The position numbers were made by a program, and so were the translations under genes. A DNA stretch of 63,819 nt, filler included, from Polymyxa betae A26-41 (Eukaryota > Protista > Endomyxa: Phytomyxea): NCBI GenBank assembly GCA_003693705.1. It is 6 parts of 6 records of this genome, joined end to end, with 100 filler letters (N's around TTAATTAATTAA, not from the genome) between each part and the next. Parts side by side here need not be neighbours in the genome. Positions count along the whole stretch, not along the records: positions 51,699 to 58,686 come from RBZT01000089.1; 5 more parts are not named here. The stretch is one strand, 5' to 3'. Under the pieces are notes generated by a model. The model made no database searches and was not told the origin of the DNA. It saw nothing but the letters and a program-made list of their open reading frames with translations. Positions 1 to 63,819 of the stretch are shown piece after piece. The first letter of the stretch is position 1. Each line of letters starts with the position of its first letter.

Positions 1-15
1 AGTTGTTTACATTGC

Positions 16-1230
16 TTGCCAACCCGAGGAGGAGTACGAATACCCAGACCTTTGGGTGAGGCTATTCATGGGCACTCTCCCAATCAGGTTGTCCATTTAG
101 ATTGGCTCTATATTATGCCAGCTGAAAAGAAAGGCACGCATAATTTTCAGTGGAATCTGATCATTAGAGATGATCTATCAGGATACATCAGAGTGACGCC
201 GGCAGCTGTACCTGATAGTATCATAACAGTGGATGCTTTGATGGATTGGAGAGCTAGTTCACGCACTCCAGACATTATAGTAACAGATATGGCATCATAT
301 TTCATGTCAGCTGTAATGGAAGAGTTTACACTTCGGTGTAACATCAAGCCTCATTTCACAGTGGCATATGGTGACTACAGTAATGGTTCCATTGAGATTT
401 TCAATAGGCATTATCTAGCGCTAGTTCGCGCTTTGATATCTGAGCTACACTGGGAGAAGGCAGATTGGCCTTGGCTTGATAAGAACATTGAGCATACGAT
501 TAATCATCGTCCTCAGGCCAGACTAGGAGGAAAGGCCCCAGTGACAGTATTTACTGGACAACGCCCGGACAGCCCATTAGATAGTGTATTTGCCAGAGTT
601 AAAAATGATACACTTCAGTATGAGAGAATCCGCTAGATAAGCTTCTACAGGAAGTTAAGCAATTACAAGATTCGTTAGCACAGATGCATAGACGAATAGT
701 AATTACTTCAGAGGATCAGCGTCGAAAGAATCGCATTCAACTCGAATCTTTAGAAGAGAACCTAATTTTATAGTTGGGGACTTTGTCGTGGTTGGGGATC
801 CTGATCCTGTAAGAAGACCCGGCAGGAAATTGTTCTTGCTGGGGAGGGGTCCATTCCGTATTACTGACGTTAAGAATAATTATATCTTCGAAGTTGAAAA
901 TATAATAGATGGCGTCAAGAAGGTTATTCACGGGGACCGAATGAGATACTATGCGGATAACAAATTCAATATTACTGAAGAGATTAAGGACCAGTTTGCT
1001 GATGATAATGCAAGCTATGAAGTTGAGCAATTTAGAGATTGCCGACTTGACTCAGAGAGTCATTAGATAGAGCTGCTTGTAGATTGGAAGGGATTTTCCC
1101 AAACAGAGAGCAATTGGGAGCCCTTACAGAATGTCTGGAAAGACGTTCCTGTCTTAGTCCAGAAGTATCATAAGACTTTAAAGTTGTCTCTCCACCCTTT
1201 TGCAGACATGGTCCTAGAGAGTATTAAGAA
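16..1230 (+). mobile_element. Ty3/gypsy chromovirus pol 3' part (integrase core, GPF motif, chromodomain), degenerate
   Basis: Integrase core: VHLDW, RDDLSGY, IVTDMASYF, SNGSIE. Then GRGPFRI and a chromodomain-like YEVEQFRDCR...LLVDWKGFSQTESNWEP. Stops at about 634 and 1064, plus a frameshift. Confidence 0.85.
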
Positions 1231-1433
1231 GTGGACTTTGCTTTAAGTGGCATGCTTTTCCATTAAAGCCCTGATGGTTTTTAATGCCGCTGCTTACTGT
1301 AATGTCCCAGGTGCTTCTTGTTCTCGGAGATTGATTTAAGAGAAGAAGGGGAGTGTAGCAATATTGGATATTGTATGGCTCTAATTTACGCATACTCTGG
1401 CTATCAATCAACTCCGATGAATTTCTGGATTTA

Positions 1434-1982
1434 CTAAGGGCTTGANNTCATCTTCACTATTTCTTCGTGCAATCGTCTCACTCTTGAACGACAGATTGCC
1501 ACCCTCGATATTAGAAACGGATTGCAGTTTTCCGGATCACGCAATGAAGCGGTCGAAAGAACCGGCCGCTTTGTGAAGATATCCATAACGGGACCAGCAC
1601 GATTCCGTTTCGACGCATTCGTCATGGTGATGTGATCAGGCGTCCCCTCCGGCAGCATGTTGTAATCAATGAACGCCATTATAGAATCGGCGCTCATTGA
1701 CGGGCAGAACTCTCGAGGAGCCCTCTCGCTTAACATAATTAAGGACTCAAAATCTCCTATTCTTTTTAAGAACATATCCATGGCTTTATAATGCGATTGA
1801 TACTTCTTGATGGAATGAATAGTCAATGGACGCGTTCCGAATAGAGATGTGTCCTCCTGAGACCACTCCAACTGCTGACGCTCCATACCCAGATCTAACT
1901 GCTCGGAGACATAACGCTCCTGCTCCTCAAATAACAGATCCATCGTCCGGGATGATGATACGCGATCACGTCGAATCTCCAC
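1434..1982 (-). pseudogene. Fragment of unknown protein, possibly the N-terminal part of a Crypton-like tyrosine recombinase
   Basis: 182-aa ORF with YQSHYKAMDMFLKRIGDFESLIML...CPSM. The resemblance is recalled, not tested, and no catalytic R-H-R-Y residues are visible. Confidence 0.25.
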
Positions 1983-2259
1983 TTGAAATAAGGCACAGGG
2001 GCCGATCCAGCGTCAGCTCGAGACAGCGGAAGCTGGGCAGTAATAACGTCCGCGCAATTGCGTAGATTAATCCGAGGGGTCCCTCTCTAATTTTTCTGAT
2101 CTCGGAGACTCCATCCCTGCGCTTAAGGACCCTGGGTTCAAGAGGGTTCAACCGGGGTTCAGCCACATTCTAGATAGGAAAAGAACTTTGTTTTAAATAC
2201 CGAACGACGGTCGTAAATCGGATTGTGCGCAATTTAGTGCGCACGGATGGTTTGGGATC

Positions 2260-3060
2260 TCAAATCTGATACATACCCGAGCTTTCCACTGCTTCCTCCA
2301 TCATGGGCGATTATACATAACTGGCATGTTATTTCTTCTGCCTCTAACGGAAATATCACTTTTTTCTTATCTGTGACTGTTCAACCATCTTTATCTATTT
2401 TTCGGCGGTCTGTATTTGATAGCCATTTCTTTTGAATTTTCTGTATTCCATCTAGAGTAGGCCATACAAACTCGGGGTTTTGTAAAGGTCTAATCCTCTG
2501 GTCATCTGGGACAGTTACTGTGCGCACCTTGCGGACTAAACGATGCGAAGAGCCTTCTTCATCAACTAGTTTAGCTCCCCATTTTGTCATCAGGTCGGCC
2601 CAAATGTTTTGTTCTCCTTTGATGTGCTCGATTTGATAATAAAATCGCTGCATATCAAGGGCCCATCTCTGTAGCTTCTGTGCCGTTAGTTTTTACACAG
2701 TGGTTGGTGAAAAGATCTGTAATAAATTGTTTTGATCACAAACAGCTTGAATAGCCGTTTCATCTGTAATAAATACTCCAGCTTTTGCATCGTATCTTTG
2801 ATAGCGAACCCTTTTTTCTCATACACACTCCAGTTCATTTCGCATGAATTGAACCGGTGGCCAACGAAACCCAGTGGTTTCATGCCTCTGGAACCATACT
2901 GGTTTAATTATGTCTTCAATTGGAATCTGAGTCATCATTTCGGATGTACTCGATTCATTGGCGTTAGTAAACATTCACTGCACCATAGCATCTCTTGGAT
3001 ACGCCAACTTGACGTTGTTAGCGATAGCTGTCTTCAGTAACTCGAAAGTGAGAGCATGCT
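2260..3060 (-). mobile_element. Ty3/gypsy RNase H and integrase-proximal fragment, degenerate
   Basis: Motifs PLGFVGHRF...NWSVYEKKGFAIKD and YQIEHIKGEQNIWADLMTKW; broken by stops and frameshifts. Confidence 0.8.
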
Positions 3061-3176
3061 GCGGGCTCTATCCGTACTTGGCATGTCTAACCTGCCTCTC
3101 AGCAAACGCAGCTAACATATGTGATGAGCTAACTGCATATCTGTGTGCGGGTAAACTCGTCGATATCATAGTCAAA

Positions 3177-3350
3177 GTGAGTGTACGGCAATAGCCTGTC
3201 ACCTCAATTCTCACTGCATCGCAAATGGAGTGTACGGCGGAAGCCGCTCGCCTGAACTAATGGATGACCCTCATTTTTACTATGAATCGAAAAATTGAGT
3301 GTACCGCGGTAGCCGGTCGCCTGAAATAATGAATGACCCTCAATTTTTTA
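3177..3350. repeat. Imperfect direct repeat, about 70-bp period
   Basis: GAGTGTACxGCGGxAGCCGxTCGCCTGAA...ATGACCCTCA occurs near 3228 and 3297, with a partial copy near 3178. Confidence 0.7.
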
Positions 3351-3873
3351 TTGTTTATTGTGTTTAGCTTTATTTATGTTGGCCATGAAGAGAATGAATT
3401 GTGTTTTATTCCCAGCTCGAATCCTAGCTTCATTCAGCTCAGTCCGTACGGACTCCGCGGGAGTCGAGCCCATTAATATTACGTACGTCTTCATACTTTA
3501 ATCTTGTTCGCATCTTTGTTACGCATCAGATTTATTCGTGAGTCATCAAGGCTTCTCTGCGTGCGCTGATCTTCAATCTGCGTACTCACTTTGAAAAGCG
3601 ATTTGTGACGACCTGGCGATTCAGTAATGTCACAGTGGCTCGAATGACTGGTGGTGAATTAGTCAGCTCTTAGTATGCTTTGAATTCCTGATTCATGGAT
3701 TTGGATATAAAAAAAAATCACTTTTATTTTGAGCAGAATTCGTCACAGAGATATCTCTTGAGCTAAGGAAGTCGCCGTTTTTGGAATTCGATATCAGCAA
3801 CGTGAGCCAGGACCCGGCCGAACACCCGTTGACTTTTAATTTGTTTGAGCCAAGAGTCAGTTTCCAAGATAGC

Positions 3874-5460
3874 TCAAGAGGGGATTGAAGTGGAGCACCG
3901 TAATTGTTCCAGGAAGATTCGACGCCGTAGGTCGAATACACGGCAGACGATGTCTGGGCGATCTGACGGGGTGTGGCCCAGGTCGAGCTCCCGCGTGATC
4001 TCAGTCCAGTTGGGATTACAGGTGTAAGTGATGAACAGGTCAGGCCGGCCGTACCTACTTACCATTGACATGGCGTCGTGGTATTGCTGGAATTGATCGC
4101 GGGGCGATCCGCTGTACGACGACGGCAGGATAACCCGTCGTCCGATATCGTGCAGGTCGGCGTCCCCATCACGGACCTTGTCGAACCCACCTTTGTTGGT
4201 GTGAGCTCGCAATCGGGACTGGTTAAGGCGGAGAAAGTCCAGTCGACAGGTCTCCAGCGTGCAGTACGCATCGACCAGCCACTGGTGGAACTGTCGACCG
4301 AAACGCATGATGTGGTTCCCGTCGCGCACCATAAGACGATACCTGCAAATACCGGAATGAGGAACAATGTCGGAAGCTCGGTGCGGTCAGACCGGAAGTA
4401 CTGCAATGGAGTCACAGTCCGACGTGCTCAGCGACATGCATCCGCGCCATCATTCGCATGATGGTCGGCAACATTCTCGTCTGAGGGCTGCTCCAGAACA
4501 TTGCAGTTATCGTCACGTCCACGGTCTCCCCCTCAGGCATCCTTGTGGGCGCCCCCAACCCTGGCTCTGCGTTACAGAAATAATATATGACAGCACAGAA
4601 ACGAAAACGAAGAGAAATCTTACCGCGCTGCCGCTGATATTGTTGCGTGCGGAATTCCAGGATGATATCCAAGCTCGCCGTGCGGAAACATTAAGGGGAA
4701 CTGCAGCGGCGTATAGATCTGATGAAGGTGAGATATCCGCCGCAGCCCACTCCCGCGTCCCTGAATGTGAATGTCGCGCCGAGTCGGTTCATGAGCATCG
4801 CCGACCCCGGGCATAATGATGGCGATATCGTTGGCGGTTGGAAGATCGTTAACGCCGCGGACTGCACTGGAACAGCTATCGTCCGGTGACCGCAGATGAA
4901 GGATCACATCCGGTATCTGTTCGCCGCGCGCTGATGCCTCACGGACCAGGTCACCCGCATGCAGAAACTTCCGGGCGAATGGATTCACGCGGTTGATCGT
5001 GTGGCCGATCTGGCGACACATTTCCAGCAGACGTGTGCGATCATTGTCGGATTGGCCGGCGGCTGACCGTCGCCCAGACAAAATCCCCAGGAGACTCGCG
5101 CGGCAAGCGGATCACTTCGATCCTGTTGGACGGCATCTTAAAGATAGACTTGCGTGAACCGCGGAGTGTCGTCGTCGCCGGCCGGTTGCCAAGGCCCGAT
5201 TCGGTGGTGAAATTGCCCACTGAGGATGTAGCTGGTCGGACCGCGGCCTGGAATGCTGGAAATGTTGGCGCCGACGGACGTGAGGGCGAACGCGCCGTTC
5301 AGCGCCCGCACGTTCCTCATGAACAGAGCATGCGAAACATGGTCCGGTTCAGGAAGTCTGTGATGGGGGAACGCAACGGTCGGCATTGCTGGAGGACGAC
5401 TCGCCCCTTTGCACAGCACATCTGGAACTGGGGATCCTGACGTCGAGATGAAGAAACCCG
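3874..5460 (-). mobile_element. Helitron RepHel N-terminal/Rep region, intron-containing pseudogene
   Basis: Motifs FMRNVRALNGAFALTSVG, PRFTQVY, YTPLQFPLMFPHGELGYH, GRQFHQWLVDAY and LPSSYSGSPR...DAMSMVSRYGRPDLFITYTCNPNW. GT-AG introns at 4343-4392 (50 nt) and 4567-4623 (57 nt). Two in-frame TGA stops. Confidence 0.92.
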
Positions 5461-5749
5461 CTCATCTAGCCACATAGATGCGTGGCAATCTCGGCAAATA
5501 ATGTTCTTGGTCGGTAAGCGACGGCGACCTTGAACAATCTGTGCTCCTGGCTGGACTGGCTCTGGGTCGGGCGGCCTGCGATAAATAGCCGCATTCGTTA
5601 GACGATTCGTATTATTAGGTCAAGCCGTGAACGACGGCTGTTGCCGCAGCAAGACGGGCATCGCCGCTGAGAATGGCTGTTGCCGCCGCAAGACGGGCAG
5701 CGCCGCCCAGTGCATCGATCACTGGGCGCCGGATTGAACGTTTTCAGGG

Positions 5750-7735
5750 ATGTTAACCTCAGTACTACCTACTCTCGTCCAACTTAATACCGAATCAGAA
5801 ACCCGCCACCAACAAGCTGAGACCGATCGCCGTCGGCGAACCATTCTACACGGTTGTGGCGAAATGCATCGCATGAGACGGCCGTACGCGCGGCGATCTA
5901 AACGTCAGGCAGCTCGGAGTCGGCACGACCGCAGGCGTCGAGCCCGTTATCTGGAAAATTCAGGATATTGTCGACGACCCCACCCCCCATGGCGCTATCA
6001 TCTGCATCAATCTATCCAATGCCTTCATCACGATCGATCGGAAGCATCTGACAGTGGCAGTCGCAGACCTCAACCCAAAATTGCAGAGAGCGGCTGGCTG
6101 GGCCTACGGATTCCCCTCGTCACTCTTCGGACGCAGCCCTTCTGGCCGTTACGAAGTCCTCCTCGAATCCAACCAAGGAGTCCGCCAGGGTGACCCGCTG
6201 GGCCCATTGTTCTTCTCGTATGCTTACCGGTCTCGCATTGAGCGCCTCTCGGCGTTGGTGTCGGCCCACAACGCCGAGGTCATGGCATACCTGGACGACA
6301 CCTTGATCTGGATACCGCACAGGCGGCACGACCCGCGCTCGTCTCTCGAACAGGCACAAGTCATTCTAAACTGTATCCGGTCCGAGTACATGTCCGACCG
6401 TACAGACGGCCTTAACCTCAACATTTCCAAGTGCCATATTTACACTACCGACGATTTACGAAACAACGGGATCGAAATTCTCGGTACCTATATTGGGTGC
6501 GAAGAGAACCGTCGTCGTTTCCTCAACCGCAAAGTCAAGAAAGACGACCAGCAGCTCCGACGGGTTCTAGAACTTCCGCGGCAGTGTGCGTTTGCTCCTG
6601 ACTCGATCGTGCCTCGCCCCGACACTCACCCACCTGTTGCGCACTCTGGAATCGTCAGGCTTGGAAGCGATATGGTCAGAGACGAACTCCGTTTTCGCTC
6701 GGGCTGTCCAAAGACTCGGGTCCATCGGTGCGGAACCAGATCTGGATGACTGCGCGCAACGTCTGGTAACGCTGCCGTTGAAATTCGGCGGGCTCGGTTT
6801 CCCGAACTTCCCCGGAATCCTCCAACATGCCAAACGGGCCTCCCGCGAGCTTTGCGAAGCAGTCGCTCAGCACATCGAGCTTTTCCGCGAACGGCCTTCT
6901 GCCGCCGACCTCGAGTTCATATCTCCTTCCCGCAGCCCATCTGACCTCCAACATTATCAACGCGAAGAGGCGGACGAACTCCTGAACTCCCTTGACGACA
7001 GACGCCGGCTAGCGATGATCGAGAACGCCTCGCCTCTCGGATCCGCATGGCTACGGATGACTCCATAATACCCGTCTCGAAAGCTCACAGACCGTCAAAT
7101 CAGCAGCGCCCTGCAACTCCGTCAACTCTTAACAGCGCCGTCCGGATCGTGCTCCTCCTGTAACGAACCCGAGTCCTTCTTACACGCAGAATGGTGCCAG
7201 ATCAGAGCGTCCGGACCGCGAATCGCCAGGCACAACATGTTTCGTGACATCCTGGCGGATCGTGTGTCCGCGCTCGGCTCCAAGGTATCGCTCGAGCCCA
7301 CAGCTGACGCACCGGGCTCCGATCCCAAAAGCCGTGGGGACATTCAAGTGAAGGGACCGGCGGCCCCAGACGGCGTGGCAGGGGTCATCGACATTACGTT
7401 TGCGGCACCCGTGGCACCCTTGTACCTGGAGCGCATCAAGACAATCATCAAACAGCCAGGCGAACCGACGGCAGAGTGTGCGAGAAGACAGCTTGGATAC
7501 CTGCTTGCATTTCGAGAGAAGGAGAAACGCCTTCAATACCGCAATTGTTTTCGTGACCCTTTTACAGCTATGGGGTTCAGCACTGGGCCGTTTCCCTTCC
7601 ACTAGATCTAAGCAGTGGCTCTTACGCCTGCAGACTACCACGCGACGGTCGGAGTCCTTTACATTCGACCTGAATGCGGTGTTGGTGCGGGCCAGAGCGG
7701 CAGCCTTGAATTAAAAACTTTTTCAATAAATCAAT
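5750..7735 (+). mobile_element. Non-LTR retrotransposon, CRE/R2-like (RT plus C-terminal restriction-like endonuclease), 5' truncated and frameshifted
   Basis: RT motifs QGVRQGDPLGPLFF, AYLDD, GLNLNISKC and LPLKFGGLG. Zn-knuckle CSSC...H...C, then RHN...EP...RGDI...IDIT. AATAAA at about 7725. Confidence 0.9.
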
Positions 7736-7939
7736 AGAGAGAGAGGTTAGAGATTCGCAGCTCAGTGGCGCAATGTCAACTCTTATCATTTTTCGTGGAA
7801 TGTTGGTTAGTGGAAATAAAAAAATAATTTGGATTTTTTATTCAGTTCGTTTTTTTACATACTCCTTGGCACTGTCAGCGAAACCCTAAATTGCAAAATT
7901 CGCGGTCAACTTGACATCGGCCGTACTGTCTCTTCAGGA

Positions 7940-8530
7940 TTCTGTCCTCGCAACTCCTCCTGTTAAAAGAGGAATTTGCATTTTTCAATCGTAACGTAGC
8001 CATGTGTCGTACTCGCCCGCGCTGCAACCTCCTCCCGAACAAACCACCCCTCTGACGAATTTTTATTTTTTTAGTGTAACATAACATCCGTGGCGGAGTC
8101 CGTGACACCTGACGCAGTGACAGACTGTGTTCGTGCAACTCCTTTCGTGAAAAGAGGAAGATTTGCTTTTTTCAAGTGTAACTGTATGGTGGGTATGTTC
8201 TGAAAAAAACATTATTTGACCGTGGTTCGAACCTGTGACCCTGGAGTCAGTGGTGTACATGCCCGCTCTGCAACCTCCTCCCGATCATACCCCCAGTAAC
8301 GAACTTTTCATAATTTGTAAAATAAAGTCCGTGGCGGACTCTGTGACACCTGCCGTACTGACAGACTTCGTCCGTGCAACTCCTCTCTTGAAAGAAAATG
8401 ATATGCATTTTTCAATTGTAACGTAAGGCTGGGTCGTACTCGCCCGCATCCCGATCATACCGTACCCCAGTGACGAACTTTTTTCATTTTTTCAGGGTAA
8501 CATAATGTCCGCGACGGAGTCCGTTACCAG
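7940..8530. repeat. Degenerate tandem repeat, about 190-240-bp units
   Basis: GCAACTCCT...AAA...GATTTGCATTTTTTCAA..GTAAC occurs three times. GTACTCGCCCGC and TCCGTGGCGGAxTCxGTGACACC motifs also recur. Confidence 0.65.
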
Positions 8531-8851
8531 GTCGTACCGTCCGCTCCCAGTCGCCATTCCGACAGATGTGGTAATACATCTTCAGGGGGGCGGGCCAGAC
8601 CGATGAAGCAGCAAGCTCGCACGACGATTAATTCCCCCGCGCCGCCCCGGTCTTACGCCCCCTCGCGCAGCCCCGTTGCCCCCTGGCGACGTACTTCCCC
8701 GTCACGGACCCCGCCACGGAGTCCGCCTAAGCGAAACGTTGCTCAAGTCGCCCGACGACTGGCCCCAGTCACCGGCCTGACTGCGCGCAAAACACTATTT
8801 TCTTTAGAATGTAAAAGTTTAATCGCTTAGAAAATTTTCAAAAATGCTTAA

Positions 8852-11400
8852 GGGATCGTCTGGACGCCACGGAATAATCTGATAATTGCGATATCACGAT
8901 ATTTTGCGATGTGACAAATTTTTTCGCCAGGGTGTTTGGAAAGACGCAATAATGCAATATTTTATCATGGAAATATTGGAATCAAAGTATTCTGCTCCGG
9001 ACCTGAATACTTAATATTGAGAATTGCGGCGCATGTTATTGAAAGAAGCGATATGAAGAATGAGCGAACTCGAGCGTCATGGTCCGAGGAACAGGACGTG
9101 TGCTGGATCACTGAGATGGTCCACCAGGTCTAGGTCGCCGTGCTCAGTCTGGTTTCAAAAGATAAGCTTGGGAAGCGGCCGTGCAGAAACTCAATTCTGA
9201 ATTCAAGCTCTCTTATGATCGGGATCATTTAAAGACCCGAAAAACCCAGGTTCATCCTATATAAAGACGTCTACTGATAGGCTAGTCTCGAATTTGAGTA
9301 ACTAAAGATTACAATATGGTTCGATCTATCAATGGAATGAGCGGGTTCGGGTGGGATTCTTCTCGGCACATCGGATCTGCTTCAGATTCAGTTTGGGCAG
9401 ATTACATCGACGTATGTCCATGTCAGGGTTTCTTTGCAAAATTGATCTAGATTTGTAGAAACTTCCGAAAACAAAGAAATTGAGAAGTACACCCTTTCAT
9501 TTGTTCCCTTTGCTTGACAGCTTTACGAAGACACTCTAGCGGTCGGAGCGTTTGCGTTTCCAGCTGCCTCTTCGACCGGAATAGTTGCTGTCCCTTCTAA
9601 ATCGCCGTATTTAGGAATGATTCGGATGATAATGCCGAAAAGGAGCCGCTGTCGCCAAAAGAATCTGTGGAGGCAAAAGGTTTGAAGACTCCGCCTTCAT
9701 CTGCCATTTACGCTAAGCGAATTCGCCCAAAATGAATTCGGGGAAACGGAGCAAGAAGACTTGCATCTTCATTGTTCCAGATTGTCAAGAACCGACTTGC
9801 TGTAACGAAGGATATTATAATAAACTAAGGTGTAAGAAAAATACGATAAGAGGGAAAGAAGAACAGAAAGAGCGGCGACGAGGGGCGAGACTAAGACGAA
9901 ACGAGTGACGAGAAAGTTGATTCAAGAACGGCGTTGACCGAACTGAGCTAGCCCCAGTTCGGTCGTGTTGCACAGGCTCTGTATTATCATGTCGTCACAA
10001 GAATGCAGTTCCTGGAGGAAGCGGCTGCGCCTGCTTGCAAACATGACACAGATGAATCGGATTTATGTGCGACTGTATGTCGTACAACCCGGTTCCCGTA
10101 TCTAAGCTCAAGCTTGCAGGCTCGTGGTCACTAATGTATCAACTGTAATCTGCCCACATTTTGGTTGCGATATCGTCTCGCATTTGTTTTGCTTTGGGTA
10201 CGTGACCAAGTTTCGAAATCGTTTCAATTTCTACTAATGTATCGACTGTAATCTGCCCACATTTTTGCTGCGATATCGTCTCGCATTTGTTTTGCTTGAC
10301 CCGATTCGGCAGCTTCTTGAGTCCCTTTACTGCATGGCTCACGATGATTACCGTCAACCCTAAGCCAGTTGTAATGGTCTTTTTCGCCGCCGTTCCTGCG
10401 AATAAACTTATGCAAACCAACAATACTATTTCCAATGAAACTTGGAAGTCATTAGGACACAGCATTCGAGCAGATAAAACAGGGAACCGTTTTTTCAGAG
10501 TCCCAAATATTCGCTCTATAGCGCTCCTGAGACTCGGAGGTCGTAAATTGAAAAGCTCCGTCTACTTTTGTATTTTGATGTATGTTCGCAAGGCCATAAA
10601 CAACATACTTTTTGCTACCCTTAGCATACTGGCTCAGATGATATCTCACACCGCGATATGGGGTCAGCATATAAGGGTTAAAGCGAATCCGGCGTCACCC
10701 AAATCGTAGAAGCCTTCATCCACCCTATAGTCTTTAGAAAAAACATCTGCCATAAGCTTACCATCGGCAGCAGTTCCTTCCCATCCTGCTAAAACATACG
10801 TAAACTGTAAATCGAACGAGCCGGACGCAAGGACGTTCTGAGTATGTCCTTTACGTCCTCTATATGCATCGCATTTGCTTGCTGGAACCCATACAGGAAG
10901 ATGGGTTCGATCTGTGGCCATGCGGCACTTTGAGAAAGAAGGGGAAAATTTAGGATTAGAGGCAATTTCCTCTGGACAAAAAGTTCCTGGTTCTGGAATG
11001 GAAATGTACTTTCCAGCCAGCTTGAGTATAGCGTCTACAACTGCATACAGATGCCTTATGACTTGTAATAAGCATACTCAATATCAAATTGATTTGCAGA
11101 CCATTCACCTGGTTACTGTTTCACCCGAGTGCTGAAAGCGCTCTTGAAGAGTCCAACTGGTTGCCCTTTGACGGCAAACACGAGAAATATCATTACCTGT
11201 TCTTTTTGCGACACGTTTGCTGTCGGGATCAGGCCACCCTCTGTGCTCAGCTGCTTAACAAATTTCGCAAAAACGTCATGATCCATCCGATAATTCTCAA
11301 TCATTCGCTCGGAGTTGCCATTTAAAAGTTCGATAGCCCACATTGCACCTGTCAGCCGAGAGTCATGTTTCGGTTGCTTTTTCATATAATTGGAGCAATA
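8852..11400. mobile_element. PIF/Harbinger element 1: decayed Myb/SANT ORF (+) convergent with DDE_Tnp_4 transposase pseudogene (-)
   Basis: TAA followed by a GGGATCGTCTGGA candidate TIR. Myb-like RASWSEEQD. Transposase motifs YRMDHDVF, DRTHLPV, TQNVLA...FTYVLAGWEGTAADG, YDLGDAGF, LTPYRGVRYHL and MRDDIAAKMW. Confidence 0.85.
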
Positions 11401-11639
11401 AAATGTTATAAGCAGGGATTGGAAAATAATTATTTATTATTGTTCTTGCAATTTTGAAAATATAATAATCTATTGGAGAGGAACATAGAATAGAATAATT
11501 TATTCTTTTTTGTTTCGGGAAAAATAAATATTTGGAATTATTCCTTACTATTATTTAATACTCTGGTCAAGGAACGTTGCGGTGTCCGTGACGCAGTTTG
11601 TCGGTCATTCGTCTTCCTGTTCGTTCAAAGTAAGCATCA

Positions 11640-13120
11640 TGGTAGCCACGAGCAAACAGCTTGTTGAGAAATACTTTGACTCCAAGAGGGTTACCAACGG
11701 AGCTTGGAAATGTCGATGCGGGAAAAGGCGCAAGAGGGCCAGGATTGATGAATCTACTGGATCATATCAACCGTGACCACGCAGACACTGTTAACGAAGC
11801 GAAGCCACCTTCAGATTCCGTACCGGCATTTTTCCGGAAGAAGGAAATCAATGCTTTCAAGTAGATTGTATGGGTGGTTGAGGATCTGCTACCTTTCCAT
11901 TTTTGCGAAAGCCCCAACGCTCGCCTCCATTCCAAACTGGAACCGATCGCTTCAAAGACCTTGAAGTTGCATATGTCTAATTTGCGGATTTTGGTAAATC
12001 AAAATCCGCGAGATTCTGCCAGATCAATTTGCGATTGCTTTTGACGGGTGGACAGACTCTTCAACTCATTTTTTGGCTGTTTTCGCAATATATGCGGATC
12101 ATTCGGTTGAATCCGGCTTCTCCACGATTCTGCTCTCGTTTGCTCCTCTATCTGATGAGGAATCTTTTGATGCTCGGACTCATCAAAAAACTTCCTCAAT
12201 ATCGCTTGCATTATCGGGGACAATTGCTCAGTCAAGAAGAATCTATCTCAAAAGTGCAAATGTTATCTGTCGGATGCGCAAGCCACCGTCTTAACCTCGG
12301 CGTTCAAAAATCTTGCTTCCTTACTCTGACTTGATCGAGTCCGTCCGTTCAATAATGATTGCGGTTCGTAAGATCAATGCACGAGCTGCTCTTCGGGGGA
12401 AAACGCCGCTCTCCCCGGTTCTGGACAATGCCACGCTGGTCGTCGCAATTTGAAATGATAAAAAGATAGTCTGAAATTCAGCCATTCATCAAAGACATTG
12501 TTCCAATCGAGTTGCAATTATCGCCATGTGACAGCGCCTCCATTGAGATTCTACTGTCGAAGATGAAGCAGCTAGACAGGCTGGCAAAGTTCTCTCAATG
12601 CGAAGACACTCAAATGCATCAAGTCCGCGAATCGCTTGACAAATCGATCGAGCTTTTTGACTTCTTAAGTGAGCACTGCTCTCCATGGTCCGATATTGTT
12701 TTGGAACCAAAATTCGAAGCGGCCGTTTTCCAAATTCAACGGCCTCAAATTCGTGGGGAAGCGCTGAAGCTGCCTCCGCAAGATCACACTGCGTCGCTCA
12801 CTTTAAAGCATTTGAAAGCTCTGACCGCGGCATGGATGCCAAGTCGCTTGATGACGAGTCTGCTGACGAAATGGCAAATATTCTGCGCTGTGTGAAACGC
12901 AAGAAAGTAGAATCTCCTTCTCTCGATATATTGATTGCCGCTTCATTCGTCCAACGAGCAATCTGTGCGGACGTATAAATAGCGTCTCAACTGGCGCTTA
13001 ATCATAACCTCAAAGTTTTGTTGCCAGAAAGCCTCGAAATGGAGATTTTACTGAAGCTCAACAGACATTTGTGGGACATCGAGCTTTTTCATACTGAAAT
13101 ATCTCTGACAGACGGTTAAG
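11640..13120 (+). mobile_element. hAT transposase pseudogene
   Basis: BED-finger remnant WKCRCGK...NLLDHINRDH, WVVEDLLPFHFCE, FDGW, the C(2)H motif GCASHRLNLGVQ, and a dimerisation-type tail LEMEILLKLNRHLWD. Confidence 0.8.
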
Positions 13121-14329
13121 GGAATAATCCGGGAATAATTGCCTTATTCCTGATCCACACTCCGTGGTGCAACTTTTTTTTCAACGATTTGTGAAACCTC
13201 TGAGGAAGCTCATGAGCCCCAATCGATACTATAATGATACCGCTCCTGAAATACTCTACATGTATATGTAGAAACTTTTATGATAGCTCAACGGGAGCCT
13301 TCGCAATCCTGTGGTAGGGTTTAGGGTTTGCGCGGCCACTCAAACCCTCGAGGAAATGCCTTATAGTTCATAATATAGGTACAATATGAGAGAGCAGTGT
13401 TTATTGAGCTCTTTGACATCGAGTTCGAGACTGCGATTGTGCAGAGGAGTCCAGTTCTGGACTCTTTCGCTGCCGTCGTGTTCATTCAATTTGAGGCGCA
13501 AGCGATCGCTCCATAAATAGCCTCAGGTCATTTTTGGGGTTTAGGGTTTCGGGCTGATCACGTTACTGGATGGTAACCTCTCTCGAACGGCATTCAAGAG
13601 GTTACCAAGTAAAAAATAGTTCACAATAAAATCACATGTAACATTGGCTTTGCTGGAACTGTTCGAAAATAACGAACAGCGTCGTCGTAAAACATCAATC
13701 CAGCGTCCTCGTTACGACAGATAATTGGCCAATTCGAGCAACGGAGCATGACTCCACTGTATGGGATCATCTTCAGTATCGTCTTTCCAGATATTGGACG
13801 CTGTATCATCGAATGTATTGAAAAACTCTTCCAGGGACGCCATTAAAACAGTCAGGAAACGCAGCAAGCAATGACGAGGTCCAGAGCACGAATTTAGCGC
13901 AAACGTTTTTGCGGGCTAGGGTTTTGGGTCATTCCGGATATGATTGCAAAATTTCATCGATGTTAGATTATTGGTTGATTTTATAGAATTTATCAAAATT
14001 GACCATTTTCCAGCTGTTAAAGTGTATATCGGGCTAAAAATTGCGAACTCCATAAAAGTGCTTATTATACACTATATACCGATCAGGGTTATTAGCAAAG
14101 AATAATTCAATAACCCCATCCATCTTCACTGATTTATTCTCGGAGTCCTGAGCCGCCAAATAAGTAATTTTACTGAGGGAATAAGAATTATTCATCACCC
14201 GGAACTACTTTTTTCAAATCCCTGGTTATACGTTTGTTGATCAAGACCTGTCGCCTCAGGTACTGTTGAAAAATAATGAATTGCCAGCTGTCTTCTCGAC
14301 GACGGAGCCATCGTAACAAGTAGATTAAC

Positions 14330-15900
14330 GACGGTGTTGGCTGCCCAGACAGAGCATTATTGCGCTAGTATTGAGATAAATACACATATAGCAATATTTT
14401 CAATTTGTCACGATATAGAGGTTATAGAGGCAGAGAATATACTGTGGCGTCCAGACGAGCCCTTTGCCATGAATGTCCGATTTATAGCGAGGATGAGGAC
14501 GACAGCGATTCCACTCGTCTTAGCGCGATCGTAAAAATTCAGGAAAACCTGCGAGCAAGAAACGCAAAGTTTCAAAGCGAGACAAATTAGGTGGGCTGAT
14601 CAGTGCTATCCAAAACACCGTCTTTTCTAACAGCTCTTTGAACGAAGAGAAGTTGAAACTGGAGAAAGAACGTTACAATTTGAAAAGAACCCAGCAGAAA
14701 GTCGTGAAGAGGAATCCCGCCCCAGGGCCGCAACTGTTATGAACCTAAAAAAAGTTTGTAAACAGATACAGAATACGAAGTACAGCAATAAGCAGATAAC
14801 TAAGCTAAGAATAACTAAGAACAGGAAGAGTGGATCCGAAGTGAGCTACGAGCAGAGCGGAGGCCAGATATAGGTCCAAAACACGCGTTCCTCAGTTCGG
14901 CCTGTGCAGCTAGTAACTGTATCATTGTAACAAGAGTCAGCAGTTGCAACCAGTCGAGAGAATCTGCAAGGGCTGCGTCTGCTGCGTAGCAACAGATCAT
15001 GACTGCAATCGACATGCGAATGTACGCGTGGATGTTAAGATAGGTGAAGTGTTGAATATGGTTATAGATAAGGTTTAATAACGTTGTTTTTTATAAATGT
15101 AATACCAGAGTATTTGGCTTGGATGAAGGAAGTCAAAAGTGTCAGGATCATAGGTCCCGGCAGGACCGGGACCTTGGAATATATGCGCGGATAGATTCCT
15201 TGGATGCACCATATAGATTTTTGGATCGTGGGTCCTCATTCTGAGACCTTATCGCGCTCTTTGTCAGATAAAACCTTTCGCAATGTCGTCGGAGGGCCAG
15301 CTGATAGATGACGCCTCGGCTCGACAGCCCAGCGGGTCAATGTCCAATGCTTTACTAAGTCTCGAGATGCGGGAATCGGGTCTTTTTACGCAGGCGAGAA
15401 GTATCGAAATTCGTCCTTTAAACACCTCTAAACCATATTCCGGTCTCCTGTTGAGTTCAGGCAATGGTGCTTAGAGAAGCGTTTCGCAGTTGATGTCACT
15501 GTCACCGCGGACAAATTGCACTTGTTTCTGAGAGCAAATGTCATTGGCAGACATTCCAGAAAGCGTAAGCGAGCTGCATCAGAGCCTGGACGAGGGGTTG
15601 GAAGATCGAATGTATTTGGTAACACTACTGCCATCGTAGACCAATGTCGCCAGCAACAGGCCATGGGAATGAAGAACTCCGATGATCGAAGTGTTGGTAC
15701 AAATATATTGGCAATACTACTGTGGAACCGATGGCCAAGATCGCTCACACGTTTTGGTGCAAGGCGCGGGTATCATCTGCGAAATATGAGTGCCTTCTTT
15801 GCTTCCATTTCGCACTCCTTCGTGCAGAATCGGTGACAAAGCTGGAATTCGCAGACATGCACTCTGTTCAATTAGAGATTAAGATTTCACAGAATGTTTT
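14330..15900. mobile_element. PIF/Harbinger element 2, heavily decayed (partner ORF remnant on +, transposase on -)
   Basis: Minus-strand remnants GHRFHSSIANIFV, PGS and CIQGIYPRI resemble fungal/protist DDE_Tnp_4. Acidic/coiled partner remnant on +. Confidence 0.55.
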
Positions 15901-15935
15901 GCAGTAGTTTTGGTGCTTTGGCAAGGAAAGACTAA

Positions 15936-16315
15936 GAGCGCGTCTGGAGGCGACGGTAATTTACAACTCAGTTACGGCAAAACGCCTTTTTCTCAAATAG
16001 TCGTACCGGCGTTTTGAAAAAACGGCGTTTTTATGGGCTTGAACCTCCAGACCCCCAAATTTTAAAAGCCGTTTGCGCAGAATCCTTGGTGCGGAGAACA
16101 ACCTCGCCTTGCAAAACGGTGTCAAAAAGGAGGTCGGACCTCGACCTCCGTTTGGAAACGCCGTTCTACGGAGAAAAACGGCAGTTTGCGATGAGGCTCC
16201 ATTTGGCCTCCAGACAGTGGCCACTCAGTTTGAAAACGGCGTTTTTGCCAAAACGGTGTTGAAACGGCGTTTTGCGACACGGAACGGCGTTTTCAACCTG
16301 CCTCCTGACGTACTC
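15936..16315. mobile_element. Tourist-like (Harbinger) MITE
   Basis: 16-bp TIRs GAGCGCGTCTGGAGGC and GCCTCCTGACGTACTC (3 mismatches), flanked by TAA and TAG. Many internal AAACGGCGTTTT motifs. Confidence 0.7.
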
Positions 16316-16634
16316 TAGCCAGTTTGAAAGGAAGGATTATGGTGCTTCTATTCGCTCCAACGACTTTCGAATTTGCCCTTGTGGCGCTGGCGTCTCTTTG
16401 GTTTTGTGTTTTCATATTGATAATGAGCCGTGCATTATTAAAAACAAGCCAGAACTGGTTCAACAATAAACTGCTGACAAGCAGTCCGCATTTACCAAGA
16501 CGCTGGATTATAAGACCGAAAAGACGATCGACCAAGCATTCCGTGCCATTGGTTTGTCTTCTAAAACTAAGACATATGCCGCCAAAGGCTCTGGAGAAAA
16601 TGGCAAAATTTGCCGGCGCGTCAGAGGATCAGAT

Positions 16635-17154
16635 TAGGGCTCCGACCGGGTACGGGTAGTACCCGGCAAAACCGGGTCGGGTTCTGGTCGGGTCGGGTAC
16701 CGGATAGGGGGTGGTACCCGACCGGAATACCCGTTGGGTAGTTTGATAGGCACGGACTTTGTTTCTACGCGTGGATAAGTACACCGATTTACGATGTGAG
16801 GATCCTGCAGTTGATCCGTTAGGCTACTGAAAAGCACACGCTCAACTGTTTCGTAATCCCAGCGCTCCGGGCTCTACATTCGCTGTCGAGCGAAAATTCA
16901 ATTGCGGCCGTGACGTGATTGGGCTTGGGCAACATTCTTTGAAACTAGAATCCTTCTCTTCTTTGATGTTTGGTAAGTGCTATCTGAAAAAAATAAAAAA
17001 ATCCCATCATTTTTTGTTTGTTTGCAACCTTTTTTAGGATTTTGTATGGACCGGTCACGGGTACCAGGTACTACCCGGTATCCGACCCGGAAAACCGGGT
17101 CGGGTACCGGATAAAGGCAGGTACCCGACCCGTTAGTACCCGGTCGGAGCCCTA
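16635..17154. mobile_element. hAT-type MITE with 8-bp target-site duplication
   Basis: TIRs TAGGGCTCCGACCGGGTAC and GTACCCGGTCGGAGCCCTA. TSD GATCAGAT at 16627-16634 and 17155-17162. Subterminal GGGTAC and CCCGACC repeats. Confidence 0.93.
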
Positions 17155-17509
17155 GATCAGATTCGACGACTGGGCAGATGGAATAACCAGGCGTTTGAAT
17201 ATTGCTACCTCACATTTCTGCCAAGTGAAGCGATAAGGTAGCAGGATTTCCGACAACACAAGGCAGCTTTTTATTCAGAGGGTCGCTTTTGAACCTGTTA
17301 AAGCCCTCAAGCAGATGGTGTGCCCGATGACTGAGCAGACTTTACAAATGATTAACTGCGGTTCGTCTCAAGTGCGTACTGAGGCTGTCTTACATTCATG
17401 ACATATAGAACTCGATGCTAATGATTGATCAGTGACATTGATCAATCGGAAGGTATCCGTGGAGAGCCCTAACGTGTCAGGGGGAGACCTGAAAGGGCCA
17501 CATAGGGTT

Positions 17510-18090
17510 TGGCCGGCCTGGACCAAACCTTGGGGCTTGGAATCTAATTCTACTAAATCATAATTCAATTGTGCTCTCAATTGTCAAGTATTTGTTCACG
17601 TAGGAATTCAACGGCACAGAACGTTCTGTAGCCGAACATCAACCACGGATGGTTCGGTAGACGCCAGCGTATCGAGCGTCGATCAATCCATCAGACCGGA
17701 TGGATCGTTACCGGCGGAGTCTCAGCCTTCTAGCCAAGTCCTCATGCAAGCCAACAACGCGCCTACGTTAGGGCTGACCGATACCAAGGACATTATACGG
17801 TTCGTGCGCAAGTATGCGCTGTATCGACAGAGTATTTAGGATGTCAATGCGGAGTCCGTGGTCAAATAACTCCGCGGACTGTCAAGTCGATGTTTGAACC
17901 GGTTTATTATCGGCGCTTATGAAGTATGAGCGGGACTGAAGGTCCGTCGGAACGGCTTCTTGTGACTCGTTCCTGCTCCGTGTGTCGTTTGTCTCCTACG
18001 TGAACTAAGGCTTTACAATTGAGAGCACAATTGAATTATGATTTATTTGCAAGGTTTCCAGGCCCCCAGGTCTCGTCCAGGCCGGCCGGG
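17510..18090. repeat. Inverted repeat pair (31-bp perfect core, about 75 bp imperfect) around a gag-like remnant
   Basis: TAAATCATAATTCAATTGTGCTCTCAATTGT near 17554 is the reverse complement of ACAATTGAGAGCACAATTGAATTATGATTTA near 18015. Internal remnant APTLGLTDTKDIIRFVRKYALYRQ. Confidence 0.7.
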
Positions 18091-18173
18091 TAGTTTCGGA
18101 CTCCCGGTGTCTTGCAACGGAGCGACGTCAGGGAGTCCTCGGAGGCGGAGCGGCGGGGCACGGAGTGGAGCGG

Positions 18174-18273
18174 NNNNNNNNNNNNNNNNNNNNNNNNNNN
18201 NNNNNNNNNNNNNNNNNTTAATTAATTAANNNNNNNNNNNNNNNNNNNNNNNNNNNNNNNNNNNNNNNNNNNN
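18174..18273. other. Artificial contig linker (same linker at 29318-29417, 36449-36548, 51599-51698 and 58687-58786)
   Basis: N44-TTAATTAATTAA-N44, which places a stop in all six frames. Confidence 0.97.
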
Positions 18274-18813
18274 CCTCCGACCTTCGTCTCCGATCCGTCT
18301 CCGTCTCACCGGCACCGCTCCGTCCTTCCTACGCTCCACTCCGTGCGCCGCCGCTCCGCCTCCGAGGACTCCCTGACGTCGCTCCGTTGCAGGACACCGG
18401 TCCCCCGCGTCCTACCCTTCGCTCCCGAGTCATCGCACCGCTTATCTAACCAATAAAAGGGGACCTTTTATTCGATCCTAACAGACGCCTATTCTGCTGT
18501 TCAGTCAATCGCAGAAACAATGGAATCGATACTTGCTGACAGGGCTCGTTTCGCTGACAATTTTGAAGCCGTACAAAAACGAAAGTTGCAGATGACAGAG
18601 CAGTCTCTCGAGATCAAGCTAAAACGTCTAAAGTTTGATTTCGAATCCTTACAATCGCGAATAGATATGGATCGTCAACGTCTAAGTCTTGATCGATAAA
18701 AGGCCAGATCAGAGCAGTTAATACAACTACATCAAGCTGGTATTTTGTCAAAAGAAGAGATACTCCAGAAAATGATCGTCTAACTTCGTTAATCTGAGAA
18801 ATAATATTTCGCA

Positions 18814-19977
18814 TCATCCCCAATTGATTGCATAGCCGTCGCCATCGTTTTGTGGAAGTAATGCGAGCTCAGCAATATTGAAATCCTGGCGCCTTCGGTG
18901 GATAAAATTTGTTAATATGGCAGCCACCTTGAACACAATCGAGAACTTCTTTTGCCTATTCGATGTAATCCCTAAGAACTTCTTGAAACGGTTCTTGAGT
19001 CCACCGATCCCCCATTCAACCTGGATCCTGATACCGGCGTGATGATTATTGAAAGCTTCGATGACTGTATTGGGAGCATCATTGGCAGCGAACTCATGCC
19101 GATCGACCTGTCTGAGAATGTACATATCAACCCCCAGATAACCGGGATCTCCTAGCAGGTATTCAAAGTAATCGCCAGCTTCGGTCTCTGTTCGCGTGAA
19201 TCTCTGACGTCATGTACCATGCAACTCTGAGTTTCGAAGACAGTTTACATCATGGAAACTGCCAACGAAGCCAGGATCAACATAAATGAAGAGCCCGTCG
19301 TGATCGATCACAACAATATTGTTGAAAAAGTAGCCTCTTTTCCTTCGATTATAGTACAGGCCGTGATCATGTCTTTTTGGGCAACGTAATCGGCATAGGG
19401 TTCCCTCCACAAACCCGATACAACCAAGCATAGTTGGCAGTCTCGAGCCCAAATCTCTTCTCCGATCTGGATCAGGCCACTTAATCTCATCTTTTAGGAC
19501 TTGACTGATGGTGCTTAAGACAAAGAATGTGTCGTCGAATATCCCTGAGCGGCTATAGTTCCAATGAATGGATTCATAACGGCCAGCGGAGTTGTGTTTC
19601 AAATAAAAGATAGCAGCTAAAACACGATCAGGACTCGAGAGCTTTGGTTGCCTTCCAGCTCCTTTCCGCATCTCCCCAGTAGATCGTGCACACAGATCGA
19701 AAAGTGGAAAAACAATAGAGCATAATTCCTCGAATTCTGCCAAGGAGAGGCCGACATTCATTCGGAATACACTTGAATGAGCGCTTAACAAGGATCCCAA
19801 ACGATCTGTCTTTGGGCGATTTGGATTGACAAAATAGTCTGCATTGGTTGCTTCAAACGCGTGTACAGCTACAAGCGATGCAGCCACCGCAGAACGGACC
19901 AAGATCAGATCATATTCTTCCAGGGCTTCGAATAAGAAGAAATCATCATCAGACGAAGAGCAAGAATCCATTGGCAA
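18814..19977 (-). mobile_element. PIF/Harbinger element 3, transposase pseudogene
   Basis: Motifs CIGFVEGT (D replaced by E), YYNRRKRGY, IYVDPGFVGSFHD, LLGDPGY, FNNHHAGIRIQVEWGIGGLKNRF and LTNF. Stop at about 19210. Partner ORF remnant at about 18420-18790 (+). Confidence 0.9.
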
Positions 19978-20202
19978 AACACATGAACTTTACGGAATTT
20001 ATTTGCAAAGTGGGATGAGCATCAAAATGGTATGAATAATTTACGGTCAGATTCTTTCGAGAAAATGATACGAAATTGTGCGTAAAAAGTAGGATGGATT
20101 TAGAGACTGGTTCAAGTAGAAAAATTGCGGGAAAAAAAATTGCGGGAATAAAAATTGCAGTGAAAAAGTAGCAGCCTCCGGAAATGACGGCACCGCGATT
20201 TC

Positions 20203-21120
20203 GTGGCAGCGGGGCCTCCATTTCCGGAGGCTGCGCGCTGTTTCTCTGCTGCCGTCTTGGCGTCTCTGGGTAGGCAGTTTCGAGCGACGATGTCGTCATC
20301 ATCTGTTCCAGCTGAGCCGGCGGAAACTTCCACATCTGTCTGCAGCACTCCTGCTACCAAGCGCCGTGGGAGGAAGCCGAAATCCCAAACCGGGAGCAGT
20401 ATCGGTTGGAATAACGAAATGATCGAAAGTTTAATGACAGCAAGATTCGAAACCTACGGTCATTTCTTCAGAGAAGTTAAGAACAGCCATAAACTCTCCG
20501 AGGTGTGGTCAAAAGTCGCATTCGAGGTTTGCAAAGTGACCAATCAAAATGTCAATGGCGACAAATGTCGTCAGCAATTCGGCAGATTGCAGACAAAATG
20601 GCGAGACCACAAGCCTGATGGAAAAGAATCTGTTCGAACGGGTAACCAGGATCCCGGCAATAACGTAAAGGACGATACTTTTGCCGCCATTCAGCCGTTT
20701 TTTCAACAAAGCCGGGCTGTTGCTCTAAACATGGGCCAGGCCACTGATGATCATGATTCGTCGCCGGAAGCTCCTGACAGCGATTCATCCTCTGACAATG
20801 AAATCGAAATGCAACCGAAACCCATGAAACAGTTCAAGCCAGACCTGCCAAAAAAGCCGCTGACTTCGGCTGAAGGAATAGCAATACTAGGGCAGTCGTT
20901 CGATGGAGTTGGAATCAACGTTGCTGAGGGACTTCGATCGATAGCATCGTCATTAGGCTCTAGGACCTCTGGCAATGACGACATCATGACGTTCCTTGAC
21001 GAAATCGTGAGGAACAGAAGAAAACGCGAGAAACATTGGATCGTGTTGCTTCGATTCAGGAAGCGACGTTGCAGTTTATGCAGAGGTTCATGTCTAATCA
21101 GTAAAGATGGCTGGTTATGA
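20203..21120 (+). CDS. Harbinger Myb/SANT-like DNA-binding protein
   Basis: Trihelix pattern WNNEMIESLMTARF...VWSKVA...KCRQQFGRLQTKWR. The real start is probably M at 20290. Confidence 0.85.
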   Translation: MAAGPPFPEAARCFSAAVLASLGRQFRATMSSSSVPAEPAETSTSVCSTPATKRRGRKPKSQTGSSIGWNNEMIESLMTARFETYGHFFREVKNSHKLSEVWSKVAFEVCKVTNQNVNGDKCRQQFGRLQTKWRDHKPDGKESVRTGNQDPGNNVKDDTFAAIQPFFQQSRAVALNMGQATDDHDSSPEAPDSDSSSDNEIEMQPKPMKQFKPDLPKKPLTSAEGIAILGQSFDGVGINVAEGLRSIASSLGSRTSGNDDIMTFLDEIVRNRRKREKHWIVLLRFRKRRCSLCRGSCLISKDGWL

Positions 21121-22335
21121 TTTCCAGAGATAATCTCGGATAGAGTCCCGCTTGCGTTTTGCAGCCTCCCCTGGTATCGCTTGTGCTTCTTCGCCATCTT
21201 CCCCCTGCCTTGCGTTGCGTCGGATGTCATCATCGTTAAGTTGGTAATCGTCATTTAGATGAATGAAAATATTGTGCAAGATGAAGCAGGCTCGAATCAC
21301 TCGCGACATCTGTTTCACTGCAACCTCTTCCGGTCTGCTGTTGCTGTTCCCGTTGTTAAGATTGCCTTTCTGATTGAGAGCGGATTTGAAAATGCGAAAT
21401 CGGTTCTTCAATCTTCCAAGGGTAATTTCAACAGGCATCCTGGTTTGAGAATGCAGATGATTATAGTTTTTTTCTTTTCTGGTCATACCATCGTGTATCT
21501 CGTATGGAATCATACAGTGGGCAAAGAGTTGATAACCCGCATCTGCAACAATCATCTTGTCATTCGGAAGCTTCTGGGCAATCCTCTGTCCGAATTCCGA
21601 TCGGTTATAGACACCTCTATCGTTTTCAGATCCCGGCCGCAAGCAATAATCTCGAATTCGCATTCCCTAATCAACGACAATCCGCGCGTTGATAGCAGGA
21701 TAGCCCTTTCTGCAGTACCACCCTTCATAATCTGCAGGTCGTTCAATCGCGATAAGGGAGCCATCAACAGCTAGGCATGTGTCGGGAAATCCACAAATTG
21801 CTTCGAAACCTTTCGACAGATCCTCCCATTCATCGAGCGCTTCAGGCAAGCGAATAAATTTATGCCCCAGACACTTAATTAAAACGCGGATAACTTGATC
21901 AATATACCGAACTGCTGACGCTTTGCTCATCCCAAAAACTCCAGCAGAGTTAACCACAGATCCTGAATGCGTTAAGTAATGCAGACAAACTGCGACTCGA
22001 TCACGATGGAAGATCCGAGCCTTATGACCGATCACAGAATTGACTGTATCCCAAGCGATTGTGATGTATCCGACAATTTTATCAAAAGACGACTTGTTAC
22101 AACGGAACTGATTCCGAAACCATCCTTCGTCGAACCATACGTTTGCATCGGCTATGGGAAATTGTGAGTCGCGAATCGACCATCCAACCGCTGCAGGCCG
22201 TCTGGACGAGCGGCCATCCCAAGAAATATCAGACACCGCCAGGACAGCAGTAGTGAGACAGCTGGTCAATGTAATTCGGACAGCAGCGCCCAAAGCTCCG
22301 ATCAAAGCCGCCACTTCGTGGTCAGATAGGTTCAT
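21115..22335 (-). pseudogene. Harbinger transposase with a single in-frame TAG
   Basis: CLAVDGSLI, YCRKGYPAINARIVVD*GMRIRD, PGSEND, IVADAGY, RMPVEITLGRLKNRFRI, LHN. TAG at 21667-21669. Confidence 0.92.
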
Positions 22336-23408
22336 GATTGGCGAAGAAATGCCGCTGTTTATGAGAAATGGACCCTCTGAGGGTCCATTAAATAATAGCG
22401 CAAAAATAGCGCCACGGAATTTCGGGGGTCGAAATCTGATTGGCTCGATTGAAAAATAGCGGTACCGCGTTTTTTACTTGAACCAGTCTCTTACGGCCAA
22501 CCCTGTTGTTTTGGTTTTTTTCTCTAATAATAAATAATGGGTATAAAATCAAAAAAATCGGTAGAAAATTTACCAGAAGAACAAATTGAAGAAAATATGA
22601 GGAAATATTAGAACTAAATGAAATTGAAAATGAAAACGAAGAATTCAATGGGGTTGAAAATGAAATTGAAAATACTGGAGAAGAATTTATTGAAAATGAA
22701 ATTGAAGAACAAATTATCTTGGAAGTGGTGCTGGTAGTAAAAGTTCTAATAAACGAGAAGTATCACAATGTACGAGAAATCAAGTGTGTCCATTTATTTC
22801 CATACATTCACGACGGAAGATCCGATCGGGACCGGAAAGGATACTCTTGACCGGAAAGGGAAGTCTTGACTCGTCGGACTGCGGGATCGATCCTCAGTCT
22901 CCTTCCGGTCAAACCCTAAAACCCTAATATTCATTCCAACAAATTACGGATAATGGAGATATAAAAAATGTGTTAAAAAATAAAAGGCAGATTCCTCAAA
23001 AACAAAAAGAACATTTGGCACGAAGCAGGGAGATTATGAAAAAGCGAGAGCGAGAGAAGGTTATGGCGAAAAATTTAACTAGTTGGCGAAGTTGAAATTG
23101 ATATTGATGAGGTTATTGAAACAGCAAGAAAATCAAAAGTAAAAACAGATTACGAGAAAATTTATGGAAAACAGGAAATAAAAAGTCCACAAAAAGAACA
23201 ATTAACTCTAATAATAGAAATTGAAACAGAAACCCCAGTAGAAACAAAAAGATATTCAAGATTACAAGATAAATTAAGCTGATTCTATATTTAATAAAAT
23301 AAATACTCAATAACATTTTCAGATAATTTTTTGTTGATGTAGTAATCAATATAAGATTTTAATATTGTCTGTTTGGTTTTTGTTTTAACACCTTTTGTAT
23401 CACAATTA

Positions 23409-25984
23409 CCGTCGCGGACATCTTAACTGTCATATATTACTAAGGGAGTAACATGATTCAACAAGGCTTGCCCGGGCAACCCTTCTGTCAATATCAAAGG
23501 CCGTTTTCGAATAGATCTCGTCGAAAGGAACAAAGCAACGGCCCCGGTTTTTTAAATTTCCAAATACTCGCGCAGTTTTAATGGTTAGTTGTAAGGGGAC
23601 CGTCGGAATGCACCAATAGGCGCAAATCTAGGTTTCTCACTAGCAAAATAAAGTGCATCAGTGTAGGGGAAAAAGTGCGCTGTCAGAAAAGTCCGGAGAG
23701 TGCGCATTTCTTTTTTAACTTGATTTTGATCATCATGGCTCGGTGCGGCAGACTTCTATCGTTCGCCATGCCTCGAAAGCGAAAGCTTTTCGCTCACCTG
23801 ACTCGAATGAATGAGGAAAGAGCTAAGAGGGCTTCTTTGCGCTCTGAGGGCGGCCCCGCCGCTGCTATTGAAATTGCAGAGAGCCAGCGTCCAGATTCTG
23901 AAGATTCGGATAACGACGAACTTCCATATTGGCCAGCCGAAGATGATACTGAGCCTATTTGCCTTTCTGATGGGGAGATCGAGTCGCTGAAGCTAAAATG
24001 GGTTCCAGAAGCGCGGTCAATTGACAGAAGGCCCCATAATGGAAATAGCCGATGGACTACCTGGAGGCGTAAATCGGAGATTCATAAGCGGGCGAAACAG
24101 ATGCACGGAAGCAAAACTTTATTTGATTTATGGAATATCAAACAATGTCCACTGTCAGCTGAGCCTGAGGATCCTGCTCAGTCTGCAATTCCTGATCCAG
24201 CTCCTGATGATGCAATCTCGAATTCATTGCGAATACTTGAGCAGACGTTTCACATCGATTCTGGCACTAGGGGCTTTGAAAAATCACTAAGAACCACATC
24301 AAAGAACGATTTTTTGAGACTGATTTGAATTTATAGATTTATCAAAGCGCTGCAGAGTAAAAGGCCTCGTGTTAAAAGTTCGGAAGATATTGCACATTCC
24401 ATTTTCCCCGGAATGAACAAGGAACGCAGAGGACAAAGCATCCGTATCTGGGCTGAATTCTTCTTGAAAGAAAACCGTCTCCCTGAAATCAATCAGGGCT
24501 GTTATATCAAGACGAAATCGATCATCGTTGACGGAAACACTCAGAATGTTTGCCGTCAGTGGCTTCGCTCGCAGAGATCAAATGCAATATCAGGTAAGAG
24601 TTTTTCTGAATGGGTAAACAGCCATCTACACACAATCATTGGGCTTCCGGTTGCCATTGAGATCAGCGAAAGAACAGCAACACGATGGCTTCATTACAAA
24701 GTCGGAGATCTATCATCCAAAGGAATGTATTTCGACGGTCATGAGCGTGAAGATGTGGTTGAGTATCGCAGGCAGTTTCAAAAAGCAATGGAGATCAACC
24801 TGCAAAGAATGCCCATTTACGAAGGGGAAAACATGGAGATTCGAACACTGCCAGAAATGCCAGCAAATACCAAGCCACTCATTATGGTTGTCCATGACGA
24901 GTCTTGTTTTCAGAGCAATGACGGAGGCAAAACGGGATGGTTTGATGAGGATCACAGACAAATCCGCCCTAAAGGTGCTGGTAAGTCTCTTATGGTCTCT
25001 GCATTTTTGTGCGAGTGCCATGGGCTACTTCGTTTGTCTCATGAACAGAGAAGCCAGAATCCTGAGCAATTATGGGATTCAAACTGTATTATCAAACCTG
25101 GGAACAATGCGGAGGGATACTGGACGAATGCTGATCTTGTGAAACAGACAGAACAGAAAGCTTTGCCAATATTTCAGATCCTTCATCCAGATTGTGATGC
25201 TTTATTTATGTTTGATAATTCAGCGAATCATCATGCCTTCGCTCCTGACGCGCTGGTGGCTTCAAGGTTAAATCTAAAGGATGGAGGGGCAAACATAAAG
25301 GTAGTAATGAGAGATGGTTGGTTTATCAGCGAAACTGGTCAGCGGATCGTCCACTCGAACAGCAATGCAGAGAGAAATCTCTGGAGAGAAGGAATGAATC
25401 GGCAAGAAGCTTTGAATCTTCTCAAGAGCCAGCCTGATTTCCTCGCGCAAAAGGAATGGCTGACCGAAACTGTGACGGCTTATAGTGGTTTCGCTATTGA
25501 TTTCTTTCCAAAATTTCATTGCGAATTTAATTTTATTGAAATGTTTTGGGGAGCTGTTAAACATTACACGCGTTAGCATTGCAATTATTCTTTTAACGGA
25601 TTGGTCAATATATTACCCTTGGCTTTATCTTCTGTTTCCATTATCCAGATTCGCCGATTCGCTCGAAAATGCTTTAGGTTGGTACTATTTGGCGTTATGG
25701 TTTTGTTTGCTTAACTTTGCATAACTGTAGATATATGGATGCATATCGGGAGAAAAACGGAGAATTTTTATCAGTTAAAGATGTGGAGCGTGCTGTTCGC
25801 AAGTTTAAAAGTCACCGAACGATCCCGCCGTGGTGGAACAGAGAGGAGCTCTAAATAAAAAACTGAGATTTTGCGTTCGAAATTTTTATTGCGATGTCAC
25901 GCAATAACGTTTTCTGCGTACGCACTTTTAGATTCAGTTTGCAACAACCCGGTCGTTTTATGACAGTTAAGATGTCCGCGATGG
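23409..25984 (+). mobile_element. Complete IS630-Tc1-mariner-type DNA transposon with TA target-site duplication; transposase disrupted
   Basis: 26-bp TIRs CCGTCGCGGACATCTTAACTGTCATA and TATGACAGTTAAGATGTCCGCGATGG, each flanked by TA. Catalytic HDES, FDNS and [13 protein letters not shown] 53-nt intron at 25678-25730 restores RKCFR-YMDAYR. Stops at about 24326 and 25574. Confidence 0.92.
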
Positions 25985-26633
25985 TATTCCTTAAAAGTAC
26001 GACTGGCAATCCGACAGAATATTGGGATGTCTTGGGTTCACAGATGACAAGCAGACAAGTTTTTAGACGAATAAACAAAAATTGGTTTAGTAAAAAAACA
26101 GAAGTAGCTGACAGTCTGTGACTGTCTCCAGTAGGTCTCGCCTGACGTGTACGAACTGTCAGGAAACAGGGCAGGATCGATCAAGGAGGCCGCTCTTAGC
26201 ACAGGCAGACGGCTGCTGTAACCTAACACAGAATATATTATATTATTCATCGTAATTAATTCGCAATGTTTATCGTAACTTTTATTTGAACGGGAGTTTT
26301 CATCGCTTTCTATAAAAATAAAAAAGGTATTGCAATCAATTGTCGAGCGCAGCCTATCTCAGCGCAGCCCGCCGGTCGTATCGGCCCACGACTCCTTCGC
26401 CCCGTTCCCGACCGCATCTCCCGAGCTGCCGCCCGGCGGCCGGAACGAGCGTCATCTTCCGACGGAAACTAACCCGACAAAGTCAAGACCCGGAACCAGC
26501 CCCGATCCCGAACTCCAACTACCCCCGATTATTTTAGAATCGGTTTGTTTTATATAAAACCCGATTTCTTGAGTTAGTCATCTTTGAGATCGCGCGACAA
26601 AACCGATTCTAAAATCGGTGCACTCTATTCACA

Positions 26634-29317
26634 ATGACAATCATTCATTCCGACCAGGAAGACGGAATTGGGGCCCGCGATTCCACTCTCCGGAATACGA
26701 TCGCCTCGCTGAATACTCGACAAACACAACTTGAGAAGGATACGAAGCAGCGTTTCCAGAAACTGCACGAAGACAACGAGATGATGATGAACATGCTCGC
26801 TGAAATGCGGACGCTCCTGGCCCCGCCAGCTGCGGTTACCGAAGAGATGGCCTCTTCCAAGCATGTAAAGCCGGATCCGCCGAGCGACACGATCGACAGC
26901 CTGCCAAAACCGACCCGGCCAGAGACCAAGACGACGCCTTCACCAACGCCTCCACCCGCCTCGACAGTCCATGTCCCGACCCCGTCTCACCGCGCACCGA
27001 CGCCCTCACATCCGGCACGACGACTCGAAAATTTGAGTTTGTACCCGGAAGAAAACCCGGCGCGGTTTCGACAATGGATCAATCGTGTTCTACAATTCCA
27101 AGACTTCTATCGTCTAGCAGATCACGATGCCATCGCCGAGCTCCAATGACACGACGGCGATATCCTGGACGAACGTCTTCGCATAATCTTGACGGCACGC
27201 CCGATGGCCTCGCTCCAGATAGTCTGCAGCTCTGCCGGCTGGCGCTGCGCAAATGGCGCGGCGCTCTTTCAACAGTTGCCGCCAATTAGACCGCGAATCC
27301 GGTTCATCGTTTATTCGACGATTCCAAACGGCCGCCACCGAATTCCGGCGTTATGACTGCCCTACAGACCAAGATCTTTACAACGCCTTTCTATCTCAGC
27401 TCAATCAAAAATATTTCGGCGAGGTACGCACCGACATCGCGGATTCTGGCTACTTGTAACAGATCGACCAACCAGCTCTCCGATTACTCGCCGATTTCGC
27501 TGCTGTTCGACAGATCGAAGCCTCTAAAGGCAAAGGTGAGAAGGTTTTCGACGAACTGACCTCCCAAAATAGGGACTCTCGCTCCTCAACATCGGATACC
27601 AACCGCGCAGCTACGGTGAATAAGGTCGGCACCAGTAATGCCAACACTTCGAACAGCCCGACCACATGCCGAACCTGTGAGCGTGCCCAACGTCCTGCCA
27701 ACCACGACTACAAACAGTGTGAGCACGCTAAGAAGAATGGCTTCTGTAAAAAGTGCAAAGTCCGAGGGCACTTCTCCTCCAACGGCTGCCCCGCGAAGTC
27801 GGCGTCCACCGTCGCTGTTGCCGATTCTGCTACTCCTTCATCCGCCAGCGATGACACTGGCGATGAGGCCCAGGCCTAGGGACACGGGGTGCTGGCGTCA
27901 CCCGACGTTAGCACCCGACAAACATGGTACCCTGGTCTCGAACCCGTTCAGTCCGTTCCCGCGTACGCTTTCGACGTCCGGACCGCCCAAGACTCGATCG
28001 CCCGCCTCGAGCTCGTCATCGGCGACCAAAACTGCGCAGCTTATATCGACTCCTGCTCGGTAGTCAATATTATGAGCGCTAAATTTCTAAAATTATTACC
28101 AGACCACTTTCAAGCCCATTATGAAGGGCAAAGCAGCATCGCTTCTCGCACAACCGTCGTCGCTTTTGACGGTTCAACGACAGTCCGCCCATCTGGACAT
28201 ATTACGTTACCCGTTCGAATCGGACCGACAACGGCGACTGACATCATATTCATGGTCTCCGACAGAGCCGCTCATCCGGTGCTGCTCGGGACGCCAGCGT
28301 TACGCTCGCTTCGACTGGTGATTGACATTGACGGTAACTGTGTGCATTCGAAATTATGTAATCAATCGTTCCCCTTAGCCAAACAGCCTACCCTGAGGTA
28401 CCTCGCGCGCCGAACCGCCGCGAACATCCCGTCCTCACAACTCTTGACATTACATTGCCTCCCTGGACAGAGACTCTGGTCGACGCCGATATCTTAGGTT
28501 TCCCAGAGGGCGCAGATAACAACAGCATAGCCCTAAAGGAGCACCCGGACGCGGCGCTGACACACCGATTGGTCGCAGCCTATGGTTATAATCAGGTTAA
28601 CTCTGCTATAACCACAGTACTAATTTCAAACCTCTCTCACGATGAAATACTGGTTCCGCGAGGTTTCCCAGTCGTTATCGCGACCTTGACAGACGAGCCG
28701 CTTCTCCTCCACGTAATGACAGCAGACGGCGCTCGAACTTCCACGACTCCAGGACGCCCCGCCGCCTTGAAACACTTGACAGATTCACAGTGGCAAACCG
28801 ACATCGACGAAATTACCTCGGCGTTAGCAGATCACGCAGACATCACGGACGAAGAACGCATGCACCTCCGTGCGTTGATTATCGAGTTCGGCGACACCTT
28901 CAAGTCGGCTATCGTACCACTGGGAGTCACCGACACCGTCGAACACCGCATCGAGCTCATCGGGAATCCACACCCACACCGCGAATCTCTGCAATTGATG
29001 GGACCCGCGAAAGAAGCAATCTGCAGCGAAAAACTTCAGCAGTTATTGGCGTCCGGCACCATCGAACCTTCTCGAAGTCCTTGGGCAGCCGCCATCGTGA
29101 TCACGCCGAAGAAGGAACCTGGACAATGGCGCTTCGCCATCGATTACCGACGCCTGAATGATGTCACGAAGTTTGACGCCTACCCGATGGCGCGCGCGGA
29201 TCGCGGGCTGGAACTCCTGAACGGCAGCACGTATTTCACGACCATGGACCTGGCCAGCGGTTTTCATCAGGTCCGTATGACAGAAACTTCAAAGGAACTG
29301 ACCGCTTTTCAAACCTC
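26634..29317 (+). mobile_element. Ty3/gypsy element 5' half: gag (CCHC knuckles), aspartic protease, dUTPase-like spacer, RT start
   Basis: CRTC...H...C and CKKC...GH...C knuckles, AYIDSCS, VLLGTPAL, IEPSRSPWAAAIV, WRFAIDYRRLND, MDLASGFHQV and TAFQT. Stops and frameshifts present; runs into a linker. Confidence 0.92.
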
Positions 29318-29417
29318 NNNNNNNNNNNNNNNNNNNNNNNNNNNNNNNNNNNNNNNNNNNNTTAATTAATTAANNNNNNNNNNNNNNNNNNNNNNNNNNN
29401 NNNNNNNNNNNNNNNNN

Positions 29418-29992
29418 AACGAGTGTTGAAGTATCTCAAGGGAACGACCGGCCACGGACTTATGTACGACTGTGGGAGGCCGAGCGACAAATTCACACTT
29501 TATGCTGACAGCAGTTTCGCCGACGACAACTCCGATCGGAAGTCCACTACTGGCTGGATCGCACTAATGGGCAGTAACGTTATCTCATGGCGTTCCGTCA
29601 AGCAAAAATCAGTGGCGCTATCAACCACCGAATCTGAATATATGGCCTGTTGTGATGCCAGCAAGGAAGCGATCTGGATTCAAAATCTACACAAAGAACT
29701 GATGGACGGCGAAAGTAAACCGGCGACGATCTATCAAGATAATCAAAGCGCTATCTTCCTCGCGAACAACAATGCTGTGAAACGACGAACCAAGCATATT
29801 GATTTACGCTATCATTTTCTGCGTGATCAAGTTCACAACGGAAAAGTCAAGATTGTTTATTGCGAAACGCAGAATATGACTGCCGACATCTTGACTAAGC
29901 CATTAGGCAAGCATTTATTCCAGAAACACCGAGCCAAACTTGTTTCGGCCGAATCAACTGCAGAAATGGACGTTGATTTCGAAGAGGCGTAA
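29418..29992 (+). mobile_element. Ty1/copia RT end and RNase H
   Basis: YADSSFA...RKSTTG, ISWRSVKQKSVALSTTESEY, YQDNQSAI, RTKHIDLRYHFLRD and ADILTKPL. Confidence 0.95.
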
Positions 29993-30141
29993 TAGGAGAA
30001 GTACGACATCAACACCCAGTTTCAGAGTTATTCTCGACCCGATCCACTAGATCGGGCGGTTCGTTTATCAATACACTTCCAATTTTACTACTTTCCTGGC
30101 TGACCAATATTTGAGAGCTACGAAGTCACAAATCACGCTCT

Positions 30142-30216
30142 GTCTGAGTGGCGCAACTTGGTCAGCGCGTTCGGCTGTTAACCGAGAGGTTGTGGGTTCG
30201 AGTCCCACATTTGACG
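30142..30216 (+). tRNA. tRNA-Asn(GTT), variant copy
   Basis: Cloverleaf with anticodon loop CTGTTAA and T arm GTGGG-TTCGAGT-CCCAC, followed by oligo-T. G7:A66 mismatch and one extra D-loop T relative to the second copy. Confidence 0.88.
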
Positions 30217-31285
30217 TAATTTTTTTTCTTTGCAAGATGAAAACGCTCGAAGCTCGCGATTGGCGTTCTAAGATTTCTCTCGTAACCCTTCTCAGAAACC
30301 TTTGACGTTTTTTTTCTTTCCTTAGCTGCCGATTGCTGACCAGATATTCTCCATGACGAAGCCAGACTATTACTAAAGCCATGGATAACTGCTAATTGAC
30401 GTACAAATGAATATTTAACGATAAACATCGTGTGATACACAGACAGAGTATGGCCATTTTTTGAGCTGACTATTCTGCTTGAAATGCGCTGAGTTACGAG
30501 ACTTCTGATGTGGCGCAAACATCCAAGAAGAATGTCGCTCGAAGGCGATCTTGAATGCCGTTTGAGATCGTATTTGAATTTCCGAGAGCCGAATTTAAAT
30601 GCAGAGACCCCAGTAACAGCTAATGTTAATAAACTGATATCATCTTCGAAAGCGGTTCTTAAAGCAGACAGAGGAAGTGTATTCTCCTTTTAAGAACGCA
30701 CGTTCTCACTACATTTCCGGGCTCCACCGTTTTTGGCGCCATTACAAGCCAAGCAAAAAGTATCGCTTTGGCTCAAAACCAATAATTCTGGGGGAGTTGA
30801 TGGATATCATCGAAGAATCTTGCCGATTCGCCATAAAAATCTATGAGCCTACGACTGCGACTGAACTCAATCACAGCCGAATTCCGCTTCCCAATTCAAC
30901 ATGAGCTTCAGTATTGACAATAGAATTTTCACAGGTCAACCAGTTATACAGCACTGCCTGTTGAAACTTTGATGAAAATCAGCGAGCTTAGTCAAATCCA
31001 ATCCAATCAACCAATCTTTAGAAGCCTGAGCTCGGATAGCATTCGAAACCTGTCGTTTATTACGTTTCTGTCTTTTAACAGCAATTTGAAAGATGCCCCG
31101 GATCATCCCTGTATGTCTGTTTCATGGCCATGTAGTTTTATGCTTAAACCAGCAATTACACAAATAAGACATTGTATATAGCGAGTAAAAGGTGAAGATG
31201 CGATCGGGTGTCTCGATCACATATCTGTTATTGATGAATTTCACATTTCAGCTGCTATTTAGTCTTGAAAAGAGGAAAGGAAATG

Positions 31286-32387
31286 TCAGATCTGGTAAAT
31301 TATATACAGAATTTCTGACATTCTGTACCATACTGAACTGTTGCTGCATGACTCCCTCAAATTGATACAGGACCGACAATATAGAGTTGGTGCCAGGCTC
31401 ATAATCATGTTGATCGAGCTCTGTGTAGGCTTAAATTCCCTCAGTGTACAGTAGGCCGTCAATCTCTGTTCGATTTCAGGCTGTTCGTGCTGAGACAATT
31501 CTGCCTCCTGCTTTGGTGTATTATACAACAGTCGATCTTGTCTGATCTTCCATTGCTCACCGAAACAGCGATTAGATTTTAGAGGGAATTTATCCGCGAT
31601 TGAATCTGGCATCAACGACTTGATCGATAGCGGATTCAGAATACCCATCAGCTGTTCTGGTTGAGCAGGACGGATATGATAGCGATTTGAGAACTCTGCT
31701 AATGCATAACCATACAACCAGAAATCAACAGCTGGAGTCGAAAACTCTTGCCTCGCTCCTCCCGGATATTCCAATGAATATTGAAACCCGGCAGATGGCA
31801 TTGCGGACAGCGGAGTGCCTTTCGAGCATCTTCCAATAACATACACAAGACTGCGGGAATTGTCGAAGATCTGCATGGGCCGGCCATTGTCTCAGTGGAA
31901 TTTGGATTGAGTGAAAATTCATTAACACATAGCGGGAACATACTGGGCTGAAGCGTTCGTTCATAGAAGAAATATCGATAGAATTGTGCCATTGTACATC
32001 GTGGATGTTGGGGATAGAAATTCTGAGGAGTTCGTATCACCATTGCATGACATCCATGACGAAATCGATATTGATTGCAGTTCGCGATTTGAGCTTTAAG
32101 ATGGGGGCGCTGATGTCGATGGGTAGTTTCTGATCTCCTGAAGGCTGAATGATACCCGAGAATAGCCTACAATGGTGATTTGAGATTGTTTCAGGAATCT
32201 TATCATCACCTTCATAGATATCCCTGCAAGTTCTGATCAGATTGATGAGATCGCTTCCTGATAAATATTCAATAATAGAAGCATATCGGACAGTATACAG
32301 ATTGAATTCCAGGCTTGAGTTTATTTCATCCGGCGACTGCTCTGACATTAGATAGATATGATGGTCAACTTCAGTATGCGGGCACAC
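31286..32387 (-). pseudogene. Frameshifted host-type gene with an F-box-like N-terminal segment
   Basis: YASIIEYLSGSDLINLIRTCRDIY resembles an F-box C-half. Three consecutive overlapping ORFs. Confidence 0.35.
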
Positions 32388-33919
32388 ACGAATATGTTTT
32401 ATTGAAAATGAATTAGTAATGGAGCGAACCCATGCAGGGGATTGTGTGTGGCATTTTGGTCAGCGAATTGAATGTCGTTAATTTCGCATGGAAAACTGCA
32501 GTGCTTAGGAAAGGGTTAGGGTTTCCGCTGAACAATTCTCATCCTTCATCTCGCCCGATGTCGTTTGATTATTACATGGTATTAGAGTAAGAAGCGCCGG
32601 GATAATGATTCTATTGTAAAATTCGTCTGTAAGGATGGCTTGGGATAAAACTTCTGCCTCTCACAGATGCTTTGATTGCTACATCCCTCTCAAAACATGT
32701 TTATAGGCAGGACTCCACTTTATCTGTATCAACTTTCATACGATAAAGTTATTGAAATAGCGGAAGATGAGGTAATACTACAATTTAATCGAGATTGCAA
32801 CTTTTCTACCGAAACGCTAAGACGGAAATGTTCCGGATATTCCGTATTTGTAGCAGCTGCTACTAAATTGACTGTACGACAGACAAAATATTTTCTCCCA
32901 CACTATCACTTTATCCGTTAATCCGAACAGAATTGAAAAAGACGGATTTGATGGGCGCATTAGAGAGTTAGAAAATATAAAATGGCCTTGGATTGGCCTT
33001 CTTCTCGGCACGGACTTTTGCAACTTGGCCTTCGATTGGCCTACCACAGCTCAAATGTCCTTCAACGCCAATTAGCCTTCGTTTACTTTTTTGATTCTGT
33101 ATTGGCCATAGACTGGCCTATAGAATTGGGTCTGTATTTTGCAATGGTTACAATAATCCTTGATTGATATCACTTGGATTTCCATTCTGCGGCCGATTGT
33201 TTGTCGACCTTCGTTTGCTGCAACGATAGAAATTTGTACCGGTTGACCCAGCTTTGTTGTGGACGTACATGAATCCGTCAATGGAAACGGAGGGATTTCA
33301 TGGGTCTCTCATGAGCAGAATGAAAGAAAAAAATTTGCGATCAAAAATCCTACTGCGGAAATGTCTTGATTTTTTTCTGACTATGTACAAGTCATATTTA
33401 TGTTTCATTAATACAGCAGTTTGCGTGGGACGGAGCTGTCGTGAGTATCGTAGCCCAAAGTCATGCCAATTCCTGAGCATAGGCCAATCTAAATCCAATA
33501 GGCCAATCTAGATCCAATCAGCAACCAGCAGATAAAGACAAAGTCTCTATTCAACCGTTGGTTAAACTTTGATAAGGGACAAGACACTTGATTAAATGGC
33601 GAAACACGCAAATTAGATTTCTTTATCGATAATTATCGGCATAAATCGCTTTTGCTCTTTTCATGGATATTATGGGATTAGAGTGATCTCCGGTGTCGGT
33701 GGGATGCCGGGTTGGACATGGACGCTCGCAATTCCTATGGCGCTGTTGGTGTAGGCGAAGTAGCAGCAGAGCAGCCGAGTTTGGTAACTAAAACATGGTG
33801 CTTAATTTGCCAGATTTTGAGAGCATTTGTAGGCGCTACTACTGCTTAGATCGTAAGATAGAAGTTGAGAGGGGGGTAGCACATGTAGCAGGGTCGTTTT
33901 GTGAATCCAGAAAAATGAA

Positions 33920-33993
33920 CGTCAAAGGTGGGACTCGAACCCACAACCTCTCGGTTAACAGCCGAACGCGCTGACCAGTTGCGCCACTCAGAC
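33920..33993 (-). tRNA. tRNA-Asn(GTT)
   Basis: GTCTGAGTGGCGCAACTGGTCAGCGCGTTCGGCTGTTAACCGAGAGGTTGTGGGTTCGAGTCCCACCTTTGACG, followed by a T-run. Confidence 0.93.
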
Positions 33994-34556
33994 AATTTTG
34001 ATGTAGATAGACTGGAAAAGCATTCCATTGTCTTTCCTAAAGGAGAAACTACTTCTGTCCGGCGACAGATATGCGCAGCTGCGCATCTGTCGCTCTGCCT
34101 CTCTCGTCAGTTGATCGGTCTGAAAATGTGGCGAATTGCAAAGGTTCTTGGGTGGCAGACGCCGAGTATACCAGAAGACAATGCCGCTGACGACAGCGAA
34201 GACGATCTGGCCTGTACTTGGTCTGATGATCTGCTATATTCCAAGGATGCGCCCGCGAATCCATCCGATCTAAGGGGAAACGACTTCGAAGAGGATGGTT
34301 CCTTCGCCATTAACATTCCTTATATCTCGCAATCACTATTCCGACATTGCATCTGAATATCGTCTTTTTATCTTTTGATTTTGATCTGCACACTGCAAGC
34401 AGCATATGTCAAATGAAAGATATCACTGTGTATTCTACGATTTGCTACCAGCGATATCATTGCAGCTGCAATGATATTCTTGCTGGTATGTGACCGAACA
34501 CTGGCATATGTAGCAATAGCAGCACCCAGAGATGAACGCCATCTTCGAATCTGATT

Positions 34557-34678
34557 AGTAGAAAACCAGAGTGTCATTTTCAGAACTCAAACCAAAAAAT
34601 GACGCATTATAGGGTCTTATAACGTGTCATTTTTAGAATTTATTCTCAAAAATGACGCATTAAAAGACCTTTTAATAC
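34557..34678 (+). repeat. Left 122-bp inverted repeat flanking Rep, followed by a 40-bp tandem duplication (34639-34718)
   Basis: Reverse complement of 35529-35650 with 3 mismatches. Built of palindromic modules. Confidence 0.95.
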
Positions 34679-34730
34679 TTTATTCTCAAAAATGACGCAT
34701 TAAAAGACCTTTTAATAGTGGAGCCTGCCG

Positions 34731-35535
34731 ATGATGACGACCGCGGCCAGACCTTTTACGAATAGGACGCGTTCGATGATATTCACGTTGCATGTGAATC
34801 AAGAGATTACGCTTGACGGGAGAAATCTCGGTCCCGCGCCTATTCCCGGGATGCCCTGCCCCGAGAAGGTTGTGCAAGCCTTGCCGCACAAGTATCTTGT
34901 CTACGGACGTGAGGTGATCGTGAATTGGGCCCATCCTTAGATCGGTTTATTCACATTCACCGCAGATGGCTCCCTTCACCGGCGCGTTTCATTTGCAAGG
35001 GTACATTCAGCACAAGAATGCGATCTCGTTCAAATCGTTTCACAAGAAACTTTATCCGTACAAGGCGTGGGTTCAAGTAGCGTACTTTGACGCACAAGTC
35101 AACCGCGCCTATTGTACGAAAGGTGGCGATTTCTACGAGAGTGGTACCTGTCCGACGAACGGCGGTGCTACGGAAAAGGCGAGATGGGATACAGCGCGCG
35201 AACTAGCTGCTGCCGGGCGCATCGATGAGATCGATTCCCAGCTCCAGATCAAGCATATCCGCAACTTCGAGCGTATTGAAGAGCGGTCGATGTTCAATCG
35301 GAAGTTGCCGCATCTGAGACAGACTCGGAACGTCTGGATTTGCGGCCCGACCCGTCGTGGAAAGTCGTCGGTCCTGTCGCGTCTGTTTCGTGAAAAGGAT
35401 GTTTACGAAAAGATTCAGAACAAGCACTGGTGCAGTTATCGAGGCCAGCCCGTTGTTCTGATCGACGACGTGCACAGGAAAGGTTTCGGGTCATGGGCGC
35501 TCCATTTTGTCAAGCAGTGGACGGATACGTATTAA
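34731..35535 (+). CDS. rep: CRESS-DNA virus-like Rep (HUH endonuclease plus SF3 helicase), spliced, C-terminally truncated
   Basis: Motif I FTLH, motif II HLQG, motif III YCTK, Walker A GPTRRGKS and Walker B IDDV. Removing the 52-nt GT-AG intron 34914-34965 gives YGRE-MAPFTGAFHLQG and an open 250-aa frame. Confidence 0.93.
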
Positions 35536-35650
35536 AAGGTCTTTTAATACGTCATTTTTGAGAAAAAATTCTAAAAATGACACGTTATAAGACCCTATAA
35601 TGCGTCATTTTTTGGTTTGAGTTCTGAAAATGACACTCTGGCTTTCTACT
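35529..35650 (-). repeat. Right 122-bp inverted repeat flanking Rep
   Basis: Starts with the palindrome GTATTAAAAG-GT-CTTTTAATAC, which supplies the Rep stop codon. Confidence 0.95.
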
Positions 35651-35813
35651 CTGGGGCGTGGTTTTTGAGTTCAATTTTCAAAAATGACAACAGATTAATC
35701 CGCCCATTCTCATAGATTAATCCCTCTCAATCCGCCATTTGTAATTTTTTAAATCATATTTAAAAAATGACAATATATTACTATGATATTTATTTATAAT
35801 AATCCTTCTATTT

Positions 35814-35950
35814 TCGTGCCAGGCAAACCCCCTTTCGTGCCAGGCAAACCCCCTAAAATGCCAGGCAAGAGTTCCTAAAATCGGCGAAAAATGCCATTTT
35901 CCCATACAAAAATGACCTCGTGCCAGGCAAAGCGCTCGTGCCAGGCAAAA
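35814..35950. repeat. Cluster of five (TCG)TGCCAGGCAA motifs
   Basis: Direct repeats near 35814, 35835, 35859, 35918 and 35936, within AT-rich DNA. Confidence 0.8.
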
Positions 35951-36866
35951 TCAGCGAAATCGCACAGAATAAAAATTTTTTATATCACTTCCACGTATTC
36001 ATAAAAATATCAATCAAAATAAACCCACCGGCCCACCATGAATTAAATGGATAATGTTCATGGGGATGATAATGGGTAAAAAAATGAAGACCTGCCCCAG
36101 AATTGAACCCATGGCGTCCATAGTATAGATGAATAGGTCTCCCAACTGACCTATTCTTAGATATATCTCTTGTTAGCCAGAAAGGCAGGGTTGCGCTATC
36201 TCGGCCGCCTCCGACGGAAGTGACGTCAACCGCCAAGGCCATCGGAAGTCGGAACTGATTGAATCAACGCCTTAGGCTACGATACGATTCTTGTCTTGAA
36301 AAATAAAACTTCCACTTCTTCAGTGAACACATTCTGTTGACAACTATTCCTCTCTCGGTAGAATCCTCGTCGTCTAACAGATTAAGAGTCCCAGCGCTCT
36401 CGAACATGGTCACTACAAGACGCGGAGCAAACAATCAGGGCGCAGATGNNNNNNNNNNNNNNNNNNNNNNNNNNNNNNNNNNNNNNNNNNNNTTAATTAA
36501 TTAANNNNNNNNNNNNNNNNNNNNNNNNNNNNNNNNNNNNNNNNNNNNTAAGAACAGCGCATCTCAGCCGCATTGTATTCACTATTTGGTTACCTCGTCC
36601 GAAGACAACCTGCTTGGACATCTTGATGAATGGGATGAAGTTGATGCACTTGATAGACGCTTACTCATGAAGATAATGGGAAAGTTAAACAGCCCTTTTT
36701 TAACTTTCAAACAGAAATGCCCGTAGACTAGATCTAAAAATGCGAGAAAGAGGATCATAAAGTATTAGACAAAGTGTGAGCAAGAGGATTCTTGAAGCAT
36801 TAGAAAATGTGTGAGAAAGAGGTTTCCTAAAGTATTAGAAAAAGTGCGAGAAAAAGGACTTGTATC

Positions 36867-38276
36867 GGGAAACTACTTCTGTCTGTCGACAGATGCGCGG
36901 GCTGCGCATATGCGCCACCCGACAGATGGCGCAGCCTGCTGTCTGTCGGTTCGCAATGGCGGCGAATCATCTTGCTAACATACAAACCATTATAGTGATT
37001 ATACGACATCAGTTCTACACTGGTGCATGTAAAATTACGCTCAGTTGCTTGCCGTCGCGTTATTCCATAATAACTCAATATTGTATAGGGTTTGGACAGC
37101 TCAGTGATCAGTTCAACATTAAAATGATTTCTGCAATTTATGAAAATCCAATCAGTGAACAGCTGCAACGACCACTACAGTCGTGCGAAAGCAAATACGC
37201 CAGTAGTTCAAGTGCATTGACCTTCATTCAGAAGCTGAATTCTAACAGGGAGAAAGTGTGCGGGGCTCATACTTCCAAACATTTCACTGCGAAAACAGTG
37301 GGCAGTTTCCGGGCAGATGGGTCAAACTCGAGAATCAAGGGACGACGATTCTGTCAAGAATAATTGGGAACTGGAGTATCGACTGTCTTATTAAAACAAA
37401 CGTTATCAGGGTCTGTGCTGTGAGCGATGAGACTGTCGCTACCTGGAAGGTGACATCGACCACTGGTGCGGTTCCGAGCTTCATGCGATTGTGATTCCTT
37501 CCGAAGCACCTACATCCCCTGTCGTCACATTTGTTCTGTGGTAATTTCAAGTCAGATCGATTCTTTCCATGTATTTCTTTCTGCGTTTCAAAAATAGTTA
37601 GCTGACACGGACTGACAGGTTTCGCTTCTGTAGATTTCTTAGAAATCTATTTGTTCTTTATTTTCTTACATTATTTTTGCTCGGATCGAGAAGAGTAATC
37701 TATATAAAAAAACACTTCTGCTATCTGACTATCTAGCTGGTTTGTGAACCTGCTACAGCTTCTATCAAAAATGGATGGCGTCTCTGTAACCATCTCTCTA
37801 TTATTTAGCCTGTCAAAGACTACAGCTTGTTCGTTCTGGTGCCGTTCCCAATAAAGAACCAGACGATAGATATTTGTCAACTCTCAAAAGAATCGACCGC
37901 GACTCAGCAAAAATTCTACATTAGCCCGTTCTTTCAATAAAGGATTGGATTGGATTGGATTTGACTAGTTCGTTGATTTTCATCAAGTATCAACAGACGG
38001 TGCTCTCTCCTAAGCACATGGCCTAAAGTACACAAATGGTAACTATAGGAGCTCCTACTATCCATTTCGGAGCGGACATTATTTCACCCGCTTTCAATAA
38101 AGTCATATTGAAGTCTAAGAGGCATAGTGTGCGAAGACTGCGAACGTCTACCAGACAGAGCCAGATATATACCAGAGAGAGGGAGAGAGGAAGAGAGGGT
38201 GAGAGAGGAAGAGAGGGAGAGAGAGAGAGCCACGGTACCGCTGCGCATATCTGTCGACAGACAGAAGTAGTTTCCC
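36867..38276. mobile_element. Non-autonomous Mutator (MULE) element with 9-bp target-site duplication
   Basis: TIR GGGAAACTACTTCTGTCTGTCGACAGAT at both ends. TSD ACTTGTATC at 36858-36866 and 38277-38285. Internal remnant HFTAKTVGSFRADGSNSRIK is MULE-transposase-like. Confidence 0.92.
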
Positions 38277-38416
38277 ACTTGTATCCTGGCTGGATGTTTC
38301 CCAACAATGTTCTAATTACAACCTCGGAGTGCGCGGCTACTAAGTTTACATCGCCTCTTCGAATGTTCCATCACATCTGGTTCTAAGCATCGGGGCCCAC
38401 AAGTCACAGCTCCATC

Positions 38417-39325
38417 ATGACATCTGATTCTATTGAGGACCCATTCGCCGTGTTTGACCCCTCAAAGATCATAGAGGTCGTTTTCAATCAGGCCTCATGC
38501 AGTGATGTAACATTACAAGTTAATGGGACTTCCTTTCACTGCCATCGTAGCGTTATTACTCCAGTGAGTCAATATTTGGAAACGTACATCGACTGGGATT
38601 CGAACAATCATGAAGTTGAAACGAAATCGAAATCGATTGTCATGATCGATCTGCCCGAGGTTCGGCTTCCTGACGGATTCTCCTCTCTAAAGAGCCATGA
38701 TACTGTTTCCTGGTTTGAAAAGTATCTGAAGTTAGTGTATGGTTTTTATAAGCCTCAGAAGGAAGACATTAATGACCTAATCGCTCTCGCCCAAATCGCC
38801 GATTATATGATCTCTCCATCTGTTATGAACTTGTGCGATCGTCTGCTGTGCTCCGCCTCCCTCAATCTGGACAATATTCTTGGTATGGCAAAATTCTGTC
38901 AACGGTATTCGCTGGCAAAGACATTTAAATCTGTCAAGAAATTCATTGCTGTTAATTTGTTCAAATTGCACCAAAACCCTCAGCTGTACCACCTGGAGAG
39001 GGAGCATTTTGGCGATATTCTGAAATTGTCAGATCATAACTGTGCTTGGACGTTTTGGATTTTGCTTTGTTTTGCATCAAGTGTGGTTCCCATAGACAAC
39101 AGCATTCCTTCTAAACTTTACATCAAAGGACCTGAAATGGTCGAATTCTTCCGGGCTGCAGTTTTCGACCTTAGTCAATTGTGGGATCTTCGCACAGTTG
39201 ATTCTATCTTCAAGGGTCTCAATTCTCGCATTGTGATAATCGATGCAGATGGCTTTGATCCACAATTTCTATGCAAAAACATTGCAGCGTGCTATCAGCG
39301 CCTGTGCCACCAACACGACGGTTAA
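38417..39325 (+). CDS. BTB/POZ (plus BACK-like) domain protein, 302 aa
   Basis: SDVTLQVNGTSFHCHRSVI...SQYLE, FEKYLKLVYG, LAQIADY...LCD and KKFIAVN. Confidence 0.85.
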   Translation: MTSDSIEDPFAVFDPSKIIEVVFNQASCSDVTLQVNGTSFHCHRSVITPVSQYLETYIDWDSNNHEVETKSKSIVMIDLPEVRLPDGFSSLKSHDTVSWFEKYLKLVYGFYKPQKEDINDLIALAQIADYMISPSVMNLCDRLLCSASLNLDNILGMAKFCQRYSLAKTFKSVKKFIAVNLFKLHQNPQLYHLEREHFGDILKLSDHNCAWTFWILLCFASSVVPIDNSIPSKLYIKGPEMVEFFRAAVFDLSQLWDLRTVDSIFKGLNSRIVIIDADGFDPQFLCKNIAACYQRLCHQHDG

Positions 39326-40149
39326 AAACAGAGAATCGCCTCTTGACAGGCAAATTCTCAATATCTTCATAGAATTAGAATTGTGGAATCAAAGAATACA
39401 ATCCATATTTACAATCCATTCCATTATTTGCCGTGCATCTTCTGCTACATGGGCCTTACAGCAATACAGCCAATTTGCTCCCGTTCTGGAAGGTCGCTCC
39501 AGTCAGGGCAATTTAGAGTACAATAAGCGCTTGGAGATCGTTCGATCGGTTCCGGAAATATCATCTGTTACTGAGAGAGTGCAGAAAATTGCTGGTTCGG
39601 GTTGGATTGTCGCGAGCGACAACAAAAGCCCAAACCTTAAAACCCTTCAGGTCATGAACAGAGAGAGGCGCCGCCTCTCGAAACTGATTAGGAGAGGAGG
39701 CCGCACCTGCACAGCCTCTTGAAACCGATGAGGAACTCAACTTTAGTGCGGCTTCCTCAGATGAAGCCGCACCAGCGCAGCCTCCTGAAGTGGTCGAAGA
39801 GGCTGCTCCAGTGCAGCCCGCTTTGGAGGCCGCTCCCGCCACCGCAGCTGCTCCCACTGGCAGCTTTTCTACCAGACCAATTTCATGGTAGTAGCGTGCC
39901 TGCCAAATGTCTGTCTCTGTTGGGTTTTGGGCCAGCTCCTTATTCAGTCTTTCAGTAATAGTGTCTCTCCTTGGTTTTGCAGAAGTTCCATGTTGATTCG
40001 TATAACTGTAATCTAAGCCCTAGCGTGTAATGGTTTCAGTGCGACTCCATAACGAACTTGAATGCGGGATTGAGGCGGGGAATCTTTTCATCATAGCCCA
40101 AAAATAACAATTTATTAATATCGTTCAGTGCATCTAACTATGCAGAGGG

Positions 40150-41084
40150 TCACCAATTGTCAGCAGGGTGATCAAGCCGATAATAACAGTCACTGAATAT
40201 CTTGAAAACAAATGCTTGATCGCGGCCTGGTCCACCAAACGGATTGTCGCCGAAGCGATCGTTGATCGACTTAACAATGTTGTTCAGATCTGATCGATCC
40301 CAATGGAGACTGATCTCCCGTACAACACTTCGGAACAGGCCTCTTAATTTAGCATCTTTAATAAATCGCTGGCAATTGCCATTTCCGACTGGAACTGGTC
40401 GAGTCACATAACAATAAACTGTAAAGAACTGCCAGTACTTGTCCGAAGAGGGCAATTTCATGATAACGGCAAAATTCTCTTGTTGAATTTCGTACAGCTT
40501 CGGGATATTAGAAAGCTGGTGAATCTGGCTTGCGATGTATTCCTTCACAGACAGAAATGTGTTAACAAGAGGATATTTCTGACAGAATAAGGCCACATCC
40601 AGAACATTTTTAGTGTTGAATGAGATCGAGTTCAAATTATCATCACATAATTTCGTCACGGAATCACATACAAGATAATCTGCGATCTGGGCCATGGCGA
40701 AGACCTCGGAGTGGCAACAACTATCGAGGTCGCTTAAGCCATACACGATTTTCAGAAATTTTAAAAAACCAAAGCAGTGCTGTGGGATTGCTCGCCCTTG
40801 AAGGGTTCCGGTATATCGATATCACGAATATCGATTTTAATCAGCGGTTTGGAGCCTTTTTCTGAAAGCGTGATGTTGGATTTTGATGGAGACTAGAGTA
40901 GAAACCGCTCCACATAGTCACAGCTGGGGACCAGTACGGCCCGATGACCGAAGTACTTGGTCCCATTGACCACCAGAATCAGGTCACTGCTGGAGGCAAG
41001 ATTGAACAGAGCACGGACGGTCTTAACAGCATTGAGCACGGCGCCCTGTCCGGATGTTTTGAAGGATCCTTTGAGGTTGGACAT
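40150..41084 (-). pseudogene. BTB/POZ paralogue 2 (stop and frameshifts)
   Basis: SDLILVVNGTKYFGHRAVL and AQIADYLVCDSV. TAG at about 40893 where paralogue 3 has TGG. Confidence 0.8.
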
Positions 41085-41410
41085 GATGCAGAGATCGTCC
41101 GATGTCGACGCTCGATGTTGTGGAATGACGCTTCGAGACTAGTCGACTCACGGACTCCGAGCAGCCACTCAGACAAATCTTAAGTTCGACTCTGCTATAT
41201 ACTCGACAGGTCTTCTGTTGTAAGTCCAACTCATCACCAAACGCGCGAGCATGGAGGTGGGCGGCTGCCCCCTGAGATAGAATCAACCTGAGCCCTTAGC
41301 GTGTGATCGTTTCAGCGAGACTAGTTTTGCAAACTTGAATACGGGATTAAGGCGTGGAATCATTTCGTCAAAGAGAATAACAAGGAATTTATTGATATCG
41401 TTCACTGCAT

Positions 41411-42357
41411 CTACCTATTCAAAGGGGACGGATTATCAAGCCGGTAGTAACAATCGTTCAATAACTTGTAGAGAAATGCTTGATCGCTGCTTGATCCACC
41501 AAACAAATTGTCGTTGGAGCCTTTGTTGATCGTTCTAACAATGTAGTTCAAATCTGATCGATCAAAATGGAGACTGATCTCCAGTACCACACTCCGGAAA
41601 AGCTCTCTGAATTCATCATCTTTGATGTCTCTCAGGAGACTGAATCCATGGCCGACGGGAACTTGTCCTGTCACATAACAATAAACTGTAAATAACTGCC
41701 AGTACCTGTTTGACGACGGCAATTTCATGATATCCGCAAAGTTCTCGTTTTGAATTTCGTACAGCTTGGGGATATTAAAGAGCAAGGGAATCTGGCTTGC
41801 GATGCATTTCTTCACAGACTGAACTGAAATGTATTAACAAGAGGATATTTCTGACAGAATAAGGCCACATCCAGAACATTTTTAGTGTTGAATGAGATCG
41901 AGCTCAGAATATCAGCACATAATTTCGTCACGGAATCACAGACAAGGTAATCTGCGATCTGGGCCTTGGCGAAGACGTCTGCCAGGCAATCACGATCGAG
42001 GTCGCTTAAGTCGTACAAGATTTTCAGAAATCTCTCAAAGAAAACCGCAGTGCTGTGGGCATGCTGGCCCTTAAAGCGTTCCGGGACATCAATATCAGGA
42101 AGATCGATTTCAATCAGCGGTTTCGATCTTTTTTCTGAAGGTTTGAAGTTGGATTTTGATGGAGACCAGAGTAAAAACCGCTCCACATAGTCACAGCTGG
42201 GGACCAGTACGGCCCGATGACGGAAGAACTTTGTCCCATTGACCATCAAAATCAGGTCACTGCTGGAGGCTTGATTGAACAGCGCCTGGAGGTCTTAACA
42301 GCAGTAATCACGGCGCCCTGTCCGGATGTTTTGTGAGATCCATTGAGGTTGGACATG
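41411..42357 (-). pseudogene. BTB/POZ paralogue 3 (frameshifts), tandem duplicate of paralogue 2
   Basis: VNGTKFFRHRAVLVPSCDYVERFLL. Nearly collinear with 40150-41084, including the 3' flank. Confidence 0.8.
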
Positions 42358-43390
42358 ATGTAGAGTGATGAGGAATGACGCGTCAAGACGGNNNNNNNNN
42401 NNNNNNNNNNNNNNNNNNNNNNNNNNNNNNNNNNNNNNNNNNNNNNNNNNNNNNNNNNNNNNNNNNNNNNNNNNNNNNNNNNNNNNNNNNNNNNNNNNNN
42501 NNNNNNNNNNNNNNNNNNNNNNNNNNNNNNNNNTTTCACGCTGCAATTCGTTATGTGACGAGTGAGGTCCCTGACTGGCAAGGAGCCGATTATACTCGCG
42601 CTATTCATGATGGCGATTCGAGGGAGCTCTACCAAGCTGCTCTACCAGAAGTCAGTCTTCCTCGAAACCTTTTTACCTTGAATATCATTGTAGAGTCTGA
42701 GCACAAAGCGGACAAAGAGAAGGTTTTCAACGGGTTTTCACAAGATCAAGATTGTAAAAACTTCAGCGAGTGCTTTTTGAGGCTGAATCACCAATCAAAC
42801 ACTGACCAACTTTCCACTTCATAATTCAACTGTTACACATTTCAATGCATTTTCGACTGAAGAGGAACATTGCTGAAATCTGCACACAATCAAGCACAAA
42901 CGGAAAAAAAATTGAGCGAACTTTTCTGGTTCCTGAGTACTTCTCTCAAATCACGAAACACTTATTTGCATGAGCAGCCTCTGCTTGGAATCTCCAATTT
43001 TGTAAGTTCGTGTGGAAATGCTCTTTTGATGAAAGATATCTGAATTTTTATCGAATGTTTTGATACTTTGGACTCAGGTGATCGGAATCCATTGGTTTTG
43101 TGAAGACAGAGGGTGGAAATCGCTCTATGTTGAGAAACTCTTGATCTAGGTAGAACTGAAAGCCTTTTAAAGCTATCGGAGCCAGCGAATTGAAAAAATC
43201 GAAAACGGATCTAAAAACTCCAGAAGCATAATATGGAGATTCAATTGGATTCATTATTGGACGATCGCCTATCGTATCATAATGACATTTTAAGGGATCA
43301 TGGTCTATGTCAATGCAGCACGAACCCCTGATAGAGAAACAACGAAGTTCAGGGCCGTAACTTGATTCGTTACAGCATCGTCAGCAACAG

Positions 43391-44438
43391 TTGGAAATAC
43401 AGAGATACGTGAAAGCAAATATTCACCATTTAATAGACAGGCGGACTGATAAAAACCAACGGATGAAATTAACCCAGGCAATGAATTATAAGGCGGCGGT
43501 CGGCCACCTGATATGGCTGCTTCATGCACGCCCGGATATAGCATATGCTGTCGGTGAAGTTGCCCGATTTGTTGACAGTCCCGGCCCTGCTCACTTCGTC
43601 GCGCTCAAACGAATCTTTCGTTATCTAAGAGGAACGACGCGATATGGTCTCTTGTTCAAGAGAGAAGGAGAGTGCGCAAAATTCTCTCTCCACGGATATT
43701 GCGACTCCGACTGGGCAGGTTGTGTCGATACTAGACGCTCGACTTCAGGTTTCAGTTTCTTCGTTAATAACTGTCTTTATCGATCAAAACGACAACTTTC
43801 CACAGCTCTGTCTTCTTGCGAAGCTGAAGTTCTTGCTTCGTCTCTGGCAGCTACCGAAGCCCTTTGGTTGCGTGATGTGCTAACTGAACTAGGTTTCTAT
43901 TCGGGAGGTCCTGTTTCTTTACATCAGGACAATCAAGGAGCTATTGCTTTTGATCTAAGTGAAGTTCCTCACTCAAAAATGAAACACATAGCGCTTCGCC
44001 AGAGCTTTCTTCGTGAACTTGTTTCTAATAATGTTCTTCTTCCGCTATATGTTTCCTCTGCAGACAACAATGCTGATTTCTTTACTAAGGGCCTAAATTC
44101 TTCACGATTTATTGATCTTCGCGAACGGATCGGTTGTATTACTCGTCCCGCTGCATTTGAGGGGGGGGGGAGTTGAGTAGTCTCATGCATCGTGACTCCT
44201 GATGTGTCACGTTTCTATTTGTTGCAAAGTCTCTGATCTATATAAACATCATCTTGTATTTCGCTAACTTTAACAACATCTTTGTCTTAGAATCTCTAGA
44301 AACTTAGTTCCGTGTAACTCCCAGCTCTGTGAAGTATGTTAAAGAATGTGGTGATGCTCTATAATTTGGCTCTTTTCTGATAAACTCCTTTTTTCTATTG
44401 CAGATTTTTGACTATGAGCCTGTGAGGTTGTCTCAACA
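43391..44438 (+). mobile_element. Ty1/copia 3' end: RT end, RNase H, polypurine tract and 3' LTR (44171-44438)
   Basis: RPDIAYAV, GYCDSDWAG, RRSTSG, ALSSCEAE, DNQGAI and ADFFTKGL. G-run PPT. LTR ends AGTTGAG...CTCAACA. Confidence 0.92.
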
Positions 44439-46382
44439 CTAAATAGAGGAATGTCCGCCATATCGGAACCCTGGATAGAAATGTGCGTTCACGGAGTAAT
44501 GATTAATCCCTATCTCAATGATAGATCAATCATGCATTTGTTGCGCTCACATCGAGATCATCAGAGACCATATTCTGCAGGCATATTGCACAATCTTGGT
44601 GAACGAATTTGGTCATCTAAACATATCGCTAAACATATAAATGCCAAGACTCATACTGGACCGGCCAGGAACCTTTATGTATTCTTCAGGATATTGAACA
44701 TTGAGGTCTATTGTGTCGTGTTCGGGGATATCATAGGAGCTATTGACGACAGAAATCCAGACCTGTGATAGAGTTTAATAGCTGATTATTACAGACAGCG
44801 ACTGAACTCTTGAAATCAGGAGAGAAGCAGCATAAGCCTCCTTGCTGATGTACATTGTTTCATTGCGGGTAATTTCCTGTAAGTCGAGTTCGGGCTTCGG
44901 CTGTATAGCTCGGATGTCTAACAATCATGAGAACGATATTGTCCGAGGCAGATCGGGCATTAGCCACGCCTCCTGAGCTCATGTTTCTAACAGTTCTCAG
45001 TAGGCGAATTGTGTGAATATTCCCATTATAAAATGGATGTTGAAGTGACAGCAGAGCCGGTGTAGTACCGAACCTCTGTAAGAACTCGAAGTGTTCCTCC
45101 GAGTCCAGTGACGTCATTCCCACTGTAGCCAGATCGAATAATTTCTGAGACTCGATCGTATCGAATCCGGTCTCTGAACCAACCAAATAGTCGTGGATCG
45201 CACTAAGTAACGATCGCTCCGAATATCCGAATTCTCTGCAAAACTCAACTCAGAGATTCGTAACAAAAATTGATAAAAGTCTTCACAGCTGCTGAAAAAT
45301 CATTTATCACGAAACATTTTACACCAAAATCAACCATCACATCATCGATGAATGATTCACAGAAGAACATGGAAAAGTAAATTAGATATTATGAAGAGTC
45401 AAAAAGAAAATGATAGTCAATGTGAACCTTGTATGAAGCAGGACCAGAACCCAACTTGCATAACCAGATCTTCCATGATTTAGGTTCTCGTTGTAATAGG
45501 AGGAATATTCGGAAATATTACGGAGAAAGCCCCAAATAATATCGGCAAGGCGAAACCGATATTGATAAGAGCGCGATTTGGGCAGAGATAGTTCCGGGAC
45601 GCGCCTGAATGCTCAATAAGTAGACTGTCCGAGCCATTCATTTCAATACGAATTGGAGCATTATAAGTTTTGAAAGAATTAAAAGGAGAATGGAACAGTT
45701 AACGGAACAATGAGGAGAAATAAAGCTCCATTCAGCATAAAACAGTCGCACATTTGGCAGCCGACAAAAGCGTAGGGAACCCAGCTGATGCGATCTGGGG
45801 CCGCCAGATGGTCCAGTACGTCGTGATGCGACAATTTCCCCGACAATAGGTCACGGACCAGATCTCGCAGACACATAGACCGCAGCTGATCTTTGTCGGC
45901 TTCTGTTTCCCTGTCATGTCAATATATTGAGCACAGATTAGGGTTGTCATGCGAGTAACGTTACTGAGCATCGACCTCGGGCAGTACGACCCGAATCTCG
46001 TCCAGCCAGCGTTCCACATCTGCCGACCCGAATCTCAATGTCCGCCAATTGTCTTCCGGAACTGCGCAGCAGAGAAGTTGAACAGCCCGTACAGTGGTCT
46101 CTTTCGATGCGAACATAGTCGCCGTCAGTCCCGGGAACAGGGCCAGTTCAACTGCGACTTCGGCGGTCAGAAATCGACGAACCTCGGTCCCGGACTTGGC
46201 CAGCATCGACAACGCCGGCCCAAACAGCCGAGCAAACACCAACGGGGGCAAATGCTGCGATTCGCGATGGACCAGGGCAAGCACGGCCTGGGGCCCGGAT
46301 TTGTGAAGAAATGCGACCCAGAGTGGCCAGGCAGGCCTATATGAAATAAGCGGAATTAAATTGGGGAATAAAGAGCCATGAG

Positions 46383-46546
46383 CATGTAATGTTACAGAAG
46401 TAAAATGAAATAACAGACTTAAATGTAAATGTTACACAGGTAAAAGGACATAGCAGACTCAAATGTATTGTTACAGATGTTACAGAGGTAAAACGACATA
46501 ACAGACATAAATGTAATGTTACATCGGTAAAATGTCATAACAGATT
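46383..46546. repeat. Minisatellite, about 39-bp unit, four copies
   Basis: Consensus close to AAATGTAATGTTACAGAGGTAAAACGACATAACAGAC. Confidence 0.8.
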
Positions 46547-48736
46547 AAACGCACCAGTCAATTGTTTTGGGGGAGGCTTTCTCATAATTGAAATCTTGAA
46601 ACATGAAAGCATCATAGAAAGTAGTGAGAGCGTTATCACGGTTGAAGCAGGGTGTAGAAAGAGCATTCGTTGATGTACGGGCACTGAAGTCAAAATCGTA
46701 TCAGAAGAATTCCGGGAAATTTTCGATGCCCATCAGCCTGTAGGAAATACTTGTAACATTTTGAATATTATGAACGGCCAGAGATGGAGATATCAATTGT
46801 GTGAGTGTTCCCGAACAATGCATGCCGTCAATATCATTGTTAACAAGTTTCATAACACGCAGGAACGTACTTTCCATCTGGCAAAAGCTGGCATTTAAAC
46901 CCTTCAGTATAAATGTCGCTTATACTGTATACAGATTGCTATTAGCTTCATGAAAGCTCGATTTGTTACATTTGTACTGAAATCGCTATGCAAAGTCCTC
47001 TCCGACCGAATTTACAGAATCCGTTCGGGATCATTGACTACAGAATCCTGTCTCTGGAAACAGGCTGTGATATCGACTTCCAATCTTCATAGATCACATT
47101 CATTGAGTTGATAGCCATACAGCGGTGATAAGGCAAACAAACTTGCTGTGTACCTGAGATCATGCCTTACTATCGACATCGAATAGACGGCCGCATTAAT
47201 ATGCACCCAATAAAGATCAGCTCTAATCATGCGTTAACCAAATGCAACACGCTCTGTTCAAAGCTCGTCCAAGGCGAATTAGGCGATCATTGGCTGTGAT
47301 AATAGAAATGTGCATTGGTTTGGTGTCGTCGAACAATTGCTCAAAGCGGAGTGCCAATCACTTTACTAACACAAATTCTATATCGCTCGCAAAAATTTGA
47401 ATCGTTTATCTCGGAAAAGTTGAAGCCAACAGATGAGGAAGCGGCCCAGAAAAAGATTTCAATCGTGGACTTGAAAATGATAGAAAATTGCTGTTGGTCG
47501 AAATGTCGCTCCGAGCGGAAGTTGTTTTTTGATCATGAATTACTCTGTACTATGAAATAACCAGCTGAAACAGCAGCAATAAATAAATCCGAAATACGAT
47601 CTCTGTAGCATGGTTTCTCATATTCAAAAAAAGTTGGGAAACTGGGTCAACGGAAGGAATGATGATTAATACAGTGAGAATGATCCAAAGGACAGAGTCA
47701 GAACCCTAACATGACTTGAAGGAGACTCTTCAGCTGTGTCTGTGACTGGGGTAGACCCCAAAAGGGCCTACTAATCGCCCCCTTCCTACCTCCGGAATCT
47801 GTCCATCTTCAACTTCCGGTTCCATTCGTTTTTCGCAACCTGTCACGTAAGTTATAATAATGTATCGTAACATCGTTACATCCGTACTGACCTTGGCCGG
47901 GTGCAGCCACCGACTTGCCTTTGAACAATATTGAGCCGATCTCCGAACAAGCGTTAATTGATGCCTCCGAACGAGCCTTAATTGATGAGTTTTTCCAAGA
48001 TCTGGATCCCGCTATTTAAGCAGAAGATACTCAACGTATGAGCGAGATGTTTGATGATGGCTCATGATGGCGAATTGTGGCACGTCACAAATCCGTCCTT
48101 CTTCATCGACAAATTACGTGAATGTTTGTTACAAGGTGGTGAACCAGGTCCAATTCAGTAGTACATGGTTTGTTTTCTTTTTAAAATCGAACTGGAACTG
48201 CTGTCAGCAAACCATAACGACACTGGAGTTGCTCGTTCTCAGCGAGACCCAAACTAACGGCTCTGAAGTTGTTGGAATTATATATTCAGTTTGCTTATAT
48301 TATAACTGAATAAACAAATCCGGCTGACAACCAGTAGAGGCCCAGCACAGCGGGCTGCGCCTTCGACCTTCCAGGCCAAGCGGACTGCAGTACGTCAATG
48401 GACGGAACAAAGCTAACAGCCTCTGAATCTGTGATACATACAGCGTATACACGACCTTCGAAAAATAGGAAGAGAAAAGTTTGTGGTGCGTTTTATATAC
48501 AATTCTGTAATAGAAGATGTACATAGATGAGAACACACAGCGTTACATGATAACAGATTGGCGTTGAATTCGCCCATAAAGATGACATATGAGAATGGCC
48601 AAGACGATAGCACAGGCAGTAGAAATGAAACAAAAGATGAGGACTTTGGTGGTAGAAAACCCTATAGACATATAATCAGATTTGTTCTCACACAATGAAA
48701 AAAAAGGGAAATCCATAAATCCGTCAAAAAAAACAT

Positions 48737-50343
48737 TCATAAATAGGTAAAGATTTCTGCGATAAAAAACATGCTGCGCTTACACGAGCTATGACCAGGA
48801 CCAACTTCATCTATTTCAGAGGTAACAACTGTTTGTGAGACGGAATCCGACTCGGTCGAGCTCATAGGTGCAGACGATGCGATCTCGAGACCAACTTCAA
48901 GACCGTCTGGATTGCGGTCGTTGTGAACGTCAAGGGCATCTGGACTACGGTCGTCGTGGACATTAAGAGCATCGGGATCATGGTCGTCCGAAGACCTGAG
49001 TTCATCCAATAAGTTCGCGATCTCCGAACCTTCAACAGCATAAGAACGGGCAGTACGACCATAATAATCGCGAAGGTTCAAATCAATCAGTCCCTCAATT
49101 GACAGCAGCTCACGAACGGCCGCGGCATTGCCGACCTGTACGGCTGTGTGCAGAACCGGGCAATATCTGATAGAGGCGAGACCGTGGAGCACTCCGCCCC
49201 AGAACGGCGTCTTCAGCACCGCCCGTAAGAGGCCGTGCTGGCTCTCGATGTCGATCAACTCCAGTATGATTCCGTGGATCCCGCCCAAGTCCCCAAATTG
49301 GAAGTTCTCGCACTTCATGATGGCGGTGATCATGTCGAATTGTTCCCTCTGGATGAGGACTTTAATGTCCCTTGACAGCGCATCGGCCGTCCCAGTAACG
49401 AAAGGCAAAATAGGCTGCAATTCGATGAACGTGATATCGGTGAGTTTCAAATTCGGCAGATAAAAGGGAACTCCGAGAAAGTAGAAGTTCTTGATGAGAT
49501 TTAGGCGTGATCGAAATAATGGATTTGCAATAAACCTGGAAACGCATTCTGCTATCAGATAGTGATCGTCAAAATCTATTTCGTCAAATCGTCCCGGAAG
49601 ATCAGCTAGAATGAAGTTGTCATAATAATTGCTGACAAATTGCTGGATTTCTTCGAGAATATTCTCAGGAATACTGGCCGAGGGCGTCAAGCCGTCCCCC
49701 TCTGGAACCAGCTGCAAGATAATGCCCAGAGCCTCTCTTTGGGAAATTTCACTCATGTACAAAAATTCCGATAATGAGATGGATATGATCCAACCAGGAA
49801 TCAATCTCATAACTGATGGGATCCGTCCGATTCCACTCTTAGTGAATAGATCCAGTACGGCGTCCGGTGAAGAAAGCGCTGCCATCTGGAGACGATTCAA
49901 GAAGAGAGCAGCAACTTCGTCTGTGAAGATGTCGGAGAGAACAACGGCCGGAAGAGCGAGCAGCTGCCGCAACGTCAGCAGGAAGTCGGCGCCCGACGAC
50001 CGCATTCGGATTTCGGTCCGCCACACATCGGGAGTCCGGCCCCGGACTTGTTCGTAGCTTCTTTTGTTGACCTGGGCGACCTTTGAAGCCAGTTCATAAC
50101 CGAGCTGCGTGCTCAATGATCAGATCAAGCTCCAGATCATGTCCGGGCACATCCGGCGACCCCATGGACGGGGCCAGTACGACGGGGCGCACCGATGACA
50201 GAGTCGACTGCAGCGATGATGCCAGAACCCGTCTCTATGTTGACTTCACCCTCAGGGACGCGACCATGGCTGGGTTCGGTGTCGTTCTGGGTGGCGGATG
50301 CCGTCACGGATATGAGAGCAGCGATCACAATAACAATATTCAT
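48737..50343 (-). CDS. Putative secreted ankyrin-repeat protein (two or more exons), effector-like
   Basis: Signal peptide MNIVIVIAALISVTASA. A 56-nt GT-AG intron at 50105-50160 joins the two ORFs in frame. Ankyrin repeat VLHTAVQVGNAAAVRELL...DLNLRDYYGRTARSYA. Three 11-aa PDALxV repeats. Confidence 0.72.
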
Positions 50344-53300
50344 GATCACTATCAGTGATCTGACAATAAAAGATGATTGACGTGATGACGGGATCGAGAC
50401 TCGAGAGCAGGTTTTGCAATCTCCGTCACGGACTAACAGACACCCCAAAATTATTTTCATTGTTTATTCAGAGAATGAAAAAATGGTGCCCGCAGAAAAC
50501 CCTAAAACATGGCATTAAATCTTCCGCGTGTCTCTAACGATACCAACATGGTTTATCGCATACTCTCATTAAGTGTTTATCAATGGCTGTCTACTCCTCA
50601 AAGAAAAAAACCACACCGAAAACATCGCTTCCAAAAACGTCGCTCTCAACAGAAATCGCTATAGGCTGATGCGACCAAAACACCTGCAAGTCAAACAGCA
50701 CCATACCACACACACCGCACAAATTAGACTGACACTGTCACACTCTCTCACAGTGTCGATAAACCAATAATCGGACACAGCCTCAAGTTCATGATCATTC
50801 TGAAACGCTTTGAGAGGGATCAATCAATGTCCGTAGATCGCAACGATTATCGGAACGATTTTGAATGATGAGAGAGGGATTTGTCACATTTCCATGCGAG
50901 GAAATGCTGCTACCATACCTATTTGAGGTTCTCACAAATCCTGCTGTAGGGCCGACCCGAATTTAACAAATTGAAAGTGTGAAATTTATGATCAGCTCGG
51001 AAATTGGTAGTCGGGGGCATTGATAGCTATCAAGGCAATGCCAATGTACTATCGGCCTTTCGCTTAGGTAACAGCGCCGACTGTTGACAAAGATCGACAA
51101 ACTAGACGAGTGCAATACAAATCTGGATCGATTGATCTGGGAGCTTTGATAACGATTAATCAGAGAGCGCAACAATTGCAGGATTGATCTATTAATGGAG
51201 ATAGGGATTAATCATTTCTCCGTTAACGCACATTTCTTTAAAGGGTTTAAGATAGCTGCCATTTCTATATCGACCCTGCTACGTCTGCGACCGGTCGCAG
51301 TTTTAACTGCGTGCGCGACCTCCTATATAGGCGGTCGCATACGTCTTAGATCTACGACCACGTTCCCCACTCGTGACATTTATGCCCCCGATCCCGTCTG
51401 AAGTCATGTTCTCTCGTGTCGCTAACCTCTTTAGCTTTTCCAGCACGGATGTGAGGAGCGTAGAAGTCGACTTTAGTGATGGACCGCTCTCGCCTGATCT
51501 CGGATCCATGCCTGAAGATCACGATGTAACGGAATGCTCCGCTGATCCCCTCCCTGAAAAAAACATATCTCCAGTTAAAGTGATTTGTGCTGGGGAAANN
51601 NNNNNNNNNNNNNNNNNNNNNNNNNNNNNNNNNNNNNNNNNNTTAATTAATTAANNNNNNNNNNNNNNNNNNNNNNNNNNNNNNNNNNNNNNNNNNNNTT
51701 GAGCTACAGAAGGACCCATTAGTAGGAATCATGTGTTTCGTCTTATATTAGGGCGCAAACCGGTTATGCCGTTATTCTCCACAGCTGTGAATAAACCAGA
51801 GGCTTTCCGAGCCTGTTTTGTCTGATATGCGGCATCACCTTCAAGAACATCAAGATGTATCTGAAAGGTGGCTCTTCCTATGTTGGACATCCAGAATATT
51901 CTCCTCAATCTGTGTTTCAGGACATATGTAGCTTCTAATGCTACAAAAACTCCCCGCAAATTCTCTTTCCTCTAATCATTGGACGTTGGTAGACTTTTTG
52001 GATGAAGCGTATTTCTCGTCAGTTCGGCTTCGCCGTGACGCAACCTGTTCATGAATCTCTTTACATTTATGAGTCATAATCGAGGCCCAGCTTCGACGAC
52101 ACATTATCCTGTATTAATTTCATAATAGAATCGGGTTTAAATCACCGTAATCGATTCTTGCGTTCTTAGTAGAATTCTCGTGCTCGAACTAAAACCCTAA
52201 CCCCAGTTCAAGTACGCTACATGGTAAGATTCGAAACATCTCAAATATGAAGAGGCAACAGGCATCGAAATCGTGACAAAAAAGTAAAAATTTCGTTTTG
52301 ATTAATGTATGCCGAGGATAGAGCGTACTCTGGTCCCCGCGACTCAAAAATTATGAAGTCGACCCCAGCTTGTGCTGAAGCCATATAGCTTCACAGACAC
52401 CCTGCGTATATCACAACGCGTGCAGTTGGGCCGCTCCACTATAGCCCACGGTCCTTAATGATCGACCATCAAGTAGCTGAACTACTGAGCACCTTCAAGG
52501 TAAGTATGAGTCTGATCCAGGGCATAACACGCACCTGCTATAATGAACTCACCAATCGAAACGATTATGGGACCTTTTACGTACGAGGCGCACTTTTTTG
52601 CTTCCACTCACCATAGCCTCACTGTCTGTGTGTGTGTTTGTCGCGCAGTAATGGCTCAGACGATACCGCAGCTGAGCGCAGCCAGAGCTGCAATCAAACG
52701 AGCAAAGCTATCCACGACAAGCGAAGGTAGCCTGCAACAGAAGCGACATGATTTGTATGCTCATATCGGGGAGCCCAACATCGACAGAAACCCTAACCCT
52801 AGCTAAGCCCCTTAGATGGGAAAGGGGTTCGTCAAGAAATACGTTGAATTTTTTTCTGAAAAATCTCCATTCTCAAGGGAAACATGCATGAAGCCATGCC
52901 CGGGTCGCCCCCGTGACAGGGGATGTAAAATACGTTTTGTCATTTTCAACAACGATGAGCAACCGTGTGGCTCGTACGCAGTCCGTAAGAGCCATGAGAC
53001 GTCGTAGCGGTGAGAGGTGTGTCGTGGAGATCACGAGTTGTCAAGAGTCGCCTTCGGTTCATGTGACCAACCGAACCTACAAACAAATAACAGATATTTG
53101 AGAAATAAACTGCTAAATCGAGTCAGAGCAGCGACTTTTGGACATGCAACTGCAGATGTCCAGTGCCTTTTCGGTGCGTTTGCCCACTTTGAGGACCGAA
53201 ACTTCAAAAGTAATTTTGTAACATCCATCAATTTGAATTTAATGTGTAGAAATTTAAATACATCGCCGAATCCCAAGGAGTGCGAGTTGAAATTTTTGGA

Positions 53301-53582
53301 AATAACTTCGAAAGAAGAACAAAAAACACGAGTTTTCTCCATAGTAAATTTAGGACGGCACTTGCAAATCTGCAAACTCTTCCGAGAACAAACTGACTTT
53401 GTCGTTTTTGAGCTTATTAGATTGGCACAATCTGAAAAGCGACAAAAGCCGAACGTGGCGACTATGTATTATATCATGATGGGAGAGTTGGCGAATAACG
53501 GATTACTGTAGAGAGATGAGCTACGGGGATACAATTGCGTCTATAGGAAACCCTAAATAGGAATCTGCGACCGATTCACACA

Positions 53583-56066
53583 ATGGCTGACGACTGTGTC
53601 GATTATCGTTCGGCACTGGCCGATGCCCTGCGTCGTCGGCATGGGCGCACGATCCCGACCCGGTTCCAGTACGAACAGCACGGGCCGCCGCACTGTCCTG
53701 AGTTCCGAGCGACCGTCGATCTTGGCGATGCTGCTGGTGGCCTGTTCAGAGCCGACACCTGGTCTAAGACAAAAAAGAAATCGGAACAGAGCGCCTGCAG
53801 GGTTGCGCTCAATTCGTTACCAAATGGGGCTGCGCTTAATTCGTTATCAAATGGAGGGAGGGTGGCTGCGCCTGCAACCTTTAACTGGAAAGGACAATTG
53901 CAAGAATACTGTATGAAACATTATCCCGGTCAGCGGATCAAGTATTCGGTAACGAAACACGGTCCGGATCACGCGCCCACGTTTCACGCCACTGTCGCCA
54001 TCGAGACGCGAATGTTTTCGTCGAGCCCTGATCACAGATTCCTCCGCAGCGCCGATGCCGAAGCCGGCGCCGCCCGCGTCGCATTCGACTCGCTACGATC
54101 GAACCCTAATACCCTAACCCTTGCATCCTTGATCCAAGTCATTCCGGAAACAGTTCGACCGGACTCCAACGCGTCACAGCACGAGGCCGTGATCCACACG
54201 GAGTCAGCGACGGCCTCGGCGCCGCCCCTACTGCTGTCTACTCCGCGTCTCTATCAGATCGCGATGTATCGCGCAGCCATGCAACGTAACATCCTGTGCT
54301 GTCTGCCAACCGGAACGGGAAAGACACTCATCGCCTGTCTCGTCATTAAACGTATGCACGATCTCAACCCCAACAAGCAGATCCTCTTCCTCACAGATCG
54401 TCTTCCGCTCGTCGACCAACAGGCGCGCGTGATCGCGCGCGAAACCGGCCTCTGCGCGATCTCGTTCCGCGGCGGTCGCAAAAGCTACGCCGACGATCTG
54501 CGTCGCGCTCAGGTCGTCGTCATCATCGCGGCGTTGTACGAGAATTTGATCCGTGAGGGGGCAGTACGGGTGGCGGACGTGTCCTTGGTCGTGGTCGACG
54601 AGGCCCATCACGTCACCGGGCAGCATCCGTTCTCGCGCCTTCTCGTGAACCATTTCTGGCGGCAGTCGCGCCGCGATCTGCACCCGAAACTGTTCGCGCT
54701 GACGGCGTCGCCGGCGGCCGAGCGCGACCTCTTCTATACGGTCGTGGGCCTGGTCGACCTGCGCGATCGGATTCGTGGCGTGATCGTACGGCCTCGTGGA
54801 GCCGTCCTCGACTCCATGAAGGGCTACGTGAATGCGTCGCATCGATCGCATCCGGAGATGATCCTCGTGAAGACGTCGCGCGCCGAAGCTCTGTTCTCCG
54901 GCTCCATCGTTCCGCTGTTCGCGTTCAAATGGGGCCGGAAGGGTCCGCCTGCGGCTGTTGATAACAGCGAAGATATCGATTTAGACAATGACGCGTACTA
55001 CGATCCGGCCAGAATTCCTTCCAAGAAAATCGCCGTGGACGACCACGATGATGATGAATGTTGCGAGACGTCGCTGTCGAGGGACGAGATCATTTCTATC
55101 ATCTGTGACGCCATCCTCAAAGATTGCGTCGATTTCGGCGCCGCAGTCGCCTTCGATCATCTGGCGGAGTTGAATGAGCGATATGGGGGGCCGCTCTCCC
55201 CGGACCAGGTCCGCAACGCTCGTCCGCTCCTCGACCGAGTCCGTCCGACGCCGCGCACCAAATTCGACGAGCTCGTCAAGTTTCTCACGAACAACGCCGC
55301 GCCCGATTCTCGCGCGATCGTCTTCGTCAGCACGCGTCGTACTGCCCACGTCCTGCGCGATCTCCTTGAACAAAGCGGCATGAAAGCCGGCGTCATCACC
55401 GGACATGGAGCCGGCGGCGACGGCGGCATGAGCCACGCCATGCAGAGCGACGTAATTGACGCCTTCCGCGAACGTCGTATTAATCTGCTGGTCGCCACGA
55501 CTGTCGTTGAAGAAGGGTTTGACGTGCCCGGCTGCAATCTGGTCATTCGTATAGATCTTCCCGCAACCGTCACCGCCCTCGTGCAGAGCCGAGGCCGCGC
55601 TCGCCGCCACAACTCGCGGTTCGTGATGATCGCCAGCGAGCGCGAACAAGTCCGATTCAATCAGCTGCGTAAACGCGAGTCCATGATTGAGACGGCGATC
55701 GACGTCTTGGAGCTGTCGGAGCTGTCGAAAATCCCGCGCTCCATCGTCTATAACGATTCGTTCGTCTGCACGCTGAACGTCCAGCTGACGAAGACGTTCG
55801 TGCCGTTGCTGTCGGCGGGCAGCTCGGCGGATCTCGTCCGATTTCGGACGACGGCGGACGGCTTGCAATACAAATCGGTGCTGAGCGTTGATTGCCGGAT
55901 CGGATCGGATCCGAAGCGAACCGGAATGATGCAGGTGGCGGCGATCGGCCACGGACCGACGAAGAAAGCCGCCCAGGATTGCGCTGCGCGTCATCTCGTC
56001 GAAAGCCATTTTATTCTGGCGTCGTTCGTGCACCTGTCCAATAATCGACTTCAGAACTGGAAGTGA
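53583..56066 (+). CDS. RIG-I/Dicer-family DExH helicase with two N-terminal dsRBDs and a C-terminal dsRBD-like domain, 827 aa
   Basis: dsRBD1 GPPHCPEFRATV...KKKSEQSAC and dsRBD2 WKGQLQEYC...GPDHAPTF...AEAGAA. Helicase motifs PRLYQ, LPTGTGKT, DEAHH, LTASP, IVFV, ATTVVEEGFDV and QSRGRAR. C-terminal GHGPTKKAAQDCAA. AAACCCTA 35 nt upstream of the ATG. Confidence 0.92.
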   Translation: MADDCVDYRSALADALRRRHGRTIPTRFQYEQHGPPHCPEFRATVDLGDAAGGLFRADTWSKTKKKSEQSACRVALNSLPNGAALNSLSNGGRVAAPATFNWKGQLQEYCMKHYPGQRIKYSVTKHGPDHAPTFHATVAIETRMFSSSPDHRFLRSADAEAGAARVAFDSLRSNPNTLTLASLIQVIPETVRPDSNASQHEAVIHTESATASAPPLLLSTPRLYQIAMYRAAMQRNILCCLPTGTGKTLIACLVIKRMHDLNPNKQILFLTDRLPLVDQQARVIARETGLCAISFRGGRKSYADDLRRAQVVVIIAALYENLIREGAVRVADVSLVVVDEAHHVTGQHPFSRLLVNHFWRQSRRDLHPKLFALTASPAAERDLFYTVVGLVDLRDRIRGVIVRPRGAVLDSMKGYVNASHRSHPEMILVKTSRAEALFSGSIVPLFAFKWGRKGPPAAVDNSEDIDLDNDAYYDPARIPSKKIAVDDHDDDECCETSLSRDEIISIICDAILKDCVDFGAAVAFDHLAELNERYGGPLSPDQVRNARPLLDRVRPTPRTKFDELVKFLTNNAAPDSRAIVFVSTRRTAHVLRDLLEQSGMKAGVITGHGAGGDGGMSHAMQSDVIDAFRERRINLLVATTVVEEGFDVPGCNLVIRIDLPATVTALVQSRGRARRHNSRFVMIASEREQVRFNQLRKRESMIETAIDVLELSELSKIPRSIVYNDSFVCTLNVQLTKTFVPLLSAGSSADLVRFRTTADGLQYKSVLSVDCRIGSDPKRTGMMQVAAIGHGPTKKAAQDCAARHLVESHFILASFVHLSNNRLQNWK

Positions 56067-56881
56067 ACAAATCAATTAATGTTTTATTTAAAATATCGAA
56101 CTTTGCAGATCGCTGAATAAAAATGTCAATAAAACTTCTGCTCATTTTCAAATAGCGCTCCGATTGCAGCGCTTCGATCAGAAATCATTTCGCCGCTCAG
56201 CGAACGTCTCCGTGACATGCAACAACCGAACTTCAGACAGGGGGCTGCACTACCCGGGTGATGGCCACCCATCCGGGATCATCTCCGACAGACCGCATTT
56301 CACTTGTCACTTCGGAGCATTAACTGAACGCCAAAGAGTCAATGGCTGATTTCGGCCATCACCATATCTTGTCACAAATCCACTCCAGAAAGCTCGTAAT
56401 GAGTAGCGCGCAGTATTTTATTCCACAGGGTTTTTGGAATTTTCTCTCTTTAAGTTTCAAATAGTGCGTAAATCCCACGATCATTTATGACAGAAGGATT
56501 ATGACTGAATGACTGTTTGATGGCTGATTATCGTCACATGATATTTGCGCTTATTTTCATTTTTTTTTGGAAGTCCTGGTCTGTTCAGAGTGTCAATTAT
56601 TCGCATTTTACGATAACAGAAACAGTCGATTTCGATTGTTTTGGGCCCATTTTTACGAGCACAATTTCGATCGCAGCCGTAGCCAGTATCGTCATCCTTC
56701 ATAGGTTTTGTTGAATAATAAACTTAAGTCCGTACTTCCGGCTACCTGTAAAACGCCACAATCATGTGTCTTGCACTCTGAGAAATCATGTCAATTCCAA
56801 TCATCAGCTGATCTCTTTCGAATCCAATCTCAAGTGTATTCTCACCAGGTTGACCATTTTGAGTTCACAGCCCAACCCTTA

Positions 56882-58402
56882 TCAGGGTGAAGCGGTTAAA
56901 AACAAGAGCATATCATCAGCCCGAATATGATGATTATGCAAAGAACATTGTTCAGGATTGGAAGCAAACGGCCCGGTTGATCTCATCTTGTCGATTTTGT
57001 GATCGGTAAAAGCTCTAGTTGTGAGCTGCAAACGATCACAAAGCAGATTGAAAGGCGCGTTTATTTCCAGATTTTGGAAAACAGAATTCTCTCGCACATT
57101 ACTCAATTCGTTGAAGTTTGCTGGGACGAAGGGTGTCATGAACATCCCGCCCAGGAACATCATCAATTCTGTCTTTCACATATTCCATTGAATCTGAATC
57201 TGGGCATTGAATGCTATCAAACTCGATATCATGGCGACATAGAGACCAACATTCTAAGAGATGGTCAATAATACTGAGGGGAGCCCCAAGATGAACAGCC
57301 CTTTTCAGCAGACAGCTCGCCTTCTGGGCCATTTCAAAGCAATTAATCCGCGCGGATTTCGCTATGACTTGAAATGAAGAGAACTCTTTTGCCTCTATGA
57401 GTTTCTCAAGCAAAGAAATTCCTCCGCGGTTTCTATGAAGCCAGTTTCTTGGATAGAATGATCCAAGCATGATGCGAAGGATTTCGCTTTTGCCTTCCGA
57501 TATCAATCTTTTCACGAGCCCTTTAAAGCGGCCGAGCGATGATGGCGCTAGAAAGGCGACGATCTTGGCGAATTGTTCGGCCGAGACCGGGACCTCGTCC
57601 GATTCGAGGTAACGACCATAATACATCCGGATCTGTTAATAATCCACTTGTTGATAATTGCCGCAGCAATGCATCATGAATGGTTCGATCCGGTCCAGCA
57701 AGAACGATTTTATGAAGGCCGAAAATATCCGTAGCGAATGCAGACGCCCAGTTTTTGTTTCGAAAATTGCATTCACCGCCATCGTTCCTACTAAAATTTT
57801 CCAAAATAATTTCGATCTCTGGGTGGACATCAATGCGACTGTGACGTTTACGTAGAGGAATGCCGAACCCATTGAATAGAAATCGTGCTTGGGTTCGTAT
57901 TGTCCACGTTTTTCAATTAATCGGCTCAGATCTTCCTCCTGTGCGAATTGGTCAAGAATCAATTTTGGCTCTCTTTGTTACTGAAGCCGCCGTAGGCCAA
58001 CTACAGTACATACTGAGATATGATCCAGCAGCAAGATCTTGAAGAAGATCCGCCTGGAAAATGTCGATAAATTCGCCGATTATAGATGGGAATTTCCCTT
58101 CGATAATAGTTTGATCTACCAGTTGAATGGCTCCCTGGAAAGAGATGCGATTTTGAACTATTGGAATGATATCTGGGTCCAATTGCGCTCGAATGACGAG
58201 CTGATTCATAACACTGAATGTATGAGACTGCTGAAATGGGAAATCGGAGATCCGACCGAATAGTCGTGCGATGCAGCAAGGCACATGATATAGATGATGG
58301 AATCGGTGCGACACGGGCGATAGGTTATAGAGCGTGGAGGCATCGCATGATGACGCGATCTCATGGATCAGGACATCTGGGACTTCCATCGCTTTCGACA
58401 TC
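56882..58402 (-). pseudogene. F-box protein pseudogene with an ankyrin-like helical C-terminal part
   Basis: F-box EVPDVLIHEIASSCDASTLYNLSPVSHRFHHL and ankyrin-like LLKRAVHLGAPLSIIDHLLE, split over several frames. Confidence 0.55.
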
Positions 58403-58485
58403 ACGATATTAAAATTGGAGAGGGACTGACGAGTCGCTGTATCTCGGCGGTGGCTCGGCTTCCAATACGCAACTGTGCTTGCACT

Positions 58486-58680
58486 TGTTGGTGCTGCCCC
58501 GCCAGACGAACGTCCAGCACTTGAACCTGAAGAATCAGCCATAATTGGTGACACAGAACGTACACTAAGAGAGAAGGCTCGTTAGTTAGTCACAAAGAAG
58601 AATGAATATCTGTATTCATATAATCGACATTCATCGGTCATAGTTTACTGCGAATATTCATCAACAATCTCCCCCTTTTG
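58486..58680 (-). mobile_element. Probable LTR (58486-58666) with adjacent polypurine tract
   Basis: Minus strand reads AAGGGGGAGAT-TGTTGATG, with TGTTG...CAACA termini. Confidence 0.55.
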
Positions 58681-58786
58681 CAGGAANNNNNNNNNNNNNN
58701 NNNNNNNNNNNNNNNNNNNNNNNNNNNNNNTTAATTAATTAANNNNNNNNNNNNNNNNNNNNNNNNNNNNNNNNNNNNNNNNNNNN

Positions 58787-61700
58787 TGTCATGCACAAGA
58801 CCCATCAATCAAGGCCCATCCGGCGCGGCCTCCGATCCGACAGTCGCGTGCCTTGAAATCATGAACACGCACCCGGACTTTTACTCCTGTCTTGTTTCTC
58901 ACTTTCATTTTCATTCATTCTCAATACAAGCTCTGGTTCCAACCGTCCAGACTTTCGTCTCTCATCTCGTACATTCTTAGCTCTGTGCTTGACACTTTTT
59001 TTGGACGAGTCATGAACACGCAAGAGAATCAGCCAACAAACGGGGACCAGTCTCCTGTTGCAACTTCGAAGCCTCCGCAGCACGGCGCAGCACGCGAATC
59101 TTTACTGCAGCGTATCTACATCGAACAAGAACGAATCGCGAACATCTCTAATCAGCTGAACGACCTTCTCATTGAAGATTTTAACACTTTATCAAGCATT
59201 CAGCAACGGAATCACAAATCTCGCGTCGCATCTCTGAACGAGGAGGTTTCTCGGATTACAAGACACATCAACATGCTCCGAAATGCTTATGACGCTCTCT
59301 CGCCCGTCGATCTCGGACAGGCAATGCCCAGCGCACATCAAATGCAGCCCCGAGCTGGTCCTGCCCATTCGGCCCCGGCCAACCATGCACGACGTCCTGC
59401 CTAACTACCCCGATTTAAGCGACCCACCGCCACGGAGCCAAGGCCCGCGGACGATTTCCTGTCCGAATTACGGCGCCGACTCCGAGCGGACTCTTATCCT
59501 GAAGAACGCTACTCCGAAGCCATCGCAGCCTGCTGTGATACGGCTGAAGGCGACTGGGTCACCGAAAATCTTGTCGGTAAAGGCTATACATGGGATCAAG
59601 TACGTGAACGCTTTCTGAAGCACTTTGTTGACGACGATATCTGCCATCACTATGAACAGGAGCTCATCCATTGCTCTCGTGAAACTGGTGAAGGATTACT
59701 TTCTTTCGGAGATCGATATCTATCTCTCATGAAGGACGCGAACAAGGACGCGGACAAAATCTTCGAATATACCAAGGAGTTCATCTGCCTACTACCACGA
59801 GGCGCTATTAACAAGCTTAACGGCATCAAAGCGGGCAATCCTGACAGGATCAATACGGTCCGAAAAATGGTAAACGCGCTCACTTTATACTGCTCAGCTG
59901 ATCGAACAGCAAACGCGAATCGTAAAAACGGCAGCAGCTCCAATGACCAACACAAGGCCAACCAGAACCAGCCCAGTACGGCCAACACCAACCGCAACCG
60001 GGCACCGAAACCGAACAAGCAGCAGAAAACTTCGACCTGCGACTTCCACGGAGTCTGCGGACATTCTACTGCGGAATGCCGCCGCCTCAACCAGGGATCC
60101 TCCGCTCAGCCCACACAGAGCGCGAACGATAGTCCCACCACTCCATCCCCTTCAACCAAAAACGGTAATGTTACATGTTACGCATGTCAACGACCCGGAC
60201 ATCTCGCCTCGAACTGTCCGAGCCGTCAACGCTCGACATCATCGGCACCCTCTGTCAGCTCGACGACGACCACTTCATCACGATCTCAGACTCGCAACCC
60301 GACGACTCATACCAACCATCACATTGAGACTCCGCGCAGCCCGATACGGACATGATCGACGACGGCAACGACGAAAACGTCATCTCTGCGCAGGGATATC
60401 ACCCCCTCTTCGACCAAGTACAAACCATGCACAGTTCTGAAATGTCTCTCAAGGACACCAGCCAATTCCGCTCGGATTACTCTACCGCAATTTTCTCAAC
60501 TATTTTCCTAGATGGAACCCCGGTCGAAGGCTATGTCGATACGGGAGCCTCCAATTCCACCATATCTGAGGATGTTTTCGATAGGTTCTCGGAAACCACC
60601 CGAAAGACACATCGGCTCGCCAGATCAGGGCAGATCATCTCATTAGGCGTCGACGGGCACTACGCTCCTCGACCCGGCTCTGCTATAGTTCCCGTCGTTT
60701 ATGGAGATCGTCAATTCAACTTCAAATTCGACATCGGCAAGCCACCCAAAGGTATCGCAGCCATTGTTGGCCGAGACCTACAGGCCATGCTCGGCATCAC
60801 CATCACGGGGCTGCGCCTGCCCAAAAAGTCCGCCAACGTCGCACCAATTGTGGACCCTACTCCCTCTCTCTGTGACCCGGATAAGGCATCTCCGCATCCT
60901 CTCTCTTCAGATCCACGATTGTTGAAAGCAATTTCCCTGAACCAGTCCATACCTATGAACAGTTTCTGTAATCTACCAGAAGCCATTGTGTATTTGGAGA
61001 CCGGCGATAAAGCGCCCATATTTCGACGCCAATATCCCATTCCGCATTCCGTGGTCGACGCCCAAGTTCAGCAATGGACCGACGACGGCAAAGTTACGGA
61101 CGCACCAAGGGGTTGTCAATGGAACCTTCGGTTATTAGTGGCGTTGAAAAAGGATCCTGTCACTGGCGAACGCAAACCCGGTCGCTTGTGTATCGATCCT
61201 CGAGCACTTAACCTGCTATTGGCTCAGGACCGTTACCCGCTACCGTTAGTGTCCGAGGTTTTTCAGTTCCTTTCAGGGAAGTCCATATTCAGTGCTATCG
61301 AATTGGAGAAGAGTTTTCTTTAATTACCTTTTCACGAACCACATCGGCAAAACTTGTCTTTCACATGGTCCGGGCGACACAAGATGTTCGTTGGAACTCC
61401 GTTTGGACTGAAACCTACTTCTTCTGTTCTTCAACGGACTATGTGTCCCATTTTAGACGGATCCAGTTCCGCCATGCCATTTCTTGACGACGTACCAGTC
61501 GGTTCGTTATCACCAGAGGAGCATCTTGAAGACCTGGTCGACACGATAGATCGTATAGCAAGTGCCAACCTACGCATTAATCTCAAAAAGTCGCACTTTT
61601 TTCGACCCTCGTTACATCTTCTTGGCCACACCTTCTCGGCCGACGGCCTTTCGATCGACAGGCGCAAATTAGTCGATGTCCAGAACTGGCCAACACCACA

Positions 61701-63819
61701 GTCCGGAAACGACATTGAACGATACCTCGGTCTCATTAATTACTTCCGGGACTTCATTCCCTGCTATTCAACTATCGCCGCACCGCTGGAAGCCATGCGG
61801 AAACTCCCATCAATCAATCCATCGAACTGGACCCCAGATCGTCAAAATGCATTCGAGTCTCTCAAGGAGATCTTGCAGCAGGGTACATTTCTGCACTTTC
61901 CGGACTTTGACGATGAGTTTAGAATTGCAACTGACGCTTCGGACGTCGGCATTGGCGCAACCCTCTATCAATTGCGCAACAACTCCGTCGAGGACACGAC
62001 GGACAACCGGAAGTACAATCTGTTTGCCGCCCGCGCACTTCACCCATCGGAGCGAAATTACTCCGCGACCAAAAAGGAGTTACTTGCAATCGTTTTTGCA
62101 CTCAAGCGCTTTCATTATTTCGTATGGGGGCGACACTTTAAACTTTTCACAGATCATCGCGCACTCTCTTTTCTGTTTACGCAGAATGATCCATCACCTC
62201 TTATGGCGAATTGGATCGACGTTATCCTCGACTACGATTTCGACATCTTTCACCGACCCGGAATTTTGAACATCCTTCCGGACGCCCTTTCACGTCTCTT
62301 TCCAGCACCACAAGTTCACCATTCAGCTCCACCAGATTCTTCAGCACATCAACTAGATGCTACTGCAATTCCGAGCTCCGCGATTCCGGAACATCTCCGT
62401 CGCGAAACCATCGAACGCGCGCACCTCCACGGACAGCTACCGTTTCTCGTCTTATCGAAGAAGGTTCCGTTTGGCCATCTATGCGGACAGATCTCACCGA
62501 ATTCATCAAATCCTGTACAGCATGTCAGCGTTACAACATCGTCAGCATAGGGTTCCATCCCTTAACTCCGATCACTGCCAGCCAGCCAATGGATCACATT
62601 GCGATTGACACAGCGCTTTCTTTTCCAACATCAGAGATCGGTAACAACATTCTTCTAGTTGTAGTTTGTGTTCATACACGTTTCTGTTTCTCCGAGCTCT
62701 TCCCGACAAAACTGCGGTTTCTGTTGCTTCTGCATTATTCAACATTTTCATCGACTTCGGATTCCCACGAATCATTCAATCTGACAACGGAACGGAGTTC
62801 GTTAACCAGCTCATGCACGCAATGACAAAAGTAGCCAGCATCGATCATAGGCTCACTACCAAATATCATTCCCGAGCAAACGGCCTAGCCGAGCGTTTCG
62901 TTCAAACGTCCTGTCGTGCAATCCACAAATTACTTGAAGCCGAGGACCGCCAGTGGGATCGTTATGTCGCAGCCGTACAGCTCTATATGAACACAAAGAT
63001 CGCGTCAGTACACAAATCCGCGCCGTTCAGCGTCATGTTCGGGCGAAAATCAAACCCATTTATCGACTACCAACAGAATTCGTCTTTTTATCCGCAGTCA
63101 TTCACGACTGAGGAATTTCTTCCATTCCGAGACCGTCTTCAATGGTTTTCTGACGTCCTGTTTCCGCCATTTCGGAAAAGCTCTCTGGTAACGCTGCTCG
63201 TGCCATAACTAACTATGCCAGACATCATCGCATTTTAAAAGACCCATTTCCAGCGGGCTCTTACGTCATGGTTATCGATCCGACACGCTCCAACAAGAAC
63301 CACCCATATTATGAAGGACCTTACAAGGTTCTCCGCCGCACTAAGGGTGACAGTTATCAACTTCTAGACAGCGACCAGACGCTCTATCAACGTGCTGTCG
63401 CTCCATCGCAAATGAAGCTCGTCTCAAAGGACCCTCGCAACGACCCCCTATATTTTGTTGCTGAGCGGATTCTAAAACACCGTGGGCCCCCTTCTCGACG
63501 TGAATACCTTGTACGGTGGAAGAGCATGAGCCCGGACGAAGACTCCTGGGAGCCTTTTACCAGCTTTGACGACCAGCAGATCATCGCGGACTATTGGTCC
63601 CGCACTTCTTCAAATTCACGTTCCATTTCGGGGAAGGGTGATGTCATGCACAAGACCCATCAATCAAGGCCCATCCGGCGCGGCCTCCGATCCGACAGTC
63701 GCGTGCCTTGAAATCATGAACACGCACCCGGACTTTTACTCCTGTCTTGTTTCTCACTTTCATTTTCATTCATTCTCAATACAAGCTCTGGTTCCAACCG
63801 TCCAGACTTTCGTCTCTCA
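58787..63819 (+). mobile_element. Near full-length Ty3/gypsy chromovirus: 5' LTR 58787-58994, gag, PR, RT, RNase H, IN, chromodomain, PPT, 3' LTR from 63642
   Basis: LTR TGTCA...TGACA, with both copies identical over the visible 178 bp. Motifs CYACQRPGHLASNC, YVDTGAS, LCIDPRALN, FLDD, TDASDVGIG, SDNGTEF, YEGPYKV and YLVRWK...SWEP. PPT GGGGAAGGGTGA. Confidence 0.96.

Follow-up and report, generated by a model that had tools for sequence, protein, structure and literature searches.

A single-copy, truncated CRESS-type Rep gene lies between multicopy hairpin-array arms in the genome of Polymyxa betae

The window analysed here, a stretch of 63,819 nucleotides from Polymyxa betae A26-41, is gapped and transposon-rich and includes a repeat-rich 7-kb contig (29418-36448) on which a CRESS-type Rep gene is enclosed by two inverted arms. 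The left array (34557..34719, plus strand) belongs to a multicopy hairpin-array (foldback-like) element built of ~53-nt units with GTCATTTT..AAAATGAC hairpins, and contains a third, duplicated unit, with a perfect 40-bp tandem duplication at 34639-34717. Its portion at 34557-34678 pairs with the right arm (35529..35650, minus strand), an inverted copy with 3 mismatches over 122 nt (97.5% identity), as the initial annotation had described, and the inner hairpin of the right arm provides the stop codon of the Rep gene. The description of these repeats as hairpin-rich also holds, in that their folding surpasses that of 200/200 shuffled sequences (z -3.9 for the left arm and -3.6 for the right). 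Four copies of the hairpin unit are present in the window as against 0 matches in 100 shuffles, and 10 of the 11 window matches to the exact arm motif are at the Rep locus, with 1 elsewhere. The arms are A+T-rich (GC ~0.29-0.30), whereas the 809-bp insert between them, a single-copy CRESS-type Rep fragment (34720..35528, plus strand), has a GC content of 0.53. The word TATTAA is present at both inner junctions.

On the right-hand side the array goes beyond the 122-bp match, a point missed by the initial annotation, and the right repeat is for this reason not a clean terminus. Related units recur outward of the right arm at 35688 (in register, at a spacing of 54 nt), 35771 and 35916, as part of a multicopy continuation (35651..36170, minus strand) comprising more diverged units of the arm hairpin motif and short direct repeats. 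The single-contig depth of this region relative to Rep is 7.8x over 35692-35826 in sequencing run X1 and 6.2x over 35712-35847 in run X2. It is succeeded by an LTR-like repeat (36171..36406, plus strand) with TG..CA ends and then a TGG primer-site-like word, the ends being the basis for its probable identity as an LTR; this repeat shows ~7-10x single-copy depth, and contigs of X1, X2 and X4 start at 36171 after other DNA. The right-hand context thus ends in the LTR-like repeat, followed by an N-run gap at 36449. Because related units extend outward from the right arm, the 122-bp match is not proven to be a pair of termini, and for this reason the missing TSD is uninformative. At the 122-bp ends only 3-4 nt match, at shifted offsets and among 49 offset pairs, with the true right end undefined; the word TCTG was rejected as a TSD, being shifted, asymmetric and drawn from the same 49 offset pairs. 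A Helitron-type end was likewise rejected, as the sequence reads no CTRR at the arm end. On the left, the flank (34436..34556, no strand assigned) is part of another repeat, with loose contig ends at 34436-34446, 34493 and 34547. A paralogous contig of run X3 continues past the end of this flank without an arm, and this arm-less continuation, a candidate empty site, was not found in the window. Pfam searches with five short frames flanking the element yielded nothing significant.

There is neither a capsid ORF nor room for one between the arms, the nonamer NANTATTAC is absent from 34400-35900 with none in a hairpin loop, and no inverted copy of the Rep sequence exists at the locus. The first two of these absences, together with that of a credible TSD, had been noted initially and were upheld; an intact CRESS-DNA provirus or episome is rejected in view of the missing capsid ORF, the want of room for it and the missing NANTATTAC. 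Searches with the arm patterns returned 0 matches in metagenome contigs and 0 in viral contigs. With long, modular, inverted arms that are multicopy and enclose variable cargo or none, the unit has the build of a foldback or Pack-type TIR element. No partner transposase was found for the arms, and since this is combined with the lack of a TSD we have not placed them in a superfamily.

The Rep gene consists of exon 1 (34731..34913, plus strand; 61 codons, with motif I), a 52-nt GT..AG intron lying between motifs I and II (34914..34965, plus strand) and exon 2 (34966..35535, plus strand; 189 codons, with motifs II and III, a linker, and Walker A and B). Its ATG at 34731 is the 12th base past the left array end at 34719, and its frame of 250 codons closes with a TAA, ending at 35535, within the right arm; both placements agree with those first reported. 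The translation displays the rolling-circle motifs I (MIFTL), II (HLQGY) and III (YCTK) along with Walker A and B, and Pfam recovers Viral_Rep (E 8.8e-6) and RNA_helicase (E 4.5e-7) domains, which corroborates the original reading of an open, spliced 250-aa Rep. The sole PDB match is a circovirus-type Rep (PCV2 Rep, 7LAR; E 4.5e-9). The protein hence has all the motifs of a Y1 HUH endonuclease, but of the SF3 helicase it has Walker A and B only, with no motif C or arginine finger. From its sequence, the predicted product would keep the HUH nickase domain and would have no working SF3 helicase. The intron is omitted exactly by one X3 contig (depth 3.9) and retained by the contigs of X1, X2 and X4; this is modest evidence for a spliced Rep transcript, as X3 is a run of unrecorded kind and contributes one such contig.

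Truncation of the Rep at its C-terminus, immediately after Walker B, is a second feature that the initial annotation had missed. The frame ends W-T-D-T-Y-stop right after Walker B, and the match to the helicase profile covers positions 1-61 of 105, as compared to a coverage reaching 104-105 in 3 of the 4 relatives scanned; in the other, P0152, it extends to 62 only, with a weak E value. None of the 131 relatives having the corresponding word shows a Thr before the final Tyr, and the bases of this Thr codon lengthen the inner hairpin of the right arm, on account of which the arm probably supplied the last Rep codons as well as the stop. A 5' truncation is also possible: the frame is open to the junction, with 4 codons upstream of the ATG, and the N-termini of the relatives are longer. 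A HMMER search of 1.84 billion representatives gave 3103 matches at E 0.001 or better, from which the best 150 were aligned together with two from another search. In this set of 152 (the best 150 of 3103 plus two), 140 relatives extend at least 50 residues beyond the window stop (median 81.5) and 4 stop within 10 residues of the end of the window Rep. In the same best 150 of 3103 plus two, motif-C-like words occur beyond the stop in 143, arginine-finger-like words in 133 and both in 128.

In a FastTree phylogeny of 189 exon-2 columns, rooted at the midpoint and with unnamed sequences only as references, the window Rep clusters with P0001-P0004, P0151 and P0152 (support 0.94), and its identity to full-length Rep-SF3 proteins is 45-55%. 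The five full-length members of this closest clade possess 165-254 extra residues, including a Cys-rich stretch. An Atlas look-up of P0151 led to clusters of Cressdnaviricota that carry no family name. Among relatives with DNA, the closest is L004, a 1954-nt metagenome contig (53% identity over exon 1, E 7e-25; 51% over exon 2). Its Rep gene is full-length and interrupted at 320-372 by a GT..AG intron of 53 nt, placed inside motif II as judged from the reading frames. Neither a long inverted repeat nor the arm motif occurs in L004, and because the contig is incomplete it is unable to show the genome ends of the lineage. More generally, the arm motif is absent from 5/5 related loci. Scanning viral contigs with the window Rep recovered three distant circular genomes (L001-L003; 34-35% identity), scans of viral contigs with four clade queries recovered nothing, and a word-indexed protein search with exon 2 gave 0/69 candidates.

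Several further observations concern the relatives themselves. The full-length Reps of the clade (P0001, P0002, P0003, P0151 and P0152) have called lengths of 327-564 aa, and three clade Reps are on contigs of 5.3-6.0 kb, which is large for CRESS viruses. The Cys-rich extension following their helicase has no Pfam match and is possibly metal-binding. Introns of 52-53 nt with GT..AG borders occur in two members at different sites, before motif II in the window Rep and inside it in L004, which suggests independent intron gains in one ssDNA-virus lineage; the proteins P0002 and P0152 are called without interruption. The look-alike clusters of P0151 in the Atlas include one of 128 proteins that are mostly eukaryotic, are found most often in Rotifera and share no common Pfam family; PMC6431247 mentions rotifer elements that bear a Rep. 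L001-L003 are 3.3-kb CRESS-type contigs with nonamer words, and L001 has a terminal repeat, indicating circularity, and a second gene of 563 aa.

Copy number and junctions were assessed using contigs of four sequencing runs (X1-X4) mapped to the region, with Rep copies below 85% identity escaping detection by this procedure and some records being filtered out. X1 and X2 are DNA runs from different studies, containing 84% and 77%, respectively, of the words of the region, and X1 may be the source sample. The depth over Rep is flat, at 180.7 in X1 and 12 in X2, equivalent to 0.97x and 0.81x of unique flank contigs; the Rep body forms a single contig per run, starting 30 nt before 34720, and neither X1 nor X2 yielded a further Rep copy at 85% identity or above. 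The arm bin reaches 78x (X1) and 35x (X2) of the Rep depth; as these values are sums, raised by overlap among contigs and by the mapping of both arms to the one bin, they establish that the arms are multicopy but not how many copies exist. At least three left-to-right arm joints in X1, one of them common to X2, skip 911-973 nt and could alternatively reflect repeat units that are arranged differently. In X2, a joint on the opposite strand is read as a left arm that ends at 34719 and directly meets the start of a right arm, i.e. an element without the insert; it comes from a single contig whose short side has 32 letters, and agrees fully with the start of the Rep contig only if that copy has a point difference. 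At least four X1 contigs exit the arm at 34719 into DNA unlike Rep, and an X4 contig has the arm starting at 34557 after a different flank, the other arm copies with their flanks and cargo being visible only as short contig ends. The left inner junction is crossed by contigs of three studies (X1, X2 and X4). Contigs reaching across the full insert and on into the right arm exist in X1 and X2, and X4 continues through the right junction for 32 letters; the insert is nearly unchanged across samples of these three studies. For the outer junctions at 34557 and 35650 no bridging piece is present among the pieces listed, and some flank positions are represented by a paralogous allele only.

The Rep insert is therefore single-copy, cut after Walker B and terminated by a stop codon from the arm, and the arms elsewhere are joined without Rep or with other DNA. 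The initial annotation had proposed a novel HUH-Rep mobile element with ends that serve as Rep substrates, and had looked to several arm-Rep-arm copies in different flanks for its support. In X1 and X2 the Rep depth is that of one copy (at 85% identity or above), which speaks against such copies; with the Rep both unique and truncated, and the repeats present without it, the proposal is unsupported. What we find is instead the arrangement it had named as its refutation, a single-copy Rep locus with the repeats recurring elsewhere without the Rep, and the best-fitting of its options is a viral fragment captured by a foldback-type element. We accordingly favour, with a probability of roughly 0.7, the view that a truncated CRESS-virus Rep fragment was pasted between multicopy hairpin arms as passive cargo, probably during break repair.

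Under this proposal, a virus from an unnamed lineage, one whose Reps are long and contain introns, would have infected what was probably a protist host. Long, nearly spacerless palindromes tend to break at their centre, and a foldback-like element, which would be a near-perfect palindrome when empty, may have broken or undergone gap repair at this point, whereupon end-joining or a template switch could have copied in 809 bp of internal viral DNA present in the nucleus. The arm hairpin would then have written the last codons and the stop of the inserted Rep. As the arms are so alike, the event is likely to have been recent, and being recent it would have left the frame and splice sites not yet decayed, with low-level spliced RNA probably still being made. 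Any movement of the unit would proceed via a transposase supplied from elsewhere. An open frame and a spliced contig would also be expected of a functional gene, and internally deleted copies of an autonomous element would similarly retain the two ends while lacking part of the gene. A young neutral frame, in turn, can stay open: at 1.2-2.5% divergence we estimate its survival at ~0.13-0.36 with indels, or 0.44-0.66 considering stops only, and selection is hence not required for the open frame. Of the earlier suggestion that the gene is young or selected, the first part is supported by the likeness of the arms, and the second we reject as a necessary cause, as neutral survival suffices.

Foldback elements are of modular TIR build. 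The locus resembles them, and also Pack-MULEs as described in PMC6431247, where gene-fragment capture by TIR elements is said to be common, in having non-autonomous inverted arms of tandem subunits, a 1-kb gene fragment and many cargo-less copies. It differs from them in that the cargo is viral, that no TSD or partner transposase was found, and that the right array exceeds the 122-bp match. A further parallel comes from Tuber melanosporum, where the available text of Liu et al. 2011 (PMC3198968) describes a geminivirus-like Rep inside a TIR element with no obvious TSD, present in 42 copies with 37-bp TIRs, an interrupted Rep and two transposase ORFs, and also reports endogenous Rep fragments inserted into transposons. 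Both cases, to the extent of that text, present an ssDNA-virus Rep between TIRs in a eukaryotic genome, without an obvious TSD; unlike the Tuber element, the one in the window has one copy, arms of 122-163 bp made of hairpin arrays and no transposase, and its Rep is non-geminivirus, spliced and cut by the arm. Endogenous CRESS-DNA virus Reps and the PCV2 Rep (PDB 7LAR) share the HUH-SF3 layout and motifs with the window protein, whereas its clade is unnamed, with a Cys-rich tail in the full-length members and short introns in two members. Particular to the present case are the hairpin-array arms, a single spliced insert at the apparent centre and the unnamed Rep clade. A literature search, which left most subscription papers outside its scope, found no description of the locus or the Rep clade.

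In the available text of Craig 2023 (PMC10288648), Replitrons use a Y1 Rep with a second domain but without a helicase or SF3 domain, have short direct terminal repeats and usually no TSD, and their non-autonomous copies outnumber the autonomous ones. Going by this description, they share with the locus a Y1 HUH Rep related to CRESS Reps, a spliced gene, no working helicase and many non-autonomous copies, and are set apart from it in that the window protein is a CRESS Rep proper with half a helicase, between long inverted arms. We reject a Replitron on the basis of these arms, the partial SF3 domain and the full Rep-SF3 proteins that are its nearest relatives, the comparison being one of descriptions and not of sequences. 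A Helitron (Y2 Rep with an SF1B helicase, over 1,500 aa) is rejected as the window Rep has 250 aa, is of the Y1 type and has an SF3 domain.

The Replitron precedent nevertheless lends some appeal to an alternative in which a Rep-driven transposon family has the arms as its ends, and the copy in the window is either an internally deleted derivative of an autonomous element or a helicase-less Rep transposase that nicks the hairpins and mobilises the short copies. The intact HUH motifs and linker, the open and spliced frame, the hairpin-array ends without a TSD, TATTAA at both inner junctions and the excess of short non-coding copies over the Rep copy all suit such a family. We consider it unlikely, given that X1 and X2 lack a second Rep copy at 85% identity or above despite young arms that are 97.5% alike, that the gene is cut in mid-helicase with its stop inside an arm, and that the nearest relative (L004) is full-length and without such ends. 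Moreover, no nonamer lies in a hairpin loop, the arm also continues into other DNA from that same junction (34719), and the ends of Replitrons, as described in Craig 2023, are short direct repeats and not inverted ones. By the same token we have little faith in a bolder version, an HUH transposon at birth, in which a helicase-less, spliced CRESS Rep would nick the hairpin arrays and mobilise the palindromic family, with the centre acting as a fixed cargo-loading site.

Truncated geminivirus Reps can confer resistance, and it is conceivable that the captured fragment is now kept by the host, with the spliced, helicase-less Rep guarding against related viruses in a dominant-negative manner or through RNA silencing. 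The open frame, the one spliced contig and the almost unchanged insert in samples of three studies would fit this; a young neutral insert accounts for the open frame equally, and the spliced form amounts to one contig of depth 3.9 from X3, a run of unrecorded kind, leaving such a role improbable. Less credible still is a linear Rep replicon, or a defective viral DNA of the snap-back type that became integrated, with the arms as its own origin repeats, as might be imagined from a Rep flanked by hairpin-rich inverted ends and unaccompanied by a capsid gene: the arms are scattered over the host genome beside other neighbours and, unlike the insert, are A+T-rich, their motif is missing from all five related loci and from the viral and metagenome contig scans, and the Rep sequence has no inverted copy. 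A clade virus lacking the arm repeats would weigh against it further, and is partly supplied by L004, which is incomplete. Finally, an assembly or amplification artefact fusing viral DNA to a host repeat, as the short, repeat-rich contig with its unbridged outer junctions and flank positions seen in a paralogous allele only might hint, is highly implausible for the inner junctions, where the chimera envisaged initially is contradicted by contigs of three studies crossing the left junction and reaching the right arm, by insert-spanning contigs and a depth equal to single-copy host DNA in X1 and X2, and by the origin of X2 and X4 in other studies even if X1 is the source sample.

If the capture of a viral fragment is the correct explanation, the locus offers a clean picture of how viral DNA recently entered a eukaryotic genome via a fragile palindromic repeat. 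It would also link an unnamed, intron-bearing, long-Rep CRESS clade to a probable protist host, thereby aiding host assignment, and would leave the classification of transposons unchanged. Were the Rep-driven family real, it would show a CRESS Rep becoming a transposase, a step proposed for the origin of Replitrons.

Elsewhere in the window, the runs of N around the TTAATTAATTAA linker (18174-18273, 29318-29417, 36449-36548, 51599-51698 and 58687-58786) separate parts whose adjacency is not established. The Rep contig additionally carries two near-identical, inverted tRNA-Asn(GTT) genes, at 30141-30217 (plus strand) and 33919-33994 (minus strand), and Rfam detected tRNA only over the window. 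The copy at 33919-33994 has ~9x single-copy summed depth with other neighbours, and may for this reason be a tRNA-derived repeat. A repeat of 31-35 nt recurs at 34045-34079, 36867-36926 and 38240-38276, with internal inverted symmetry at 36867-36926, and possibly represents the ends of another small element. Decayed frames at 3874-5111, 5877-7605, 18814-24328, 26613-29992, 43361-44176 and 59405-63711 have translations suggestive of Helitron, non-LTR, Harbinger-like, Gypsy and Copia elements. An uninterrupted frame of 839 codons at 53547-56066 (GC ~0.60 as against 0.44 around it) encodes a DExH helicase with dsRBD domains, whose best matches are protist and dictyostelid RNA helicases (35-46% identity), followed by RIG-I- and Dicer-like proteins; these best matches point to a protist-like host. 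Tandem BTB-domain gene paralogues, spaced ~1270 bp apart and 80-90% alike, occupy 38387-42294.

Follow-up and report, generated by a model that had tools for sequence, protein, structure and literature searches.

The only characterised relative of the protein described here is HelF of Dictyostelium discoideum, an 837-residue protein that is drawn as dsRBD-DEXDc-HELICc, with one dsRBD only, in the domain diagram of PMC4894637. In the available text of PMC2175303, deletion of helF renders Dictyostelium hypersensitive to RNAi, and the Skipper retrotransposon is not up-regulated on loss of the gene; miRNA processing is given as normal after the deletion (PMC4894637). The Dicers of Dictyostelium are described as lacking a helicase (PMC4894637), and RDE-4 and DRH-1 are reported to work jointly in DCR-1 cleavage (PMC11095941). 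The helicases of RdRPs have been published as separate from those of Dicers (PMC4791657), and only a few endogenous RNAi suppressors are known (PMC4319951). A literature search whose scope stopped short of the primary HelF paper found no mechanism for HelF. By its title, that paper, from 2006, reportedly presents HelF as a suppressor of RNAi that acts in the nucleus. No mention of HelF was found in the available main text of a preprint on amoebozoan miRNAs (10.1101/2023.10.19.562841).

The window, the whole stretch of 63,819 nucleotides that was analysed, consists of joined contigs with N-flanked TTAATTAATTAA linkers at 18174, 29318, 36449, 51599, and 58687; the linkers were seen directly at 51599 and 58687, and the same N spacing is present at the other three positions. 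Within the 7-kb piece 51699–58686, a single-exon ORF at 53583–56066 (+) that is free of stops encodes a HelF-family dsRBD-dsRBD-helicase-dsRBD protein of 827 residues, and an in-frame stop lies directly 5′ of position 53547. Since the gene's piece extends over 51699–58686 only, neighbours outside it are possibly not truly adjacent. A DNA run, X1, possibly the one from which the window derives, tiles most of this piece, and a fraction of 0.98 of the sampled words recurs in the DNA run of a second study. The gene has no introns, and its GC content is 59.5% (GC3 70%); five ORFs close by that do not belong to transposons have 43–49%, and the whole window has 46.7%. Colinear transcript-like contigs with an overall span of 53453–56142 (+) come from X3 and X5, runs of two further studies whose RNA or DNA nature is off record. 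The X5 contigs cover 53453–56103, and the X3 contigs cover 53511–56142 with two short uncovered gaps. Both sets pass the stop codon with neither gap nor joint and end 37–76 nt 3′ of it, near two AATAAA hexamers (56116 and 56128, together 56116–56133, +) that are candidate poly(A) signals. Unspliced contigs that run through the stop and end near these hexamers are a weak hint that the gene is transcribed as an unspliced mRNA. Among the runs with the gene, X20 is the sole one recorded as RNA and contributes one 246-nt contig that falls within the ORF, and X19 has two short ones; no contig joint touching the ORF was found in the four runs compared. Within 45000–63819, no Rfam matches were found.

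On the same piece, a dispersed repeat lies ~1 kb 5′ of the gene (52003–52583) and shows elevated depth, sequence variants, and numerous loose ends in all four runs compared, and convergent neighbours, an ORF with a weak F-box match (E 0.033) and a second ORF, occupy 57099–58581 (−), where they are overlain by short X3 contigs. An ankyrin-repeat ORF (48737–50119, −) and a short ORF in which a stretch resembling a signal peptide was recognised by eye (50137–50463, −) are found on a contig piece other than that of the helicase; together (48737–50463, −) they possibly represent a secreted ankyrin protein in two pieces. Secreted ankyrin proteins are typical of phytomyxid root parasites. An ORF at 34924–35535 (+) with Viral_Rep and RNA_helicase Pfam matches is likely an endogenous fragment of the Rep gene of a CRESS-DNA virus. 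A Ty3/gypsy LTR retrotransposon (58787–63819, +) contains gag with a zinc knuckle, protease, and RT-RNase H, together with integrase and chromodomain ORFs recognised by eye, and is interrupted by stops and frame changes. Its 178-nt terminal repeats (58787 and 63642) do not differ from each other, which suggests a recent insertion, and the best named matches of its pol are to early-diverging fungi (45–49%). A cluster of BTB/BACK-like paralogues, some of them broken, spans 38387–42824, and a search with a BTB protein led to generic clusters; neither this outcome nor that for the Ty3 pol is diagnostic of the host lineage. Transposon debris at 1–30000 and 43361–44176 includes integrase-like, Helitron-like, non-LTR RT, Ty3, and copia-like pieces as well as Myb/SANT, DDE_Tnp_4, and DDE_3 sequences, some recognised by Pfam and the rest by eye. 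Two tRNA-Asn genes are located at 30141 and 33919, and an array of five copies of ~39-nt units at 46384–46549.

The 827-residue protein has a modular architecture, encoded throughout on the + strand, in which a helicase core is flanked by dsRBDs at both ends. Pfam places dsrm on two stretches (E 3.7e-18), DEAD at residues 225–378, and Helicase_C at 560–676. The first dsRBD (residues 8–80; 53604–53822) contains a GPxH loop and a KKxS motif; the second (residues 101–172; 53883–54098) retains GPxH and has lost the lysines of KKxA. Hel1, or RecA1 (residues 218–392; 54234–54758), carries the Q motif and motifs I, Ia, II (DEAH), and III (TAS), with LPTGTGKT at residue 241, DEAHH at 339, and LTASP at 373. 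A Hel2i-like helical insertion, without a Pfam match and with an acidic loop of low confidence, separates the two RecA domains (residues ~400–555; 54780–55247). Hel2, or RecA2, with motifs IV–VI (ATTVVEEGFDV at 638–648, QSRGRAR at 668), is followed by a long helix at residues 686–711, which we take to be pincer-like (55254–55715 in all). A divergent third dsRBD that retains KKAA occupies the C terminus (residues ~731–807; 55773–56003). Pfam assigns no CARD, CTD (PF11648), NTD, ERCC4, HhH, or HA2 match to the protein. A six-frame profile scan of the whole window found no RNase III, RdRP, DUF283, or CTD, and the best PAZ match in it has an E value of 0.12 and lies ~27 kb from the gene.

The assignment of the C-terminal domain draws on several lines of evidence. 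Its match to Pfam dsrm (E 0.026) is under the Pfam cut-off. With a query-free HMM built from the C termini of nine relatives, the tail scores 16.8 bits, a value reached by none of 500 shuffles. The AlphaFold model, computed from an eight-sequence alignment (mean pLDDT 66, compared with 32 for a single-sequence model), folds residues 731–807 into an α-β-β-β-α arrangement with a pLDDT mostly of 61–84 and two loop dips to 47–48; dsRBD2 is modelled badly, with a pLDDT below 50 across 122–199. The C-terminal domain of the HelF clade shows 97% alignment to canonical dsRBDs and 69% to DUF283, and dsRBD3 is closer to a canonical dsRBD than to DUF283. The first matches of the helicase in both sequence and structure searches of the PDB are Dicer and RIG-I-like helicases. 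The top Foldseek matches are ancestral Dicer helicase structures, and the fold matches the RIG-I, MDA5, and DRH-1 helicases with Z scores of 38–42 and FANCM with a Z score of 40, in a structure search dominated by the helicase part rather than dsRBD3. The first-pass annotation had described a stand-alone helicase of the Dicer/RIG-I class, with two N-terminal dsRBDs and a third dsRBD-like end but no PAZ, RNase III, CARD, or CTD, and had proposed a role on dsRNA in RNA silencing. The description is borne out in each part, including all of the helicase motifs that it quoted, and the proposed role is most likely correct.

The relatives of the protein were collected with HMMER (phmmer) against 1.84 billion representatives, and the best 150 of 276 matches at E ≤ 1e-30 were considered. 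Eight of the top nine are amoebozoan proteins: the best match is from Phalansterium (E 4.6e-102), and the others are from Cavostelium, Polysphondylium, D. purpureum, D. discoideum (DDB_G0294407, which is helF; PMC4894637), Synstelium, Heterostelium, and Cavenderia. The remaining one, P0011, is a tandem RLR. One to three N-terminal dsRBDs are present in seven of the eight amoebozoan relatives, the Synstelium entry beginning at the helicase. A C-terminal dsRBD is detected at E < 1e-3 in six of the eight and is weak in HelF and the Synstelium protein; the relatives that have it also stop shortly past that domain. With HelF as the query, the 827-residue protein ranks 10th of 160, immediately behind the remaining clade rows, and the two proteins are ~40% identical over two helicase segments. 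Word-based homologue searches returned six and seven Hef/FANCM/Dicer proteins, including weak matches to archaeal Hef, and missed the HelF relatives that full HMMER recovered; the matches in the ESM Atlas are generic eukaryotic helicase clusters. No dsRBD was found at any of 103 loci from metagenome (best 80 of 343 loci, 9 of 64 parts) and viral (23 loci) scans, in which the top four loci are zinc-finger helicases or helicase-RdRPs and an archaeal Hef protein is the best query for 76 of the 103.

Trees were calculated from the two RecA domains, with FastTree for all 160 rows and with IQ-TREE for 68 of the 160 (321 columns), chosen to cover every group; most of the 92 omitted rows are additional Dicers, RdRP helicases, and zinc-finger helicases. 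The sample was drawn from matches to the query and includes four RLRs, none of them from a vertebrate, and neither DRH-1 nor DHX9, and group labels were taken from our own HMMs, with a Pfam check for a subset. IQ-TREE recovers a nine-row HelF clade that includes the 827-residue protein (100/97), with the Phalansterium protein as its sister (95/84), and FastTree agrees on the clade (0.987). Placement of the protein with Dicer, RLRs, or Hef/FANCM is rejected by AU tests (p 0.0008, 0.003 with four RLR rows, and 0.009, respectively). Taken with the missing domains, namely PAZ and RNase III for Dicer, the Zn-binding CTD, CARD, and NTD for RLR/DRH, and ERCC4 and HhH for FANCM/Mph1/Hef, these values speak against membership in the three groups. 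The HelF clade stands beside the helicase-fused RdRPs with weak support (85/66 in IQ-TREE, 0.979 in FastTree). Membership of the protein in the HelF clade is much more secure than any functional reading. The HelF-like amoebozoan helicases are a clade defined in this analysis around HelF, and no curated family model for them was found. HelF is thereby extended from one species to a clade that spans dictyostelids and further amoebozoans, in which a C-terminal dsRBD is conserved although the published HelF diagram does not show it.

The suggestion in the first-pass annotation that the architecture is unusual is not sustained: the layout is common to HelF and proteins of at least six other amoebozoans (one lacking the N terminus), and it is no surprise because HelF was described in 2006. 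Three outcomes had been named there as counting against its reading; an architecture already described was largely what was found, whereas splicing onward is not seen in the contigs and placement with FANCM/Mph1 is rejected. dsRBDs also occur on related helicases elsewhere (Mallomonas P0062, P0105, Balamuthia P0020, Pelomyxa P0064, and Spongospora P0166), so dsRBD-helicase fusions recur. P0020 and P0166 are likewise stand-alone proteins, in which a Cys-rich domain precedes the helicase and a dsRBD forms the C terminus. Neither belongs to the HelF clade (P0093 stood in for P0166), both retain the threonine discussed below, and animal relatives have up to ~11 zinc fingers in place of the Cys-rich domain.

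Alignment columns were screened for residues that are conserved elsewhere and lost in the HelF clade. Two columns passed, 315 and 564, of which 315 is the strongest. All 10 HelF-clade rows, two of them near-identical D. discoideum entries, have isoleucine at this position (Ile315, ATC, 54525–54527, + in the 827-residue protein). Outside the clade, threonine is found in 148 of 150 helicases (Dicer 47/48, RLR 4/5, RdRP helicase 45/45, zinc-finger helicase 18/18, Hef/FANCM 8/8, other 26/26), and isoleucine in one, a Dicer row. Mapping through P0011 and the full-length numbering of 7tnx equates column 315 with T347 of human RIG-I, which presumably falls in motif Ib/Ic. The T347A substitution in RIG-I reportedly blocks translocation. 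It also leaves the helicase domain deficient in RNA binding, with no signalling (PMC4733034; PMC13371114). Motifs I, II, V, and VI show no other departure from the norm in the HelF clade, where I, II, and VI are invariant, and the remaining RNA-binding motifs are preserved. With motifs in this state, the 827-residue protein probably still binds and hydrolyses ATP. The invariance of the isoleucine in such divergent proteins suggests selection, though it represents one inherited event. A literature search covering neither the 2006 HelF paper nor a 2011 thesis found neither this exchange nor the HelF family as a published subject; the exchange would thus be a new point, which the paper or the thesis could already note. 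An invariant swap at a residue of known function in RIG-I is, in addition, a direct feature that is cheaply testable in Dictyostelium.

The reading that we favour, with a probability of roughly one half, is that this HelF-family protein holds dsRNA away from Dicer and RdRP, its motor gripping only weakly, and so damps RNAi. The three dsRBDs would bind dsRNA, with dsRBD1 and dsRBD3, which retain their lysine motifs, providing the grip, and the degenerate dsRBD2 perhaps binding protein. Replacement of the RNA-contacting threonine by isoleucine would weaken the hold of the motor on RNA, from which a clamp on dsRNA is predicted rather than translocation along it. Occupied dsRNA would be withheld from Dicer and RdRP, and RNA interference would be dampened. 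We infer the weak translocation, the competition with Dicer and RdRP, and the HelF-like role of the 827-residue protein; HelF-clade proteins are likely dsRNA clamps rather than alarm sensors. Counting against a clamp, nothing is missing from the ATPase motifs or from the remaining RNA-binding motifs, such that translocation may persist with the dsRBDs compensating, and one Dicer row shares the isoleucine. The identity to HelF of only ~40% and the unchanged Skipper level on loss of helF also weigh against the favoured reading.

In a positive role, the protein would act like RDE-4 and DRH-1 in one chain, the comparison drawn in the first-pass annotation, as an ATP-hydrolysing sensor or loader that feeds viral or transposon dsRNA to a helicase-less RNase III. 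Such a role accords with the intact ATPase motifs, the fold match to the RIG-I, MDA5, and DRH-1 helicases, the joint action of RDE-4 and DRH-1, and the helicase-less Dicers of Dictyostelium. The protein nevertheless falls outside the RLR clade, lacks CTD and CARD, and has lost the equivalent of T347, and its sole characterised relative regulates RNAi negatively (PMC2175303); we regard such an activator as unlikely. Similarly doubtful is a remodeller powered by ATP, by which RNA-protein complexes would be stripped or unwound and their RNA passed on for decay, for example by Xrn1, RNAi being damped by turnover and not by clamping. The invariance of motifs I, II, and VI in the HelF clade would suit a remodeller, as would a thesis title in the reference list of PMC4894637, 'HelF und sein Interaktionspartner Xrn1', since Xrn1 as a partner suggests RNA decay and not simple sequestration; the lost threonine speaks against processive movement.

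A broader reading, which goes beyond dsRNA clamping and which we consider improbable as a whole, is that the HelF family is an old clade of disarmed RIG-I/Dicer-type helicases, of which the present copy was transferred into a non-amoebozoan, host-associated eukaryote. The Thr-to-Ile exchange would have abolished the hold of the motor on RNA, and the dsRBDs at both ends would make these proteins dsRNA decoys that set the threshold of RNAi. Nested as it is among amoebozoan sequences, the gene may have been acquired by transfer, in view of its intronless structure and high GC content relative to nearby ORFs. A run that carries the label of a different organism (X12) also contains the DNA, in patches and with little depth, as would be expected of a eukaryote living in association with a host. 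One phytomyxid root parasite is described as having neither Dicer nor RdRP and as having two three-dsRBD proteins (available text of PMC13547706). If the host is not an amoebozoan, the gene would be a transferred RNAi regulator, and were the decoy reading true, the copy could mute the silencing that the host directs at its transposons or RNA viruses.

It is very unlikely that the protein is the helicase-bearing half of a split Dicer, as the first-pass annotation had also entertained, or that the ORF is the 5′ portion of a longer Dicer gene with further exons. The order of a helicase followed by a domain of dsRBD fold recalls Dicer helicase-DUF283, and ancestral Dicer helicases are the best Foldseek matches, but the helicase is not Dicer-derived by the AU test, the C-terminal domain aligns better to canonical dsRBDs than to DUF283, and RNase III and PAZ are absent from the window. 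Further against it, the X3 and X5 contigs are unspliced across the stop and end shortly beyond it, and the clade relatives with a C-terminal dsRBD likewise end right after that domain. A DNA translocase of the FANCM/Mph1/Hef type, with which the protein shares a fold and weak word-based matches to archaeal Hef, is hardly conceivable given the AU test, the three dsRBDs, and the absence of ERCC4 and HhH domains.

Comparison with the known systems places the protein closest to HelF. DHX9 and MLE, which similarly carry tandem N-terminal dsRBDs on an SF2 helicase, belong to the DEAH/RHA family, which has an HA2 domain and different helicase motifs. The 827-residue protein, in contrast, has no HA2 and a motif VI of the sequence QSRGRAR, and DHX9 was not found among the 60 best PDB matches shown; Dictyostelium Dhx9 has two dsRBDs (PMC4894637). 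Dicer shares with it the succession of helicase and dsRBD-fold domain and provides the best PDB sequence and Foldseek matches; the main differences are the lack of PAZ and RNase III, the canonical-dsRBD-like C-terminal domain, and the separate clade. RLRs and C. elegans DRH-1 have the same Hel1-Hel2i-Hel2 fold and motifs I–VI, whereas the 827-residue protein has dsRBDs at both ends in place of CARD, NTD, and Zn-binding CTD, has lost the T347 equivalent, and belongs to a separate clade. The helicase-fused RdRPs (the Dictyostelium Rrp type and the oomycete and cnidarian RDRs) form the weakly supported neighbouring clade, and a few of them also have N-terminal dsRBDs (P0062, P0122); they differ in keeping the threonine in all 45 cases and in their RdRP domain. 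HelF itself (DDB_G0294407, Q86L44) is of similar length, falls in the same helicase clade, and shares an N-terminal dsRBD, a Dicer/RLR-type helicase, the Thr-to-Ile exchange, a C-terminal dsRBD-like end that is weak in HelF (9.5 bits), and the absence of RNase III and RdRP. A difference lies in the number of N-terminal dsRBDs: one in HelF, two in the 827-residue protein and Cavostelium P0009, and three in Phalansterium P0008.
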